A stretch of DNA of 64,000 nucleotides, taken from Candidatus Eiseniibacteriota bacterium. Its GTDB lineage: Bacteria > Eisenbacteria > RBG-16-71-46 > JABDJR01. Location of the stretch: positions 1,440,001-1,504,000 of the forward strand of contig CAWANH010000028.1 in NCBI GenBank assembly GCA_963783375.1, given 5' to 3'. The number at the start of each line of letters is the position of its first letter. Within the stretch, counting starts at the first letter, position 1. A program made the translations under genes and the position numbers. The notes under the pieces are model-generated. The model ran no database searches. It worked only from the letters and a program-made list of their open reading frames with translations, and was not told where the DNA came from. Of the stretch, positions 1 through 64,000 are shown piece by piece.

Positions 1-1
1 A

Positions 2-856
2 CGAGAGCAACCCGAGATCGCAGACCGCTACGCACGCCTTTCACCCTCTCAGCTTCACAATCAACTCAAAGCAGATAGAGCATTACAACAAAAGATTAGC
101 CAAATTGACTTCGAGCTTCTTAGGCAAGCACTGAGGCAACGGTTTCTTGAGTCTCTCTCAGTGTACGGCGCAACGCTCATTCTCTTCACTGTCGGCATTG
201 TCGCGTTTGTCCGCACGATCTCGGCACGCCCTCTTCGTCTATCCGATTTCCACATCGAGAGCATAGATGACCACGCGAAGGGTCTTGCTGTCGACACCGA
301 CACCTTGAGGGTTACCTGGAGGTCAGAAGGAACGTCCGCAGATGTGAGTTGCTATTTGCAAAATCTTCAGACTGGACGACGGTCGGACATTGAGCGCACT
401 TCAGCAACCGAGCAAAATCTACTCTTTTCACCGACCTCCTACGTTGCTGTCCTTGATGCTCGGACCCGCGGATCATTCAATCGTATCCGGGCGGTTTTCA
501 CAGCCAGCAACAGTACATTTCAGTCTGAGGAATTCAAGCTGTACGTTGGGTTAACAATTCTCGCTTTCTATGATTCCACAGACAATTAGCTATGTGCCGC
601 AGCACTGATTGATAACGCTTCGATTCCGTGGTACCACTTTCGTGCCAAACTGATAGTACAAAGGATTGGACCTACCTTGGATTGGATTGGCTTTGGGGAC
701 TCGATGGCAAGCCCCAAGACCTGCTATCACGTGGCGTCGCCTGACTCCTTGGAGTGGTCAACCCTCGCTGTTGCATACTTTGGACCGGATGATGATCGCC
801 TGGTTCGTTCTGAGATTTTGGTCGGTGACACAACCCCCGGTGTATCACCTGATTGA
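2..856 (+). pseudogene. 5'-truncated (window edge) membrane-anchored hypothetical protein interrupted by an in-frame TAG at 587-589
   Basis: Frame is open from base 2 to TAG 587-589, then stays open for 88 more codons (LCAAALIDNASIPWYHF...) to TGA 854-856. One hydrophobic segment (VYGATLILFTVGIVAFV). GC near 50% by eye. Confidence 0.55.
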
Positions 857-899
857 ACTTTCATCCCGGATCGTCGCTACATAGACCTTCTCGGCATCC

Positions 900-1020
900 C
901 GGGCCACCCGGCTCTCCATGTCACCGCAAAGACGTAGGCCTGCTCATAGACCTTCTGCGGGTTCCCGGCGAAGTTGGTAACGACGAACCGGGGGTTGTCC
1001 TTGGGCCTTTTGCCGGGGGG
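900..1020 (-). mobile_element. IS1380-family transposase remnant (short, frameshifted fragment)
   Basis: Minus strand reads DNPRFVVTNF..PQKVYEQAY, then in a shifted frame GDMESR; this resembles the IS1380 NPRFVVTNL...Y..RG.MENRIKE segment. Confidence 0.6.
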
Positions 1021-1304
1021 CCAGTAGCCGCTCCGCCTTGTAGTCCACCGGGCGGCAGCGAGGCCAGGCTTGGGGTTAGTTGCTAGGTCTGGCCGTGATA
1101 GCGTTGCGGCAGGTCCTTGCCTGAGGTTGAGGGCTTGTAATTGCCGATGACACAATGAAGTCGAGGATTTGTGTAATCCTCTTGGTAGATGACGAGCGAG
1201 CCCGGGCGGGCAGGGGGGGGGTGCCACCCAGCCCCTTGGCAAAGGCACCCGTCCTGAGCGACACTCCCCACGCAGACATTGAGCCTCTGTCAGCGGAGGT
1301 AAGC

Positions 1305-1694
1305 GTGGCGCGCAAATCGGCAGTAAAGAAGCGGATCAGCTCGGAACAGATTGGCCGAGCCTTTGAGACGCTCAACGGTGATTCGGAGACTCGTCTCAAA
1401 CGCCTCATGGACGAGACGGGTTTGGAGGCTGCGAAGCTCATCAAGATCCTGGTCACATATAGGGCGCGGCACTGGGTCCAGCAGGAGTTCCCCGGCTACG
1501 CCAGTGCAGGCGAAGGCCGGAAGCCGGCGAAGGACAAAGTCACAGTGTTGGCCGCACTCAACAAGGCTGGTTCCATCGTCCAAGCCGCGAAGCTGCTCAA
1601 GACCACCCCGATCACGCTCAACCGTTGGATCGGCTACTACAAGCTGAAGCAAATCATCGAGTACGGGGGCGAGAAGAAAATCTCCTGGAAGTAG
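1305..1694 (+). CDS. Putative DNA-binding protein: RHH/CopG-like N-domain plus C-terminal Fis-type HTH
   Basis: GGAGG RBS at 1295-1299 before GTG 1305. C-terminus VLAALNKAGSIVQAAKLLKTTPITLNRWI is HTH_8-like. Confidence 0.6.
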   Translation: MARKSAVKKRISSEQIGRAFETLNGDSETRLKRLMDETGLEAAKLIKILVTYRARHWVQQEFPGYASAGEGRKPAKDKVTVLAALNKAGSIVQAAKLLKTTPITLNRWIGYYKLKQIIEYGGEKKISWK

Positions 1695-1699
1695 GGCGG

Positions 1700-1951
1700 T
1701 CAGTCGTCCTCGTTCTCGAAATTGAGTTCGATATCCTCCGGTTGCAACCTGGGCAACGACCGATCAGGGAACGTCTCGCGTGCCCAGTTCTCGGCGTAGC
1801 GCACAGCCACGGCACGAATCACGGCCCGCCCCGGGAGCCCCGTGTGCTCCACGATCCGGGCGAGACGGCGCTCCGAGGGACCTTTCAGACTGAAGTACAG
1901 ATCCGCCAACTCCCTACCGGTGAACGTCTTCGAGGCGTCGATCGGTAACAT
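1700..1951 (-). CDS. Small RHH/CopG-like protein, paralogue of the N-domain of 1305-1694
   Basis: ATG 1951 after GGGGG. FSLKGPSERRLARIVEHTGLPGRAVIRAV has a strand-helix-G-helix pattern; acidic tail. Confidence 0.55.
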   Translation of the reverse strand: MLPIDASKTFTGRELADLYFSLKGPSERRLARIVEHTGLPGRAVIRAVAVRYAENWARETFPDRSLPRLQPEDIELNFENEDD

Positions 1952-2046
1952 CGTACCCCCAGTCGTTGATCGCCCACCCCACCTCTCTGAAAACGACTGG
2001 GGAGACACGATTCGGAAAGAGACGTGTGGGCAGGTACAGAGAGTGT

Positions 2047-2871
2047 CTAGCGAGGAGCAGCGAGAACCGCTTCAAACCCGGATGGGGTCCGGTAGGTCAC
2101 GGCGAGGAAGGTCCGCCCGGACGTTTCGCTGCCGACGGGCGTTCGAATCTGGAACCGGTCGCCCTCGGCTGGCAGTTCGCCCCAGGAAAGCGTTAACGCT
2201 GGCAACCTGAGGATCGCCAGCCGACAGTCCGAGGCCTCAGGAGGGATGGATGCCTGATAGGTGCCGCCTCCCTCGGTCCGGAACGAGACCGTGCGTCCGC
2301 CCTGGGTGGTAGCGGGCGGGACCGGCTCCCCCTCGACGACGATTCCCCCCTCAGTCCATCGGAGTCTCTGGCGGAAGGCCAAGAGAGCGGCTTCTCGGAA
2401 GTCTTGAGGTGGTCGTGTCTGGGTCGCCTTGGACCCACGAACCGCGTCCACTTGGAACTGCTCACCGTAGTAGGGCGTATCCGCCACGAAACTAAGGGCT
2501 TCCCCGGATGGGTGCCGGACGCCACGAGCCAGGCCAATGGCGACGGCCAGCACGGCCGCCAGGCCCATCAGGAGTTGGATCGTCCGGGAGGGCCTGCGCT
2601 TGCGCCGCCGTTTGGGCACCACGGGGCGCGGCAGGGTCTGGAACTTCAGGGTGCCGCGCGCGATGGCGGCCAGGCCGACAAGCTCCTCCCGGAGCTCTCC
2701 GGATTGCGCGAGGAGCTGTGTGATGCGCTCCCGGTCCTCGGGAGTTACCGTTCCGTCAAGATAGTCCTCCAAGAGCTCGAGATCCACCTCCTCCGGGGAC
2801 GACCGGAGGGCGAGGGATCGGAGGGCCGCTGAGAGTTCGGTGTCCGTCATGTGCTTCGCTTCACGCGCCAT
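2047..2871 (-). CDS. Membrane-anchored anti-sigma factor (zf-HC2-like N-domain lacking the Zn ligands, one TM, extracytoplasmic domain)
   Basis: ELLEDYLDGTVTPEDRERITQLL anti-sigma motif; basic stretch, then TM LLMGLAAVLAVAIGLA; directly downstream of an ECF sigma. Confidence 0.75.
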   Translation of the reverse strand: MAREAKHMTDTELSAALRSLALRSSPEEVDLELLEDYLDGTVTPEDRERITQLLAQSGELREELVGLAAIARGTLKFQTLPRPVVPKRRRKRRPSRTIQLLMGLAAVLAVAIGLARGVRHPSGEALSFVADTPYYGEQFQVDAVRGSKATQTRPPQDFREAALLAFRQRLRWTEGGIVVEGEPVPPATTQGGRTVSFRTEGGGTYQASIPPEASDCRLAILRLPALTLSWGELPAEGDRFQIRTPVGSETSGRTFLAVTYRTPSGFEAVLAAPR

Positions 2872-2883
2872 CGGTCATACCCT

Positions 2884-3525
2884 CTACCGTCCGAGTTCCA
2901 CGGAGATCCCCGTCCGCTCCAGTTGCTCGGTGAGCTTCCTCCGGCAATAGCGAACCTGGTCCGAGAGCTTCTTGTTCTCACTTGGCCCGGCTCCCAGGAG
3001 AATCTGAAGCTCTTGGGGTGTGTAGCCCTCGGCCGCGGCCTTGAGGAGGAGCTGACACTGTGGCGAGAGATGCTCCAAGGCCACCTCGACCTGCCGGAGG
3101 AGCTCCGCGAGTTCGGCTTGAACCTCGGGATCTGGCTCGGAGCTCTCAAGGGCCTCCAAGAGCTCACTTAGATCTTCGTGCCGGCGGTGCTGCTCGTATT
3201 TCATGCAATCCCGCGTGCGATTGCGAAGCACCGTCCAAAACCAGGAGGCGAAGGCCCGCCCCTTGTTTTCGTAGCTCCGCAACCGCCGGAAGTCATCCTC
3301 TCGAAGATCGAACAGAAGTTTTTGAAAGAGGTCAGCTTGATCCTCTTCGGACAGAGAACGAAAGATGGCTGGAGGTCGGAGCTGAACCAGCCGCCACGCA
3401 TAGACATAAAGCTCTTCCCACGCCTTCTCGGGATTGGCGTCGAGCCAGTCCATGAAGGACGGCCAAGGATCAGCGAGGATGGAAAAGGCGACAGGGTCCG
3501 TCCGGCCTGTCTCGACCTGAGACAT
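2884..3525 (-). CDS. ECF-family RNA polymerase sigma factor
   Basis: Region 2 (AWEELY...DLFQKLL...FASWFWTVLRNRTRD) and region 4 (ALEHLSPQCQLLL...EGYTPQEL...CRRKL). Start trimmed to ATG 3525. Confidence 0.85.
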   Translation of the reverse strand: MSQVETGRTDPVAFSILADPWPSFMDWLDANPEKAWEELYVYAWRLVQLRPPAIFRSLSEEDQADLFQKLLFDLREDDFRRLRSYENKGRAFASWFWTVLRNRTRDCMKYEQHRRHEDLSELLEALESSEPDPEVQAELAELLRQVEVALEHLSPQCQLLLKAAAEGYTPQELQILLGAGPSENKKLSDQVRYCRRKLTEQLERTGISVELGR

Positions 3526-3607
3526 GCGCCAGACTGTAGTGACACTCGGCACCTCACTGCAATGCACAATGCTGAGCCTCGCCTGTTTCCCCCATCGAGA
3601 TAACGTT

Positions 3608-4627
3608 TCAGGCGGCGGATTTCGGAATAGAAACCGCCAAATGTGCTGCTTTGAGAGAGTTCCAGGGGCAGCCCAAGTCCTCCGCCTGCCCCGTGGCCAC
3701 CCCCTGTAGCCACGGGGCCAATCTACCGGGATCGAGGACAAGGGTTCCGTCGGGGTTGATCCGGCCGACCCGGTTCCGGGAGTCGGTAAGGGCGACCGTG
3801 CACTTGTTGAGGTCTCCGTTCGCCCGGATGACCCAGGATGTGGCCATGGCCGCGTAGCAGATTGGAGGCGGTGGTGGGGCGGCATAGAGCCCAAGTTCCT
3901 CTGCTCTGTGCCGCAAGACCGCGATCGTCTCGTGCCCGTTGTGCCCGTCTAGTACGGGCAAGATCGGATCGTTCACTCCCCCGAGTCGCTCCAACGGCCG
4001 GATGAAAAAGGAGAACCGTGCGTCGTGCGCGAACGCCTGGGCACACTCCGTGAGGAGCTCTGGCAAGCGTTCGGCATTGGCCCGGGTGACATGGATCCGG
4101 ACGATCACAGAGAAGGGCAAGCGCTGGTCCTTTAGCGCGACGAGGCTCTCCCAGACTTGGGCGAACGTCCCCCTGCCGTTGGGGCGCTTCCTCACCGCAT
4201 CATGGTCGGGCTCAACCCCATCGAGGGTGATCTGGTAGTGCATGACACCGAGCCGAATGAGCTCCTCGGCGGTTCCGGGGGAGAGAAGGTCGCCGTTTGT
4301 GGTCATGTCCGAATCGACTTGGACCGCGGGATGCCGAGTGCGCAAATCTTGGACGTGGGCCATGATCTCACGCACGACGTCAAGGGCGACGAGCGGTTCC
4401 CCACCGAACCAGGACAGATCGAGCCGGCAGAGGTCGGGCACGCGAACATCGAGCAACCGTTTGATCCCCTGCACCACGGGCGGAGGCATGCGGGACAGCC
4501 GGAAGTCCTCGTAGCAGTAGTGGCAGCGGAAGTTACAGCGCTCGGTCGAAAAGAGGACGAGATGGAGCCGTCGGGACGAGAGGGCCTTCCCGTACCCCGA
4601 AGCTCCGCTCTGCTTGGTGGGTCTCAC
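3608..4627 (-). CDS. Radical SAM enzyme with Twitch/SPASM-like C-terminus (putative peptide maturase)
   Basis: CNFRCHYC motif, WFGGEP, MTTNG, QITLDG; C-terminal Cys in ICYAA, NKCTVAL and GCPW. GTG 4627 lies 8 nt after the peptide stop. Confidence 0.9.
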   Translation of the reverse strand: MRPTKQSGASGYGKALSSRRLHLVLFSTERCNFRCHYCYEDFRLSRMPPPVVQGIKRLLDVRVPDLCRLDLSWFGGEPLVALDVVREIMAHVQDLRTRHPAVQVDSDMTTNGDLLSPGTAEELIRLGVMHYQITLDGVEPDHDAVRKRPNGRGTFAQVWESLVALKDQRLPFSVIVRIHVTRANAERLPELLTECAQAFAHDARFSFFIRPLERLGGVNDPILPVLDGHNGHETIAVLRHRAEELGLYAAPPPPPICYAAMATSWVIRANGDLNKCTVALTDSRNRVGRINPDGTLVLDPGRLAPWLQGVATGQAEDLGCPWNSLKAAHLAVSIPKSAA

Positions 4628-4635
4628 TTGGCGCG

Positions 4636-4839
4636 TCAGCACTTGTAGTTCGGAAGGATCGGCGGCCAGTCGTCTCCGTTGGGCTCCTGTAACGATGTGG
4701 TAAGCGTGGACACCACGCGGCCATGCGCGTCGAATTGGAGTTCGTGGCGGACAGGCATCTGGGCGTGCGCGGGCCGAGTTCCGAGGAGAAGGGTGACAAG
4801 CATGGCGCCTTGGAGCGTATACGTCGCAGATCGTTCCAC
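4636..4839 (-). CDS. 67-aa secreted peptide, candidate RiPP precursor
   Basis: GGAGG RBS 6 nt before GTG. Hydrophobic core AMLVTLLLG and AHA signal peptidase site; C-terminus EPNGDDWPPILPNYKC. Fills the CHAT-rSAM gap. Confidence 0.7.
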   Translation of the reverse strand: MERSATYTLQGAMLVTLLLGTRPAHAQMPVRHELQFDAHGRVVSTLTTSLQEPNGDDWPPILPNYKC

Positions 4840-4884
4840 AGCAGACCTCCGGTCGAAACGGACACCGCCCCACGGCGGAGGTCG

Positions 4885-7857
4885 CTAGTCTCCGACCGCG
4901 AGGAAACAGGCCCAGTAGTAGGGATGAGTTGGTCTACCCGTAGAACGCCTGATCTGGAGAGTTTCGGACGAGGTATAGAAAGCCGCAACACTTGCCGAGC
5001 CGTCACGGTCCAGGAAGTGATCGTAGAAGCGCAGGCACCAGTCCCGACTCGGGTGATCTCCGATGTCCCAGATGGAAAGGATCGCGCTGTGTGCACCGGC
5101 GAGACGGAACGCGCGGTAAAGGCCAGCCACGCGCTCGCCCGGGAGCGCCGTTCCCTCGGATGACCGACAGCTAGAGAGGAAGACCAGCTCGACCGAGGAG
5201 AAGTCCTCCAAGGCGATCTCCCGTTCGCCCCAGACTCCGTCAAAGCCGCTCGAGTCAGCTAGCGGCCTGACTAGTCGCAAGCCGGCGCACGGCTCTCCGG
5301 TGAGCGGATCGGTCCAGTCGACGCCGTGGGCCGCAAGGTGCACAACGCGGGAGCCCGGGATGCGGCGAGGAAGGACACTCTCCCGCGCGGACGTCCCGGT
5401 GAGCAATGTCACTGGTTCACCCGGTCGGCGCTTCTTCCAAAGGGTAACGACTTGCTCCGCCTCATCGAGCGAGGCGGGGAGCTCAGCCGGGGCTCCTGAC
5501 CCCCATGCGGAGTAGTCAACACCACCGACGGCCAGAAGCCCCTTCCCGGTGGCCTCGCTCGCGGGCGAGATGAGCTCCCGCTCGCTCTCGGCGAGCCGGA
5601 AGCTTCCGAGCTCTTCCACGAGGTACGAGGTACGACCACGGGGGAGGGCAAGGACATTCACGTTCCACAGCGGCCCCGTCGGGATCAGCACGAGATCTTT
5701 GGGGAGGTTGCCGCCGAAGATGGGGTCCAACAACAGGTGGCGGAGGGCGGCGCCGAGGGATCGGTACGCCGCTTCTGCCCCGTCGGGGTCCAAGATGAGT
5801 TCCTCGGGGGCTTGCTCCATGAGGGTCTGTTGGCTGGTGACGAGGGTGTCAATCCGGCTGGCGGCCCCCAGATCCTGGAAGCGGACGTCCTTCTCAGGCT
5901 CCATGAGAAAGGCTCCGTAGTGAGGGGCGTTGCCTTTGCCGTACTGGACGTAGGCGATGAGCGTTGTCTCCGGGGGGAGCCCTTTGCGGAGGGCCTGAGT
6001 ATCCAGGGTCGGACGAGTTGGGGTGATCGGCCGGGAGGCAGCCAAGCGTTCTTCGAACCGCGCGATTTCGCCGTCCAGCCGCTGAAGCAACTTGGGAGAG
6101 ACGGGTGCGAGGCCCTCGACCGGGTCCATGGTGAGCAGGTTGGCCAGGTGCCGCTTGAGAGTACGGAGCGTGTCCGGTTCCGCTCCTAGCTCTCGTCGGC
6201 GCGTGAGTTCGTCGAGAAGTGAGCCGCGCGAGCCGATGGCGAGCGTCCATGCCGCCTCGACGAAGCGACTTCCCTTGCATGCGTCGTCGCTCAGGAGAGA
6301 GAGGAGGAGATCCAGGGAGGAGACCTCCTCCTTCCAGTAGGCGCTGATCTGCTCGGAAGTCATCGCCTGGAGGTTGAGCTGGTACCGATGGAGAGAGGCG
6401 GAGGCGGCATCATAGGCGAGCTCCCAGGCCGCGCGCGGATGACCTTGGGCGGAGCGAAGCTCACCCGCGGTTTCGTCCACTTTGGACCGAACGATGTGGT
6501 CCCGTGGTAGGGCCTTGACGGAGCTCAGAGCCTGAGCCGCCCAGCGCTCAGCCTCGGGCAGCCGGCCCCGGGCGGATAGGAACCGCACGTAGTCGGCGGC
6601 CAGGGAGCCAAACAAGGCCGGCTCTTTGGAGGGGTCCGCGTTCGCAAGACCCTTCTGGAAGAGCGAATCGGCACGGTTGGTACGACCGAGGCGCACGTCC
6701 AAGCGTGCGAGACGGGCCAGGGTGGGAACGGTCAAGGGGGAGTTGGCTCCGTAGATTCCCGTGAAGTATTTGAGGCTCGCCCGCAGCGTGTCGACCCCAG
6801 CCTGAAAGTGACCCTCCCTCTCCAGGATGTATGCCTGGATGGAGTAGTTCCGATTTCTCGTGCGCTCATCGGCGCCGTAGCGCTTGGCCACCTGCCGAAA
6901 CCGCTCCTCGAGCCGTTTGGTACCCGGGAGGTCTCCCAGGCGGCTTGTGATCTCTGCCGCCGTGACCGTTGTCCCCGCCGCGAGGGCCTTCTCGAGGTCC
7001 GGATGCCGCTCGATCGTCTCACTCACCTCGGTGATGACTTTGAGGGCGTCCCGGAAGTCTCCCTCCGCGGCGAGGCAAACGGCATATCCCCATCCGGTCT
7101 GGCAGAACAAGTGCGGCAAGCGGTTGCGGCGTGCCTCATAGGCCTGACGATAGAGATCCTCTGCCTCCGGCAAGCGACCCATTCCATGGAGGATCACGGC
7201 ATAGTCGTTACTCGTCCAGGCGAGATCGAGATCTTGCGGGGAAAGGACACGCTTCCTCACCTCGTAGACATGGGCGATGTGCTGGAGAGCCTCGGCGCGT
7301 CGCTTGAAGTGATCCAGGGTCTGTGCAAGCCCATGCTCGGCCCACAGGGTCTCGCGGTCGTCCGGTCCCAGGGTCTTGACGAGGATCTGCCAGGATTTGA
7401 GGAAGTCCCGATGGGCGGCTTCGAAGTTCCCAGTTGACAGATTCCAGCGAGCGTACCGCTCCAGGGTTATGTCGTAGCCGGCGGAGGAGTCGCCGGCGAC
7501 CGCGGCCCAGTCCGTCAGGGCGCGAGAGAGGTACTTGCCGGCCTCCTCAGTGCTGTCACCCCGGGCCAGGGCCCAGCCGTAGTCTCGGTGGAAGCGGGCG
7601 GAGAGGGAATCGGGTGGGCCCGAGGAGTCTAAACACCCGAGAAGCCGAGTGTAGGCAATGAGCGCCTCGGGGAAACGGCGGTTGGCGAGCAGGCTGTCCG
7701 CCACCGTAAGTTCTTGACGTATAACGGATTTGCTGCATGGCCACGACACCTCCTGGCAGAGACCGGGTACAGAGGTGATGCAGGGGGACAGGGCCAAGGC
7801 CACCACGGCGATGCAGCGGGCTGGCCACGTGGCTGGAGAGGCTGTTTTGGGGTTCAC
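4885..7857 (-). CDS. Exported TPR-CHAT (caspase/separase-like) protease
   Basis: N-terminal signal-like sequence and many TPR-like helical repeats; CHAT motifs LVLIPTGPL, VVHLAAHG (His), LVFLSSCRS (Cys), HPYYWACF. Confidence 0.9.
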   Translation of the reverse strand: MNPKTASPATWPARCIAVVALALSPCITSVPGLCQEVSWPCSKSVIRQELTVADSLLANRRFPEALIAYTRLLGCLDSSGPPDSLSARFHRDYGWALARGDSTEEAGKYLSRALTDWAAVAGDSSAGYDITLERYARWNLSTGNFEAAHRDFLKSWQILVKTLGPDDRETLWAEHGLAQTLDHFKRRAEALQHIAHVYEVRKRVLSPQDLDLAWTSNDYAVILHGMGRLPEAEDLYRQAYEARRNRLPHLFCQTGWGYAVCLAAEGDFRDALKVITEVSETIERHPDLEKALAAGTTVTAAEITSRLGDLPGTKRLEERFRQVAKRYGADERTRNRNYSIQAYILEREGHFQAGVDTLRASLKYFTGIYGANSPLTVPTLARLARLDVRLGRTNRADSLFQKGLANADPSKEPALFGSLAADYVRFLSARGRLPEAERWAAQALSSVKALPRDHIVRSKVDETAGELRSAQGHPRAAWELAYDAASASLHRYQLNLQAMTSEQISAYWKEEVSSLDLLLSLLSDDACKGSRFVEAAWTLAIGSRGSLLDELTRRRELGAEPDTLRTLKRHLANLLTMDPVEGLAPVSPKLLQRLDGEIARFEERLAASRPITPTRPTLDTQALRKGLPPETTLIAYVQYGKGNAPHYGAFLMEPEKDVRFQDLGAASRIDTLVTSQQTLMEQAPEELILDPDGAEAAYRSLGAALRHLLLDPIFGGNLPKDLVLIPTGPLWNVNVLALPRGRTSYLVEELGSFRLAESERELISPASEATGKGLLAVGGVDYSAWGSGAPAELPASLDEAEQVVTLWKKRRPGEPVTLLTGTSARESVLPRRIPGSRVVHLAAHGVDWTDPLTGEPCAGLRLVRPLADSSGFDGVWGEREIALEDFSSVELVFLSSCRSSEGTALPGERVAGLYRAFRLAGAHSAILSIWDIGDHPSRDWCLRFYDHFLDRDGSASVAAFYTSSETLQIRRSTGRPTHPYYWACFLAVGD

Positions 7858-8466
7858 AGGATCCGGTTGTGAAAAGATTCCGAAAATGGTCCCTCTCAGT
7901 CGTTACAAAAGAGGTGGGCCGGTCCAGCTCGGTAGTCACTCGCCGAGCGGTGGGGCCACGGCCCAGAGAGGATATCACGTGGTGCCGGCCCCCAGTCGAT
8001 GGTGGAGAAACGGGGGAAACTAGGCTTCTTCACGACCGTGGGGGAAGTTCTAGGTTTCTTCACTGCGGGGGCTGGCGCCATCTCCCGCAATCGGATCCTG
8101 CCCGGGAAATGGAAGCGGCTCTGTGACGCGTCGAGGGGGGAGTCATTGCCTAAGGAAGGCCAGAAGAGCGTGGCAAGCAAAGGGGTCAGGCCGGAGTACG
8201 GCACCCGATCAACGGGCGAACCCGAAAACACCCGGGTGCTAACAAATCCCGTGCGGCGCATGACCATAGGGAGCCCGCTCTTGATCGTTACTCGGACGGG
8301 CTCCTAGGTCAGAGAAGGACGCCAAGCCCCCTATTCGGCCACTTCTCTGGGGGCATGTAACTCCGCCAGTCTACTGCCAGCGGAACAGCAGGCGCAGTTG
8401 CGAACACGGACAGTTTGGAGACTTGAGTCCCGAGGCTTACCCTCGCACTCGCGCCCCAGAGAATAC

Positions 8467-8500
8467 GAAAGCCCCCATCCCGCAAGGGGATAGGGGCTTC
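8467..8500 (-). terminator. Intrinsic terminator after tRNA
   Basis: Hairpin GAAGCCCCTATCCCC-TTGC-GGGATGGGGGCTTTC immediately 3' of the tRNA. Confidence 0.7.
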
Positions 8501-8507
8501 CTAAAAT

Positions 8508-8584
<77 letters not shown>

Positions 8585-8733
8585 ACCTTCAAACTCTTGG
8601 TGGGCAAAAGAGAGTACTCAATCGCCCGGGGGGCGTCAAGCCCCATCCGGATCCGGACCACGCCCCGGCAAGCTCCACCGGCCCACCGGCATCCGGCCGC
8701 TCGCCGGAGCGCTTCACCCCGGCCCCGATTCGG

Positions 8734-9210
8734 CTAGGGGGCCTCGGGCGGCGGCGCGTCCCCCGGCAGGGGAGCGTCGGCCCCGCCCGCCGGGTCCCCG
8801 TCCCCGCCGGCGTCCCCCTCCACCTTCCCGGAAGCCGACACGTCCGGGGCCACCCCGTCGTCCTGAAAGCGGTAGATGATCTCGTCGGGGCCGATCATCC
8901 AGTACTTCTCGCGCGCCACCTTCTCCAGGCTGAAGGGGTCGTCCTCCTTGAGCTTCACCTCCTGGACCAGGCGCTCCTGCTCCAGGCGCATGCGGACGTT
9001 CTCCGCGGTCACCTGCTGGAGTTCCTTCCGGAGCTGGATACGGCGGACGATGCCGCGGTCGCCGCCCACGAAGTTGGCGACGTAGACGGCCAGGGCGAGC
9101 GCCACCAGCGCCCAGCGAAAACGCCGGGACGAGGCGAGCCCTTTCCCCTGATATACCGTGCGCAGGTAGCGGTAACGGATCGGCTCGATCCGTTTACGAT
9201 GCGGAACCAA
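8734..9210 (-). CDS. ftsB: Septum formation initiator (FtsB/DivIC family)
   Basis: TM, then GDRG, coiled coil and LEKVAREKYWMIGPDEIIY. Follows eno. TTG 9210 with AGGAGG RBS. Confidence 0.85.
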   Translation of the reverse strand: MVPHRKRIEPIRYRYLRTVYQGKGLASSRRFRWALVALALAVYVANFVGGDRGIVRRIQLRKELQQVTAENVRMRLEQERLVQEVKLKEDDPFSLEKVAREKYWMIGPDEIIYRFQDDGVAPDVSASGKVEGDAGGDGDPAGGADAPLPGDAPPPEAP

Positions 9211-9316
9211 CCGGGTGCCCTCCTGAGTTGGTCCAACCAAACTGAATGCGGTGGAAGGCACTATAGGCCCGACGGAACCCGGAATCAAGCGGCGGCGCGA
9301 AAACCCCCGCCGAGCT

Positions 9317-11002
<1,686 letters not shown>

Positions 11003-11060
11003 CTAGTTTGGCCCGCGGTCCGCGGACGGCGGGGGGGAGCCCCCGAACCCGCCTCGTTCC

Positions 11061-11087
11061 TGCAACCCGGCCGGCCTGGAGTCCGTA
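11061..11087 (+). promoter_or_regulatory. ECF (SigW-type) promoter, probably autoregulatory
   Basis: TGCAAC-N17-CGTA about 30 nt upstream of the sigma gene; resembles the B. subtilis SigW consensus TGAAAC-N16-CGTA. Confidence 0.6.
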
Positions 11088-11116
11088 AATCCAGGCGAGA
11101 GCGGAGGACGCGCGAG

Positions 11117-11713
11117 TTGACGCCCGAGGTGAACGAAGATCGGGAGCTGGTCCTCCGGTGCCTGAAGAACGATCAGGCCGCCTTCGAGCGGCTCCTGGAG
11201 AAATACCGGCGTCCGGTCTACGGGATCGTCCGCCGGATGGTCCGTACCGACGAAGACGCCCAGGACCTGGCCCAGGAAGCGTTCATTCGGGCATTCAAGA
11301 ACCTGAAGCAGTTCGACCCGGACCGGAGGTTTTCGAGTTGGCTCTTTCGTATCGCCAACAACCTGTGCATCGATCACTATCGGCGGCGGAAGCTCAGCAC
11401 GGTGCCGATGGTGCGATCGCCGGACGGGGAGAGCGAGGAGACGTGGGAGTTCCCCGACGACTCGCCCGACCCCGCGGAAGCCTTTTCGGATCGCGAGCGG
11501 AGCCGGCGGCTTCTGGCCGCGGTGGAATCGCTGCCCCCGACCTACCGGGCGGTGATCCTGCTCCGCCATCAACAGGGTCTGGCCTACGAGGAGATCGCGG
11601 AGACCCTCGACGCTCCGCTGGGCACGATCAAGGCCCGTATCCATCGGGCCCACCGGTTGCTCAAGGAGAAGCTCGTGCGACAGGGACTGGACTGGCTCCC
11701 CGAGGAGCACTGA
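11117..11713 (+). CDS. ECF sigma factor, SigW-like
   Basis: DAQDLAQEAFIRAF, FSSWLFRIANNLCIDHYRRR, YEEIAETLDAPLGTIKARIHRA. TTG with GGAGG. Confidence 0.92.
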   Translation: MTPEVNEDRELVLRCLKNDQAAFERLLEKYRRPVYGIVRRMVRTDEDAQDLAQEAFIRAFKNLKQFDPDRRFSSWLFRIANNLCIDHYRRRKLSTVPMVRSPDGESEETWEFPDDSPDPAEAFSDRERSRRLLAAVESLPPTYRAVILLRHQQGLAYEEIAETLDAPLGTIKARIHRAHRLLKEKLVRQGLDWLPEEH

Positions 11714-11720
11714 GGCGGTC

Positions 11721-12356
11721 ATGAACCACGACATCCACGAAACCCATCTTCCGCCCCGGATCCTGGAGCGGTACGTGGACGGCGATCTCGCCGCCGGGCC
11801 GCTGGCCCGGGCGGAGTCGCACCTGGCCGCCTGCGCCGCCTGCCGCCGGGAGACCGGCCGCTTCCGCGCCCTCTTCGCCGATCTCGACCGCCTTCCCATC
11901 CCCGAGCCGCCGCTCGGTTTCGACGTCCGCATCCTGAACGCGGTGATCCGGCGTCCCAGCGAGGAGGCCATCCTCCTCCGCCTGGCCGGCCGGGCCTACG
12001 CGGTGCTCGCCGCCGTTCTCTTCGCCCTGGCCGCGGGCATCTTCCTGGTCGAGGGCCCCGCTCCCTTCGAGAACGCCTTCGCTTCCGCGGTGGCCAGCGG
12101 AGTCAACCGCGGGATCGAGGCCGTCCGGTTCATCGGGGTGAGCTTCCTCGATCTCATGAAAACCGCGCTCCATCTCATCACCCTGGCCGACGCGGCCGGC
12201 GCCCTCGGCCGCGGCCTCGAAGCCGCCGCCACCTCGCTGGCCCCCCAGGTGGTTCTTCTCACGGTGCTGACCCTGTCCCTGGCGACCCTGGTCCTGGTCT
12301 GGGCCCTGTCGCCCGCCCGCGAAAGGGGTGTTCCCCATGTCTCCCTCTCTCTCTAG
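11721..12356 (+). CDS. zf-HC2 anti-sigma factor (RsiW-like)
   Basis: HLAACAAC (HxxxCxxC) plus TM segments; downstream of the sigma gene. Confidence 0.88.
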   Translation: MNHDIHETHLPPRILERYVDGDLAAGPLARAESHLAACAACRRETGRFRALFADLDRLPIPEPPLGFDVRILNAVIRRPSEEAILLRLAGRAYAVLAAVLFALAAGIFLVEGPAPFENAFASAVASGVNRGIEAVRFIGVSFLDLMKTALHLITLADAAGALGRGLEAAATSLAPQVVLLTVLTLSLATLVLVWALSPARERGVPHVSLSL

Positions 12357-13950
12357 GCTCCACCGGATCCGCGCGGCCCGGGCGCTTCTCATCGGAGGCG
12401 CGCTCCTGATCGCTCCGATCTGGGTATTGGGGGCGGCCGCCCAGGGCACCTCGGGGACCGGTGCGGACAGCGCCGAGGCCTCGGCGCCCAAGCACGAGGG
12501 CACCCTCAAGCGGATCCAGTTCCAGGTCGACACCGGCGACTCCTCGCCCACCCGCATCAACATCGACCTGAACCAGGGACGGGTCACCAAGGCCGCCGAC
12601 TACGTCCGGTTCGGCGAGAGCATCCACGTGAAGCCGGACGAGCACATCGCCGGCGACGTGGTCTCGATCGGCGGGAACGTCACCGTCGAGGGAGCGGTGA
12701 GCGGCGATTGCGTGGCGGTGGGGGGGCGGATCGAGATGACCCCCGGGGCCACCGTGGCCGGGAACGTGGTCTCGGTGGGGGGGAGCGTCACCCTCGACGA
12801 CTCCACCGAAGTGGGCGAGGACGCGGTGAGCGTGTGGGGGAGCCTCGACGTGGCCCCCACCGCCAAGGTCCACGGGGAGCAGGTGGAGGTGAGCGGCCTG
12901 GGGCTGAACTTCCCCTTCGCCGCCATGACGGGAGCGGGGCAGCACGGGTTCGGCCACGACGTCTGGCGGTTCCTCCGTCGGCTCATCTGGGTGCTGGTCC
13001 TGGTCGGGCTCGGCCTTCTGGCCTTCCAGATCTTTCCCGGCCGCATGCGCCGGCTCTCGGATACCGCGGGGGAGCGCGGTCTGGTCGCGTTCCTGGCCGG
13101 CTTCGCCGGGTGGATCCTCTGGCTTCCCGCTTTCCTGATTCTCTGCGTCACCATCATCGGGATCCCGGTGGCCATCCTGCTCCTATTCCTCACCCCGCTG
13201 GTCACCCTGCTTGGCTACATCGCGGTGGCCGAATCGGCGGGACGCCGGATCTCGCACCGCTTCGGAGGCGCGGTCCCGGGCTCGGCCAAGGCGGTCTTCC
13301 TGGGGGTGCTGGGGCTGGAGGGGGCGCTCCTGGTGGCCCGGCTCCTGGCGGTTTTCGGCTCCATCTTCAGCTTCATCGGCTGGATCCTGGCCATGGTCGG
13401 CTACTGCGTGATCTTCATCGCGTTGACCATGGGTTTCGGGGCGTTCCTGATGAGCCGCTTCCGCGCGCCGGCCACCGAACCGCTGAACGCGATCCCGCCG
13501 CCCGCGTCTCCGCCGCCGGAGGGGCCGGGCGCGCCGCTGGTTTCTCCCACGCCGCCGACCCCTCCCGTCGCGCCGGCTTCGCCGCCGCCGCCACCCGGGC
13601 CCTCGGCTCATTCCGCGCCGCCTTCCTCGCCGGGGGCGGGGACCCGTCCCCCGGACCCGCGCCCGGTGGACCCCCAGAAGGCCCAGGCCCTCCTGGAGGA
13701 ACTCCTCCAGCTGGACCGGGAGTTCGCCGCCCAGGAAGGGAAGTTCATGGTGGCGGCCCAGCCCGCGCGGCAGGCCATGGCCCATGCGCGGATCGCGTCG
13801 GAGGGCTTCAGCCGGAGCGGCAGCTTCCGAGCCGACGACATGGGCCTCTTGGAGTCGGCGAGGAACATGCTCCGCTCCGGGCAGTCGGTCATCATGCTGG
13901 CCGATCCCGAGGACCCGAGGTACTTCGTCCTCTGGAAGCGGATGTCGTGA
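12328..13950 (+). CDS. Bactofilin-like (polymer-forming) beta-helix membrane protein with Pro-rich linker
   Basis: Repeats GDVVSIGGNVTVEGAVSGDCVAVGG, several TMs, Pro-rich tract. Confidence 0.75.
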   Translation: MFPMSPSLSRLHRIRAARALLIGGALLIAPIWVLGAAAQGTSGTGADSAEASAPKHEGTLKRIQFQVDTGDSSPTRINIDLNQGRVTKAADYVRFGESIHVKPDEHIAGDVVSIGGNVTVEGAVSGDCVAVGGRIEMTPGATVAGNVVSVGGSVTLDDSTEVGEDAVSVWGSLDVAPTAKVHGEQVEVSGLGLNFPFAAMTGAGQHGFGHDVWRFLRRLIWVLVLVGLGLLAFQIFPGRMRRLSDTAGERGLVAFLAGFAGWILWLPAFLILCVTIIGIPVAILLLFLTPLVTLLGYIAVAESAGRRISHRFGGAVPGSAKAVFLGVLGLEGALLVARLLAVFGSIFSFIGWILAMVGYCVIFIALTMGFGAFLMSRFRAPATEPLNAIPPPASPPPEGPGAPLVSPTPPTPPVAPASPPPPPGPSAHSAPPSSPGAGTRPPDPRPVDPQKAQALLEELLQLDREFAAQEGKFMVAAQPARQAMAHARIASEGFSRSGSFRADDMGLLESARNMLRSGQSVIMLADPEDPRYFVLWKRMS

Positions 13951-14870
13951 CCCGGCCGGGGACCGGAGGCCGCCCGACCGGGCCCCGTCTCCAGGCCACG
14001 GACGTCCGCGCGCGTTGTGTCATCGCGACGGCCATGGTCCTTCCCGCCGCCTCCGCGCGGGCGCTTGTGATTTCCGCGGCGGCCATGGTTCTCCTCGTTG
14101 CCGTCGCGCCCGCCGCCACCTGGCGGGTTCCCCGGGACGAACCGACCCTGGACCGGGCCATGCTCCGCGCCTACTCCGGAGACACCGTCCAGGTCGCGCC
14201 CGGGGTCTACCCGGGCCCGCTCACCGTGAAGGGTGGGGTGCGCCTGGAAGGGGTCATGGGCCCCGCTCTCACCGTGATCACCGCCGGGAAAGGCGAGACC
14301 GCGGTCACCGTCCTCCCCGGCGGGTCCGCCACCGCCCTGGTCGGCTTCACCGTCCGGGGCGGGTTGGTCGGGGTCGATCTCCAGAACGGCGTGGTCGCCC
14401 TCTGGAACGTGGATGTGGCGGAGAGCGACTCGATGGGAGTGCGCTGCGGGCCGGAGGGCCACCTCCGCCTCTTCGCCTCCACGGTTTCCCGCGCTCCGGT
14501 CGGGGTGGACCTCGAGCCCGGCGCCGACGGCCTGGTGATGAGGAACACCTTCGAGCGGTGCGGGGTCGGGGTGCGCGCGGCGGCGGACGGAGCGCGCGTC
14601 TTCCGGAACATCTTCGCCGGGAACGACGTGGGGGTGGAGGTCACGGGAAAGATCGCGGTCGTGGTGGGTGGGGCGTCGCGGGAAGCCAACGACTTCCTTC
14701 CCGGTAACCGCATCGCGGTGCGCGCCTCCCCCGAGGCCTCGGTGGAGGCGGGCAACAACTGGTGGGGGAGCGCGAACTGCGATTCCATCCGCGCCCGCAT
14801 CCAGGGTCCGGTGACCTTCCTCCCCTTCGTGGACGCCGACCACGGCCACCCGGTGGATTCCTGCCCCTAG
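13947..14870 (+). CDS. Secreted right-handed beta-helix (NosD/pectin-lyase-like) protein
   Basis: GDTVQVAPGVY, GFTVRGG, NNWWG; start uncertain (GTG 13947 overlapping the upstream stop, or ATG 14034). Confidence 0.75.
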   Translation: MTRPGTGGRPTGPRLQATDVRARCVIATAMVLPAASARALVISAAAMVLLVAVAPAATWRVPRDEPTLDRAMLRAYSGDTVQVAPGVYPGPLTVKGGVRLEGVMGPALTVITAGKGETAVTVLPGGSATALVGFTVRGGLVGVDLQNGVVALWNVDVAESDSMGVRCGPEGHLRLFASTVSRAPVGVDLEPGADGLVMRNTFERCGVGVRAAADGARVFRNIFAGNDVGVEVTGKIAVVVGGASREANDFLPGNRIAVRASPEASVEAGNNWWGSANCDSIRARIQGPVTFLPFVDADHGHPVDSCP

Positions 14871-15095
14871 ATTGAAGGCCGAAGCGGCTCCGGCACTTTA
14901 GCTCGAACCGCGTATCGACCCGGCGGTTTGGGAACCTTCCCCCAGCGAGATGGGCCCCCTCGCCCAATCGGCGGATTTCCGCCGCGTCCGCCGGGGGACC
15001 CAAGAGCTCCGCAATGCCCGGTCAACCCGTTTCCGGACAGGCCATTGGCGCGGTTTCAGCCGCCCCATATCCGCTTCCCCGAGGTGCAGTTTGCA

Positions 15096-15110
15096 TGGCA
15101 CGGCGCTTGC
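15096..15110 (+). promoter_or_regulatory. sigma54 promoter (-24/-12)
   Basis: TGGCAC-GGCGC-TTGC, exact consensus, intergenic. Confidence 0.75.
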
Positions 15111-15123
15111 GGATTGGGGGGGC

Positions 15124-16167
15124 ATGAAGCTCCAGCGCGTCCCCACTTGTTACGCAGCGCCACGAGGCGACAGGCGTGTCCGGAGCCCGCTTCCGGGGCT
15201 CCTCTTCCTCCTCGCGGTATTGATCCCGTCGGCACCTGCTGCCGCCGCGGTCACCGTCCATGCCGCGAACGAGGTGCTCGCCGACTGGACGGTGCATCAT
15301 GGGGACGCGCTCTTCTTTCATGGTCCCCAGAGCGAGGAATGGGAGTTCGTCACCGACATCGCCGATCCGGTGATCGCGAACAAGGGAATGGGGGGGTTCT
15401 TCCCGCCCCACGCCGACGCGGTCCGGGAAGCGATCGAGGCGGTGAGCTACCCGCTCAACGCGATCGACCTCGAGGTATTCATCCTGCCCTATCCACGTCG
15501 CGACCTACTGCCCTCCAACGCCGGGGAGAGATGCATCTATCTCTCTCCCGGCGTGGCCCCCATATCCAGCCAGCAGCTCCATGCACTCGTGGCGCATGAG
15601 TTGGGGCACATCGTGCAGCACCAGCTCCTGCCCGACGGTGACCGCGGAGGGTGGGCCGACTACCGTGCCCTCCGCGGGATCACCGACGGTTCGATCTACA
15701 ACCAGAACGCCATCCATCGGGACCGCCCCCACGAGATTTTCGCCGAGGACTTCCGCTTCCTTTTCGGGGGCGCCCTGGCCAACTACTCGGGGAGCATCGA
15801 GAACCCCGGGCTGGCCCTGCCGAGCCGCGTGCCCGGCCTACGCGACTTCCTTCTGGGGATCCCCAACTCGATCGCTTCGGTGGGCGACCTTCCCGTCCGC
15901 CGGGAGCTTCACCTCTTCCCGAACCCCACCCGGGGCGCGGTCACCATCACCTTCGCCGAAGCCTCGCCGGAGGCGGGTGCGCCGCTCACTCTCCAGGTCT
16001 TCGACGTCCAGGGCCGGGAAGTGGCCCGGCGCGAGATCGTGGCCGGGGGGTTGGCGGGATGGGACGGCCGGAGCGACGCCGGAGCGGCCGCCCCGCCCGG
16101 GATCTACTTCGTGCGCGTGAGCCGGGACCGCGACGCCTGGACCGGAAAGATCCTGGTCGCGCCGTAG
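15124..16167 (+). CDS. Secreted HEXXH metallopeptidase-like protein with T9SS-type/FlgD C-terminal domain
   Basis: AHELGH...EIFAEDF; C-terminus FPNP...VFDVQGREV...WDGR...PGIYFVRV...KILV. Confidence 0.8.
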   Translation: MKLQRVPTCYAAPRGDRRVRSPLPGLLFLLAVLIPSAPAAAAVTVHAANEVLADWTVHHGDALFFHGPQSEEWEFVTDIADPVIANKGMGGFFPPHADAVREAIEAVSYPLNAIDLEVFILPYPRRDLLPSNAGERCIYLSPGVAPISSQQLHALVAHELGHIVQHQLLPDGDRGGWADYRALRGITDGSIYNQNAIHRDRPHEIFAEDFRFLFGGALANYSGSIENPGLALPSRVPGLRDFLLGIPNSIASVGDLPVRRELHLFPNPTRGAVTITFAEASPEAGAPLTLQVFDVQGREVARREIVAGGLAGWDGRSDAGAAAPPGIYFVRVSRDRDAWTGKILVAP

Positions 16168-16261
16168 GTTCCCCCTCCCGCTTGCCGGCCACGGGTCGGC
16201 TTTCGGTACGCCCTCCGCCGGTTGTTCGCGAGGTACCCCTTTCGTGAGGCGGCCCGCCGGT

Positions 16262-16580
16262 GGGGTCGCGCTAAATTCTTTATTGCGAACATTGCTTCCC
16301 CGGGGAAGCACGGCGACCACCACATCGCTTGTGGGATCAAGCCGGTGGACGCGGGGCTGGTCACCGGGCTGCTTTGTCGGTGACGTCGCATTAAAGAATT
16401 TTTCGCGAACATCTTGCACCCGGGTGCAAACCGGTTCACCCGGGTGAACTTCGGGTGCGCGGCCGCGGGATGGCCGGCTCGTCCGCGGGGTCGCACTAGA
16501 GTCTTTATTGTGAACATTGCCTCCCCGGGGACACATGCAATCACGTCCGCTGCTGCATTTCCCAGTTCACCCGGGTAAAC
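16262..16580. repeat. Cluster of three imperfect ~46-49 bp repeats with CCCGGG-centred palindromes
   Basis: Copies at 16262-16310, 16385-16430 and 16487-16535 share GTCGC..TA.A...TTT.T.G.GAACAT. Palindromes TGCTTCCCCGGGGAAGCA, TTGCACCCGGGTGCAA, GTTCACCCGGGTGAAC. Confidence 0.75.
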
Positions 16581-16757
16581 TCTCATGGTCCTGGTTGATT
16601 GAATTCGCGTTTCAGTCCATCCCTGTTGCGGCGCGGTCCCGCCGGGCCACCGTTCTCCGCCGCTGGAGGCCCCACCGATGTTCGGTTGCCGGCGCATCAT
16701 GCCGACCTGGCCGCCAAGCCCGACTTCACCGCCGCTTTGCCGAGGCCGGGAGGTTTG

Positions 16758-19124
16758 GTGAAACCGCCGACCCTCTTCCTGGCGGGGGTGCTGCCTCTCG
16801 TGGCTCTCCTCTGGGGATGCTCCGGCAAGTCCCCCGGCCCCGATGTCACCCCCCCTTCGATCCCGGGCGCGCTTCACGTGGCTGCCGCCAACGACACCAC
16901 CATCACCCTGGCCTGGACCGCGCCCGGGAACGACGGGGACCGCGGCCAGGCCGCCCGCTACGACCTCCGGATGCACCCGGACACCCCGGCCGCCCCCTGG
17001 GACTCCGCCCAGGCGGTGGAGGGCCTGCCCGCCCCGCAGCCGGCCGGCCAGGCCGAGTCGTTCACGGTGGGGGGCCTGGCCACCAACCACGTCTACGTCT
17101 TCGCCCTCCGGGCCTTCGACGGGGCGGAGAACGCCTCGCCTTTCAGTGATCCCGTCCAGGGGGAGACCGGGGACCCGGCTCCGCCAGGGGCGGTGACCGA
17201 CCTCCGGACCCTGGACCTCCAGCCCCACGCGGTCACCCTGGGGTTCACCGCCCCCGGGGACGACGGAGCCCAGGGGACCGCCGCCGCCTACGTGGTCCGG
17301 AGGTCTCCGGACCCCATCACCGAAGCCACCTGGCCCGGGGCGGACTCCCTGGCCCTGGCCATCCCGCCCCGGCCGGGGGGAGACACGGTGGAGGTCCGGA
17401 TCACCGGCCTCCAGCCGGGGACCACGGCCCACTACGCCGTCCGGGCCCGGGACGACGCGGGGAAGGAAGGCCCCGTCTCGAACGACCTGGAGGTGGATCT
17501 CCCCCCCGACACGGTACCCCCGGCGGGGATCACCGACCTCGCCGCCCGGCCGGCGGGCCCCTACAAGGTGGCCTTGACGTGGACGGCGCCGGGGAACGAC
17601 GGGAGCGAGGGCCGGGCCGCGAGCTACAAGGTGCGCTACGCGAACGCTCTGATCACCGAGGTGACGTGGGAGTCGGCATCCCGGGCCTCGGGGACTCCCC
17701 CGGAACCCGGGCCGGCGGGGGAGCGGGACAGCATGACGGTGCTGGTGCTCGAGGGGGGGACGCCGGTCTGGCTGGCGGTCCGGAGCCTGGATGAGGCGGG
17801 GAACCGGAGCGGGGTGTCGAACGGGGCGACGGTGGTCCCGGAGGGGGCGGCCCGGACGTGGGAGGTGAGGGTGGACGGGACAGGGAACGCTCCGACGATC
17901 CAGGCGGCGATCGACAGCGCCGCGGACGGGGACGAGGTGCTGGTGGACCCGGGGACGTACTACGAGAACCTTGTCATCGATGGAAAGCAGCTGACTCTCA
18001 GATCGTCGCAAGGTGCCGAGGTCACGGTGATCGACGGTAGTGGAGAGACTGAGTCTGTCATTCATTGCCTGAACGGGGCCGGGGCGGAGGTGATCATCGA
18101 GGGGTTCACGATAACCGGAGGGTCGGGGAGCAAGATCCGATCGTCGGACATCTACGGCTACGGAGGAGGGATTCTCTGTGTTCGCTACAGCCCGATCATC
18201 ATCCGCAACATCATATCTGAGAACAAGGCAACTGGCTCGGCAGGTGGTGGCGGAGGGATCTTGACGACCCACGATGGGAACGGAGTCGAGGTGCAGATTG
18301 AGGACAACATTATCCAGAATAATGAAGCAGGTGGAAATGGCGGGGGCATAATCATTGCGCACTTTCAGCCATGCAGCCTGACGGGCAACACGATCACGGG
18401 CAATCGAACGCTTCACGGAGACGGTGGTGGAGTCTATGTGAGCGTCCCCTACATAGATTTGAGCATTAGCCGAAATCTTATCGTAGACAATGACGCGTAC
18501 GACCATGGCGGAGGCATTCAAGTTAGCACAGAACAGCCTCGCCAGAGTCGGATCGACATTACCAATAATCTCATCGTCAACAACCATGCAAGAGGGTTGG
18601 ATGCGTACGTCCTTGTCCACGACTGCCGGGGTGGAGGAATCTGGCTAGAAGGCTCGGGTCACATTGCCGGGAACACCTTCGCCTTCAACTCGGCTGACAC
18701 CCCGTTCGTGTACCCCGACGCCGGATGCGTCTGCCTGCTGGACTCCACGCCTCTCATGACCCTGGTCGAGCGGAACATCATCTACAAGAACAACGGCGGA
18801 GGGGTATCGACCTACGCGTTCAACGGAGACCCCTACCAGGCAACCCTCCGGGACAACCTGATCTACGCCAATACCGATAACCCGATCTCGGTCACAAACT
18901 CGAACTACACCCTCGACCAGGAGGGAAACCTGTTCGTGGATCCCCTGTTCTGCGAGGATGATGTGGGGACGGACGGCTCCCTCGGCGCCACTTCTCCGGC
19001 GCTCAATCATTCTGGCGGAACCATCGGGGCGGTCCCAACCCCCGGGTGCAACGGAGCCACCCAGACGCAGAACACGTGGGCCCGAATCAAGTCGCAGTAT
19101 CTGTCTGCCCCCGAAGGTCAGTAG
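16758..19124 (+). CDS. Lipoprotein with three Fn3 domains, right-handed beta-helix and C-terminal TWxxIKxxY motif
   Basis: Lipobox LLWGC; three LxWTAPGND-type Fn3 repeats; TIQAAIDSA..GDEVLVDPGTYYEN; tail NTWARIKSQY. Confidence 0.85.
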   Translation: MKPPTLFLAGVLPLVALLWGCSGKSPGPDVTPPSIPGALHVAAANDTTITLAWTAPGNDGDRGQAARYDLRMHPDTPAAPWDSAQAVEGLPAPQPAGQAESFTVGGLATNHVYVFALRAFDGAENASPFSDPVQGETGDPAPPGAVTDLRTLDLQPHAVTLGFTAPGDDGAQGTAAAYVVRRSPDPITEATWPGADSLALAIPPRPGGDTVEVRITGLQPGTTAHYAVRARDDAGKEGPVSNDLEVDLPPDTVPPAGITDLAARPAGPYKVALTWTAPGNDGSEGRAASYKVRYANALITEVTWESASRASGTPPEPGPAGERDSMTVLVLEGGTPVWLAVRSLDEAGNRSGVSNGATVVPEGAARTWEVRVDGTGNAPTIQAAIDSAADGDEVLVDPGTYYENLVIDGKQLTLRSSQGAEVTVIDGSGETESVIHCLNGAGAEVIIEGFTITGGSGSKIRSSDIYGYGGGILCVRYSPIIIRNIISENKATGSAGGGGGILTTHDGNGVEVQIEDNIIQNNEAGGNGGGIIIAHFQPCSLTGNTITGNRTLHGDGGGVYVSVPYIDLSISRNLIVDNDAYDHGGGIQVSTEQPRQSRIDITNNLIVNNHARGLDAYVLVHDCRGGGIWLEGSGHIAGNTFAFNSADTPFVYPDAGCVCLLDSTPLMTLVERNIIYKNNGGGVSTYAFNGDPYQATLRDNLIYANTDNPISVTNSNYTLDQEGNLFVDPLFCEDDVGTDGSLGATSPALNHSGGTIGAVPTPGCNGATQTQNTWARIKSQYLSAPEGQ

Positions 19125-19133
19125 TGCCCAGCG

Positions 19134-19460
19134 TCAGGCTGCCTTCGCAGGAGTTGCAATGACGCGGGCGACTTCCTTCCGCGTTGCGCCCAGGATGAGC
19201 AGGGCTCTCACGAGCAGATCCAGAGAGACCGTGGGGTCGGCTGCCTCCATCTTGGCCACCCGCGACTGACTCGACTCCAGCATCTTAGCCAGGGCGGTTT
19301 GAGTGAGTCCCATTCTCATCCTTCGGTTCTGCAGACCCCGGGAGAGGGCCAGCCTCATCTCGACCAGAGCGGCTTCCTCGGCAGTGAGTTCGAGGAAGTC
19401 CTCGGCGGAACCGATGGTCCAGCCGGCCTTCTCGAGGAGCGCTTTCTTCGATTTCTTCAT
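19134..19460 (-). CDS. XRE-family HTH antitoxin (HigA-like)
   Basis: GLTQTALAKMLESSQSRVAKMEAADPTVSLDLL; overlaps the stop of the upstream toxin fragment. Confidence 0.88.
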   Translation of the reverse strand: MKKSKKALLEKAGWTIGSAEDFLELTAEEAALVEMRLALSRGLQNRRMRMGLTQTALAKMLESSQSRVAKMEAADPTVSLDLLVRALLILGATRKEVARVIATPAKAA

Positions 19461-19558
19461 TTCACAGGCTCGTCGTACAGGCGCAACCGCCGTTTGCAGT
19501 TCTCGATGACGGCCACCGGTGTCGTCTCGGTCTTCTTGGAAAATACCTCCAGGATCAG
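19457..19558 (-). pseudogene. 3' remnant of RelE/HigB (Gp49-like) toxin
   Basis: LILEVFSKKTETTPVAVIENCKRRLRLYDE matches the C-terminus of this toxin family; the N-terminal part is absent. Confidence 0.7.
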
Positions 19559-19585
19559 ATATGTCAAATATGACATATTTGTCAA
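19559..19585 (-). promoter_or_regulatory. TA promoter -35 with palindromic operator
   Basis: TTGACA (19585-19580) next to the perfect inverted repeat ATATGTCA-AATA-TGACATAT (19559-19578). Confidence 0.7.
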
Positions 19586-19695
19586 GCCTTCAAACCGCTC
19601 GAACCCACCTACCCCGGGAGTGGAGGCGTGGACCGGGAGGAAACCCCGCAAGGGAGAGCCCGCGTGGGAAGGAGACCGCGGGGAACCTGTCCGCG

Positions 19696-20592
19696 CTAAC
19701 GGCCCGGGTTCGGCACGAACGCCCTCGACCGGCCGGTCGCGCTCCGGTCCCCGAGCCCGCTCAGGTCGACGGCCATGTTGGCCAGGGACTTGGGGATTCC
19801 CAGGAGGCCGCCGCCGCCCCGGCCCTGGGTGACGTCGCCGTTCAACCAGGCGCTCACCTCCTCCAGGTCGGCCAGATCCAGCGGTTTCATCACCGCCCGC
19901 ACGGTGAGGTAGTAGCTCTTCCCCCGGTCGAAGCGGTCGGGGGTCCCGAGCGGCACCTCGTGGATGCGCTCCAGGAAGGCCCGAAGCGCATCGGGATCGC
20001 CGAGGGTCACCGTGCTCCGGTCCGGGCCGATCATCTCGTAGGTTCCGCGCCAGACGTCGCGGCGGAACCGGTAGACGTAGGGTTGGCTGTGGATGAGGGA
20101 GTCCCACCAGCCGCTCCGCTCGCGCCAGAGATCGATGACCAGGGTGAGGGTGGCCGGGATGCCCTCGCCCAGGGTTTCGTTCCCCTCCTCGAGCACCCCG
20201 GAGAGACGGAACGTCGCCACCAGGGTGTCCCCCGGCGCGTAGCGGACCCGCGGCGCCGGAATAACCGCGCCCGAGTTCGCTTCGTCGGGGGAGCCGGCCA
20301 CCGAAGACGCCGGCGGGAGACTGTCCCCGGGAGCGGCCACCGTCACGCCGAACGCGGCCGCGGCCGACCCGGGAAGGGCGGCGACCAGCCCCAGGCCAAA
20401 GAAACACAGCACAACCAGGCACGGCACCGTTGGGGACAGCGCAACCAGGCGCCCCGCAGACCGACGGCGCCCCGCAGACCGACACCGCGCCGCCGCCGAC
20501 GTGGCAACCCGCCTCCATGCCTCCGGGCCAAGCCCCGCCGGCCGCAACACAAACCTGCGCCCCGTGACCGGGCCCCGCGCGCGCGGGCGCAC
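19696..20592 (-). CDS. DUF4390-like exported protein (start uncertain)
   Basis: LGEGIPATLTLVIDLWRERSGWWD...; position between an Omp85-like gene and ntrYX-like genes is typical. Confidence 0.6.
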   Translation of the reverse strand: MRPRARGPVTGRRFVLRPAGLGPEAWRRVATSAAARCRSAGRRRSAGRLVALSPTVPCLVVLCFFGLGLVAALPGSAAAAFGVTVAAPGDSLPPASSVAGSPDEANSGAVIPAPRVRYAPGDTLVATFRLSGVLEEGNETLGEGIPATLTLVIDLWRERSGWWDSLIHSQPYVYRFRRDVWRGTYEMIGPDRSTVTLGDPDALRAFLERIHEVPLGTPDRFDRGKSYYLTVRAVMKPLDLADLEEVSAWLNGDVTQGRGGGGLLGIPKSLANMAVDLSGLGDRSATGRSRAFVPNPGR

Positions 20593-20646
20593 CCCGGCCC
20601 GAACCCCGGCGCCCGCATCCGCTCATGTCCGGCCCCATGCGCTTCC

Positions 20647-22264
20647 CTAGAACGATTCCTGGAAGCGGAGGAACGCCTTCACCTCGGCGTCGGATCGGTT
20701 CACGCTCCGCCCCACCAGGAAGGAGATGCCGTCTTCGCCCAGGCGGAAACCGGTCCCCAGATCCACCGGAATGAACTGATCGGTGAGCGAGCCCTTGTCC
20801 CAGGCGGTGCCCGCGTCCAGGAAGACCAGAGCCGAGCTGGTTCCGCCCACGTGGAAGGCGTACTCGAGGTTGGCCAGCGCCATCCGATCCCCGGTCAGGC
20901 TCCGGTAGTCGTGGCCGCGGAGCGTCCCCAGGCCGCCGAGCACGTAGCGCCGCTGCAGGGGCAGCATCCCGCCCCCGGATTCCCCGGTCCCGGCCAGGAA
21001 CCGCGTCGAGATCGACTGCCGTCCGCTCAGCCGGAAATAGGTGCGGAGATCCGCGGCCACCCGCCAGAGGTCGAAGTCCCCGCCCAGGCCGGCGCCCGCC
21101 CGCTCCCAGCCCACCCGGTAGTAGTGCTCCACCCCGCCCCAGGCCGAGCGGGAGAGGGGATCGGCGCCGGGGAGATCGCGTTCGCGCGGGCGGCTGTCGT
21201 AGGCCGCGGTGACGTCGTAGGCGTGATAGTCCCCCTCGGCGATCGCCGGGTTCTCGCCGAAGTTCTCGGTCTGGCGGAAGAGCGACCAGTCCGCCTCGTT
21301 CCGGAGCGTCTTCTCGGTTCGCGAGGTCACCCCCACCGAGAAGCTGAGGAAGGGAGAGGGGTAGACCCCCACGAACGCCCGGCCCCCCTCCGCCTCGTAC
21401 CAGTCGCGATAGTCGCGGTGGAGGAAGAAGGCGCTGGCCGAGTTCTCGCCGTTACCGATCACCTCGTCGCCGTAGAAGGTCGGAAGCACCGACCGGTAGG
21501 CGTCGATACCCACCGTGGCCTTGTGCCGGGGGGCCACCGGCTGCTCGAACCCCAGGCCGTAGTCCCCGCGCCGGGAGGCGAAGCCGTAGCCCAGCTCCGC
21601 GTGCCAGGCGGGAACGTACTCCCTTCGGGGAAGCGGCCGCTCGACCGCGGCGTAGACCGCGAACCCCTGGATGCGGTTGTAGCGCCCCCAGCTCCGGAAG
21701 ATCGCATGGTCCCGGTCGCCCCAGGCCAGGCGATCGGACTCGAAGACGATGCGGGGCTGGGGCGCCGGCTCGCCCGGCGGTTCGGGACGGGTGTCCCCGT
21801 CGAGGAAGGTGAGGCGCACCCGCGCGGGAGGCGCGGCAGCCGAGTCCGCGAGGGACCGGGGCGGTCGAATCGCCCGGCGCGGCGGCGACGGCGGCTTCCG
21901 CCGAATCGCCCGGCGCGGCGGCGACGGCGGCTTCCGCCGAATCGCCCCTCGCACCGGCGACGGCGGCTTCCGCCGAATCGCCCCTCGCACCGACGACGGC
22001 GGCTTCCGCCGGTTCCCCGCCGGCCACCTCCGCCGTCACGGCGGCGGCCAAGTATTCGGGCGGAGTGACCGCGGCGTCCGCCCCCGCGGCCGCGGCCCTC
22101 CCGGGATCCGGTGCGCGCCCCGCCGAGGCCTCGGCGGGCGAGCCCAGGGCCCCGGAGACCCAGAAGAGGACCATGGCGGCGAGGAGGAACACCCCCGCCA
22201 GGATGCCCAGCCCGGAATCACCGGAAACCGGGCGCTGGTGTCTCGTGACCGGCGCTTTGTTCAT
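20647..22264 (-). CDS. BamA/TamA (Omp85-like) outer-membrane beta-barrel with apparent frameshift near 21855
   Basis: YNRIQG, LGGLGTLRGH, terminal FQESF. The signal peptide and Ala-rich repeats are in a different frame from the barrel. Confidence 0.75.
21866..22009. repeat. Four tandem 36-bp repeats (12-aa AEAAVAAAPGDS linker)
   Basis: Unit CGAATCGCCC...GACGGCGGCTTCCGC x4. Confidence 0.9.
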
Positions 22265-22481
22265 GACGCATGGACCCCCAGGAAATGTGCGGCGCGTGCC
22301 GCGGCCCCCAGGTCCCAAGAGCAAGCCTCGTTCCACCCGTCGGTCCCCCTTCGTCATCCAAAACCGGCTTTCCGCCAAGGGGTTGGGATCGCGCCTCCCG
22401 GTCCCCCCGCCGCCCCCCTGTGGCCCGCGCGCCACGCCTGTGGCGGCGGCGCCACGGTTCGCGCCACCGGTCGCCCCGGGG

Positions 22482-23894
22482 CTATCCCCGCTCGATCCCC
22501 AGCCGCCGCATCTTCCGGTGGAGGTTGGCCCGGTCCACCCCCAGGGTGCGCGCGGCCTGGCTCACGTTCCATCCCGCCTTGACCAGCTCCGCCTCCAGGA
22601 TCTCCTTCTCCGCCGCTTCGAGGAGCCGCTTCAGGAGCCCCTCGTCGGAGTCGCCCCCGGCGGCGTCCAGCTCCAGGCTCACGTTCATCGTCGCGGACTC
22701 GGGGCTCTCGCCGAGGAGGCTCGCGACCTCGGCCGGTCCGACTTCGTTTCCCGGGGTCATGATCACCAGCCGCTCCACCAGGTTCCGGAGCTCGCGCACG
22801 TTCCCCGGCCAGCCGTAGCGGCCGAGAATGTCCATGGCCCGGTCGGTCAAGGTGAGGTCCGGCCTCCCGTACTCGGCGCGGAAGTAGTCGAGGTAGTGCT
22901 CCACCAGGAGCGGCACGTCCGCGGCGCGCTCGCGAAGGGGCGGCACCCGGATGGGAATCACGTTCAGCCGGTAGAAGAGGTCCTGGCGGAAGCGGGTCTC
23001 GGCCACCTCGAGGTTCAGGTCCTTGTTGGTGGCGGCGATGATCCGCGCGTCGAAGGAGAGGATCCGGGTCCCTCCCACCCGCTCGAACTCGTTCGACTCC
23101 ATGGCGCGCAGGAGCTTGGCCTGGGCCTCCAGGTTCATGTCGCCGATCTCGTCCAGGAAGAGGGTGCCGCCGTGGGCCAGCTCCAGCTTTCCCCGCTTGA
23201 GCGCCGAGGCCCCGGTGAACGCCCCCTTCTCGTGCCCGAAGAGCTCGCTCTCCACCAGGTCGCGGGGGATGGCCGCGCAGTTGAGCCGCACGAAGGGGCC
23301 GTCGTTCCGGGGGGAGAGATCGTGGATGGCCCGGGCCACCAGCTCCTTCCCCACGCCGTTCTCGCCCAGGATCAGCACCTTGGCCGGCGTCGGAGCGGCC
23401 CGGCGGACCGCGGCCCGGAGCGCCTCCATGACCCCGCTCTCGCCCACCATCTGGTGGAGCCCGCTCCGCTCCTCCCGCATGGCGCGGTTCTGCCGCTGGA
23501 GGGAGGTCATCTGGAGTGCGCGCTCCACGGTGATGGCCAGCCGCTCCGGGGTGAACCCCTTCTCCAGGAAATCGAAGGCGCCGAGGCGCACCGCCTCCAG
23601 AGCCAGCTCGATGGTGCCGTGGCCGCTCATCATGATGACCGGGTGCTCCTGGGGGACCTCGGGCCGGCGCTTGAGGAACGCCACCCCCTCCTCGCCGGGC
23701 ATCCGCACGTCGAGGAGCAGCAGATCCACCGTCCCGCCCTCCCGGGCCAGGACCTTCTCCAACCCGGCCACGTCCTGGGCCTCCAGGACCCGGTAGCCCT
23801 CCTCGCCCAGGTACTCGACCAGGGATTTCCGGACCCGGGCCTCGTCGTCCACCACCAGGATCGTGCGTTTCGGTTCGGCCGCCTCGCTCATCAT
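22482..23894 (-). CDS. sigma54-dependent response regulator (NtrX/NtrC-like)
   Basis: REC (ILVVDDE, LLDVRMPG), GENGVGKE, GAFTGA, Fis HTH. Confidence 0.93.
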   Translation of the reverse strand: MMSEAAEPKRTILVVDDEARVRKSLVEYLGEEGYRVLEAQDVAGLEKVLAREGGTVDLLLLDVRMPGEEGVAFLKRRPEVPQEHPVIMMSGHGTIELALEAVRLGAFDFLEKGFTPERLAITVERALQMTSLQRQNRAMREERSGLHQMVGESGVMEALRAAVRRAAPTPAKVLILGENGVGKELVARAIHDLSPRNDGPFVRLNCAAIPRDLVESELFGHEKGAFTGASALKRGKLELAHGGTLFLDEIGDMNLEAQAKLLRAMESNEFERVGGTRILSFDARIIAATNKDLNLEVAETRFRQDLFYRLNVIPIRVPPLRERAADVPLLVEHYLDYFRAEYGRPDLTLTDRAMDILGRYGWPGNVRELRNLVERLVIMTPGNEVGPAEVASLLGESPESATMNVSLELDAAGGDSDEGLLKRLLEAAEKEILEAELVKAGWNVSQAARTLGVDRANLHRKMRRLGIERG

Positions 23895-25447
23895 GCCTCC
23901 GTTCGTCGGTCCCCGCCGCCCGGGCCGCCGGCTTCGAGAGGAAGGGTGAGGACCACCCGGGCCCCGCCGCCGGGCCGGTCCTCCAGCTCCACCGAGCCCC
24001 CGTGAAGGAGCATGGTCCGCTGAACCAGGCTCAAGCCGAGCCCGGTCCCCTGACTCTTGGTGGTGAAGTAGGGCTCCAGCACCTGGTCCCGCGCCTCTCC
24101 GGGCCATCCCGGCCCGTCGTCCTCGACGGTGATACGGGCCAGGGTACCCTCGCTCTCCAACTTGATCCAGACGTGACCTTCGGGGCCGACCGCGTCCGAG
24201 GCGTTCCGGATGACGTTGGCCAGGGCCTGTCGGAGGAGCGTCCGGTCGCCGTCCACCTGCACCGGGGCCTCGGGGGGCGACCAGGAGAGCTTCAGATCGT
24301 CGTCGTCCGCCCCCGCGACCGCGGCGTCCACCACCTCCCCCAGATCCATGCGGGCGAACTCGGGGACGGGGAGCCGGGCCAGCTCGCTGAACGAGCCGGC
24401 CAGCCGCTGGAGCCCTTCCATCTCCTCCATGATCGTGACCACCGCGCCCCGCATCCTCTCCCGCTCGCCCTCCGGAACCAGGGTCTCGGCCCGCTTCAGC
24501 TTGTGGAGGGAGAAGGTGATGGGGGTGAGGGCGTTCTTCATCTCGTGGGCCATGCGGCGGGCCACCTCGCGCCAGGCGGCCAGCCGCTCGGCCCGGGCCA
24601 GCTCCCGGCGCGACCGCGAGAGCTCGCCGCTCATCGCGTTGAAGGTCTCGATCAGGTGCTCGACCTCCGCGCTTCCTTCGGGGGACACGCGGACCTGGTC
24701 CTCGCCCCGGGCGACCCGCTCCATGCCGCGACCGAGGTTCACCACCGGCCGGCTGACCCGGTCGGCCAGGCGGCGGGCGATCCACACCGAGCCCAGCCCG
24801 AGCCCCACCACCACCAGCCCCAGGGCCAAGAGCACCGCCTTCTGGTTCACCCGCTTCAGGACCGCGACCTGGCGGTAGTAGGCGACGCCGCGGGAGAGAT
24901 CGTCGAGGCGCTGGTAGAAATCCGGCTCCAGGTAGATCCCGGCCACCAGGATCCACTCGGTGGACCCGGGCTCCCCGGCGTAGCCCACGTAGGCCAGGAG
25001 CCCCCGCTCGCTGTCCTCGACGAAGGGATCGGTGAAATCGGCCAGGCGGGTCACGTCGGGGATCGGCCCCGGCCCGGTGAGGAGAGGATCGCGGGTGAAC
25101 TCGCTCAGGAGCTTCCCGTCGGTGCTGTAAAGCTGAACCACGTCGAGGTTGTAGGCCCCGGCCAGGCGCTGGCGGACCCGTTCGGGATCGATCGGGGACT
25201 CCAGCGCGGGATCGGCGGCCAGGAGCTGGCCGCGCTGGCGGAGGTCGTTCTTGGTTCGGGCCATGAGGTCGCGGGCCACCTCGAGGCTCCCCTCCAGCGC
25301 CCGCTGGACCCCCGGGTTTTCCCAGCGCTCGAGCGCGGCCAGAAGCCGGTGGGTGGCGAAGCCGGTCAGCACCAGGGACGGCGCCAGGGTGAGCACCAGG
25401 AAGAGAAGGGTGAGCTGGCCCTTGAGGGTGCGCGGCGCGAAGGGCAT
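23891..25447 (-). CDS. HAMP-containing sensor histidine kinase (NtrY-like)
   Basis: AWREVARRMAHEMKNALTPI, N box, DDGPG, GTGLGL. Confidence 0.92.
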   Translation of the reverse strand: MPFAPRTLKGQLTLLFLVLTLAPSLVLTGFATHRLLAALERWENPGVQRALEGSLEVARDLMARTKNDLRQRGQLLAADPALESPIDPERVRQRLAGAYNLDVVQLYSTDGKLLSEFTRDPLLTGPGPIPDVTRLADFTDPFVEDSERGLLAYVGYAGEPGSTEWILVAGIYLEPDFYQRLDDLSRGVAYYRQVAVLKRVNQKAVLLALGLVVVGLGLGSVWIARRLADRVSRPVVNLGRGMERVARGEDQVRVSPEGSAEVEHLIETFNAMSGELSRSRRELARAERLAAWREVARRMAHEMKNALTPITFSLHKLKRAETLVPEGERERMRGAVVTIMEEMEGLQRLAGSFSELARLPVPEFARMDLGEVVDAAVAGADDDDLKLSWSPPEAPVQVDGDRTLLRQALANVIRNASDAVGPEGHVWIKLESEGTLARITVEDDGPGWPGEARDQVLEPYFTTKSQGTGLGLSLVQRTMLLHGGSVELEDRPGGGARVVLTLPLEAGGPGGGDRRTEA

Positions 25448-25454
25448 GGCCGGG

Positions 25455-26561
25455 TCAGGCCTCCCCGAAGAGGCGGTCGACGGCGCCGGGTTCCGCGGGG
25501 GAGACCCGGGTCAACCGGAGGTTCTCCGTGACGTGGTCGGGATCGCTCATCCCCACCAGCGCGGTGGTCACCCCGGGAATCGAGCGCGCGAACTGAAGGG
25601 AGCGAAGGGCGTCGGTGGGGAGTTCGGGAAAGGCGTCCGCCACCGCGCCGGGGAGATCGCGGGCGAGCCGGGCCTGGAGCAGGCTCGCGCTCGCGGCCAC
25701 GTTCATCCCCAGGACGCGGGCGGCCTCGAGGAGGGTGGCGCCGTCCCCCTGGTTCCGCGTGAGAAGGGCCTCGGTCAGCGCGAGGTTCACCGGGAGCTGG
25801 ATCCAGCGGAAATGGTGGCCGGAACCGGCGACCTCTTCGGCCACCTCGGCCAGGGCGGGAAGGTCGAGGTGGTCCGGAGCCTCGGGGGGGCGGCGGAAAC
25901 CGTTCCAGGTGGCCAGGCCGTACTCCCGGATCCGCCCCGCCGCCACCGCCAGTTCCAGGAAGGCGAAGGCCTCGCGGATGCGATCGAGGAACTCCTCGGT
26001 CCCCACCACCGGCCGCTGGGTCTCGGGGTTGTGCAGGTAGTAGACGTCCACGCAGTCCACGCCCAGGTTCCGGAGACTCGTCTCGAGCTGGTTCATGAGG
26101 TAGGGCGGAGCGAGGCAGTGGGAGAGCTGGACGAAGTCGTCGAGGCTCGCGATCCCCGGGGTGACGAAGGTATCCTGGATGTAGCGGACCAGATCCTCGC
26201 GAGAGGCGGGGGGGCCGCCGTCGAAGGGAACGTAGCCGCCCTTGGTGGAGAGGACGATCTCGTCGCGCCCGAACCCTTCGGCGGAGAGCGCGGCCAGCGC
26301 CGCCCCCACGCTCCGCTCCGAGCGCTGGAAGCGGTAGTTGACCGCGGTGTCGATGACGTTCAGTCCGCCCCGGACCGCGGCGGCCACGGTCCCGGCATAG
26401 GCCCGGTCGGTGGCCTCGTCCGCCTCCCCCAGGTAGGTCCCGATCCCGAAGCTGGCCAGGGTCAGCTCCCCGGCCCGGCGGAAGTGGCCCTCTGCGGCCT
26501 CGGAATGCCGTGTGGCGTAGCGGATTGTGCCTTCGGTGGTGGCGTGGCCGGAGATCGGCAT
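25455..26561 (-). CDS. Aldo/keto reductase
   Basis: GIGTY, IDTAVNY..QRSE, STKGG, YLHNPE. Confidence 0.88.
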   Translation of the reverse strand: MPISGHATTEGTIRYATRHSEAAEGHFRRAGELTLASFGIGTYLGEADEATDRAYAGTVAAAVRGGLNVIDTAVNYRFQRSERSVGAALAALSAEGFGRDEIVLSTKGGYVPFDGGPPASREDLVRYIQDTFVTPGIASLDDFVQLSHCLAPPYLMNQLETSLRNLGVDCVDVYYLHNPETQRPVVGTEEFLDRIREAFAFLELAVAAGRIREYGLATWNGFRRPPEAPDHLDLPALAEVAEEVAGSGHHFRWIQLPVNLALTEALLTRNQGDGATLLEAARVLGMNVAASASLLQARLARDLPGAVADAFPELPTDALRSLQFARSIPGVTTALVGMSDPDHVTENLRLTRVSPAEPGAVDRLFGEA

Positions 26562-26865
26562 GGTTCGGCTCCCGGTGGTTCGGTGACGCCCGGCTTCGGG
26601 GGACATTGAACCCCATGGGGGGCGCGGGGTCCAGGGTCGGCAATGTCACCCCGCCGGTTCGGCGCCGTACTTCCTCACCGAGGGACCGGAAATCCGCGCG
26701 GCCCGGCGATCCGGAAACGCCGACCCTGCGTGAACCGGGGGCCGACTTGCGCGAAACGCCTCCCGGTCCCTATCATTGACCGATTCTATCCGGTTTGTCC
26801 GTCCGTCTCCGGGGCATGTCACCCTGCGGGACGGGTGGTGACCGTACCCCCAGGAGGTTCTGATC

Positions 26866-27303
26866 ATGAAACGTTTGCTGAGCGTGTTCGCGCTCTCTGC
26901 GGTGCTTGCCGTATCGCTCTCCTTCGCCGCCCTCGCCCAGGAAGGCAGCGGCATGGGCATGAAGAAGGGCGAGGAGGGCATGAAGAAGGACGCCCCCAAG
27001 ACCATGACCGTGACCGGCGAGATCGTGGACATGGGCTGCTACATGGGCCACGGCGCCAGGGGCGAGGGCCACAAGGAGTGCGCGCTCAAGTGCATCGCCA
27101 ACGGCATGCCCATGGGGCTCCTCACCTCGGACGGCACCCTCTACGTGCTCACCATGAGCCACTCGGACGCCGATCCCTTCAACAACGCCAAGAAGATGGC
27201 TGCGGACATGGTGGAGATCACCGGTCCGGTGTCCGCGCGGAACGGGGTCAAGTCCATCGAGGTGGACAAGATCGCCGAGGCCAAGACCGACAAGGGCGAA
27301 TAG
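26866..27303 (+). CDS. Secreted Cys/His/Met-containing hypothetical protein
   Basis: Signal peptide; GEIVDMGCY...HKECALKC; GGAGG RBS. Confidence 0.8.
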   Translation: MKRLLSVFALSAVLAVSLSFAALAQEGSGMGMKKGEEGMKKDAPKTMTVTGEIVDMGCYMGHGARGEGHKECALKCIANGMPMGLLTSDGTLYVLTMSHSDADPFNNAKKMAADMVEITGPVSARNGVKSIEVDKIAEAKTDKGE

Positions 27304-27359
27304 CCCGCCGCTCCGTCGACGGACGGCTTGCCGGAAACCGTGTCCGGCCGGCAAGCGGG

Positions 27360-27393
27360 AACCCGGGGGCTCTCTTGAGCCTCCGGGTTTCTT
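27360..27393 (+). terminator. Intrinsic terminator-like hairpin
   Basis: AACCCGGGGGCTC-TCTT-GAGCCTCCGGGTT followed by TCTT. Confidence 0.55.
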
Positions 27394-27455
27394 CATCACG
27401 TCGCTGGATGGCGTAACCTCGGCCTGACCCCGATCCCCCTCGCGAGGAGCCGTTC

Positions 27456-28277
27456 ATGAATCGAAGCCGCATCCTGATCCCGGCCGCCGTCGTCAGCATC
27501 CTGGCTATCGGCGTGGCGGCGGGGTGGAAGATCGTCACCCGGCCCCACCTCCCTCCGGCGGAGCAAGGGAGACGGCTGGCCGAGAACCTGGGCTGCTTCG
27601 GCTGCCACGGCCCGGAGGGGCTCCACGGCGCCGCCAACCCCGGCCGGACCGATGAAACCGTGCCCGGGTTCGGCGGGGTGGTCATGATGTACGCCCACGG
27701 CCCGGAGGAGATCCGGGAGTGGATCGCGAACGGGGTCAGAAACTCCGAGGCGGGAAGCGCGAACTGGAAAGCGCAGCGCGCCAAGGGAGCCCTGGTGATG
27801 CCGGCCTTCGGGGACCGGCTCTCCCCCCGGGAGATCGACCAGCTGGTGTCGTTCGTCATGGCCGCCACCGGCTGGCCCCAGCCCCAGGATCCGGATGCCG
27901 CGCACGGCCTGGAGCGGGCCCGGGATCTGGGATGCACCGGTTGCCACGGCTCGGGCGGGCGCTTCGCCCGACCCAACCCGGGATCGCTCAAGGGCTACGT
28001 CCCGTCCTGGGACGGCGCCGACTTCGCCGACGTGGTTCACGATCGCGCGGAGTTCGGGGAATGGGTGGAACGGGGGGTGAGCCGCCGCTTCGAGCGGAAT
28101 CCTCTGGCCCGGTGGTTCCTGGGTCGCGCGGTGCTCAGGATGCCCGCCTACGGCCGCCACCTGAAGCCGGGCGACGTGGACGCGCTCTGGGCCTACGTCC
28201 GGTGGCTCAACACCGACGCGGCGAAGCTCCCCGGCTACGGAGCGGCAGACCTGGATTCCGAGTACGATTTCGAATAG
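27456..28277 (+). CDS. Diheme c-type cytochrome
   Basis: CFGCH and CTGCH, each with a downstream MPAF/MPAY axial Met; N-terminal anchor. Confidence 0.88.
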   Translation: MNRSRILIPAAVVSILAIGVAAGWKIVTRPHLPPAEQGRRLAENLGCFGCHGPEGLHGAANPGRTDETVPGFGGVVMMYAHGPEEIREWIANGVRNSEAGSANWKAQRAKGALVMPAFGDRLSPREIDQLVSFVMAATGWPQPQDPDAAHGLERARDLGCTGCHGSGGRFARPNPGSLKGYVPSWDGADFADVVHDRAEFGEWVERGVSRRFERNPLARWFLGRAVLRMPAYGRHLKPGDVDALWAYVRWLNTDAAKLPGYGAADLDSEYDFE

Positions 28278-28329
28278 ACGGGCTCATCCCGAGCGCTCGG
28301 ATGTCGAATTCGAATAGCCGGCATCGTCC

Positions 28330-29409
28330 TCAGCGTTCGGATTTGGCCGCCTGGCGGGCCGCCGGCTTCCCCTTCACCTGCTCGTAGCCGAGCTGGCCGC
28401 AGGCGGCCAGGATGTCGAGCCCCTTCGAGTACCGCACGGTCACCGTGGTCCGGTAGGGCCAGAGCCGGCGGGCGAAGGCGTCGACCGCCTCCGCGTCGGG
28501 GCGCTCGTAGGGGAAGAACTCCGAGGGGTTGAACGGGATGACGTTGACCTTGGAGGGGAACCGTTCGGCGATCCGGCCCAGCCGGTCGGCGTCGGCGGGG
28601 GTGTCGTTGAGCCCCCGGATCAGCACGTACTCCAGGGTCACCCGGCGGCCCGAGAGCGCGGCGTAGGCCTCCAGCGCCCCCAGGACCGACTCGATGGAAT
28701 ACTTGCGAGTCACCGGCATGAGGATTTCTCGCACCTCGTCGGTGGTGGCGTTCAGGCTCAGGGCCAACCCCACCGAGAGGTTCTCCGCGGTCAGGCGGCG
28801 GATCCCCGGGGTGACGCCGACGGTGGAGACGGTGATCCGCCGGCCGGACACGTTCAGCCCCAGCTCATCCTGGAGGATCCCGATGGCCTTGAGGAGCGCG
28901 TCCAGGTTGTCCATGGGCTCGCCCATCCCCATGGCCACCAGATTGACCCCCAGGTTGGGTTCGCGGCGGAGGAGCTTCAGGTGCTGGATCTGGGCCACGA
29001 TCTCTCCGGCGGTGAGGTTCCGGATGCGGCCCATCTTCCCGGTGATGCAGAACGAGCAGCGGAACGCGCACCCCACCTGGGTGCTGAAGCAGATGGTCTC
29101 GCCGTAATCGGCCTGCATGAGGACGCTCTCGATCTCCCGGCCGTCGGATAGCGTCCAGAGGAACTTGACCGCGCCGTCCTCCGGGCTCTCCAGCTTCTCG
29201 CGGAGAGTGAGCGCCTGGAGATCGATCGCCCCGGCCAGCTCCGCCCGGAGCGCCTTGGGGAGATCGGTCATGGCGTTGAAATCGAGGATCCCCCGCTGAT
29301 AGACGTTGAGGAAGAGCTGGCGGGCGCGGTAGCGGGGGTGTTCCCGCTCCTCGAACCAGGCCTCGAGCTCGGGCCGGGTGAAATCGTAGAAGTTCGTTCG
29401 AGCGTCCAT
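28330..29409 (-). CDS. rlmN: 23S rRNA m2A2503 methyltransferase
   Basis: STQVGCAFRCSFC, MGMGEP, DILAACGQL. Confidence 0.95.
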   Translation of the reverse strand: MDARTNFYDFTRPELEAWFEEREHPRYRARQLFLNVYQRGILDFNAMTDLPKALRAELAGAIDLQALTLREKLESPEDGAVKFLWTLSDGREIESVLMQADYGETICFSTQVGCAFRCSFCITGKMGRIRNLTAGEIVAQIQHLKLLRREPNLGVNLVAMGMGEPMDNLDALLKAIGILQDELGLNVSGRRITVSTVGVTPGIRRLTAENLSVGLALSLNATTDEVREILMPVTRKYSIESVLGALEAYAALSGRRVTLEYVLIRGLNDTPADADRLGRIAERFPSKVNVIPFNPSEFFPYERPDAEAVDAFARRLWPYRTTVTVRYSKGLDILAACGQLGYEQVKGKPAARQAAKSER

Positions 29410-29605
29410 GGTCCTCATTCTACTTCGTGGGCGGGGTCGGCCGTCCGGTTCGACACCGTCCCCGGGCGACACGGGACGAGAGAGCTTACCATCCCGGTCC
29501 CCCCCACGACGCGGGAAGCGAAAAGGGGCTGTTCATCCGGGGCGCCCTGCTGTATGAATCTTCACATATATTCACATGCGTGTATTCAAAGGATCGGAGG
29601 GGACC

Positions 29606-29974
29606 ATGGATCGGGACCGCCTGCTCGCCCAGCTCAAAGCTCTCGGAGAGGTTGGCCGCCTCGAGATGGCGATCACCCTGGCCGGGGGAGAGTACGGGGT
29701 ATCCGAGCTCCTCGAGATCCTCGGCGTGACCCAGCCCAACCTGTCCCGGCAGGTCAAGGTCCTCCGCGAGGCCGGGGTAGTGGTCGAGCGCCGGGAGGGT
29801 CGCAATGTGTTTTACCGGTTGGGGGACAATGAGTTGACCGGCACGGTGGTGGAGTTGGCGGCCCGGAGTACGCCCGCCGAGGCCTCGGAGAGGGCGGGCG
29901 GTGGGCGCCGGGACGACCGGTGCGCCGGGGCCCTCAGTCGCCGGCAAATCACATACATAAATCTGCATATATAG
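29606..29974 (+). CDS. ArsR/SmtB-family regulator
   Basis: LKALGEVGRL...VSEL...TQPNLSRQVKVLREAGVV..RREGRNVFYRL. Confidence 0.88.
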   Translation: MDRDRLLAQLKALGEVGRLEMAITLAGGEYGVSELLEILGVTQPNLSRQVKVLREAGVVVERREGRNVFYRLGDNELTGTVVELAARSTPAEASERAGGGRRDDRCAGALSRRQITYINLHI

Positions 29975-30378
29975 CCCCGGAGGACTCGGATGAGTCCAGC
30001 GCGGACGACGATGAGGGGCCCCGACGGAGCGACATCGAGGAGTGGCTCCTCTGATCCGGAGGGACCGGCTCTCCGGGCTCCCGGATCGTCTCCCCCGGCG
30101 TCTGGTCCCAAGGGTCGCAAAAAAAATTTATGATCCCGGTTCCGTCTCTTTCTGACCGGGGAAGGTTCCGATATACTGACCACCGGAGGGAGGCGCGAGG
30201 AGGGTCAGGCTCTCCCCGCAAATCCCGACTGAAAAGCTCTAGTTAGGACGGTCCTCTTCCGGTGGAGGGACCTCCGTCCCTGGTTCGATTGCGAAACAAG
30301 CCAGCGTCCCGATCCGTCTTCGACTGGTGTCCCCCCCGGAGACGGTTTCTGGTCGACTGTCCTAGGGAGCTCGTCGTC

Positions 30379-30756
30379 ATGACCTCCAAGCGTTTGGGCA
30401 TCGTGGTCGTCGCCCTGGCCGCAGTGTGGAGCCTGGCGGGGCTCAACTGGTTCGCACCTGCTGCCAGTTATGCACCTCGCTCATTCCTCACGGTTGGCAC
30501 GGCCCAAGCAGGGCTCGCGGACTTCACGCATGGAACCCAGTACACAACGAACACGATGGAGGGGGACCCGGATCAGTACGCCAACGGCGCACAGGGGGAC
30601 CCCGATCAGTACGCCGGCACCGCCGGCCAGGATTCGACCCAGAGCCAGACGAGCGACAGCGGCTCGAGCGGCTCCTCGCATACCGGGTCGTGGATCCAGC
30701 AGATCACCAGCATGGCTTCGTGGATGTACGGTGCGTTGACTGGGTTTCGGTATTAG
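30379..30756 (+). CDS. Secreted propeptide with tandem GDPDQYA repeats
   Basis: AGGGAG RBS; signal peptide; EGDPDQYANGA-QGDPDQYAGTA; Ser-rich spacer; amphipathic aromatic tail. Confidence 0.8.
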   Translation: MTSKRLGIVVVALAAVWSLAGLNWFAPAASYAPRSFLTVGTAQAGLADFTHGTQYTTNTMEGDPDQYANGAQGDPDQYAGTAGQDSTQSQTSDSGSSGSSHTGSWIQQITSMASWMYGALTGFRY

Positions 30757-30816
30757 TTTCTCAAGTGAGGGGGGCCGGTATCGCGGGATACCGGCCACCG
30801 ATCGAGGACGTACGTC

Positions 30817-33800
30817 GTGAACCGTTCGAGTAAGGCAGAGCGGCGCCCCGAGGGTGTCCCGAAGGCGCTCGAGCCCGACACGTGGCAGGATATGCCTGAG
30901 GCCGTCAAGTACGGCGACGTCTGCTACCAGGCGGAGCGCTACGCCGACGCCCTCGATGCCTATGCCGGGGCCTTGAAGACCGAGGGTCGCCGCCTTCCCG
31001 CCGAATTGCGCGCCCGCCTCCACTATCGGATGGCCGAGTGCTATCTCCGCCGTTCCAACTACATCCAGGGCCTCGATCAGCTCGACCGCGCTCGCGCGGT
31101 CCTTCCCCGCCATCTCGACAAGGTCCGCCTGGCCAAGATCTACGCCCGCCGCGGTCAGATCATCATGGAGATGGGGCAATATTCCCGGGCCGAGCGATAC
31201 CTGAGCTGGGCCAAGAAGCTCCTCTCGGGGACCAACGAGCACGAGGAGCTGGGGGCGATCGAGATTCACCTCGGCACCGTTCACGCCCGCCTGGGAAACT
31301 CCGGCGAGGCGCGCCAGTGCTTCCTCAATGCCCTGGCCACCTACCGCCGCATCGGCGACGGCAGCGGCGAGGCGAAGTCCTTGAACAACCTGGGACTCCA
31401 GTACAAGAACGCCTGTGAGTGGCGGGAGGCGGTCCGGTACCTGGAAGAGGCGCGCACCCTCTTCGAGCGCATCGGTCACCGCCAGCACCTCGTGACCACC
31501 CATCTGAATCTGGGGATCGTCCACCTGAAGCTCGGAAAGTGGGAGCTTTGCGAGGAGAACCTGGCCGCCGCCGAGCACATCGCGCGCGAGCTGGGAAGCC
31601 TCCAGCCCCTGGTCCGCATTCAGCTCGCCCAGGGAAACCTCATGCTTCGCCGCCGGCGCTGGGACGAGGCGCGGGAACTCTACGACGAGGCCCGGCGGGT
31701 CTCCGAGGCCCAGGGCTACGGTCGCGAAGCCATCCTCGCCCAGGAATTCACCGGCGAGATGCTCCTGGAGATGGGGGAGATCGAACGATCCTCCGAGTTC
31801 CTCGAATCCTGCCTCGCCGAAGCCCGGGAACTCGCCCCCGACGGCGACCTGGTGAACGAGATCCTCCGCCGCCTGGCCGAGACCCGTCTCGCCCAGGGAC
31901 GGGCCGAGGAAGCCCTGACCTTCGCGAAGGAGTCCGCGGCCTCGGCGAGCCGGATCGGCGATCGCTACGAGGAAGCGGTCGCGCTTCGGGTTGTGGGGCT
32001 CGCCATGATGCACCTGGACCGGCGCACCGAAGGGGAGCGCCTGGTGGCCATGAGCCTCGACTCCCTCGGCGACATCGGCGAGTCCTTTCAGAAGGGCGTG
32101 ACCCACTACCGCTACGGGCGGCTTCTGGCCCGTTTCGCGATCGAAACCAAATCCAACCAGGAGCTTGAACGGGCCGCGATTCATCTCCAGCGGGCTTACG
32201 GGGCGTTCCTCGATCTCGACGCCCGGGTCCAGGCCGCCGGCGCCGCCCACGAACGCGCGGCGCTGGAGTGCAGCTTCCATCGGTTCGAGGAGGCGGCGAC
32301 CTACCGGGCCAAGGCCCGCGAGGTCCTGCCGGCCGGGGCCGATCCCGACCTTGAGAGCGCCCTGGAGCGCCTGGGCGGAGAGCTGGAGAACGCCTTCGCC
32401 GAGCGCTGGGCCGCCGGCGGGGACGTGCTGGCTTCGCTTCGCGAGATGAAGCGGCTCTTCCAGGGAGCCACCGATACCGAGGCGGTGCTCCGCGAGCTCA
32501 TCCGTCTCGCGGTCACCCGATCCGGCTCCACCCGGGGATGCGTGGCCCACGCCTCGGGGAACGGGGACGTCCGGGTGGTCGCGGCCTACGGGTGGACTCC
32601 GGACGAGGCGCACACCCTGCTTCGGGCCATGGGCCCCACCCTGGGGGCGACCCTCGATGAGAACCGCCCGGTCTGGTCCAACGATGCGGCCGAGGACGAT
32701 CGCTTCCGCACGATGAGCGAGGACGAGCGATTCCGGACCCGGAGCCTCGTGCTCCTGCCCCTGGTGCTCACCGAGGAGAAGCCGGGGCTTCTCTACGTGG
32801 ACAAGACCCCCGAGAACTACGAAGGGGCCTACCACCAGGGCGAGCTCCATCTCCTGACCATTCTGGCCAACCTCGCCGCGCTCTCGATCATGGAACGCTG
32901 GAACTCGAAGCTCATTCGCGAGAACGAGGAGCTTCGGGCCCGGATCGCCCTCGGCGAGGGGGACAATCGCTTCGTCACCGCCAACGCCAGCCTGAAGGAG
33001 ACCCTCCGGCTGGCCGGCAAGGTGGCCAACAGCCCGGTTTCGATCCTCATCGAGGGTGAGACCGGGACCGGCAAGGGGCTCCTCGTGCAGATCATTCACG
33101 AGGCCTCGAACCGGCGGAACAAGCCCTTCGTGCAGATCAACTGCGCCGCTCTGCCCGAGCAACTACTGGAGAGCGAGCTGTTCGGCCACGTGAAGGGGGC
33201 CTTCACCGGCGCCACCTACAACAAGGTGGGGCTCTTCAAGGAGGCCGAGAACGGGACCCTGTTCCTGGACGAGGTGGACAAGACCAGTCTGGCCGTCCAG
33301 GCCAAGCTCCTCCACGTCATGGACTCCAAGGAAGTGCGGCCGGTGGGGTCGGTCAAGCCCTACCGGGTGGATACGCGGATCATCTGCGCCACCAACGCCA
33401 ACCTCCGCGAGAAGATCCGGGCCGGCGAGTTCCTCGAGGATCTCTACTACCGCCTGAACGACTTCATACTGAACGTCCTCCCGCTCCGCGAGCGTCGCGA
33501 GGACATCCCGCTCCTGGTCGACTACTTCCTGAAGAAGTTCTCGAACCAGTACGAGCGACCCGAGGTGAAGCTCAGCCCGGAGGTCCGGCGCGTTCTCCTC
33601 GATCACCCCTGGCCGGGGAACGTTCGGGAGCTGGAGAAGGCCATCCGGCGTCTGGTGGTGCTGGCCGACGAGGAGCTCCCCGCCGGACTCGACCTGCTCC
33701 CGGTGGAGATCCAGACCGAACCGGCGAGCGATCTGCTGGGGAAGACCCTGCGCGAGGAAGTGGCGAGAACCGAACGGCGTGTGATCGCCGACGCGCTCCG

Positions 33801-33906
33801 CGCCGCCAACTGGAACAAGTCCCAGGTCGCGCGTCAGCTCAAGGTCTCGTACCCCTGTCTGCTGAAGAAGATCAAGGAACATCACCTGCTCAAGCCCGCC
33901 TCCTGA
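30817..33906 (+). CDS. TPR-GAF-AAA+ sigma54 enhancer-binding protein
   Basis: About 500 aa of TPRs (SLNNLGLQY, THLNLGIVH), GAF (GLLYVD), GETGTGKG, GAFTGA, LFLDEVD, C-terminal HTH. Confidence 0.93.
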   Translation: MNRSSKAERRPEGVPKALEPDTWQDMPEAVKYGDVCYQAERYADALDAYAGALKTEGRRLPAELRARLHYRMAECYLRRSNYIQGLDQLDRARAVLPRHLDKVRLAKIYARRGQIIMEMGQYSRAERYLSWAKKLLSGTNEHEELGAIEIHLGTVHARLGNSGEARQCFLNALATYRRIGDGSGEAKSLNNLGLQYKNACEWREAVRYLEEARTLFERIGHRQHLVTTHLNLGIVHLKLGKWELCEENLAAAEHIARELGSLQPLVRIQLAQGNLMLRRRRWDEARELYDEARRVSEAQGYGREAILAQEFTGEMLLEMGEIERSSEFLESCLAEARELAPDGDLVNEILRRLAETRLAQGRAEEALTFAKESAASASRIGDRYEEAVALRVVGLAMMHLDRRTEGERLVAMSLDSLGDIGESFQKGVTHYRYGRLLARFAIETKSNQELERAAIHLQRAYGAFLDLDARVQAAGAAHERAALECSFHRFEEAATYRAKAREVLPAGADPDLESALERLGGELENAFAERWAAGGDVLASLREMKRLFQGATDTEAVLRELIRLAVTRSGSTRGCVAHASGNGDVRVVAAYGWTPDEAHTLLRAMGPTLGATLDENRPVWSNDAAEDDRFRTMSEDERFRTRSLVLLPLVLTEEKPGLLYVDKTPENYEGAYHQGELHLLTILANLAALSIMERWNSKLIRENEELRARIALGEGDNRFVTANASLKETLRLAGKVANSPVSILIEGETGTGKGLLVQIIHEASNRRNKPFVQINCAALPEQLLESELFGHVKGAFTGATYNKVGLFKEAENGTLFLDEVDKTSLAVQAKLLHVMDSKEVRPVGSVKPYRVDTRIICATNANLREKIRAGEFLEDLYYRLNDFILNVLPLRERREDIPLLVDYFLKKFSNQYERPEVKLSPEVRRVLLDHPWPGNVRELEKAIRRLVVLADEELPAGLDLLPVEIQTEPASDLLGKTLREEVARTERRVIADALRAANWNKSQVARQLKVSYPCLLKKIKEHHLLKPAS

Positions 33907-34132
33907 CCCGGCCCCGCGCTCCAATTATCAATCCCGCTCATATAAACGGAATTAATAGGCTCAACCTCCTGCCGGTAGTGGGGTTAGCGGTGAGTAGCCC
34001 GTTCCCTGTTCACCATGTTGACAATCGCTGGAGCCGAGGTATCTTCCCCGACCCTCGAATCACCTCTCGATCTCCGTTCCACGCCGATGACCCGTAAGGC
34101 CTTAGGGAGTTTCTCCGGAGACCCGGGTGTTT

Positions 34133-34148
34133 TGGCACATCGCCTGCA
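34133..34148 (+). promoter_or_regulatory. sigma54 promoter (-24/-12)
   Basis: TGGCAC-ATCGC-CTGCA (GG-N10-GC), intergenic, upstream of the AAA ATPase. Confidence 0.65.
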
Positions 34149-34335
34149 TTGAGCAATGCGTGGAGGGGGGACCTCCAGAGCCGTCTGCCGTCGGGTTCCA
34201 AGGACAACGTGCCCTGCACCGAGTTTCCCACCGGACTTGGAACCCGATGGAGCGGCCTTGACCCGGCGGGTCGGGCCGCGGATCGGACGGCGATCCAAGG
34301 CCCGTATCCCGAACATCGAAATGGGGTGAGGCTCG

Positions 34336-35802
34336 GTGCGGCGCGAACGATCGGAAGCCTACCGCGATCAGTTCGAGTACCTTGCTGACTACTTCGATCT
34401 GATTCGCAGACGGGGCGACGCCTACAACATCCGGAACGAAGCCCTCGAGACCGAACGCATGGCTTGCTACAGCGAGCGTTCGGGCTACGAGTCCCAGCGC
34501 AGCCAGCTGGTGGAGATCTTCCGAGGCATCGAGGCCGAGGCGGACCGTCAGGAGATGCTTCTTCGCGGACGTAAGGAGGCTTCCGACCAACTGGGCGTCC
34601 GGTTCGCCCTCGACACTTTCATCGAACGACATCAGCTCCGTCCCGAGGAGATCCAGATCCTGATGGTCCTCCTCTACAACGAATCCGTCGGGCGCACCCA
34701 CGCCCGATTCACCAACGGGAACGAGATCCTGAACCTTCTCTTCCCGAATCCGGTCAGCGCGTTGAAGGCCTCCCGTTTCCTGGATGTGGGGGCGACACTC
34801 GTAAACGAAGGACTGATTCGGTCAACCTCTGATGACGACGGCTCGAACTTCTTAAGGGCTGCCTACGAAGTCACAGAGAAGACCCTGCACGAGGTGTTGG
34901 GAGCGGGTAACCGCAGCACTCTCCGGGATCCGCAGCAGACCTCCCACACGTTGAGCAGTTCTCTCGACGGTCCTTTCCGGGTTGTCGCCCCCCGTATTCG
35001 CCTGGACCAGGTCGTGCTCCCCCCCGACGTCCGCAAGCGGGTGGACGAGGTCCTGTGGCAGGAGGAGCACGGCCGCGCCCTGTTCGAGGAATGGGGTTTG
35101 AACGAGGTGGTGGAGAAGGGGCGGGGAACCATCGTGCTGTTCAGCGGGGTCCCCGGGACCGGCAAGACCATGACCGCCGAGGCCATGGCCGAACGGCTGG
35201 GACGTCCGCTCCACGTCGCCGACTACGCCCAGCTCGAAAGCAAGTGGATCGGCGAGACCGAGAAGAACATCGTGACCGTGTTCCGGTCCGCGGCCGAGGC
35301 CGGCGCGGTCCTCCTTCTCGACGAGGCGGACGCCATTCTGGCTTCGCGCCTGGACGGCGGCCACTACAACGACCGGGCCTACAACCGCCAGGTGAGCATT
35401 CTCCTCGGCGAGCTGGAGTCCTGGGAGGGGATGTGCATCCTCACCACCAACCGGTCGGTGACCCTCGACGACGGATTGGCCCGACGCATCGCGGCCTCGT
35501 TCGAGTTCACCATCCCGGAGGTCGGGGAGCGGACCCGCATCTGGAAGTCCCTGCTTCCCGAACGGCTGCCTCTGGCCGGTGATGTCGACATCGACGACTT
35601 GTCCCGCCGCTTCCCGATGGCCGGCGGGCACATCAAGAATGCCGTCCTCACCGCGGTCCGCAAGGCCGGGGTGCGGGCGGGCCGGCGCGCGCGCGTGACC
35701 CAGCGGGATCTGATCGAGGCCGCGGCGGCGGAGCACGAAAGCTTCCGCCCGTGTCCCCGCCCGATCGGGTTCGGAGAGGCTCCGTCCGCCTCCTACTCGT
35801 AG
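34336..35802 (+). CDS. AAA+ ATPase (single module, C-terminal IGF motif)
   Basis: GVPGTGKT, SKWIGETEKN, LLLDEAD, LTTN, RPIGF. Confidence 0.9.
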   Translation: MRRERSEAYRDQFEYLADYFDLIRRRGDAYNIRNEALETERMACYSERSGYESQRSQLVEIFRGIEAEADRQEMLLRGRKEASDQLGVRFALDTFIERHQLRPEEIQILMVLLYNESVGRTHARFTNGNEILNLLFPNPVSALKASRFLDVGATLVNEGLIRSTSDDDGSNFLRAAYEVTEKTLHEVLGAGNRSTLRDPQQTSHTLSSSLDGPFRVVAPRIRLDQVVLPPDVRKRVDEVLWQEEHGRALFEEWGLNEVVEKGRGTIVLFSGVPGTGKTMTAEAMAERLGRPLHVADYAQLESKWIGETEKNIVTVFRSAAEAGAVLLLDEADAILASRLDGGHYNDRAYNRQVSILLGELESWEGMCILTTNRSVTLDDGLARRIAASFEFTIPEVGERTRIWKSLLPERLPLAGDVDIDDLSRRFPMAGGHIKNAVLTAVRKAGVRAGRRARVTQRDLIEAAAAEHESFRPCPRPIGFGEAPSASYS

Positions 35803-36279
35803 ATCCCGAGGCGTCGGCGCGCGCGTCGCAGTTTGGTGCTGTACCGATGGTAAGCCGGGGTTTCCCGGCGATTCCAGGTCTCGTCGGATCGCGTGTCTGA
35901 GACCCGACGAGACCCCTTCCCGGGCGGACCCTCCGGGGGTCGCCGAACGGTGGAGGTGCGACGAGGGGGCGGGGCCATGATCGAGCGCAGGCTTCGTCCC
36001 CGCCATCCGGCTCCGCCGGTCTCCGGCGGAGTGGTTCGGCGGGCGAGATGGACGCCCGGCCGGACGGGGATAGGAACCGACCAAGGTTCCATTCGGATAC
36101 CGGCTCCTGCAGTTCTCAGACCATAGATGGGGGATGTCCAGGCTGGTGCTGCGGAGAAATCCGGTATCCGAACTCGGCGCGACGCCGGACTGAAATCCGG
36201 CGTCGCGTTCTTTTGGGGCGCGTCCTCCGGGCCAGGGGCCAGTCGACCCACCCCACACCGGCCGCGATCGGCTCCGAGG

Positions 36280-36308
36280 TTGACCGCCGGGACCGGCGCG
36301 CCGATAGT
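36280..36308 (+). promoter_or_regulatory. sigma70-type promoter for a leaderless transcript
   Basis: TTGACC-N17-GATAGT ending 6 nt before ATG 36315. Confidence 0.55.
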
Positions 36309-36314
36309 CATGGC

Positions 36315-37223
36315 ATGCAGGAATCCTCCACCCCCGACGCCGCGCCGGTCGCCCCGGTCCGCCCCCCCTTTCCCGGTATCGCCCAGGCCTGGGGCCTGCT
36401 CCTTCTGGCCTGGGCGGGGATTTTTCTCGCCGCCATCGTGGTGATGGCGGTCACGGTGGCCCTCCGGGGGGGCGAACTCGCCATGCCCTCGAGCGCCGCC
36501 CTCATCCTGGTGGCCAACTCCGCCGGATTCGCGGTCGCGCTGGTGATGGGGTGGAAGTTCACTCGCCTTCCCCTCCGGGAGATCTTTCCCTTCCGCTCCT
36601 TCAATCCGGTGATCCTCATCCCCCTGGCCCTGGCCGCGGTGGGGGGTGGGGGGCTGCTCTCGGAGATGGACACCCTCTTCCGGCTCCTGCCCCTTCCCGC
36701 CGGCCTCCGCGGCTTCATGGAGACCGTCGATCGCTCGGTGCTGGACATGATCCTCCAGTCGTTCTGGCCGTCGGTGGTGGCGGTGGTGGTGATGGCCCCG
36801 CTCACCGAGGAGCTTTTCTTCCGGGGTCTTCTCCTCCAGGGCTTTCTCCGCCGCTATTCCACCCGGAAGGCGCTCGTCGCCTCGGCGTGCTTCTTCGCCC
36901 TGGCCCATCTCACCCCCAATCAGCTCATCCCCGCGCTTCTGGCCGGGGTCTTCCTGGCCTGGGTGGTGATGAGGACCCGGAACCTCTGGCTCTCCATGTT
37001 CACCCACGCGGTCTTCAACAGCCTGAGCGCGATCCAGGTGGGGCTCATGGGGGACTCGGCCTCCGAAACCCTCACCGCCAAGCCGCACTTCCAGCCCTGG
37101 TGGTTGGATCTCCTCTTCCTGGTGATCCTCGTCCTCGGCATCCACTGGACCCGGGCCTGGATCCGCTCCCGCTACCCGGAGCCGGCCCCGTACCCCGAAA
37201 CCACCTCCTCCGCCGGCGCCTGA
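36315..37223 (+). CDS. CPBP/Abi (CAAX) intramembrane protease
   Basis: APLTEELFFRG, FALAH, HAVFN; multiple TMs. Confidence 0.92.
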   Translation: MQESSTPDAAPVAPVRPPFPGIAQAWGLLLLAWAGIFLAAIVVMAVTVALRGGELAMPSSAALILVANSAGFAVALVMGWKFTRLPLREIFPFRSFNPVILIPLALAAVGGGGLLSEMDTLFRLLPLPAGLRGFMETVDRSVLDMILQSFWPSVVAVVVMAPLTEELFFRGLLLQGFLRRYSTRKALVASACFFALAHLTPNQLIPALLAGVFLAWVVMRTRNLWLSMFTHAVFNSLSAIQVGLMGDSASETLTAKPHFQPWWLDLLFLVILVLGIHWTRAWIRSRYPEPAPYPETTSSAGA

Positions 37224-37364
37224 TCCCGTAGCGCCACCGACACACCCCGGCGCGGCCGCATCACGGCCCGTCCCCTCGCCCCCGTCGGTTTCTTGGCCAT
37301 ACCCGATCTCCCAACCCATTGTCCCTTAATCGGTTGAAGGGTTCGAGGTCCCCCCCGCGGGTTC

Positions 37365-37379
37365 TGGCACCGGGCTTGC
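37365..37379 (+). promoter_or_regulatory. sigma54 promoter (-24/-12)
   Basis: TGGCAC-CGGGC-TTGC, exact consensus. Confidence 0.8.
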
Positions 37380-37467
37380 GTTACAGGTGGGCGACCCCGA
37401 CGGGGGCCGCGCACACGAGCCACAGATCGGTTCGTGGCGCCGAGGCCCCGGGGCAAGGAGGTGGGTG

Positions 37468-38316
37468 ATGACGAACGCGACACGGATCCCCTGGAAATTC
37501 GGCCGGCTTCTCCCGGTGGCGGTGGGGATGCTTCTGGGCGCCTCGCTTCTGAGCGGGTGCGATGAGGAGCTCTTCCGGCGCGACTGCGGCGATCCTCTGG
37601 CCCCGGTGGACGTGAACTCGATCACCGGGGACGGCGAGGTCTATCTCTACTGGACCCCGGTGGACGAGGACAACGTGGACTACTTCGTGGTCTACCGGTC
37701 CTCCACCGCCTACGGGACGTATTTCGAGGCCGGGCACACTTCCGGCGAGGATTTTCTCGACCGGGACGCCCGAAACGGACGCACCTATTTCTACGCGGTG
37801 TCCTCGGTGGACTACTGCGGGCACGAGTCGGAGCTCTCCCGGGAGATCGTCCACGACACTCCCCGGCCCGAGGGTTTCGGGGACTCGATGGCCGATGCGG
37901 ACGGCGCGAACTGGCGCCGGAGCGCGTGGGACTTCAGCGCCTACCGCGCCCTGCCCTGGGACCACGCCGAAGCCGACGTCTATTTCATCGTGGCCGACGG
38001 GGTGCCCTTCCTGGTGGCCGTCGACCTGGACACCGACATCCAGGACGCGGGCTACGCCGGATTCGACGAGGTGAGCTGGGCCCCCAAGAGCGGGTGGAAC
38101 CCCAGCGGCGCGGTGGAGGTGATCGCCGGCCACGTCTACGTGGTGTGGACCCGGAACGACCACTACGCCAAGGTGCGGGTCACCTCGATCGGCAACGGCA
38201 CGCTCCGCTTCGACTGGGCCTATCAGGTGGACCGCGGCAACCCCGAGCTGGCCCCCAGGCCGCCCCGGGAGTCCGCGCCCCAGAGCGTGATCCCCTCGGT
38301 CCGCCCGGCGGCGTGA
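37468..38316 (+). CDS. Lipoprotein with Fn3-like domain
   Basis: AAGGAGG RBS; lipobox LSGC; GDGEVYLYW...YFYAVSSVD..GHES. Confidence 0.85.
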   Translation: MTNATRIPWKFGRLLPVAVGMLLGASLLSGCDEELFRRDCGDPLAPVDVNSITGDGEVYLYWTPVDEDNVDYFVVYRSSTAYGTYFEAGHTSGEDFLDRDARNGRTYFYAVSSVDYCGHESELSREIVHDTPRPEGFGDSMADADGANWRRSAWDFSAYRALPWDHAEADVYFIVADGVPFLVAVDLDTDIQDAGYAGFDEVSWAPKSGWNPSGAVEVIAGHVYVVWTRNDHYAKVRVTSIGNGTLRFDWAYQVDRGNPELAPRPPRESAPQSVIPSVRPAA

Positions 38317-38396
38317 CCGCGGAGGCCACACGGGTGAAGGCGATGAAACGATCACACGGTTTTCTCCAGTGCAGATCTCCCCAGGAGGGAAGAGCC

Positions 38397-39179
38397 ATGA
38401 AAACGAAACGCACGATGATCTCGATCCTGGCCGGGCTCGGCCTCGTGGCGGGGGCGGCGGCCGCCTCCGGCTCGGCCTCCGCCGGAGCCTCCGGCTCGGT
38501 GAGCGCCGCCTATCGGTCCGGCGGCGTGGACGCCCAGGTGGTCCTCGCCGGCCGCGACGGTTCCCGCACCCTCGACCCCCGGCTGATCCCGGTGCCGGTG
38601 GACCGTTCCCGCGATCTCACGGTGGACGTGTGGACGGATGCCGGGAACGGCGCCGCCCTCCGCCCCGGTGAGGACGTGACGGTCGATTTCCGGGTGACCC
38701 GGAGCGCTTACGTGGTGGTCTACGACATCGACACCAACGGCCGGGCCAGGCTCCTCTTTCCCACCCGCCGCGGCGACGACGGCTGGGTGCGCGCGGGCGA
38801 GCTCATGCGGCTCCCCGAGCGGGGCGACGGGTACCGGCTGATGGTGACCGGGCCCGCGGGGACGGAGCGGATCGTCGCCCTGGCCTCGGACAAGCCCCTG
38901 GTCGGCCGGTGGGAACGGTTCGCGGACGAGGATCTGCGGAGCTCGATCCGGGACGACGATGAGGGTTACGCCCGCTACCGGACCTACGGGGAGGGAATGG
39001 ATCTCTCGGGCGATGCCGACGTCTCGGTCCGCCCGGTCGGGCGTTCCGGAGGGACCGTCGCCCCGCGGGTGATCCCGGTCCCCACCGCGCCCCGCCTGGT
39101 CCCGGTCCCGGTCCGCCGCACCGGGATCGCCCGGGACGAGACCTGGTTCCACGTGACTCCGGCCCGGCGGTGGCGGTAG
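38397..39179 (+). CDS. Secreted DUF4384-domain protein
   Basis: VDVWTD...GEDVTVDFR..RSAYVVVYDIDTNG..RLLFP...GPAGTERIVALAS. Confidence 0.8.
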   Translation: MKTKRTMISILAGLGLVAGAAAASGSASAGASGSVSAAYRSGGVDAQVVLAGRDGSRTLDPRLIPVPVDRSRDLTVDVWTDAGNGAALRPGEDVTVDFRVTRSAYVVVYDIDTNGRARLLFPTRRGDDGWVRAGELMRLPERGDGYRLMVTGPAGTERIVALASDKPLVGRWERFADEDLRSSIRDDDEGYARYRTYGEGMDLSGDADVSVRPVGRSGGTVAPRVIPVPTAPRLVPVPVRRTGIARDETWFHVTPARRWR

Positions 39180-39300
39180 AACCGGCAGTGAAATAAAGAC
39201 TTCGGGGGTTCCGGCTCCGGCTCGCGCCACTCGGGCGCACCGGGACCCCCGATTCGGACGCGCGCGTCGGGGATAGATTCGGCCCCATCTCCGGCGGGCG

Positions 39301-39332
39301 GGGGGCCCCCATTCGGGGGGCCCCTTCTCTTT
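39301..39332 (+). terminator. Intrinsic terminator
   Basis: GGGGCCCCC-ATTC-GGGGGGCCCC stem followed by TTCTCTTT. Confidence 0.65.
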
Positions 39333-39513
39333 GGGGGGGACGCCGGGGAGGCCCGGACCCGGCGGCACCGGCTTTTCGGGAACCGGAGGCCCCCGCGAGG
39401 GGTCCAACCTCCTGCCGACCCGCGCTTTGCCGCGTCGGAGATTTGGGTTAGGGTGTTGTGTCCTGAAACCGCCCTGACCCGGATGCCGACCCTCCCCGAC
39501 CCAAAGAGCCCGC

Positions 39514-42500
39514 ATGAAATTTCAGCCAGCGTTCCTGTGGATCTCTCTCGCCGTGCTCGGGCTGGGCGCCTGGATCGCGCCGCCGTGCGCGCGGGCCGAG
39601 GCTCCGCCCGCGGGGACCGTGCCCCGTCCCTGCTTCGTCCCCTCGCCCCCTCAGAAGCTGGGCCTCAACCGGCCGGTGGTGGAGGCCCCGTCGCCGTCCC
39701 GGATGGCGTCCGCCGCGGCCGGGATCGGCGGGCCGGCCTTCCACTACCACGACGACCACCTGACCGAGGCCGGCATCCAGCTCGGGACCGGGGATCCCTT
39801 TCCCCGGCAGGTCCACGCCATCGCCATCCTGGTAGACTTCGACGACGAGCCCATGGGGAGCGGGTTCAAGGATCAGGCCGCCGACTCCACCCAGCTCTAC
39901 TTCAAGCGCGTGCTCACCGACCTGGGTCAGATGTACGACGAGATGTCGGGGGGACAGCTCAGCGTCGACTGGGAGCTGACCGGGAAGGTCTACCGGCTCC
40001 CCCAGACCATGGCCTGGTACGGCCTCGACGACTCCATCGCCACCCGGGAGGCCGCCCTCTGTCAGGATGCGATCCGGGCCGCCGACCCCGACGTGGACTT
40101 CGGCCGGTACGACCGCTTCATCCTGTTCCATGCCGGGCCGGGCCAGGAGGCGGACATCAACGACGACTCGCGCGAGGAGATCTGGTCGGTCTTCTTCCGC
40201 CAGGTGGATTTCCAGTACTGGCTGGACACCCCCGACGCGGCGCGGGGCATCCGCACCATGGACACCGACGCCGGGGGGGACACGATCTACGTTCCCAACG
40301 TGGTGGTCCTGCCCGAGACGGAAACCCAGGACGGCTACGAGTTCGGCATCATGGGCACCACCGCCCACGAGTTCGGCCACAGCTTCGGGCTTCCCGACCT
40401 CTACGACACCACCGGACCCGCCGACTTCATCTTCGCCGACAGCCAGGGGATCGGCGCCTTCGGGCTCATGGGCTCGGGGATCTGGAACGACAACGGGTTC
40501 TTCCCGGCGGAGTTCTGCGCCTGGAGCAAGTTCTACATGGGGTGGCTCCGCCCCGCGGTGATCCGCCCCGACGGCGCGGGAGGAGAGCGATCGGTGGCGG
40601 TCCGGGCGGTGGAGATCGCGCGCCGGGACGGGGCGGTCCGGATCCCCATGGGTGGGGACGAGTACCTCCTCATCGAGAACCGGCTCCGCGACTACAACGG
40701 GAACGGGAAGTTCGACTTCAACGACGTGGACGGCGACTCCGTGTTCACCTTCTGGGGGGACGACTACCAGGGGGCCGAGCTCGATTACTACCTTCCCCGG
40801 AACATCGAGGGCCCATCCGGCCGGCTGTACGACGGTTCCGGGCTCCTCATCTGGCACATCGACGAGTCCATCGTCCGGGACCTCCTCTACTACAACCTGG
40901 TGAACGCGGACGCCCGGCACAAGGGAGTGGACCTGGAGGAGGCGGACGGGATCCAGGATCTCGACAAGCTGGAGTTCACTTTCGAAGCGTTCGGGGATGC
41001 CCGCGACTCCTATTGGGCTCCCAACGCCACCGAGTTCACGCCGGCCACCACGCCCAACACCGACGGCTATAACCACACCCGGACCGGGATCTGGATCACC
41101 GACATCTCGGCGCCGGCGGACACCATGACCCTGAAGGTGCGGTTCACCTCACCGGAGGGAGGCGCGACCGGCGACTTCAAGCCGGGTTGGCCCCGGGACC
41201 TGCCGGGGCGGGTGGGGAATTTCCAGCCCGTGACCGGGGACCTGAACGGGGACGGCCGGGTGGAGATCGTCGTCTCCGCCACCGACACCGCGGGGATCGG
41301 CGGACCGGTGATCCTGGGCGACGACGGGACCTCCTATTTTCAGCCGGGGGGGGCGCCGCGCCTGCTCTCCCACGGCCGCCTGCGCTCCGACCCGATCCTG
41401 GTCAACCTGGATCCGGACCGGGACCCCCATCCCGAGGTGGTGTGGGTGAGCGGGGACACCCTGTACGCCCTCGAGGGGGACGGGATGTTCCTGGGCTCCG
41501 ACGGAGCGACGGGACCCGACCCCGCCCCGTTCTACATCCTCCCCCCGGGAAGCGGCCGGGTGCATCTCACCGCGGGGAACCTCGACCGGCCCCTGGACGA
41601 CCGTCCCGAGATCCTGGTTTCGGCCCCGGCGGGAGCGGCGGCCGAGAGTACGGAAGTTCTGGCCGTGGCCTACGCCCCCGGGGCCGGGAGTTCACTGCGG
41701 ACCCGCGTCACCTACCCCGGCGACGCCTCACTCTCCAGCACCCTGGCCGACGAAGACGACGTGGATCGCGGGCTCATGGAGATCGCCACCTCGGTGAGGA
41801 CCGCCGGGGGCGGCTATCTGGCCGTGGCCCTTCTCTACGAGCACATCCAGCCGAACGGGCAGTACATCGCCGTTCCCTACAAGTATTCCTTCGGGGACAC
41901 CGTGGCTTTCAACGCGCCGGTGGTGGGGGACCTGAACCGCGACGGTCTGGACGATATCGTGGTGGTGGATTCCCGGGGCTGGCTCCACGCTCTCGACGTC
42001 AAGGTCTCCTCCAGCGACGGAATGACCAAGAACCTGAGGGATCCGGGCTACTTCCCGCCCGCGGGCTCCGACGACCACGCCGATTTCAACGAATTGGCCG
42101 GCTTCCCGGTGAAGTTCCGCACGGTCTACGAAGGCGAGGTGCTCCCTTCGGAGGACGCGGTGAGCCTGGCCGACCTGGACGGCGACGGCTATCTGGAGAT
42201 CCTGGCCTTCACCCCGCTCAACGTGCTCCACGTCTACAACTACAACGGGACCCCGGTTCTCTCCACCCCGACCCTCGTGCCGGGAGAGGACCGGTTCACC
42301 CGCCCGTTCCTTTCCCCCCTGGTGGCCGATCTGGGTAACGGCCTCGCGAACCAGCTTCTCCTCCCCCTGGCCGACGGCCAGGTCCGGGGTCACGACCCCC
42401 GGGGTCGCCCGCTTGCCGGGTGGGCATATCTCGGTGGCGGGGAAGAGGGGACGTATCCCGTCCTCACCGATCTCGACCAGGACGGCGTCCTGGACCTGGT

Positions 42501-43002
42501 GACCGTGGAGGACGTGACGGTGGCGGTTCCGTTCGAGAACGACCGGGGCGACGAATCGCCGGATGCGGTCAAGGTGGGCCGGGTGGTGGTCCGCGAGGTG
42601 GGGGCGGGAACCCCCGGAGGCGCCTGGCCGGTCTACCGCCACGACGCCCTCCGGTCGGGCCGGGCCGTGGCTCCCCAGACCGCGGGCGGGGAACCCCGCG
42701 GCAGCGGACTCTTCGATCAGGCCTTCGTGATGCCGAATCCGGCGGTGCGGAAGACCCCGGAGATCCACTACCGGGTGCGCTCCAACGTCCAGCGGGTGAC
42801 CATCGAGATCCACGACATGGCGGGGGAGAAGGTCCGAATACTGACCGGGACCGTCTATCCCAGCACGGACAACCTGGTGTCCTGGGACCTCACCAACGAG
42901 CGTGGGAACGGCGTGGCGCCGGGCCTCTACCTGGCGCGGGTCCAGGCCGAGGCGGGGAACCGGGTGGAGGTGAAGATGCTTCGGTTCGTGGTGGTGCGAT
43001 GA
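39514..43002 (+). CDS. M6 (immune inhibitor A-like) metalloprotease with FG-GAP repeats and T9SS/FlgD CTD
   Basis: HAGPGQE, AHEFGHSFGLPDLY, YLLIENR, GLLIWHID; DLNGDG repeats; PNP...WDLTN..G..VAPGLY. Confidence 0.92.
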   Translation: MKFQPAFLWISLAVLGLGAWIAPPCARAEAPPAGTVPRPCFVPSPPQKLGLNRPVVEAPSPSRMASAAAGIGGPAFHYHDDHLTEAGIQLGTGDPFPRQVHAIAILVDFDDEPMGSGFKDQAADSTQLYFKRVLTDLGQMYDEMSGGQLSVDWELTGKVYRLPQTMAWYGLDDSIATREAALCQDAIRAADPDVDFGRYDRFILFHAGPGQEADINDDSREEIWSVFFRQVDFQYWLDTPDAARGIRTMDTDAGGDTIYVPNVVVLPETETQDGYEFGIMGTTAHEFGHSFGLPDLYDTTGPADFIFADSQGIGAFGLMGSGIWNDNGFFPAEFCAWSKFYMGWLRPAVIRPDGAGGERSVAVRAVEIARRDGAVRIPMGGDEYLLIENRLRDYNGNGKFDFNDVDGDSVFTFWGDDYQGAELDYYLPRNIEGPSGRLYDGSGLLIWHIDESIVRDLLYYNLVNADARHKGVDLEEADGIQDLDKLEFTFEAFGDARDSYWAPNATEFTPATTPNTDGYNHTRTGIWITDISAPADTMTLKVRFTSPEGGATGDFKPGWPRDLPGRVGNFQPVTGDLNGDGRVEIVVSATDTAGIGGPVILGDDGTSYFQPGGAPRLLSHGRLRSDPILVNLDPDRDPHPEVVWVSGDTLYALEGDGMFLGSDGATGPDPAPFYILPPGSGRVHLTAGNLDRPLDDRPEILVSAPAGAAAESTEVLAVAYAPGAGSSLRTRVTYPGDASLSSTLADEDDVDRGLMEIATSVRTAGGGYLAVALLYEHIQPNGQYIAVPYKYSFGDTVAFNAPVVGDLNRDGLDDIVVVDSRGWLHALDVKVSSSDGMTKNLRDPGYFPPAGSDDHADFNELAGFPVKFRTVYEGEVLPSEDAVSLADLDGDGYLEILAFTPLNVLHVYNYNGTPVLSTPTLVPGEDRFTRPFLSPLVADLGNGLANQLLLPLADGQVRGHDPRGRPLAGWAYLGGGEEGTYPVLTDLDQDGVLDLVTVEDVTVAVPFENDRGDESPDAVKVGRVVVREVGAGTPGGAWPVYRHDALRSGRAVAPQTAGGEPRGSGLFDQAFVMPNPAVRKTPEIHYRVRSNVQRVTIEIHDMAGEKVRILTGTVYPSTDNLVSWDLTNERGNGVAPGLYLARVQAEAGNRVEVKMLRFVVVR

Positions 43003-43216
43003 CGGCGGAGGACACGATGAAGTGCTCCGCCGCGGCCGCGCCGGGAAGGTCCCCCGGCGCCGCGCGCACCGAGGTTCCGGATCATAGCGCGTTCCCGGCG
43101 GTTCCCCGCACCGCGCGGAATGCCTGCCTTAAACCCGCTCCATCGTCTAGACTGGGCGGCGTGACGGCCGGAGGCCCCCCCGGGGGCGATCCGGTCCGAC
43201 AACCTGGAGGTTCGGA

Positions 43217-44155
43217 ATGACACGACGCGTGGGGGCGATCGCCCTCGGTATCCTGGCTCTCTGCCTGATCACCGCTCCGCCGGCGGCTCTGGCCGCCGAC
43301 CCGGGGCTTACCGTGCTGAGCTTTCTCAAGCTCGGCGCCGGGGCACGGGCGGCCTCGATGGGGGACGCCTACGTGGCGGTGGCCAAGGACGCCAGCGCCG
43401 CCTACTGGAACCCCGCCGGCCTCCTGGGCATCGAGCGCAACGATGTGATGGGGGTCCACAACGCGTGGATCCAGGACCTCAACCATGAGTTCGTCGCCTT
43501 CGGGGCGCATCGGGGACGTCACGCGGTGGGGCTTTCGTTCATCGGGCTCTACACCCCCGATCTCGAACAACGAAACGACCAGGGGGACTTCACCGGTCAC
43601 TTCGGGTTCTCGGACAACGCTTTCGCCGTGTCCTACGCCTTCCAGGCCGCGGAGCGCGTGGGGGTGGGGGCCACCGCCCGCTACGTGAGGGAGTCCATCG
43701 TGGGAACCACCGACGGGGACTTCGCCCTCGACGGCCTGGCCTTCGACCTGGGCGGCACCTGGGACACCCCCTTGAACGGGGTGAGCGCGGGCGCGGCGCT
43801 CCGGAACCTCGGCGGGCAGCTCTCCTATAATTTCGCCAACGCGGGGAGATTCGATCTTCCCACCACCGTGCAGGCCGGTCTGGCCTTCCACCGCGCCGAC
43901 GTCCGGGGCGGGATGATCACCGTCTCCGGCGACGTCCTGGCGGTGAGCGGCGCCGACGCCTCGGTCCGGGTGGGCGCGGAGTACGCCTACCGCGGGGAGT
44001 TCATGGTGGGCGCCGGCTACAAGACCGGCCTCGAGAACGAGAACGTGAGCTTCGGGGTGGGCTACGAGAACGGAGTCCGTGTCCACTACGCCTTCACCCC
44101 GCTCTACGCCGACCTCGGAAACAGCCATCGCATCTCCCTCGGCTACGCCTGGTAG
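43217..44155 (+). CDS. PorV/PorQ-family outer-membrane protein
   Basis: FLKLGAGARAASMGDAYVA...AYWNPAGL; terminal HRISLGYAW. Confidence 0.88.
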   Translation: MTRRVGAIALGILALCLITAPPAALAADPGLTVLSFLKLGAGARAASMGDAYVAVAKDASAAYWNPAGLLGIERNDVMGVHNAWIQDLNHEFVAFGAHRGRHAVGLSFIGLYTPDLEQRNDQGDFTGHFGFSDNAFAVSYAFQAAERVGVGATARYVRESIVGTTDGDFALDGLAFDLGGTWDTPLNGVSAGAALRNLGGQLSYNFANAGRFDLPTTVQAGLAFHRADVRGGMITVSGDVLAVSGADASVRVGAEYAYRGEFMVGAGYKTGLENENVSFGVGYENGVRVHYAFTPLYADLGNSHRISLGYAW

Positions 44156-44171
44156 GCCCGGGAGTTCCGGG

Positions 44172-47100
44172 GTGCGCCGCCTCGCCCTCGCCCTGATCCT
44201 CTGTGGGATCGCGGCGGGGGCGTTTCCATGGGTCACGCGCGGCCTCGGGGCGCCGCTTCCCCCCGATGTCCCCCGGGTCGTTCCCGGCGAGGTGGTGGTG
44301 ATCGGGCGGGAGACCGCGGGGAAGGCCGGGGTCCTCGGGCAGGACGCCCCGGGGATCTGGAAGGAGCGGGCGCGGGGGCTCGGGATTTCGGTGGCCGCGG
44401 TGAAGGCGGTGGCGCCGGCAGGTTCGGCGGGAGGGCGCGCGACGTTTCCGGGCGGGGCCTGGGTTCTCCGCTACGACGGCGCGGCTTCTCCCGAGGCGGT
44501 GGCGCGGCGGCTGGCCGCCGATCCCGCGGTGGCCTACGCCGGGCCGAACCACGTGCTGGCGACGACCGGGGGGATCCCGCCCCTCGCAGCCGCCCCCGAC
44601 GACTCGCTCTACTCCCAGCAATGGGCCCTTCCCGCGGTCCACGTTCCCGAGGCCTGGGACCGCACCCGGGGAGCCGGGGTCCTGATCGCGGTGATCGACA
44701 CCGGGGTCGAGCTCACCCATCCCGACCTGGCCGCGCGGATCGCGGTGAACGACGCCGAACGGGACGGGGAGCCCGGGGTGGACGACGACGGGAACGGCTA
44801 CGTGGACGACGTCCTCGGCTACGACTTCACCGATGCACCCGGTCTGCCCGGGACCGGGGACTACCTGGCCCGCGACCCCGACCCCACCGACGACTTCGGC
44901 CACGGAACCGCGGTGGCCGGGACGGCGGCGGCCACCCGCAACAACCGCATCGGGATCGCGGGGGTCGCTCCCGAAGCGCGGATCCTCGCGGTACGCGCGG
45001 GCTTTCGCACCACCCTGCCCTTTCTCCCCGCGATTCTCCAGGAGGACGACGCCGCCGCCGCGGTGATCTACGCCGCGGATCGCGGGGCGCGGGTGCTGAA
45101 CCTCTCCTGGGGCGACGTGGTGGACGCGCCGCTCATCCGGGCCGCGGTGGCCTACGCGGTCGACCGGGGGGCGCTGGTGGTGGCCAGCGCGGGGAACACC
45201 CCCGGCGACACCGCGTTCTATCCCGCCGCCTATCCGGGGGCGCTCTCCATCGGGGCCATCGGCTCCGATTTCCGGCGGGCGGGCTTCTCCACCTGGGGCC
45301 AGGACCTGGACCTCCTGGCCCCGGGAGTGCCGATTCTCACCACGGCCCTGGGCGGCGGCTACGCCAACACCGGGGGCACCTCCTTCAGCGCCCCCATGGT
45401 GGCGGGGGCCGCGGCCCTGGTGTGGAGCGTGTTTCCTTCTTGGACCGCGGAGGAGGTCGCCGCTCGCCTGCGACTCAGCGCGGGAGGTGCGGCGGAGGGA
45501 TGGACTCGCGAGAAGGGATGGGGGCTCCTCGACGCCGCCGGGGCCGTCGCCCCCGGCCCGGCTCCGCCGCTGGTGGGCTTCACCGGGGTGGATCGCCGCC
45601 CCGATGGGTTTCATCTTGCGGGCACGGTGAGCGCGGTATCGCTTTCCCGCTGGACCCTGACCGTCCTTCCCGAGGCCTCGGCGGAGGTCTCTCCGGCCGG
45701 CGGACCGGCGGACGATCTCCCGGGCGAGCGGGTGCTGGTCGCCGCATCCCCCCGCCAGGTCGTGGCGGAAGGCCTGGGGGTGTTCGTTCCCGCCGTCCTG
45801 GACACCGGGACCTGGGTGGTCCGCCTCCGGGCGTGGGTCGGGGGCCCGGTTCCCCTGGAGAAACGGTTGCGGTTCCGCGTCCCCCCCGCCGAGCTTCCGA
45901 TCGACGATCTGGTCCTGGAGCTTCAGGCTTCGGCGGATCGGGGCTGGGACGCGGTCGCCACCTGGCGGTCGTCCTCCCCCTACCAGGGGTCGGCGCGTCT
46001 GGCGGTGGGCGAGGTCGAGTCGGACTTCGCCCGTGAGGTCTCGGTGGCCACCCATCACGCGGTGAGACTCCGCGGGCCCATCCCGGTGGGGACGCACGAA
46101 GCGCGGATCTACGGGAGAGCGGGAGGGAGCGGAGAGGAGGCGCTCCTGGCCACCCGGACCCTCGAGGTTCCGCCGGCTCTCCAGACCGTGGATGCGGCCG
46201 GACTGGTTCGGACGCCGCCCGGCACCCCGATGCGGCGCGCGGTGGATTGGGACGGCGACGGCCTGCCCGAGTTCCTGGTCGAGGGGCCGCCGGCCGGGGG
46301 GGACCCCTACGGAACCGTGCGCCGGTTCGAATGGGCGGGGACGGTCCTCCCCCCCGCGGCGGTAGACTCCTCGTCCGGGCTTTTCACCGGCATCCCCGTG
46401 GACGCTGCCGATGCCGACGGAGACGGCCTGGCCGAGCTGGTGGTGTACCGGCTGGACGGCTGGAGCGTGTGGGAAGCGGAGCATCCCGGGGGGTTCCCGG
46501 ACCGGCCGATCTTCCAGCCGGGGATGGACGACGGCGTGCCGGTCGGCTTCGTCGACACTCCGGAGGGGGTGCGGCTTCTGGAGGTGGAGGAGAACCGCCT
46601 TCGTATCCTCCGGTCGGATCCGGTCGATGGCTACGTGGTGACCGCCGACGTGGCCGGGACCGGAGGGAGGCTGTCCACCCGGGGGACGGCGGCGGACCTG
46701 GACGGAGACGGCCGCCCGGAGGCGGTGTTCCCCGACGAGAACGGAGCCCTGGTGCTCTTCCGGCTCACCCCGGACGGAGCGGTGAGTCTCGGCGGCGCGA
46801 GCCCGCCCGGCCCCAGGATCCTCGCCGCGGTTTCGGTGTCGCGCGCCGGGCGCCGACCGGCCCTGGTCACCGCCGAGATCGATCCCTCGACCCCGGGCGC
46901 GGAGGGTGACCTGGAACGCGGGGCGGTCCGGGTGCGGCGATGGGGCTGGACGAGCCTGGGGCCTCTCCCCGGACCCTCGCTGGCCTTTGCGGGGCTCATC
47001 TCCGCACCGGAGCTGGAGCTACTGGCCTGGCCTCCCGCCCGGGACACGGATTCCTCGCGGGTGGTTCTCCGCCGCGGAAACCGGTACGACGCGGTCCGGA

Positions 47101-48350
47101 TCGAGGGGAACGGGCTTTCGTGGGAGCCGCTCTTCACCAGCGACCTGGCTCATGTGGAAGGGAGCGGGATCTTCCCGCATGGGGTCTCGGTGGGCGGCCG
47201 CACCGCGATCCCTCTCTGGACGGGGGCCACCACCGGGATCTCTTCCCCCGGCGAAGCCGTCGTGCTGGTGCCCGGAGGGACGGCGGGAGTGGGCGGCTCG
47301 CCGCTTCGCGTGGTGCGGGCCGGGCCGACCGCCGATTCCCGGCTGCGCCTCGTGGTGGAATGGGAGGAGGACGGATGCGCTCCCCTGGGCACGATCTACC
47401 GGAGCAGCAATGGGGACGGGTTCCGGGCGATCCCGGTCCCGGCGGGGGCGCGATCGGTGGTCGACACGGTGTCGCTGGGGGCGCGGGTGCGCTACGAGAC
47501 CCTGCTCGTCGACTGCGACCGGGCGCCGGCGATCCTCCTGGCGCGCGAGCCCCAGCGCCCGGTTCCGACCTGGCTCGCCCCCGGCCGGCTGGCCATCTCC
47601 TTCGACCCGCCGGTCGCGATGGGTCCGGAGGAGGTGCGGGTGTGGGTGGGGGGCGTCGGGGAACCCCCCGACGCGGCGCAGGTGGACCGGGACGGCGCCC
47701 GGATGCTGGTGTCTTTCAGCGGTCCCCCGCCGGACTCCCTGGAGGTGGTCGGGGCCTGGGACACGGACGGGCTCCCCCTGGGGGGTGCGGTTCGTGCGGT
47801 GTTCCCGGTGCCGGCGATACCGGCCGACGCCCGCCCGCCGGTGCTGGCGACGGTGGCCTACCGGAGCCGCGCGGAGGGGGGAGTGCTCGAGGTGACCCTG
47901 GGGGGAGGCCCCTTCGCCGCGTCCTGCCCGGAGCCCTTCCGGCTCGACCCGCCGGGGGAGCCCTTGGCCTACGAGGAGACCCCGGAACCGGGAACGCTTC
48001 GGATTCCGCTGGCCGCCCCCCTGGCTCCGGGGGCCTACACCCTGGCCTTTGCGCCGGATTGCCTGGCCGGGACGGCGGTGGGCCCGGGGCGGGAGCGCCG
48101 GTTTCTGGTGGGGTTGGCGGTCTATCCGAATCCGGTGCGGGCGGGCGCGGAGCTGACGGTGGAGAACGCGGACCCGGGGACCCGGGTGGAGCTTCTGGAC
48201 GTGAGCGGACGCCGGGGGTGGACCTGGCGGCTTGGGAGCGGGACGGACCGCCGGCCGATGACCGACACCGCCCCCGGGCTCTACTTCCTGCGGATCGAGA
48301 ACCCCGAGGGACGTCTCCAGGAAGTCCGGAAGCTCGTGGTGTTGCGGTAG
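44172..48350 (+). CDS. S8 subtilisin-like protease with FG-GAP repeats and T9SS-type CTD
   Basis: Triad VIDTG / HGTAVAG / GTSFSAP; tail YPNP...LLDVSGR...PGLYFLRI...RKLVVLR. Confidence 0.92.
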   Translation: MRRLALALILCGIAAGAFPWVTRGLGAPLPPDVPRVVPGEVVVIGRETAGKAGVLGQDAPGIWKERARGLGISVAAVKAVAPAGSAGGRATFPGGAWVLRYDGAASPEAVARRLAADPAVAYAGPNHVLATTGGIPPLAAAPDDSLYSQQWALPAVHVPEAWDRTRGAGVLIAVIDTGVELTHPDLAARIAVNDAERDGEPGVDDDGNGYVDDVLGYDFTDAPGLPGTGDYLARDPDPTDDFGHGTAVAGTAAATRNNRIGIAGVAPEARILAVRAGFRTTLPFLPAILQEDDAAAAVIYAADRGARVLNLSWGDVVDAPLIRAAVAYAVDRGALVVASAGNTPGDTAFYPAAYPGALSIGAIGSDFRRAGFSTWGQDLDLLAPGVPILTTALGGGYANTGGTSFSAPMVAGAAALVWSVFPSWTAEEVAARLRLSAGGAAEGWTREKGWGLLDAAGAVAPGPAPPLVGFTGVDRRPDGFHLAGTVSAVSLSRWTLTVLPEASAEVSPAGGPADDLPGERVLVAASPRQVVAEGLGVFVPAVLDTGTWVVRLRAWVGGPVPLEKRLRFRVPPAELPIDDLVLELQASADRGWDAVATWRSSSPYQGSARLAVGEVESDFAREVSVATHHAVRLRGPIPVGTHEARIYGRAGGSGEEALLATRTLEVPPALQTVDAAGLVRTPPGTPMRRAVDWDGDGLPEFLVEGPPAGGDPYGTVRRFEWAGTVLPPAAVDSSSGLFTGIPVDAADADGDGLAELVVYRLDGWSVWEAEHPGGFPDRPIFQPGMDDGVPVGFVDTPEGVRLLEVEENRLRILRSDPVDGYVVTADVAGTGGRLSTRGTAADLDGDGRPEAVFPDENGALVLFRLTPDGAVSLGGASPPGPRILAAVSVSRAGRRPALVTAEIDPSTPGAEGDLERGAVRVRRWGWTSLGPLPGPSLAFAGLISAPELELLAWPPARDTDSSRVVLRRGNRYDAVRIEGNGLSWEPLFTSDLAHVEGSGIFPHGVSVGGRTAIPLWTGATTGISSPGEAVVLVPGGTAGVGGSPLRVVRAGPTADSRLRLVVEWEEDGCAPLGTIYRSSNGDGFRAIPVPAGARSVVDTVSLGARVRYETLLVDCDRAPAILLAREPQRPVPTWLAPGRLAISFDPPVAMGPEEVRVWVGGVGEPPDAAQVDRDGARMLVSFSGPPPDSLEVVGAWDTDGLPLGGAVRAVFPVPAIPADARPPVLATVAYRSRAEGGVLEVTLGGGPFAASCPEPFRLDPPGEPLAYEETPEPGTLRIPLAAPLAPGAYTLAFAPDCLAGTAVGPGRERRFLVGLAVYPNPVRAGAELTVENADPGTRVELLDVSGRRGWTWRLGSGTDRRPMTDTAPGLYFLRIENPEGRLQEVRKLVVLR

Positions 48351-48479
48351 GCCGTCGCCTGATTGGGCCATAACCCATTATCGATCAAAACAGTACCATT
48401 AATGCAGATAAGTGAATGATAATCATCCCCTCAAGAACAGATCAGTGTTTGCGTATAAGTGCAAGATGATCCGCGCGTC

Positions 48480-49250
48480 CTAGTCCTCCAGGGGCCAGGT
48501 CAGAAGCCGGAATCGCCCCTCCCGCAGTCGAACGCAGGTGAAGTTCCGGAACCAGTCCCCGAGGATCAGGAACTCCCCCAGGTCGCGCTCCCAGTGGATC
48601 GGGACGTGGTGGTGGCCCATGAGGACGGCGTCGGCCCCGGCGACGAGCTCGGGCGCCGCCACGGACTTGTAGAGTCCCTCCACATCCACGTCCCGGTCCC
48701 CGGTGTGCCCCCGGCTCACGTCCGAGCTCCGGAGTCCCAGGGGAATCCCCAGGTCGGGATGGATCCAGCGAAAGGCCCGGATGGCCAGGGGGTTTCGGAG
48801 CACCCGCTTCAGGATCTTGTATCCCACGTCACCCGGACCGAGTCCGTCCCCGTGAAACAGACGGGCCCGCCGGCCCTGGGCCAGGAGCAGGGTTCCGTCG
48901 GCCAGGACCTCGATCCCGGTCTCCCGCCGGAGGAAGTCGCACATCCAGAAGTCGTGGTTTCCCCCCAGGTAGCGGACGGGAAGAGCCCCTCGGGCCAGGG
49001 ATTCCAGCTGCGCCAGGGTGGCGAAGGCCGCCCGGGGGATGACCGTGCGATACTCGAACCAGAAATCGAAGAGATCGCCGAGGATGAAGAGCGCGGCGCC
49101 CTCGCGTTCCACCCGGGAAAGGAGCGCGGCGAAGCGCTCGCGCTTCACGGCCTCCCGGTCGGGGGGAGAGCCCCCGAGGTGGACGTCGCTCACGAAATAG
49201 AGGACCGGGCGCGATTCCTGGAGCGTGGGTGGGGAAGGAGGGGTCATCAT
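48480..49250 (-). CDS. lpxH: UDP-2,3-diacylglucosamine diphosphatase
   Basis: SDVHLG, GDLFDFW, GNHDFW, HGDG, MGHHH, LGDW. Confidence 0.85.
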   Translation of the reverse strand: MMTPPSPPTLQESRPVLYFVSDVHLGGSPPDREAVKRERFAALLSRVEREGAALFILGDLFDFWFEYRTVIPRAAFATLAQLESLARGALPVRYLGGNHDFWMCDFLRRETGIEVLADGTLLLAQGRRARLFHGDGLGPGDVGYKILKRVLRNPLAIRAFRWIHPDLGIPLGLRSSDVSRGHTGDRDVDVEGLYKSVAAPELVAGADAVLMGHHHVPIHWERDLGEFLILGDWFRNFTCVRLREGRFRLLTWPLED

Positions 49251-49539
49251 GTTCTCCGGGCCGGAGGCTATCACGAATGAGGCCCCGGCGGCCCGGGCAA
49301 TGGTGGCCGGCCCGATCCGGCGCGGGACGGTCCGGGTCCATCCGGGCGGCCGCGGGGGGTGTCCGGCCGCGGAACGGCCCGGGTCGCCCCCCGGAGGGCG
49401 GCCGAACGGCCCCGCGAGGGAACTTTCTGGAACGCCGTGGGATCGCCCCCGTATGATAGATGCACTACGGTGATCGAGGAACGGCCACGCAGAATGGCAG
49501 AATGGAAGGTCCGGGGTATCCGGACCGGAAAGCGATTTC

Positions 49540-50013
49540 ATGAGCGATCTCTGGGAACGGGTCAAGAAGACGGCCAGCGAAATCTACTCCACCGCGTCCG
49601 AGCGAACGGTGGAGGGGGTGAACCTCGGGGTGAAGCACCTCGACGTGGTCTCTCTCCGCCGCGACCTCTCGCGGGAGTTCACGGGACTGGGGGGCCGGGT
49701 CTACCAGCTGTTGCGCGGGGATCAGGCCGGGGACATCCCCGACGACCCCACCGTGCTCCACCACCTCCGGCGCCTCGAAGAGCTGGAGGAGCGCCTGGAG
49801 GAGCGGGAGGCGGAGATCCGCCGGATGCGCGAGGGCAAGCCCGAGCCGGCCGGAAGCGACTCCTCCGAGGCCTTGCCCCCTCAGGCCGATTCAGCCGAAA
49901 CCGAACCCCTCCGGGAAAGCGCCGCCTCCGATGAGGGGCCGGACCGCCCGGCGGCCGATACCCCCCCCTCCGGCGAGGGCGATCCGAACTTCACCGACCC
50001 CGACCGGAACTGA
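49540..50013 (+). CDS. Hypothetical coiled-coil protein
   Basis: MSDLWERVKK start, heptad-rich helix, acidic disordered tail. Confidence 0.75.
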   Translation: MSDLWERVKKTASEIYSTASERTVEGVNLGVKHLDVVSLRRDLSREFTGLGGRVYQLLRGDQAGDIPDDPTVLHHLRRLEELEERLEEREAEIRRMREGKPEPAGSDSSEALPPQADSAETEPLRESAASDEGPDRPAADTPPSGEGDPNFTDPDRN

Positions 50014-50048
50014 TTTCTTGTACCCCCACCCCTCGTCCGGAGAACATC

Positions 50049-51651
50049 ATGCGGGACCTCAATGACATGCTCAGGTCGATCAAGCTCCTCCTGATCGGCC
50101 TCACCTTGATTTCGGTGGGGGTGGTGTCGGGCCTTCTTCTCTCCACCACCCTTCCCCTGGGCCAGCCCCGGACCAGAGCGACGCTGGCGTCGCCGGCCGC
50201 GGTGCCGCCCCCCGTCCGGTCCGAAGCGGCCCCGGACCGGCCGGACGCCCGCAGGCTCTCCGTCCCGGGGGCGCTCACCACCCATCCCGAGGACGCCGAA
50301 GCCCCGCTCACCAGCCCCTTCACCGGGCTGGCCAAGCGCGTGGTGCCTGCGGTGGTTTCGGTGGAGAGCCGAAAGATGATGAACCACCCCCACATGACCG
50401 GCCCCCAGGCCGATCTCTTCCGGCGGCTCTTTCCCGATCGTGGGGGTGACGGAAACGACGAGGGGGACGATCAGATCGAGGTTCCCTCCTCGGGCTCCGG
50501 GTTCATCATCGATGACGCCGGCTACATCTTCACCAACGACCACGTGGTCTCGGGCTCGGACAAGCTGACCGTTCACCTGGCCGACGGACGCACGTACGAA
50601 GCCTGGCTGGTGGGAACGGATCCGGGTACCGACGTGGCCATTCTCAAGGTGGATCCGGCGGAGGGGGATCCGCCGCTTCCTACCCTTCCGCTCGGCGATT
50701 CCGACGAGGTGGGGGTCGGCGACTGGGCCATCGCCATCGGGAATCCCCTGGGCGAGCTGGAGGGAACCCTCACCGTGGGGGTGATCAGCGCCAAGGGCCG
50801 AAAGGACCTTCGCATCGCCGGAGGCGGACCCGCCTACCAGGACTTCATCCAGACCGACGCCTCGATCAACTTCGGGAACTCCGGGGGACCGCTCATGAAC
50901 GCCCGGGGCGAGGCGATCGGGATCAACTCCGCCATCAATCCCACCGCTCAGGGCCTCGGTTTCGCCATCCCCATCAACATGGCCCGCAAGAGTGGGGATC
51001 GAGCTGATCCGGACCGGCACCGTCCGCCGCGGCTACCTGGGGATCGTGCCCCAGGAGGTGACCCAGGACGTCCGCGACGCCTGGGACATGCCGGGAGTGG
51101 GGGGAATCCTGGTGGGGAGCGTCGAGGACGGCACCCCGGCCAAGGAAGGCGGTCTCGAGGTGGGGGACGTGATCCTCGAATTCAACGGGAAGACGGTAGG
51201 CGACGTCTCCGACTTCCGGGAGGCGGTGGCCGAGGCCGGGGTCGGGGTGGACGTGCCGGTGCATTTCCTCCGGGACGGGAAGAACCTGAACATCCACGTG
51301 GTCCTGGCCGAGCGCCCGGACACCGTGGAGCCGCCGCCGATCCACGACGCCACCGGGGAGGGTCACTGGCTGGGGGCGGAGACCAAGGATATCGATTCCG
51401 GCCTGGTGGACCGGTTGGAGCTCTCGGTCAAGAAGGGGGTGGTGGTCACCGACGTCACTTCCGGCACCCCGGCCGACCGGGGAGGGCTCCGGGTGGGGGA
51501 CGTGATCCTGGAGGTGAACCGCCACGACGTGAAATCCAGGAAGGAACTGGACCGGGAGCTTTCCGCCGCCAAGGACGCGGGAAAGCCCATGGTCTTCCTG
51601 GTCCGGCGGGGGACGACCACCACCTTCGTGGCCGTCCGCCTGGAGCCGTGA
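50049..51651 (+). CDS. degP: DegP/HtrA serine protease with two PDZ domains; +1 frameshift at about 50991
   Basis: GSGFII, TNDHVV, DVAILK, INFGNSGGPL. The PDZ domains continue in the next frame after ...AAG-A-GTG-GGG-ATC. Confidence 0.85.
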
Positions 51652-51946
51652 TCTTGCAACTTGTTACAGTGTAGTCAGGTAAGCGTCGCTGTCGGCGCCG
51701 GCGGCTTGACAGGGGACGGGGCCGCTGGTAAGATCTGTCGGGTTTTTGAGGGAATCCGAGTGGCTCCCCCGGGTTTCCTTTCCACGAGCGGGTTCCGCTC
51801 GCGCGGACGGGGAGGAGCGGGGGATGAGTCCCCCGGGAGGATGTCGGGGTTCCGCGCCCTGCCGCCGCATCGGCCGCGGTCACCGTGCCCCCGGAGAACC
51901 GGACGAGGGGCCTGAGCCTCGGGTCCGATCCCCACTGAAATGAGGC

Positions 51947-52888
51947 TTGGAGGCCGCGTTGGCGCACCAGCAGGGTCAGCACCACAATCCCGTCCCGATC
52001 ACCCGGTCGGCCGCGCGGATCGGGCGGATCGCGGCGTTCGGACTCAACCTCATGGTGGCGCTGAGCATCCTGGCCCTGGCCAGCGGCAGCTTCGCGGTCC
52101 GGACCCACACCCGCACCCTCGACACCGACGACCTCCGCCAGGAAATCGCCACCCACAAGGAAGCCCTCCAGGTGGAGCTGGTCGATCTCAACCAGAGCCT
52201 CGACAGCGTGTTCCAGGAGCTTCTGGCCGCCCGCGGGGTGGCCGGGAGGGCGCGGTCCCTGATCGGCCTGAGCGGCCAGCCCGAGACGGACCTCCCCGTC
52301 GGTTCCCCGGAGCTGGTGGGGGCGGCCAACCTCGTCGCCCTCTCCGACAGCAGCCTGGCCGGCGCCATGCTCAACTCCGCGGTTCAGGTGGAGGAGACGC
52401 TCCAGGAGGCACGCCAGCTCAAGTCCTCCTTCGAGGAGATCCTGGCCGGCATGGAGGCCCAGGGGGCGAGCTGGGCCCGCATCCCCTCCCTTCGCCCCGT
52501 GGTTCACGCCCGCCTGAGCAGCGACTTCGGTTTCCGCCGCGATCCCTTCACCGGGCGGATCGCGCTCCACAAGGGGCTGGACCTCGCCGCTCCCCGGGGC
52601 ACCGCGGTCCACGCCCCCGCCGAGGGGCGCGTGGTCCGGGCCGGCCGCTACCACGGCTACGGCCTCCTGGTCGAAATCGACCACGGAAACGGCATCCATA
52701 CCCGCTACGGCCACAACTCGCGGTTGGCGGTGAGCCCCGGGCAGATGGTGCGGCGCGGCCAGGTGATCTCCTACGTGGGAGCGACCGGCCGGGCCAGCGC
52801 CCCCCACCTGCACTACGAGGTTCTGGTTCACGGGAGCGCGGTGAACCCCGAGCCCTACATCCTGCCCGATTTTCTCCGCGCCGATTGA
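51947..52888 (+). CDS. M23 family metallopeptidase
   Basis: HKGLD, YGH, PHLHYEV; coiled-coil N-region. Confidence 0.92.
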   Translation: MEAALAHQQGQHHNPVPITRSAARIGRIAAFGLNLMVALSILALASGSFAVRTHTRTLDTDDLRQEIATHKEALQVELVDLNQSLDSVFQELLAARGVAGRARSLIGLSGQPETDLPVGSPELVGAANLVALSDSSLAGAMLNSAVQVEETLQEARQLKSSFEEILAGMEAQGASWARIPSLRPVVHARLSSDFGFRRDPFTGRIALHKGLDLAAPRGTAVHAPAEGRVVRAGRYHGYGLLVEIDHGNGIHTRYGHNSRLAVSPGQMVRRGQVISYVGATGRASAPHLHYEVLVHGSAVNPEPYILPDFLRAD

Positions 52889-52923
52889 GCGCCCGCCCGC
52901 GACGCGCTAGAGTCACCCCCGAC

Positions 52924-54236
52924 ATGACCCGGAAGCTGTTTGGATCTTCAACCGCCGTGCCCGGCGCGCCCGGGCCGCGGATCCTGTTTGCTCTCGTCGC
53001 CCTTCTCCTCACCGTGGGAAGCGCGCTCCCTCTGCTCGCCGCCACCGTGACCGACATCCGCTATTCCTCCAACCGGGAGCGGACGCGGATGGTGCTCGAC
53101 CTCGACTCTGCGGCGAACTTCACCCACCGCCCCCTCGACGACCCACCCCGGGTGGTGGTCGAGCTTCCCGGATCGAGCTTCGGGTCCGGGGCGGCCCCGT
53201 TCTCGATCGGGGACGGGTACGTCCAGCGCGTGCGGTTGAACGATCTGCGGAGCGGGAAGATCCAGGTGGTCCTGGATCTGGAGAAGCCGCTCGACTACTC
53301 GGTGCTGGTGCTCAAGGGCCCCGACCGGATCGTGGTGGACGTGAAGCACGCGGGGGCCCCGGCCCCGCCGGCCGCTGCTGGGTCGGGCTCCGGCTCGGCG
53401 ACGCGAAGCAGGGCGCCGGTTCGGGGGATCACGCCCCGTCCTCCACGAAGCCGTCCCCGGACGCCGGCGCGCCCGCCGAGGCCTCGGAGGAGGAGGCGCC
53501 GAGCGTTCCGGTGGCGATTCCCGCTCCCCCCCGAAAGGGGCCCTGGGTGATCGCGGTGGACGCCGGGCACGGGGGCGACGACACCGGAGCCCACTACCTG
53601 GGCACGAACGAGAAGGACATCACCCTGGACCTCAGCCGGGAGCTGGTGGACGAGCTCAACCGGCGCTCCGGGGTCCGGGCCTACATGGTGCGGCGGGGGG
53701 ACTACTTCATCCCGCTCTACCAGCGGCGGACCATCGCCCACCAGGACTCCGCCGATCTCTTCGTGAGCCTCCACTGCAACGCGAGCCGGAAATCGGCGGC
53801 CAAGGGGACCGAGGTGTACTTCCTGTCGCTGAAGGGGGCGAGCGACGAGGCGGCGAAGGAATTGGCCAAGCGCGAGAACGAGGTGGACGAGAGGATGGGG
53901 GTGGCCCCCGAGGCCCCCGACCTGGACCAGATCCTCTTCAACATGCGCCAGACCGACGTCCTGGCCAAGAGTCAGATCCTGGCCGAGACCTGCCTCCAGA
54001 GCCTCTTCAAGCTGGGCACGGTCTACGACCGGGGGGTGAAGCAGGCGGGGTTCGCGGTGCTCAAGTTCACCGACATCCCCTCGGTGCTGGTGGAGGCCGC
54101 GTTCATCTCCAACCGCCAGGAAAACCGGCTGCTTCGAAGCGGCAAGTGGCAGCGGGACTTCGCCCGCACCATGGCCGACGGGATCGAGTCCTACTGCAAG
54201 AACGTGGACCGGGCCGAGCACATCGATCACCGGTAG
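52924..54236 (+). CDS. N-acetylmuramoyl-L-alanine amidase with AMIN domain; frameshift near 53395
   Basis: AMIN (RMVLDL..DPPRVVVEL) in one frame; Amidase_3 (DAGHGG, FVSLHCN, VLVEAAFISN) in another. Confidence 0.85.
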
Positions 54237-54431
54237 GGCGCCGGGACGTCCCCCCCTCGCTTTTCCGACTTTAGTTCTTTTGACTCCGCCGGTGGCCGCC
54301 CTCCTCCCTTTCCCGACTTTAGTGTTTTTGCCGCCGCCGGTCGTGGAGGCAAATTTTTCGCGGGATTGCGCGCACTCGCTGACCTTTGATTGAAATGCCC
54401 CGCTTTTTCCCCTTCCGGAGCGGCCTCGTCT

Positions 54432-54458
54432 TAAGTCCCGTGAAGCCCGGGCCGATAC
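54432..54458 (+). promoter_or_regulatory. sigma28 (FliA/WhiG-type) promoter
   Basis: TAAG-N15-GCCGATAC versus consensus TAAA-N15-GCCGATAA. Confidence 0.7.
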
Positions 54459-54520
54459 GAACGGGACACGGCGGCCCGAGCCCGGACCATGAGCCGTAGT
54501 CACCGCACCGGAGGGATGGG

Positions 54521-54886
54521 ATGAAGATCGAAGTCGAACGCCAGGAGCCCTGGACCGTCCTCGCCCTGGACGGCGACCTGGACACCGACGCCGGCCCCGG
54601 CGTCTATCTCCAGTTCCAGCGCGAGCTCCTGAGCGGCCGCACCCATTTCATGATCGATCTGGACGGCGTGCGCTTCGTGGACAGCTCCGGCCTGGGAGTG
54701 CTGGTGCGCTGCTATCGGGACGCCCGAAGCCGTGGGGGCGAGGTGTGCTTGAAGAAGGTACCGATGCCGATCGAACGCATTCTCGAGTTCACCCGCCTCG
54801 ACTCCATCTTCCGCATCGACGGAGAAGGCGTCGGCGACGCCGGCGCGACCGGGGGGGCGGGCGGGGTGAGCCGGAAGGCGGCGTGA
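54521..54886 (+). CDS. STAS anti-sigma-factor antagonist
   Basis: LDGDLD...IDLDGVRFVDSSGLGVL. Confidence 0.92.
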   Translation: MKIEVERQEPWTVLALDGDLDTDAGPGVYLQFQRELLSGRTHFMIDLDGVRFVDSSGLGVLVRCYRDARSRGGEVCLKKVPMPIERILEFTRLDSIFRIDGEGVGDAGATGGAGGVSRKAA

Positions 54887-55338
54887 TGCGCGTCGCCGTG
54901 GCCAGACTCAAGAGCCCGGTCCTGGAAGTGCTTCTCTTCCGGGTGGGTGGAGTGCTCTACGGGGTGGAGCTGGGACAGGTCGTGGGCCTGGTCCACGACG
55001 TTCCCGATGCCCGGACCGAGAGCACCGGGGGCGATCCCCACATCATGCTCTTCGAGGGGCGGCCGGTTCCGGTCTTCCCCCCCGAGGACTTCCTCTACAC
55101 CACCGGGCCCGCCGGGGACCGCCACCACGAGGCGATCATCTTCGACGACGGCTCCGGCCTCTACGGGATGTCGGTGGAATCCACCGAATCGGTGCGCGAG
55201 GTGACCGCCGGGGACGGTCTCTACGTGTTTCCTCCCCAGGAGGCCACCGACGACGCGCCCTGCCGCACCTGGGGCATGCTGAACCTGGGGCAGAAGCCGG
55301 TCCTCCTCCTCGACATGAGCCGCGTCGCGGTCCACTGA
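54886..55338 (+). CDS. CheW-like protein
   Basis: VLLFRVGGVLYGVEL..V...GRPVPV...YGMSVES...PVLLLD; TGATG coupling. Confidence 0.7.
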   Translation: MRVAVARLKSPVLEVLLFRVGGVLYGVELGQVVGLVHDVPDARTESTGGDPHIMLFEGRPVPVFPPEDFLYTTGPAGDRHHEAIIFDDGSGLYGMSVESTESVREVTAGDGLYVFPPQEATDDAPCRTWGMLNLGQKPVLLLDMSRVAVH

Positions 55339-55486
55339 CCGCCCCCGCCGCCGCCTTCCAACCCGCCGCTTTCGTCCCCGATCTCCTTCCCGCGTCACCT
55401 TGCGCCGGATCCCGCGTCCCTCCGGGAGGACGTGGACCTCCGACCCGAAAGAAGGCGCCTTCCGTCTCCATGGTACGATTCGAGAT

Positions 55487-57961
55487 ATGAGCCAACGCAA
55501 TGGAGCCGTACGTATCCCGGTCAAGGGGATGACCTGCGCCGCCTGCGCGGCCACGGTGGAGAAGGGGTTGAGCGGCCTCGCCGGCGTGACCTCGGCCGCG
55601 GTCAACTTCGCCACCCGGGAGGCGCAGCTTCGGGGGCTCCCCGAGGGCGGCCTCGACGCGGTGGTGAAGCGCGTCCGGGATGTGGGCTACGACGTCGACA
55701 CCGAGATCCGCCGCTACCGGGTGGAGGGCATGCACTGCGCCTCCTGCGTGGCCAAGGTGGAGGGCGAGGCGGCCAAGGTCGATGGGGTGCTCGAGGCCTC
55801 GGTGAACCTGGCCGCCGAAGAGCTTCGGGTCAAGGCGCTGGGCGGGGTGGTCACCGACGACGCCGTCGCCCGCGCCATCGAGGCTGCGGGCTATCGCATG
55901 GTCTCCGTCGCCTCCGACGACGCGCCGGAGCGGGACGAGGCGCGCCCGTGGCGGCGCCGGTTCCTCTTCGCCGCCCTCTTCACCCTTCCCATTCTCCTGG
56001 AGATGGTGCGGGGGTGGATACCGGGGGCCCGCGACTGGCCCCAGAGCCCGGTGTCGTGGGCGCTCCTCGTTCTGGCCACGCCGGTCTACCTGGCGGCCGG
56101 CTACCCGTTCCATCGCGCCGCGCTCCGGGGGATCCGCCACGGCGCCGCCGACATGAACACCCTGATCTCGGTGGGCACCACCGCCGCCTACGTCTACAGC
56201 GCGATCGCCACCGTGGCTCCCGGTCTCCTCGCCCGCCACGGCGCGGTCCCCGGGGTGTACTTCGACAGCACCGCGGTCATCATCACCCTGATCCTCCTCG
56301 GCCGCTGGATGGAGGCGGGCCAGCGGGACCGGACCCGCTCGGCGATGAAGTCCCTGGTCGGGCTTCGCCCCGACACCGCCCGCCGGGTGACCGAGGGGGT
56401 GGAGGAAGACGTGGCGGTGGCCGCCCTTCGCGCCGGGGACCAGGTGCGGATCCGACCCGGCGAGCGCGTCCCGGTGGACGGGGTGATCCGCGAGGGCTAC
56501 ACCTCGGTGGACGAGTCGATGGTCACCGGGGAGCCGATCCCGGTGGACAAGGAGGCGGGGAACGAGGTCATCGGCGGCACCCTGAACGGCTCCGGCGGCG
56601 TCCTGGTCGAGGTGACCCGGACCGGCGACGACACCACCCTGGCCCGGATCATTCGCCTGGTCCGAGAGGCCCAGGGCGCCAAGGCCCCCATTCAGCGCCT
56701 GGCCGACCGGGTGGCCGCGGTCTTCGTTCCCGCGGTGATCGGGGCGGCGGTCGTCACCTTCGCCCTCTGGCTGGTGTTCGATCCGAGCCACAGCGTGGCC
56801 CGGGCCCTGATCCCGTTCGTGGCCGTGCTCATCATCGCCTGCCCCTGCGCCCTCGGGCTTGCCACCCCCGCCGCCATCATGGTGGGGACCGGAGTGGGCG
56901 CCCGCCGCGGCATCCTCTTCAAGGGCGGCGACGTCCTGGAGCGGGCGGGGAGGGCGCGGACGGTGGTGCTGGACAAGACCGGCACCGTGACCCTGGGGCG
57001 CCCCGCTCTCACGCTCATCGAGGCTTCGGCGGAGGTGGCGGTTCCCGCCGGGGGTCCGGCCCCGGCCGCCGACCTGCGCGCCCGCGAAAACGAGCTCCTG
57101 GCCCTGGCCGCGGCGGTGGAGCGCGGATCGGAGCACCCGATTGCCCGCGCGGTGCTGGCCGAGGCACAGGCCCGCGGGCTGGTCGTCCCCGAGGCCACCC
57201 TGTTCCAGGCCCGGCCCGGACGCGGGGTCGTGGCCATGGTGGACGGCGAGGACGTGCGGGTGGGGACCGAGACCTACCTGCGCGAGGAGAAGGTCGATCC
57301 CGGGGAATGGGGAGAGAAGGCCCGGGCCGCCGCCGCGCGGGGGATGACTCCGCTCCTGGTGGCCCGCGAGAAACGGATGCTGGGGCTCCTCGGGGTCTCC
57401 GATCCACTGAAGCCGGAAGCCCGCGAGGCGGTGAAGCGGTTCGCCGACCTGGGCCTCGAGGTGTGGCTGGTGACCGGGGACCGGGAGGAGACCGCGCGGA
57501 CGGTGGCCGAGAGCCTCGGGATCGAGCACGTCCGGGCCGGAGTGCTTCCGGGGGAGAAGGCCGAGGTGGTAGCCGGGCTCCAGGCCGGGGGACGGGTGGT
57601 GCTCATGGTGGGGGACGGGATCAACGACGCCCCCGCCCTGGCTCAGGCCGACGTGGGGATCGCCCTCGGCACCGGGACCGACGTGGCCCTCGAGACCGCG
57701 CCGGTGGCGCTCCTCTCCGAGGACCTTCGCGCTGCCCCCGCCGCGGTACGGCTCAGCCGGGCTACCCTCGCGGTCATCAAGCAGAACCTCTTCTGGGCTT
57801 TCGGCTACAACGTGGTGGGGATCCCGCTGGCCGCGGGGGCGCTCTACCCGATCCTGGGCTGGCAGCTCAGCCCCATGGTGGCGGCGGCGGCGATGGCCAT
57901 GAGCTCGGTTTCCGTCCTCACCAACTCGCTCCGGTTGCGCGCGCTCGATCCGTGGAAGTAG
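55487..57961 (+). CDS. copA: Cu(I)-translocating P1B ATPase
   Basis: Two HMA domains (GMTCAAC, GMHCASC), TGE, CPC, DKTGT, SEHP, GDGIND, YN and MxxSS. Confidence 0.95.
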   Translation: MSQRNGAVRIPVKGMTCAACAATVEKGLSGLAGVTSAAVNFATREAQLRGLPEGGLDAVVKRVRDVGYDVDTEIRRYRVEGMHCASCVAKVEGEAAKVDGVLEASVNLAAEELRVKALGGVVTDDAVARAIEAAGYRMVSVASDDAPERDEARPWRRRFLFAALFTLPILLEMVRGWIPGARDWPQSPVSWALLVLATPVYLAAGYPFHRAALRGIRHGAADMNTLISVGTTAAYVYSAIATVAPGLLARHGAVPGVYFDSTAVIITLILLGRWMEAGQRDRTRSAMKSLVGLRPDTARRVTEGVEEDVAVAALRAGDQVRIRPGERVPVDGVIREGYTSVDESMVTGEPIPVDKEAGNEVIGGTLNGSGGVLVEVTRTGDDTTLARIIRLVREAQGAKAPIQRLADRVAAVFVPAVIGAAVVTFALWLVFDPSHSVARALIPFVAVLIIACPCALGLATPAAIMVGTGVGARRGILFKGGDVLERAGRARTVVLDKTGTVTLGRPALTLIEASAEVAVPAGGPAPAADLRARENELLALAAAVERGSEHPIARAVLAEAQARGLVVPEATLFQARPGRGVVAMVDGEDVRVGTETYLREEKVDPGEWGEKARAAAARGMTPLLVAREKRMLGLLGVSDPLKPEAREAVKRFADLGLEVWLVTGDREETARTVAESLGIEHVRAGVLPGEKAEVVAGLQAGGRVVLMVGDGINDAPALAQADVGIALGTGTDVALETAPVALLSEDLRAAPAAVRLSRATLAVIKQNLFWAFGYNVVGIPLAAGALYPILGWQLSPMVAAAAMAMSSVSVLTNSLRLRALDPWK

Positions 57962-58378
57962 GCCCCCGCGGTTCGCCGGTCGCGGGGCGGCATTCACCCG
58001 GGTGAACTCGAGGCGCGGCCTCCCAGGCCCCCGTTCGCGCTCCCACGCCCGGCTCGGGAGGAGCGGGCGCCTGCCCCGATCCGACGAGCGGCCTCTTCGG
58101 CGGGACGGGTGTGAACGGGCATGCTCGGCAACGACGACGTGGTTGCCACGGCCGAGTGAACGGGCCCCGTTCCGTCGAAGGAGAGCGCGAAGGAGCGTCC
58201 GGTGGACGGTCCGAGCGCTCGCGCCCGAGGAGGATTGGGGCACGGCCGGGACGATCCGAGCCGGGCGGTGCGGGTCGATCGAGCCGCCGACCTTCGGCGC
58301 TGTTCCAGGAACGCGGACCCGGGTACACTCGGTGATCGTCGCCCTCACCACACCTCGATCCATGGACGGGAGCGCTTC

Positions 58379-59773
58379 ATGCACCTCGAATTCCACGGCG
58401 CCGCGCGGGGCGTGACCGGCTCGCGCCATCTGCTCCAGGCCAACGGACACAAGATCCTCCTCGACTGCGGCCTCTTCCAGGGGCGGCGCGAGGAATCCGA
58501 GCGGTTGAACCGGAAGTTCGGCTTCAACCCGCGCGAGATCGACGCGGTGGTGATGAGCCACGCCCACATCGATCATTCCGGGGCGCTGCCGAGCCTGGTG
58601 AAGAACGGGTTCGAGGGCACCATCCACGCCACCCTGGCCACCGCCGACCTCCTCACCGTCATGCTCCGGGACAGCGCCAAGATCCAGGAGCACGACATCA
58701 AGTACGTGAACAAGAAGCGGAAGCGGAAGCACGAGCCTCCCAAGGTGCCCCTCTACACCATGGAGGACGCCGAGGAAGCGATCGCCCTGGTGGAAGGCCA
58801 CCGCTACCACCGGCCGGTGCCGGTGGTCCCCGGGATCACCGCCACCTACTACGACGCCGGGCACATCCTGGGCTCGTCCACGGTGCAGCTCGAGATCACC
58901 GAGGGAAACGAGAAGCGCGTGCTGGTGTTCAGCGGGGATCTGGGGCGAAAGCACCTTCCCATCCTCCGGGACCCGGAGACCCCGCCCGAGGCCGACGCGC
59001 TGATCATCGAGAGCACCTACGGCGATCGCGAGCACGCCCCCATCGAGGACGTGGACGACCGGCTGGCCGGGATCATCAACCGGGTCCACGCGGAGAAGGG
59101 GAAGCTCATCATCCCCGCCTTCGCGGTGGGCCGGACCCAGGAGCTGGTGTACTCCATCGCCCGGCTCATCCGCGCCAAGCGGATTCCGCCCTCGGGGGTC
59201 TACGTGGACAGTCCCCTGGCGGTGAACGTGACCGACATCTTCGCCCGCCACCCCGAGTGCTTCGACGCGGAGATCCGCGCCGTTCTCCGCCGGACCGGAG
59301 ACCCTTTCGGGTTCGATCTCCTGGAATACGTGCGGAGCGTGGAGGAGAGCAAGGCGCTGAACCTGCGGAAGGGTCCCTTCATCGTGATCTCGGCCAGCGG
59401 CATGATGGAAGGCGGCCGGGTCCTCCACCACCTGAAGAACGCCATCGGCGACCCCGCCAACCTGATCCTGATCGTCGGCTACCAGGCCGTTCACACCCTG
59501 GGTCGCCGCATCCAGGACGGGGCGGACGAGGTCCGTATCTTCGGCGAGCCCCACGAGCGGAAGGCCCAGGTCGAGGTGATGAACGAGTTCAGCGCCCATG
59601 CCGACCGGAACGAGCTCATGGCCTGGGTGCGGGAGTTCAAGCGGATGCCGAAGAAGGCGTTCGTGGTCCACGGGGAGGAGAGCCAGAGCCTGGCCTTCGC
59701 CAGGCGGCTCCAGGACGATGCGGGAATCGGCGAGGTCGTGGTCCCGGCGATCCATCAGAAAGCGGAGCTTTGA
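58379..59773 (+). CDS. MBL-fold beta-CASP ribonuclease
   Basis: SHAHIDHSG, AGHILGS, FSGDLG, ESTYG, FSAHAD, VHGE. Confidence 0.92.
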   Translation: MHLEFHGAARGVTGSRHLLQANGHKILLDCGLFQGRREESERLNRKFGFNPREIDAVVMSHAHIDHSGALPSLVKNGFEGTIHATLATADLLTVMLRDSAKIQEHDIKYVNKKRKRKHEPPKVPLYTMEDAEEAIALVEGHRYHRPVPVVPGITATYYDAGHILGSSTVQLEITEGNEKRVLVFSGDLGRKHLPILRDPETPPEADALIIESTYGDREHAPIEDVDDRLAGIINRVHAEKGKLIIPAFAVGRTQELVYSIARLIRAKRIPPSGVYVDSPLAVNVTDIFARHPECFDAEIRAVLRRTGDPFGFDLLEYVRSVEESKALNLRKGPFIVISASGMMEGGRVLHHLKNAIGDPANLILIVGYQAVHTLGRRIQDGADEVRIFGEPHERKAQVEVMNEFSAHADRNELMAWVREFKRMPKKAFVVHGEESQSLAFARRLQDDAGIGEVVVPAIHQKAEL

Positions 59774-59827
59774 GCATCGCCCGCCGGGGCATCGGCCGGC
59801 CGACACGGGACCGCGGGACCACCCGGC

Positions 59828-61402
59828 TCAGGGCAGCGCTTCCACCCGTTCCGCCGCCCGCAATCCGTCCGACGCGCTGGACATGATCCCCCCGGCGTAG
59901 CCCGCCCCTTCCCCCACCGGGTAGAGCCCGGCCAGGTTCACCGACTGGTAGCTCTCCGGATCGCGGAGGATGCGGACCGGGGCCGAGGTGCGGGTCTCCA
60001 TTCCGATCAGCACCCCCTCGGAGCCGTCGTAGCCCCTCACCAGCCTCCCGAAGTGGCGGATGCCCCGGCGCATGAGCGCCACCACGAAATCGGGGAAAAG
60101 GGGCGTCAGGTTGGTGGCGCGCACCCCCCGCCGGAACGAGGTTTGGATCTCGCCCTCGGAGGCGCGGTCGTCGAGGAAGTCGGGGATCCGCTGGGCCGGG
60201 GCCACGTGACCTCCGCCGCCGGCCTGGTAGGCCGCCCGCTCCAGCCGCTCCTGGAATTCCAACCCGGCCAGGGGGCCCTCGCCGCCGTAGTCCTCGGGCC
60301 GCACCGTCACCACCACCGCGGCGTTGGCGAACACGTCTCCGCGATGGCTGTAGGACATGCCGTTCACGGTGAGGCCCTCCGGATCGGTCCCCGCCGCCAC
60401 CACCTCGCCGCCGGGACACATGCAGAAGCTGTACGCGGAGCGGCCGCGCTTCCGGTCGTTGTAGGCCAGCATGTAGTCGGCGGGCTCGATGTCGGGGGTT
60501 TCCGTTCCGAGCTGGGCGCGGTTGATGAGCTTCTGGGGGTGCTCGGCCCGCGCCCCCACCGCGAAGGGGCGCGCCTCGAGCGCCACCCCGAGGCGGTGCA
60601 GCATGTGGTAGACGTCCCGCGAACTGTGGCCGGTGGCCAGGAACACCGCATCGGTCTCCACGCGCTCGCCGTTCACCACCGCGCCCCGCACCCGCCCTTC
60701 CTCCACGACGAGATCGTCGAGCCGGGACTCGAACCGGATCTCCACCCCCTCCGCATCCAGCCGCTGATGGAGGTTCAGGAGCGCCCGGCTCAGCCGGTTG
60801 GTGCCCAGGTGGGGCTTTCCCGCGGTGAGGATCTCCGGGGCCTCGGCCAGCTCGGACAGGGTCTTCAGGATGTGGGGGTTCCGGGGGTCGTTGCGCCGGG
60901 TGTAGAGCTTCCCGTCGGAGAAGGTACCCGCGCCGCCGTCCCCGAAGACCACGTTCGACTCGGGGTTCAGCTCCCCGCGGTGCCAGTAGGCGTTCACGTC
61001 CTGCCAGCGGGCCCGGACCGGCTTTCCCCGGTCGATGACCAGGGGCTTGTAGCCCATCTCGATCAGGGCCAGGGTGAGGAAGAGCCCCGAGGGGCCGGTG
61101 CCGACCACCAGGGGCTGGGAGCCCAGCCGCGCGCGCGGTCCGGCATAGACCACGTCCTTGAGCTCGGGAGCAGGGCCGATGTGGGCGTCGCCCTTCGCTC
61201 GCCGGAGCACCGCCTTGGGGTCGTCCACCTCGAGGTCCACGTTGTGGACCCGGACCGGACTGCGCCCCCGCGCGTCCACCGAGGTCTTGACGATTTCCAG
61301 GGAGCGGATCTCCTCCACCGGAAGGCCCAGCCGCTGGGCGACGACCCGCTTCAGATCGGCTCCCGGACGGCTCATGCGGAGGTTGGTGATGCGGATCTTC
61401 AT
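59828..61402 (-). CDS. FAD/NAD(P)-dependent dehydrogenase (COG2509-type)
   Basis: VVGTGPSG, GAGTFSDGKL, SFCMCPGG, ETRTS, GEGAGYAGGI. Confidence 0.9.
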   Translation of the reverse strand: MKIRITNLRMSRPGADLKRVVAQRLGLPVEEIRSLEIVKTSVDARGRSPVRVHNVDLEVDDPKAVLRRAKGDAHIGPAPELKDVVYAGPRARLGSQPLVVGTGPSGLFLTLALIEMGYKPLVIDRGKPVRARWQDVNAYWHRGELNPESNVVFGDGGAGTFSDGKLYTRRNDPRNPHILKTLSELAEAPEILTAGKPHLGTNRLSRALLNLHQRLDAEGVEIRFESRLDDLVVEEGRVRGAVVNGERVETDAVFLATGHSSRDVYHMLHRLGVALEARPFAVGARAEHPQKLINRAQLGTETPDIEPADYMLAYNDRKRGRSAYSFCMCPGGEVVAAGTDPEGLTVNGMSYSHRGDVFANAAVVVTVRPEDYGGEGPLAGLEFQERLERAAYQAGGGGHVAPAQRIPDFLDDRASEGEIQTSFRRGVRATNLTPLFPDFVVALMRRGIRHFGRLVRGYDGSEGVLIGMETRTSAPVRILRDPESYQSVNLAGLYPVGEGAGYAGGIMSSASDGLRAAERVEALP

Positions 61403-61591
61403 GGGCTCCTCGGCCGGCTCCCATGCCGGAAAGGTTCGGGGACTTACGAGGCTCCCGGCGGCGGCGCCCGGGGGGATGCACGGGAGAGGAGTGTAGCGCA
61501 CCCGGGAGGCGGCCCGGGGCCGCCTTGGCAGAAACGGGAGCCCGGCTTAGGATTGCCGCGCCCGGCATCCGCCGCCATGGAGGAGGAATTC

Positions 61592-62539
61592 GTGATCCCG
61601 CCCCGTCCCCGAAGCCCCGTCGCCGTCCCGCGCCGTCCATATCCCCGGCCTCGGGGGGGAAATCCGGTTCGAGGCCTGGGGGGGGGCCTCCTGGTTCTGG
61701 CGCTCGCCGGGGCGCTGGGCTCCTGCTCCTCCCCCCCCAAACGGACGGAGCCGGTGATCGCGGCCAGCATGCCCCCCCTGGCGGCCATGGTGCGGATGGT
61801 GGCCGGGGACCGGCTCCCGGTGGTTTCGCTGCTTCCCCCGGGCCGGAGCCCCCACGACTTCGAGCCCACCCCCTCCGAGGTGGACCGCATCCGGCGCGCC
61901 GTTCTCTTCGTGGACACCGGGGGCGACGCCGACCGCTGGATGCGGCGCTCCGCCCGGGCCGTGGTCGGCGACTCGGCGCGGGAGCTGGCCATGACGGCGG
62001 TGTCGCCCGATCCCGGCTACGATCCCCACCTCTGGCTGAACCTGGAGGTGGTGGAGCGGTTCATCCCGATGCTGGCCGAGAGCCTGGCCGCGGTGGATCC
62101 GGGCGGCACCGCGGGCTACCGGGCCCGGGGGACGGCGGCCCTGGACAGCCTTCGCGCCTTCGACGCCTGGGCGCGACAGGCCCTGGCTCCGGTGAAGGAC
62201 GTTCCGTTCGCCCTCCTCCACCCGGCGTTCCAGGACTTCGTCCGCCGCTACGATCTGGACCTGGTGTCGATCCTCCAGATCCAGCCGGAGGGGGAATTGC
62301 TTCCCCGAAGCCTGGGCAACGTCGTCGATATCCTGACCCGGAGCGGGGCCAAGGTCATCTTCGCCGAGCCCCAGCTCAGCGCGCGCGGGGCCGAGGCGGT
62401 GGCTCACGAGACCGGGGCGCGGGTCGAGATGCTCGATCCCCTCGGTGGACCGGATCTCCCCGGACGCGAGACCTACCTCGAACTCCTGCGCTGGAACGCG
62501 CGGTCCCTGGCGGAGCAGCTCGGTGCCGCGAAACCCTGA
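61592..62539 (+). CDS. znuA: Zn/Mn ABC transporter substrate-binding lipoprotein
   Basis: Lipobox LGSC; SPHDFEP, DPHLWL, HPAF, LDPLG. Confidence 0.85.
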   Translation: MIPPRPRSPVAVPRRPYPRPRGGNPVRGLGGGLLVLALAGALGSCSSPPKRTEPVIAASMPPLAAMVRMVAGDRLPVVSLLPPGRSPHDFEPTPSEVDRIRRAVLFVDTGGDADRWMRRSARAVVGDSARELAMTAVSPDPGYDPHLWLNLEVVERFIPMLAESLAAVDPGGTAGYRARGTAALDSLRAFDAWARQALAPVKDVPFALLHPAFQDFVRRYDLDLVSILQIQPEGELLPRSLGNVVDILTRSGAKVIFAEPQLSARGAEAVAHETGARVEMLDPLGGPDLPGRETYLELLRWNARSLAEQLGAAKP

Positions 62540-63278
62540 CCCCCCGGTGATCGAGGTCGCGGGGGTATCCCTGCGCCGCGACGGCCGGCAGGTCCTCCGG
62601 GACATCACCTTCTCGATCGGCGCCCAGGAGCTGGTGGGGCTCATCGGGCCGAACGGAGGGGGCAAGACCACCCTGCTCCAGGTCATCCTCGGCGTGCTGA
62701 AGCCCGACCGGGGTTCGGTGCGGATCTTCGGACGCGACCCCCGGCGTCTCGACGGCCATCGCGGGGACGTCGGCTACGTGGCCCAGGCGAAGCACTTCGA
62801 GCGCGAGTTCCCGGCCCGGGCCAAGGACGTGGTGCTGATGGGCACCTTCCCCCAGGTCGGCTTCTTCCGGCTCCCGCGGGCCGCCGACCGGACCCGGGCC
62901 ATGGAGGCCCTGGGGCAGGTCGGGATGAACGACCGGGCCAACCGGCCCATCGGCCGCCTCTCGGGAGGCGAGCAGCAGCGGGTGTTCATCGCCCAGGCCC
63001 TGGTCTCCCGGCCGAAGCTGCTCATCCTGGACGAGCCCACGGTGGGGGTGGACCGCGAGGGGGAAGAGGCGCTGCTCCACCTCCTCCGCCGGCTGAAGCG
63101 CGAATCCGCGCTCACCATCCTCATGGTCAGCCACAACGTGAGCCTCATCCGTTCCCACACCGACCGCATCCTGTGCCTCAACCGCGAGCTCTGCTTCACC
63201 GGGGACGCCGCCGGGCTCACCGACCAGGTTATCGCCCAGGCCTACCACGCCCACCGGCCGGAGGATTGGGATGATTGA
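62523..63278 (+). CDS. znuC: Zn/Mn ABC transporter ATPase
   Basis: GPNGGGKT, LSGGEQQR, LILDEPT, SH. Confidence 0.88.
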   Translation: MPRNPDPPVIEVAGVSLRRDGRQVLRDITFSIGAQELVGLIGPNGGGKTTLLQVILGVLKPDRGSVRIFGRDPRRLDGHRGDVGYVAQAKHFEREFPARAKDVVLMGTFPQVGFFRLPRAADRTRAMEALGQVGMNDRANRPIGRLSGGEQQRVFIAQALVSRPKLLILDEPTVGVDREGEEALLHLLRRLKRESALTILMVSHNVSLIRSHTDRILCLNRELCFTGDAAGLTDQVIAQAYHAHRPEDWDD

Positions 63279-64000
63279 CCGCCTGGGGGACATGCTCGCG
63301 CTCGGTTTCATGCAGCGGGCCTTCGTGGGAGGGGCCCTGATCGGGGCCACCTGCGCCTTCCTCTCGGTGTTCGTGGTGCTCCGGCGGATGGCCTTCGTGA
63401 GCCAGGGGGTGAGCCACGCCTCCTTCGGCGGGGTGGCCCTGGCCGTGCTCCTGGGGGTGAGCCCCACCGCGGGGGCCGCGGTGTTCGCGGTGGGCACCGC
63501 CCTGGCCATCGGCGCGGTGAGTCGCCGCCGCCGGGTGGCCGAGGACAGCTCCATCGGGATCTTCCTCGCCGTGGCCATGGCCCTGGGGGTGATCTTCCTG
63601 GGGCTGAAGAAGGGGAGCACCTCGAACCTCTTCGGCTACCTCTTCGGAAACATCCTGGCCATCCTGCCCTCGGACCTCCCCTGGATGCTGGGGATGACCG
63701 GCGCGGTCTTCGTGGTGCTCCTCCTCTTCGTGAAGGAGCTCTACTTCTACGTCTTCGACGAGGACATGGCCCGGGTGGCCGGGATCCCGGTGGACCTCCT
63801 CTACTTCGGGCTCTTGACCGTGCTGGCGGTGACCATCGTGGCCAGCATCAAGCTGGTGGGGGTGATCCTGGTGACCGCGCTCCTGATCATTCCCGGCACC
63901 GCGGCCCGGCTGGTGACCACCAACATCGTGGCCCTGATCGGGATCTCCATCGGGTTCGGCGTGTTCGGCGTATTGGCCGGCCTCACCGGCGCCTACCTCC
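63271..64000 (+). CDS. znuB: Zn/Mn ABC transporter permease (runs off the window end)
   Basis: Own translation from ATG 63271: FMQRAF...FVVLRRMAFVSQGVSHASFGG...FGYLFGNIL; ABC-3 family. Confidence 0.88.
   Translation, partial: MIDRLGDMLALGFMQRAFVGGALIGATCAFLSVFVVLRRMAFVSQGVSHASFGGVALAVLLGVSPTAGAAVFAVGTALAIGAVSRRRRVAEDSSIGIFLAVAMALGVIFLGLKKGSTSNLFGYLFGNILAILPSDLPWMLGMTGAVFVVLLLFVKELYFYVFDEDMARVAGIPVDLLYFGLLTVLAVTIVASIKLVGVILVTALLIIPGTAARLVTTNIVALIGISIGFGVFGVLAGLTGAYL

Follow-up and report, generated by a model that had tools for sequence, protein, structure and literature searches.

A conserved five-gene cassette as a possible split DdvA-like proteolysis switch with an optional peptide damper

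Five neighboring genes in a Candidatus Eiseniibacteriota genome code for a TPR-CHAT caspase-like protease, a RiPP precursor, a radical SAM maturase, an ECF sigma factor, and an anti-sigma factor, and their order is conserved in other families. They lie in the window analyzed here, a 64,000-nucleotide stretch of contig CAWANH010000028.1. We tentatively read this conserved unit as a split version of a DdvA-like regulated-proteolysis switch that carries an optional peptide damper. The TPR-CHAT protease, likely exported, would cut the anti-sigma factor at Arg145 to free the sigma factor, which would likely transcribe the peptide and radical SAM genes; the peptide, probably closed by an Asn64-Cys67 thioether and then exported, would damp the protease, whose primary input need not be the peptide.

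Five co-oriented genes

An initial annotation of the window proposed a signaling cassette of five minus-strand genes between positions 2047 and 7857, and five co-oriented open reading frames are present there. The protease gene (4885..7857, minus strand) codes for 990 residues with TPRs and, C-terminal to these, a Pfam CHAT domain (PF12770, residues 701-990, E 3.7e-32, 112.4 bits against a cut-off of 24). The predicted signal peptide, an N-terminal hydrophobic stretch, and the intact His844/Cys897 dyad are as annotated; the start is shared with a 67%-identical homologue, and the dyad is retained in 27/27 and 29/29 aligned CHAT rows. Export of the protease is likely, with signal peptides called from hydropathy and conservation. 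CHAT genes are frequent in the phylum, at 3-22 matches per genome in five genomes.

The 67-aa precursor gene (4636..4839, minus strand) has a GGAGG 5′ of its start and a codon GC of 0.66/0.47/0.72, resembling its neighbors, and a 54%-identical homologue has the identical start and an identical C-terminal LPNYKC. The product carries a predicted Sec signal (residues 1-26) and ends in the core Asn64-Tyr-Lys-Cys67. The radical SAM gene (3608..4627, minus strand, with an alternative start at 4642) codes for 339-344 residues with a CxxxCxxC motif (PF04055, E 2.8e-17) and a short Twitch-like tail; the annotated start, 8 nt past the stop codon of the peptide gene, has one competitor, since the database call starts at 4642 and overlaps that stop, and in the predicted structure the core begins at about residue 25. 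A spacing of 82 nt, containing a promoter-like site, separates this gene from that of the ECF sigma factor (2884..3525, minus strand; about 213 aa), whose assignment holds (TIGR02937, 51.7 bits against a cut-off of 42.9) and whose narrow group is present in 13 of 206 genomes of the phylum. The last gene (2047..2871, minus strand) codes for a 274-aa single-pass anti-sigma factor with a periplasmic beta-sandwich. Its one transmembrane helix, at about residues 98-114, bears out the annotated membrane protein, but the zf-HC2 and anti-sigma matches are weak and below cut-off, and the zinc His/Cys ligands of the anti-sigma-like N-terminal domain are absent in 12 aligned rows.

Low-depth soil-metagenome contigs match the peptide/radical SAM and CHAT/peptide junctions letter for letter, the best run possibly being the source sample. 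A tRNA-Met gene (8508..8584, minus strand), the sole match in an Rfam scan, marks the border of the variable, lower-GC region in which the cassette lies; IS and AbiE genes are near, and at this site the close relative G002 carries another gene. Scans for sigma-70 promoters and terminators gave chance-level matches only.

Conservation of gene order

The main refutation test named in the initial annotation was conservation of the synteny, and the synteny is conserved: six of the 26 CHAT-bearing loci have the five-gene order, which recurs in four families and in a metagenome with proteins 23-50% identical (counts omit duplicate loci L024, L025, L027, L034, and L162, and repeat proteins P0138-P0141 were left out). 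By a scripted count the precursor lies directly behind CHAT in 23 of these 26 loci, and where the radical SAM gene is relocated ahead of CHAT, in five loci, the precursor is still behind CHAT. CHAT adjoins 18 of 19 class-wide radical SAM matches, the CHAT-precursor-radical SAM trio is kept in many loci without a nearby sigma gene, and in a quick tree one clade holds 22 of the 24 CHAT-labelled radical SAM rows (three label changes against 21.6 in shuffles, support 81). That a signaling module and a RiPP pair met by chance in an island next to a tRNA gene might be read from the lower GC, the tRNA-Met border, the IS and AbiE genes, and the different gene in G002; it is largely refuted by the synteny counts, among them the order shared by four families and a metagenome at 23-50% identity and the 18/19 class-wide link, and we regard it as very improbable.

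The radical SAM family extends well beyond CHAT, which is present in 20 of its 93 genome loci and absent from the other 73 and from 74 of 80 metagenome loci (the metagenome scan used the radical SAM alignment, the sigma alignment being too divergent), so the peptide family presumably has CHAT-independent functions. Among 15 sigma-orthologue matches, five have CHAT without the RiPP pair and five have neither nearby; the peptide and its enzyme, described initially as integral to the circuit, are thus optional. G000's own sigma-kinase-CHAT locus (L130) has no radical SAM gene, and together with the RiPP-less sigma/CHAT loci and the common occurrence of CHAT genes this suggests that the switch can run without the peptide.

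The precursor family and its maturase

By its sequence features, the precursor falls into a large family, as yet without a name, whose members combine a hairpin leader with an Asn-x-x-Cys core. Its leader is a shortened hairpin (ELQFDAHGRVV) in which the leader helix is lost, and it scores weakly against the leader HMM (E 0.24). N-x-x-C occurs in 38 of 45 leader-HMM matches, a set that contains the seed sequences, against 191 of 4294 background ORFs, and in 23 CHAT-linked precursors the Cys is invariant and the Asn at least 90% conserved. When 14 family precursors were scored against NCBIfam none was above cut-off, and an Atlas search started from a precursor yielded nothing usable. The leader and N-x-x-C motifs place the window peptide firmly in the precursor family of this enzyme, in agreement with the annotated pairing of the radical SAM enzyme with the adjacent peptide. 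That the peptide is exported, as also annotated, fits a real gene with a predicted signal, but export is not general among its relatives: three of the six five-gene cassettes have a precursor with an export signal, as do 8 of 27 CHAT-linked precursors overall, among which Sec and Tat signals have arisen in several.

The maturase belongs to a radical SAM family of 2171 matches, unnamed, without an RRE, and associated with the hairpin leader. We found nothing on this enzyme family in the literature searched; it is not mentioned in the available sections of PMC10288494, the supplements of which could list it, and no NCBIfam radical SAM cut-off is reached among the best 25 of 67 matches (top score 113 against 525). 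The best-matching folds are ChlB, CteB, anSME, and SkfB, with CteB also the best PDB sequence match. CxxxCxxC together with the auxiliary motif CX9-15GX4C, the SPASM/Twitch criterion, is found in 90 of 98 family rows, the window protein included; the Twitch-like tail has three invariant Cys, with three auxiliary Cys in 35/35 rows and only three in 31/35. NxxcB combines an RRE with a full SPASM domain. The cassette enzyme, about 340 aa long, lacks an N-terminal RRE and carries just three auxiliary Cys, and the cassette has a different hairpin leader from NxxcA and no Rgg/SHP operon (no Rgg gene in the cassette). Shared with NxxcA/NxxcB, a streptococcal RaS-RiPP (PMC9389541), and with the ranthisynthases PapB and CteB is an auxiliary-cluster radical SAM enzyme adjoining an N-x-x-C precursor (D-x-x-C in some). 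Three auxiliary Cys would leave an iron position free; a site of this type has been proposed to take the substrate thiol in NxxcB (PMC9389541). We consider it very likely that the cassette enzyme modifies the peptide, and the family's hairpin leader and Asn-x-x-Cys core make an Asn-Cys thioether ring a moderately likely form of the modification.

A candidate cut site in the anti-sigma factor

Cleavage of the anti-sigma factor by CHAT, a step proposed in the initial annotation, is supported by a conserved candidate cut site. The periplasmic domain has a flexible, conserved V-R145-G loop, the only internal low-confidence loop of the anti-sigma model; an Arg stands here in 15 of 18 anti-sigma rows, with a Lys replacing it in the five-gene cassette L022. 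In other loci the anti-sigma factor is replaced by unrelated kinases, and all five partner kinase tails examined have L-R-[GSR], with matching drift in L029 (RGIHLR in CHAT, RSIQLR in the kinase); we propose this exposed L/V-R-G motif, common to both kinds of partner, as the candidate cut site (Arg145). Searched by fold, the modeled periplasmic domain matched only weakly to FnIII/Ig-like structures (best Z 3.8), had no Foldseek match at E 0.001, and fell into no assignable family. We infer Arg specificity for the cassette CHAT from the partner motifs only; an R-G-x-G loop is present in 11 of 29 CHATs, and the cassette CHAT is without the R-G-I-G loop seen in kinase-partnered relatives. In Csx29-type CHATs the residue before the cut is Met or Leu rather than Arg (PMC11506125). 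On balance, CHAT probably cuts the anti-sigma factor, with site-2 proteolysis following.

Exported leader peptidases are common in RiPP clusters, and CHAT could instead be a maturation protease that removes the leader outside the cell and so sets free the ring-closed core, with the sigma pair merely controlling the operon. The fixed CHAT-precursor adjacency and the sigma-less CHAT-precursor-radical SAM loci would suit such a role, yet there is no conserved R-G or R-S ahead of the core (anywhere after the hairpin, such a pair is present in 8 of 27 precursors and absent in the window peptide), the R-G site is carried by the transducers instead, and CHAT accompanies sigma modules without any RiPP, making leader removal quite unlikely.

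A promoter-like motif within the cassette

The cassette contains four copies of TCCGAA-N15/16-CGTT, of which one precedes the peptide gene and another the sigma gene. The N16 copy (7879..7904, plus strand) is just 5′ of CHAT and directed away from it, with the same position and direction in G001 (rank 2 genome-wide). N15 copies lie at 4944..4968 (minus strand), within the CHAT 3′ end and 105 nt ahead of where the precursor starts (G001 has it at the same place; rank 10), at 3602..3626 (minus strand), 77 nt before the sigma start (rank 1; present in G001 and G008, with a near-match in G005), and at 1992..2016 (minus strand), 41 nt before an 83-aa ORF (rank 3); the genome-wide ranks come from a matrix trained on other genomes. 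This ORF (1700..1951, minus strand), outside the five genes, is a lead for a ribbon-helix-helix/CopG-like DNA-binding protein, has no match in a Pfam search, and is a likely target of the cassette sigma factor. The four exact sites in the cassette compare with 0.017 expected per 6.6 kb, and there are 16 in 205 kb of sigma-orthologue loci against one in 251 kb of other CHAT loci and four in 1,567 kb of CHAT-less loci, the motif having been derived post hoc from G001 and two sites of the window. Genome-wide the motif is not enriched (15 against 12.4 expected), and the exact form is absent in L020, L022, and L188; in L122 a copy is directed into the CHAT 3′ end. A 22-nt inverted repeat flanking the cassette was considered as transposon ends or an invertible segment and rejected, its arms being copies of the motif, with two more inside.

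From this distribution the motif is likely to be the promoter of the cassette sigma factor, and the site at 3602..3626 likely serves sigma autoregulation. The copy before the peptide implies that the peptide is probably a sigma output rather than an independent trigger, and the peptide does not look like an upstream gate: peptide and enzyme sit 3′ of a promoter-like motif typical of the sigma group and in this resemble an output that feeds back. The peptide could indeed be output only, a modified and exported product of a stress-sensing switch that acts elsewhere and never on the protease, in metal binding, envelope protection, or as an antimicrobial (compare bufferins under SigF), with envelope stress as the sensed cue. 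The promoter-like site before the precursor is consistent with this, as are the further motif copies that precede predicted envelope proteins in related loci, the large part of the radical SAM family without CHAT, and the example of bufferins, which are Sec-exported RiPPs of an ECF regulon (PMC11626156). We nevertheless judge it somewhat unlikely, given that the precursor stays directly behind CHAT despite rearrangements, that CHAT, precursor, and radical SAM gene stay together where no sigma gene is near, and that the CHAT-linked enzymes form one clade.

How the peptide might act

Whether the peptide acts directly on CHAT is, in our estimate, evenly poised; if it does, we expect that it probably inhibits rather than activates. 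An inhibitory sign is favored because the module is optional and most precursors are without an export signal, since an autoinducer must be exported and an inhibitor need not be. PCi, a small inhibitor of a bacterial caspase (10.1101/2023.06.23.546230), also counts toward this sign. Counted against the damper, macrocycles are reportedly handled poorly by Sec (PMC11626156), and few precursors (8/27) look exported, whereas the proteases do.

An activating autoinducer with positive feedback (activation was one of two options in the initial annotation), made under the sigma factor, accumulating outside, and binding the TPR groove to turn the protease on, would draw on the same synteny and promoter evidence as the damper. 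It would also suit the position of the Cys, which in most CHAT-linked precursors is the final residue or only a few residues short of it, the resemblance of the TPR part to peptide-binding kinesin-light-chain TPRs (its best match among the matches listed), the rise of Sec and Tat signals in several precursors, and the unknown trigger of DdvA (PMC11506125). It is unlikely, however, as an export signal is not visible in 19 of the 27 precursors, the peptide is missing from orthologous switches, and no transporter was seen among the scanned neighbors. Leaving the sign aside, a ring-closed RiPP serving as a dedicated CHAT ligand under the released sigma factor, with the same unit plugged into either an anti-sigma factor or a Ser/Thr kinase through the R-G site, is a possibility that we place a little below even.

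Relationship to known systems

The circuit was initially put forward as CRISPR-independent and unrecognized. A periplasmic TPR-CHAT/anti-sigma/ECF module is, however, known in fused form as DdvA/DdvS of Myxococcus xanthus (PMC11506125); control by a peptide was not found in the literature searched, where we also found neither a RiPP peptide feeding back on a caspase-like protease nor a radical SAM RiPP linked with a CHAT/caspase-like protease. Both systems have an ECF sigma factor, a single-pass anti-sigma factor, and a periplasmic TPR-CHAT with a His-Cys dyad, as well as an autoregulated sigma factor (here suggested by promoter sequence) and a proposed site-1 cut in a flexible linker. In DdvA the anti-sigma factor and TPR-CHAT are fused in one membrane protein with a CHCC zinc-binding anti-sigma domain, whereas the cassette has separate genes, a separate and likely exported protease, and a zinc-less anti-sigma factor with its own beta-sandwich; it also has an inserted precursor/radical SAM pair and no adjacent CBASS/CRISPR island. 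Cleavage by CHAT is unproven for DdvA itself, and its authors state that validation of the autoproteolysis model must await identification of the signal (PMC11506125). PDB searches gave no sequence match to a DdvA structure among the best 60 of 264.

In the Csx29/Csx30/CASP-sigma system of type III-E CRISPR (PMC10028731), a TPR-CHAT likewise cuts a flexible loop of a separate anti-sigma factor and relieves inhibition of an ECF sigma factor, a cut that in the cassette is predicted. Csx29 is cytoplasmic, RNA-activated via Cas7-11, and specific for Met/Leu, whereas the cassette has no Cas and its protease is likely periplasmic with a predicted Arg specificity; the sigma factor scores 18.9 bits against the CASP-sigma model NF041236 (cut-off 100), and a PADLOC scan of seven proteins gave no Cas7-11/CRISPR match, only generic viperin radical SAM matches. 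ECF54 has a CHAT/subtilase context with no anti-sigma factor in the available sections of PMC8999054; the cassette sigma factor is accompanied by one. Bufferins (PMC11626156) share a Sec-signal RiPP precursor, cytoplasmic modification, and an ECF sigma/anti-sigma regulon with what is predicted for the cassette; they differ in MNIO chemistry with thiooxazoles, in copper binding, and, in the sections of that source available, in having no CHAT protease.

Implications

The cassette makes the questions of what triggers periplasmic TPR-CHAT proteases and where they cut directly testable: one 6-kb unit, expressible in a heterologous host, supplies a substrate separate from the protease and bearing a predicted cut site, along with a candidate ligand and a promoter predicted to suit a reporter. 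It also opens the way to a large unnamed radical SAM family that lacks an RRE and goes with a hairpin leader. Should the peptide regulate the protease, a clan-CD protease would have a naturally occurring macrocyclic modulator, and RiPPs would gain a new role in signaling; if the peptide is a dedicated ligand, the RiPP would close a feedback loop on a periplasmic caspase switch.

Gene content and genomic setting of the cassette

All five minus-strand ORFs described in the initial annotation were found at their positions, coding for a TPR-CHAT caspase-like protease (7857-4885) with the intact dyad claimed for it (His844/Cys897), a 67-aa precursor peptide (4839-4636), a radical SAM enzyme (4627-3608), an ECF sigma factor (3525-2884) that exceeds the TIGR02937 cut-off, and a single-pass anti-sigma-like protein (2871-2047). 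Judged from its sequence, the 67-aa ORF is a genuine gene, because it has a ribosome-binding site, a coding-type GC pattern, and a homologue (54% identity) with a matching start position and the same C-terminal LPNYKC.

The cassette adjoins a tRNA-Met gene, its local GC content is 63-64% versus 69%, and AbiE and insertion-sequence genes lie farther out in the region. In one congener (G002) the flanking DNA is 93% identical and an AcrB-family gene occupies the cassette's site; in another (G001) the entire cassette is present, ~10 kb from that tRNA-Met. From the tRNA border, lower GC, AbiE and insertion-sequence genes, and differing congener content, we conclude that the cassette is a mobile or easily lost unit. 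Just left of the window, this variable region (locus L131, 8546-10086 and 12221-13186) carries AbiEi and AbiEii, a type IV toxin-antitoxin pair, together with an rve transposase. The G001 radical SAM gene (L014, 10226-11292) is frameshifted at a seven-G run, perhaps through slippage or a fault in the assembly. Within the window, a short minus-strand ORF (877-1248), which we take to resemble an IS1380-type transposase fragment, has no match in a Pfam search, and a 179-aa ORF (1155-1694) has a weak HTH match; at 10994-12356, an ordinary-looking set comprises another, unrelated ECF sigma, a zinc-finger-type anti-sigma, and a membrane protein after them.

Association of the enzyme, protease, and peptide

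A homologue search at E 1e-20 gave 2171 matches to the radical SAM enzyme, and a class-wide search of 206 genomes gave 19 matches in 17 genomes, 18 of them adjoined by a TPR-CHAT gene. CHAT is present in 20 of the enzyme's 93 non-redundant genome loci and in six of 80 metagenome loci, two of the six being identical. On a quick tree, CHAT-labelled enzymes need three label changes versus 21.6 in shuffles, and 22 of the 24 CHAT-labelled rows form one clade with modest support; that the signalling module and the RiPP pair (precursor and enzyme) are together by chance is very improbable. Archaeal enzymes with short hairpin-leader precursors (L035, L067, L078, and L098; Marsarchaeota, Thermoplasmata, and Pyrobaculum) lie next to this clade on the same tree. 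Three close homologues (P0002, P0123, and P0130) are each on an 8,176-bp contig, which is probably one additional copy.

Conservation of the five-gene synteny, on which the initial annotation depended, extends to six of 26 CHAT loci (window counted). In five others, sigma and a Ser/Thr kinase replace sigma and anti-sigma, one more has a kinase match alone, and no sigma, anti-sigma, or kinase regulator was seen in the stretches around the remaining loci. By script, the precursor lies directly behind CHAT in 23 of the 26 loci, the exceptions being L026 (a variant precursor, found by eye), L050 (an atypical ORF only), and L029 (precursor located elsewhere); even in five loci with the enzyme ahead of CHAT, the precursor is still behind it.

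The peptide and its maturation

The small ORFs adjoining the enzymes have in common a leader built from two short strands plus one helix, and an N-x-x-C (at times D-x-x-C) core. The leader profile matches in 41 of 86 loci, with N-x-x-C in 38 of 45 leader-profile matches versus 191 of 4294 background ORFs, seed rows counted. In the window peptide the hairpin is retained but not the helix, and its leader-profile score is weak (E 0.24); its NYKC core recurs unchanged in L044, an unrelated member of the family. Among the best 25 of 67 NCBIfam matches of the enzyme, none reaches its cut-off, and none does for any of 14 precursors tested. The confident enzyme model (pLDDT 88.7) lacks an N-terminal recognition domain, its closest folds are ChlB, CteB, anSME, and SkfB (TM about 0.6), and its three auxiliary cysteines are invariant. 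Because NxxcB links Cys sulfur to the Asn beta-carbon with an auxiliary cluster (PMC9389541), the likeliest product would by analogy be an Asn64-Cys67 thioether.

Export signals, called by eye from hydropathy and twin-arginine patterns in 27 CHAT-linked precursors (the window's by hand), are present in eight: five Sec or lipoprotein-like, the window's among them, and three Tat. Export is thus predicted for the window peptide, as the initial annotation claimed; 19 of the 27 showed no signal by this judgement, and every model has to account for these. Within this radical SAM family, precursors with Tat signals occur in L152 (10117-10614), L153 (3689-4096), and L160 (4645-5037), and also in L173 and L194, which suggests that a small protein is exported after folding and modification. 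The hairpin-helix leader is doubled within single precursors in L033, L052, L068, L043, L152, and L153, and L166, L210, and L186 have tandem precursor arrays. The window peptide contains a Trp-acidic motif, DDWP (4655-4680), retained in homologue P0137. The CHAT TPRs match kinesin light chains best, and kinesin light chains bind Trp-acidic motifs; DDWP is, speculatively, a candidate docking site for these TPRs.

A candidate cleavage site

The His-Cys dyad is retained in 27/27 and 29/29 aligned CHATs, and most full-length CHATs have an N-terminal hydrophobic stretch. The anti-sigma family shares a motif, F-x4-[LMV]-R-[GS], ~30 residues past the membrane helix. Its Arg is present in 15 of 18 rows, and in the anti-sigma model its residues are the sole internal segment with pLDDT <50. 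All five partner kinases examined, which replace the anti-sigma and are unrelated to it, have L-R-G-I-G or a variant in the periplasmic tail. Behind the catalytic His, 11 of 29 CHATs have a loop with R-G-x-G, which all 10 anti-sigma-type CHATs lack. In a single example, L029, the CHAT loop and kinase tail depart from consensus together. Because the R-G motif recurs in anti-sigmas, kinase tails, and CHAT loops, and given this co-deviation, it reads as a common P1-Arg recognition site, predicted at Arg145 in the window. That CHAT is instead the maturation protease of the RiPP, whose precursor it so regularly precedes, is unlikely. Separase cleaves after Arg, but craspases do so after Met or Leu, and whether the CHAT of DdvA cleaves DdvA itself is so far hypothetical (PMC11506125).

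A promoter-like motif probably places the peptide downstream of sigma

An inverted repeat flanking the cassette pointed to a bipartite motif, TCCGAA-N15/16-CGTT, and two more copies lie at model-predicted places, 105 nt ahead of the precursor and 77 nt ahead of sigma; the copy past the anti-sigma is 41 nt ahead of an 83-aa ORF. The cassette has four copies, and the window's other 55 kb has none. Around sigma orthologues there are 16 in 205 kb, versus one in other CHAT loci (251 kb) and four in CHAT-less loci (1,567 kb). Genome-wide there is no excess (15 versus 12.4 expected); L020, L022, and L188 lack an exact copy, and that in L122 has the wrong orientation. With a matrix trained on 16 sites of other genomes, G001's homologous sites among them, the top three places in the genome go to cassette sites, and the site ahead of the precursor comes tenth.

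The precursor, enzyme, sigma, and anti-sigma are thus probably driven by this sigma. The copy upstream of CHAT faces away from it in both the window and G001, so CHAT probably is not. From this divergent site one reads into 7905-8460. The region contains a 102-aa ORF (7999-8307), doubtful as a gene, in which a segment is repeated, and could be a non-coding transcript or remnant. The initial annotation had made the peptide the upstream gate; the promoter-like site probably puts the precursor downstream of sigma. A peptide that is output only, without action on the protease, is somewhat unlikely, and one that is an autoinducer of the protease is unlikely.

Of the readings considered, a split switch of the DdvA type, in which a ring-closed peptide damps the protease, is tentatively the likeliest. 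The exported CHAT, activated by an envelope cue, would cut the anti-sigma at Arg145; sigma, freed through site-2 proteolysis, would transcribe its own gene and those of the precursor, the enzyme, and the putative 83-aa regulator. Once ring-closed, the peptide would come back and damp CHAT.

Relation to known systems and the switch without the RiPP pair

Among the main texts searched, largely outside subscription journals, no paper was found that connects radical SAM RiPPs to CHAT or caspase-like proteases. The claim of a circuit not yet described may thus hold for this combination but not for its single parts, which have precedents in DdvA/DdvS, Csx29/Csx30 (PMC10028731), NxxcB, and bufferins (PMC11626156). 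The cassette differs from each of these four systems in defining features, while it does belong to the CHAT and SPASM/Twitch groups in their generic sense.

Seen from sigma, the neighborhood is partly conserved. Of 206 genomes, 13 hold a total of 15 sigma matches; five of these have CHAT and the RiPP pair, but the other 10 lack the pair, five having CHAT alone and five neither nearby. The four genomes with these CHAT-less matches have 4-22 CHAT matches elsewhere. The source genome has three further CHAT genes (L130 on contig C29; L128 and L129 on C28), one in the order sigma-kinase(LRGIGG)-CHAT and then a subtilase, without a radical SAM gene; in L127 (genome G013) one CHAT lies between two sigma genes, with motif copies back-to-back at about 15,490. 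Since sigma partly occurs without the RiPP pair and CHAT is abundant elsewhere, we conclude that the RiPP pair is an optional module on a switch that is itself common.

What the first reader, a model, noticed from the sequence alone, without database searches (positions are those of the whole stretch)
30379..33906. Candidate peptide quorum-sensing system acting through sigma54: GDPDQYA propeptide + TPR-GAF enhancer-binding protein
Seen: a 125-aa exported protein carries GDPDQYA twice at 11-aa spacing (30562-30582, 30595-30615; one synonymous difference). It lies 60 nt upstream of a cytoplasmic activator with a long TPR array, GAF, intact GAFTGA AAA+ and HTH, and no receiver domain. Known: RRNPP systems pair a small secreted propeptide, sometimes with repeated mature peptides, with an adjacent TPR receptor in Firmicutes and their phages. 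Inference: an analogous circuit in a diderm, with sigma54 output, which I do not recognise as described.
Basis: partly seen in the sequence, partly recalled or inferred. Interest (0 to 1): 0.85.

Follow-up and report, generated by a model that had tools for sequence, protein, structure and literature searches.

The report
Peptide-sensing sigma54 switch in diderm bacteria
In two uncultured outer-membrane phyla, a small, likely exported protein carrying a four-residue Gly-Asp-Pro-Asp-type motif sits directly in front of a repeat-domain sigma-54 activator whose predicted binding-groove residues change in step with that motif, which likely makes it a peptide signal and its receptor, a type of signalling so far described in Gram-positive Firmicutes.

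Summary
Observation confirmed. The pair is a conserved system. The activator's TPR family is in 145 of 151 Eisenbacteria and 120 of 121 Krumholzibacteriota genomes searched. 257 of 261 distinct receptors have an upstream small ORF with a hydrophobic N-terminus, and 228 of these carry a called G/A-D/E-x-D-type motif; 0 of the genome's 23 other sigma54 activators have this. Only the four-residue core is conserved, not GDPDQYA, and the doubling is rare (13 of 228). The strongest evidence is residue-level covariation: when motif Asp4 changes, receptor R158 or K197 changes (19 of 26 automatic calls, 17 of 18 curated, against 2 of about 200; independent pairs p 0.008 and 0.03), and Pro3 tracks A/G271. 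Complex prediction gave only weak support (0.50 vs 0.00). The likely output is a sigma54 promoter with enhancer ahead of a structured RNA and a lipoprotein-DUF4384-M6 protease operon. It works like RRNPP but is not a member. Binding, processing, re-import and density sensing are untested. The scan noted this system before on other genomes.

The parts
30379..30756 (+). Small precursor gene, 125 aa: signal-peptide-like N-terminus, polar low-complexity middle with the motif, hydrophobic/aromatic C-terminal tail
   Evidence: family-wide; no Pfam/NCBIfam/Atlas match
30562..30582 (+). Motif copy 1, GDPDQYA (conserved core GDPD)
   Evidence: core frequencies
30595..30615 (+). Motif copy 2, GDPDQYA
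   Evidence: doubling in 13 of 228 loci
30773..30796 (+). Perfect 10-bp intergenic hairpin between precursor and activator; not a family-wide feature
   Evidence: median z -0.07 over 228 loci
30817..33906 (+). TPR-GAF-AAA+(sigma54)-HTH activator, 1029 aa
30898..32256 (+). TPR superhelix (about 11 helix pairs, pLDDT 94), predicted peptide-binding groove with conserved N190, N191, N231, R303
31288..31290 (+). R158, covaries with motif position 4
31405..31407 (+). K197, covaries with motif position 4
31627..31629 (+). A271, covaries with motif position 3
33941..33957 (.). Palindromic enhancer (UAS) candidate, about 190 nt upstream of the promoter
   Evidence: pattern in 65 of 99 loci, shuffle mean 0.5; only 1 of 41 promoter-like sites in this genome has it
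34133..34148 (+). sigma54 -24/-12 promoter candidate
   Evidence: 102 of 121 loci, shuffle mean 6.9
34160..34260 (+). Structured RNA or 5' leader starting with a conserved G-rich hairpin (3' end approximate)
   Evidence: no Rfam family at gathering score
34336..35802 (+). Winged-helix AAA+ ATPase gene, first ORF after the promoter in this order-level lineage only
   Evidence: 8 of 80 loci
37365..37380 (+). Second sigma54 promoter candidate ahead of the lipoprotein operon
   Evidence: 51 of 53 loci
37468..43002 (+). Conserved downstream operon: lipoprotein (37468-38316), DUF4384 protein (about 38397-39179), M6 metalloprotease with FG-GAP/FlgD-Ig (39514-43002)
   Evidence: lipoprotein in 49 of 57 loci with 2.5 kb or more downstream

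Best explanation
The small protein is likely a signal precursor whose G-D-P-D core would bind the TPR groove of the neighbouring activator and would thereby control sigma54 transcription from the promoter that lies just downstream. Shown by sequence comparison: the two genes are linked, the core is conserved, motif positions 3 and 4 change together with groove residues A271 and R158/K197, and a conserved enhancer plus sigma54 promoter, structured RNA and secreted-protein operon follow the activator. Inferred: the precursor is exported by Sec and cut by periplasmic or external proteases (the M6 protease of the target operon is a candidate). A short acidic peptide then returns through an Opp/Dpp-type importer, lies extended in the groove with Asp4 held by R158 and K197, and releases the AAA+ domain to oligomerise at the enhancer. 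Activation is more likely than inhibition (about 60:40). Whether the peptide stays in the periplasm (self-sensing of envelope state) or leaves the cell (true quorum sensing) is open, about even.
For: Linkage: 257 of 261 distinct receptors have the upstream ORF; 2 of 25 sigma54 activators in this genome have an upstream motif ORF, exactly the two TPR ones. Covariation: both R158 and K197 are basic in 200 of 202 D4 loci, and one is changed in 19 of 26 non-D4 automatic calls (17 of 18 after curation); independent pairs 7.9 same way / 0 opposite / 7.1 no difference, p 0.008 (curated 6.5 / 0 / 1.5, p 0.03); the pair ranks first of 630 conserved-column pairs. GDPN with K197T occurs in three families on well-supported separate branches. 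Pro3 goes with A/G271 in 144 of 152 loci and non-Pro with another residue in 66 of 68; 271 ranks first of 71 columns. Divergent motif classes (DGTP[YF]EEPE, DG[GD]GDEW) come with remodelled pockets. The nearest folds are peptide-binding LGN/TONSOKU TPRs. Complex prediction, weak support: 0.50 against best control 0.00 (runs 0.54, 0.02, 0.50; contacts agree at least 47%; partner pLDDT at least 35); the mark was reached by 116 of 157 solved and 2 of 215 mismatched pairs, but at 0.60 or under by only 18 of 157 and by both mismatches. Basic n-region in 216 and AxA-like site in 188 of 228. Seven SBP_bac_5 matches in the genome. All 13 paralog-B loci carry a sigma54 site 66-161 nt before the precursor gene, as an autoinduction loop would. 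Tandem pheromone copies are known in Phr propeptides (PMC11343458, abstract and passages).
Against: No binding, processing or import was measured. The pocket pair was partly chosen after seeing the data: K197 was proposed, R158 added. K197 alone gave 3 of 5 independent pairs (p 0.25). In loci fetched after, 5 of 8 non-acidic position-4 cases changed K197. Counter-examples: L293 (GDPN, R158 and K197 kept), L199 (GDPD with G197), L040 (GDPD with Q158). Motif positions 1 and 2 found no clear partner column. No cleavage site is conserved around the motif. The core is almost invariant across two phyla, which fits poorly with kin-specific signalling. No importer gene appeared among the conserved neighbour clusters listed. 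The conserved hydrophobic tail is unexplained.
Confidence: 0.55

Rival explanations
1. Export monitor: the motif binds the TPR groove in the cytoplasm, as unexported precursor, so the activator reads Sec capacity or envelope stress; no processing or re-import is needed.
For: Explains the same covariation, the near-invariant core, the lack of a conserved cleavage site, co-transcription, and an output of exported proteins.
Against: Tandem copies and motifs placed right after the predicted signal-peptidase site (L035, L045, L052, L028) look like pheromone precursors. No Sec or chaperone genes among the conserved neighbours.
Confidence: 0.2
2. Membrane-tethered partner: the small protein stays anchored through its N-terminal segment or hydrophobic tail with the motif facing the cytoplasm and sequesters the activator, as PspA does PspF (recalled analogy).
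For: Tail hydrophobic fraction 0.56 against 0.27 in the middle; covariation is equally explained.
Against: A basic n-region (216 of 228) and an AxA-like site (188 of 228) predict N-in, C-out and cleavage; the tail reaches transmembrane hydrophobicity in only 10% of loci.
Confidence: 0.1
3. No direct contact: the small protein is a co-transcribed exported protein, and motif and receptor vary together only through shared descent.
For: Kin share labels; few independent events; the complex score is weak.
Against: Charge-matched changes recur on separate branches, none go the opposite way, and the best columns of about 70 are groove positions.
Confidence: 0.1
4. Translation-arrest leader of the SecM/MifM/VemP kind (recalled) that controls translation of the activator gene.
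For: Signal peptide, upstream position, an intergenic hairpin in this window.
Against: The motif lies 22-82 residues from the C-terminus, the hairpin is not conserved, and covariation points to the receptor.
Confidence: 0.03

Closest known systems
RRNPP(A) peptide quorum-sensing pairs of Firmicutes (Rap-Phr, NprR-NprX, PlcR-PapR, AimR-AimP, Rgg-SHP, ComR, PrgX)
   Same: Small Sec-type propeptide next to a cytoplasmic TPR receptor; peptide predicted in the concave groove; internal and duplicated pheromone copies (PMC10075063 passages; PMC9765709 passages; PMC11343458 abstract and passages).
   Different: Diderm hosts; 800-1030-aa receptor with the TPR at the N-terminus and GAF, sigma54 AAA+ and C-terminal HTH as output; precursor upstream, mostly 85-173 aa, with a hydrophobic tail; TPR closer to LGN/KLC than to RapF (E 2.6e-7 against 7e-24); core nearly invariant across phyla.
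Sigma54 enhancer-binding proteins with GAF input (NifA, NorR, FhlA; NCBIfam hits all below cut-off)
   Same: GAF-AAA+-HTH core, GAFTGA loop, upstream enhancer and -24/-12 promoter.
   Different: An added TPR array of about 450 aa and a dedicated peptide partner; no curated family covers it.
LGN/GPSM2 and TONSOKU TPR-peptide complexes
   Same: Nearest folds and sequences; long repeats with an NLG/Asn ladder that hold extended peptides (binding mode recalled).
   Different: Eukaryotic scaffolds; about 21% identity or less; likeness of fold only.
bEBP-driven small RNAs (CbrB-crcZ, LuxO-qrr; recalled, and named in earlier scan notes)
   Same: Activator gene followed by a sigma54 promoter and a structured RNA.
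   Different: No receiver domain; the RNA has no Rfam family; no CsrA found in this 97%-complete genome; the RNA may be a 5' leader.

Membership tests
RRNPP(A) | Small propeptide (10-100 aa in RRNPP_detector, PMC10075063) | tested here: not met
   125 aa here; family median 106, range 85-173 in the first 150
RRNPP(A) | Propeptide exported by Sec (SignalP) | tested here: inconclusive
   Basic n-region, hydrophobic core and AxA-like site by hydropathy and pattern only; SignalP not available
RRNPP(A) | Receptor of about 250-500 aa | tested here: not met
   1029 aa; shorter paralogs about 750-850 aa
RRNPP(A) | Receptor harbours TPRs | tested here: met
RRNPP(A) | Receptor and propeptide genes adjacent | tested here: met
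   257 of 261
RRNPP(A) | N-terminal HTH or three-helix effector before the TPRs (PMC9765709 passages) | tested here: not met
   TPR is N-terminal; the effector is C-terminal AAA+ and HTH
RRNPP(A) | Closest kinship to known RRNPP receptors | tested here: not met
   No RRNPP among the Foldseek rows shown, to rank 50; RapF last of the 60 rows shown in the profile search
RRNPP(A) | Mature peptide is processed, re-imported and binds the receptor | not testable with these tools
   Indirect only: covariation and a weak complex score
Sigma54 bacterial enhancer-binding proteins | AAA+ domain with GAFTGA, Walker A/B, R-finger | tested here: met
Sigma54 bacterial enhancer-binding proteins | C-terminal Fis-type HTH, cognate enhancer and -24/-12 promoter, rpoN in the genome | tested here: met
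   (sites predicted from conservation, binding untested)
CsrA-sponge RNA output | CsrA in the host | tested here: not met
   0 matches in the 97%-complete genome; Hfq/Crc not tested

The most novel reading that the evidence does not exclude
An independently evolved peptide-pheromone signalling family of diderm bacteria: a core-genome system of two phyla, present in several insulated paralogous channels per genome, in which an exported and re-imported peptide gates a sigma54 enhancer-binding ATPase through an LGN-like TPR groove, drives a new RNA and a secreted protease operon, and reports cell density.
Probability: 0.3. Interest if true: 0.9.

Novelty: new variant of a known kind. Interest (0 to 1): 0.78.

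Why it matters
Cytoplasmic peptide-receptor signalling is described for Firmicutes and their mobile elements (PMC9765709, section 5), and six literature searches found no peptide-gated sigma54 activator. If binding holds, this is a convergent version in outer-membrane bacteria and a new input type for enhancer-binding proteins. It is near-universal in two uncultured phyla. The covariation names the experiment: defined peptides, defined pocket residues (R158, K197, A271), natural orthogonal alleles, and a predicted enhancer and promoter, all testable in E. coli or in vitro without culturing the host.

Tried and rejected
Expression: one metatranscriptome held 5% of the words; its contigs come from a relative, are short and cannot show level, strand or ends; uninformative. 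Precursor family: no Pfam, NCBIfam or ESM Atlas match. Amphipathic tail: hydrophobic moment above shuffles in only 134 of 228, so the tail is hydrophobic-rich but not shown to be amphipathic. Lipoprotein precursor: lipobox-like in 4 of 228; rejected. Dedicated CPBP/CAAX protease: the neighbour ending at 37223 was found in only 3 of 80 loci; not a core part. Intergenic hairpin as a conserved control element: rejected. Rfam P11 hit at 24.8 bits against a 70-bit cut-off: taken as chance. Partner columns for motif positions 1 and 2: none clear. The search of 1.84 billion representatives was swamped by generic TPR proteins and has no taxonomy, and the name look-up for those hits could not be made, so spread beyond the two phyla is unchecked. 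Records titled Latescibacterota fall in the same genome-set phylum as the Krumholzibacteria record (one genome tested), so I count two phyla. An IQ-TREE run did not finish; all trees are FastTree.
Full report
OBSERVATION. 30379-30756 encodes 125 aa with GDPDQYA at 30562-30582 and 30595-30615, differing by one synonymous base. Sixty bases later a 1029-aa protein begins, with TPR, GAF, sigma54 AAA+ and Fis-type HTH matches and no receiver hit. Its catalytic motifs are intact and it has no membrane segment. The host has rpoN, 7 Omp85 matches and 7 family-5 peptide-binding-protein matches. Its closest named relatives are Candidatus Eisenbacteria.

THE PAIR IS A FAMILY. The genome holds one full-length paralog (C29:1321963, minus strand), also preceded by a signal-peptide ORF, with ADPD-TFQ. 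A profile of the TPR region matched 145 of 151 genomes of the own phylum at E 1e-80 or better and 120 of 121 genomes of the Krumholzibacteria phylum at 1e-45 or better. I first applied a motif-blind rule (most hydrophobic N-terminus among 60-200-aa ORFs ending shortly before the TPR) to 170 loci. Three lacked upstream DNA and 17 were duplicates. All 150 remaining had such an ORF; 145 held [GAS][DE]xD (shuffle mean 24, max 39) and 119 held [GA][DE][PA]D (mean 3.6, max 10). Controls in the own genome: of 25 sigma54 activators only the two TPR ones have an upstream motif ORF (2 of the other 23 have a small hydrophobic ORF without it), and 12 of 417 small hydrophobic-N ORFs carry the strict motif. 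In the final set of 315 loci, 261 were distinct receptors with upstream DNA, 257 had the ORF, and 228 got a motif call from a matrix that ignored position 4; 29 stayed uncalled, among them two divergent motif classes. These loci were the best or chosen matches of each search, not all matches. Core frequencies are G 94%, D/E 100% (positions 1 and 2 were required by the calling rule), P 69% and D 89%; flanks vary by clade. There are at least three paralog groups: type A (this one), type B (ADPD) and shorter forms of about 800 aa.

EVIDENCE FOR DIRECT CONTACT. The TPR region folds as a superhelix of about 11 helix pairs (pLDDT 94), nearest to LGN and TONSOKU peptide complexes, with no RRNPP structure among the rows shown. 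In the profile search RapF scores far below LGN and kinesin light chain. The most conserved polar residues (R158, N190, N191, K197, N231, R303, E348) lie on the A helices, which line the groove in TPR proteins (geometry from general knowledge). At I saw that K197, 95% conserved, is T or I where motif position 4 is N or I. On trees of the full protein and of the non-TPR part, GDPN with T197 appears in three families, in two of them among close GDPD/K197 sisters, and GDPI/GEPT goes with I/L197. K197 alone gave 3 of 5 independent pairs the same way, none opposite, p 0.25. Later loci gave 5 of 8 non-acidic cases with K197 changed. Two of the other three cases, and the E4 cases, changed R158 instead, one repeat earlier at the same helix end; I added R158 after seeing this. 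With both residues, 200 of 202 D4 loci keep two basic residues and 19 of 26 non-D4 calls lose one. Six of the seven exceptions have a standard D4 motif elsewhere in the peptide; with those six re-classed and two doubtful calls dropped the count is 17 of 18 against 2 of 208. Independent pairs: 7.9 same, 0 opposite, 7.1 no difference (p 0.008) for automatic calls; 6.5, 0, 1.5 (p 0.03) curated; 158+197 is the best of 630 column pairs. True counter-examples are L293, L199 and L040. A scan of about 70 conserved columns then found a second link: Pro3 with A/G271 in 144 of 152 loci, non-Pro with another residue in 66 of 68, 5.2 of 7 pairs the same way (220 rows after leaving out the eight doubtful calls). 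Positions 1 and 2 found no clear partner. The complex prediction gave weak support: 0.50 against a best control of 0.00 (runs 0.54, 0.02, 0.50; contact agreement at least 47%; partner pLDDT at least 35). That mark was reached by 116 of 157 solved and 2 of 215 mismatched pairs, but at 0.60 or under by only 18 of 157 and by both mismatches; no interface was returned. I put direct binding at about 0.85, mostly on the covariation.

OUTPUT. A -24/-12 site lies downstream of the activator, same strand, in 102 of 121 loci with enough DNA (shuffle mean 6.9; antisense 4 of 121), mostly 190-370 nt after the stop; here it is at 34133. A palindrome about 130-210 nt upstream of it is in 65 of 99 loci (shuffle mean 0.5; the pattern was derived from these loci). 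In this genome only the 34133 site, of 41 promoter-like sites, has it. The transcript would start with a conserved G-rich hairpin (66 of 87) and a structured RNA: z -2.9; 8 of 27 pairs with two-sided changes in 9 close sequences, though the covariation term is about zero; 6 of 32 in 28 GEPD-clade sequences; no Rfam family. A lipoprotein gene follows in 49 of 57 loci with 2.5 kb or more downstream, with a second sigma54 site in 51 of 53, then DUF4384 and an M6 protease. In this lineage an AAA+ ATPase gene (8 of 80 loci) and a CPBP protease gene (3 of 80) are inserted in between. All 13 type-B loci instead have the sigma54 site before the precursor gene, which would give positive feedback or a cascade. 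That the activator drives these promoters is inferred from conserved adjacency.

MECHANISM. How does an exported motif reach a cytoplasmic groove? I favour export, proteolysis and re-import (0.55): signal features are near-universal, some motifs sit right after the predicted cleavage site, tandem copies occur as in Phr precursors, and importers are present. The main rival is binding of unexported precursor as an export monitor (0.2); a tethered partner (0.1), no contact (0.1) and an arrest peptide (0.03) follow. Even under the best model, Sec delivers only to the periplasm, so the loop may be self-sensing. The near-invariant core argues against kin-specific dialects, and I put true density sensing at about 0.3. 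The hydrophobic tail (fraction 0.56 against 0.27; transmembrane-level in 10%; not shown amphipathic) is unexplained.

COMPARISON AND NOVELTY. It works like RRNPP but fails membership on propeptide and receptor size, domain order and kinship. Definitions are from PMC10075063 (passages), PMC9765709 (passages and section 5, which finds RRNPPA genes in Firmicutes) and PMC11343458 (abstract and passages on duplicated pheromones and Opp re-import). PMC12316311, a sigma54 regulon survey, has no mention of Eisenbacteria in its main text (passages). Six searches (listings only) showed no description of this system. The library lacks most subscription papers, and I read no supplements; the RRNPP_detector tables could list some of these loci. 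LGN binding mode, PspA-PspF, SecM/MifM/VemP and CbrB-crcZ are recalled. Verdict: real, conserved, apparently undescribed, a new variant of peptide-TPR signalling with a directly testable contact map; interest 0.78.

Noticed in passing
window 34160-34260 and e.g. L100, L118, L127, L103, L146 after the promoter: Conserved structured RNA without an Rfam family; the 5' G-rich hairpin is shared, the body differs by clade, and Krumholzibacteria have a different 5' end.
   Followed up: partly
window about 30262-30280: A similar GGAGG...CCTCC hairpin lies about 100 nt upstream of the precursor gene.
   Followed up: no
G000 C29:1322408-1318969 (L062): Paralog pair B with ADPD-TFQ and sigma54 sites 68 and 299 nt before the precursor gene; the divergent upstream region was not analysed.
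   Followed up: partly
L216, L218-L220, L224, L227, L234; L088, L214, L223, L226: Short-type receptors with different motif classes (DGTP[YF]EEPE; DG[GD]GDE[WF]) and loss of the N190/N191/K197 pattern: natural orthogonal channels.
   Followed up: partly
L146, L139, L247-L267 (GDAD-D[YL]A precursors): Many lack the hydrophobic C-terminal tail but have an aromatic segment between signal peptide and motif, as if that element had moved.
   Followed up: no
window 34336-35802: Winged-helix AAA+ ATPase (PF22977 + PF00004) inserted behind the promoter and RNA in 8 of 80 loci, all close relatives; function unknown.
   Followed up: partly
window about 36261-37223: CPBP/CAAX intramembrane protease gene inside the target region; only 3 of 80 related loci show it.
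   Followed up: partly
window 22482-29472: Conserved upstream context on the opposite strand: RlmN-like radical SAM gene (68 of 80 loci) and a HAMP histidine kinase (51 of 80) with an NtrC-like regulator; the type-A locus has a fixed chromosomal address.
   Followed up: partly
L007/L095: Family member whose precursor has drifted to GDND right after the predicted cleavage site while the receptor keeps R158 and K197.
   Followed up: no
window 15096 (+) and 22335 (-): Two further strong sigma54-like sites in the window.
   Followed up: no
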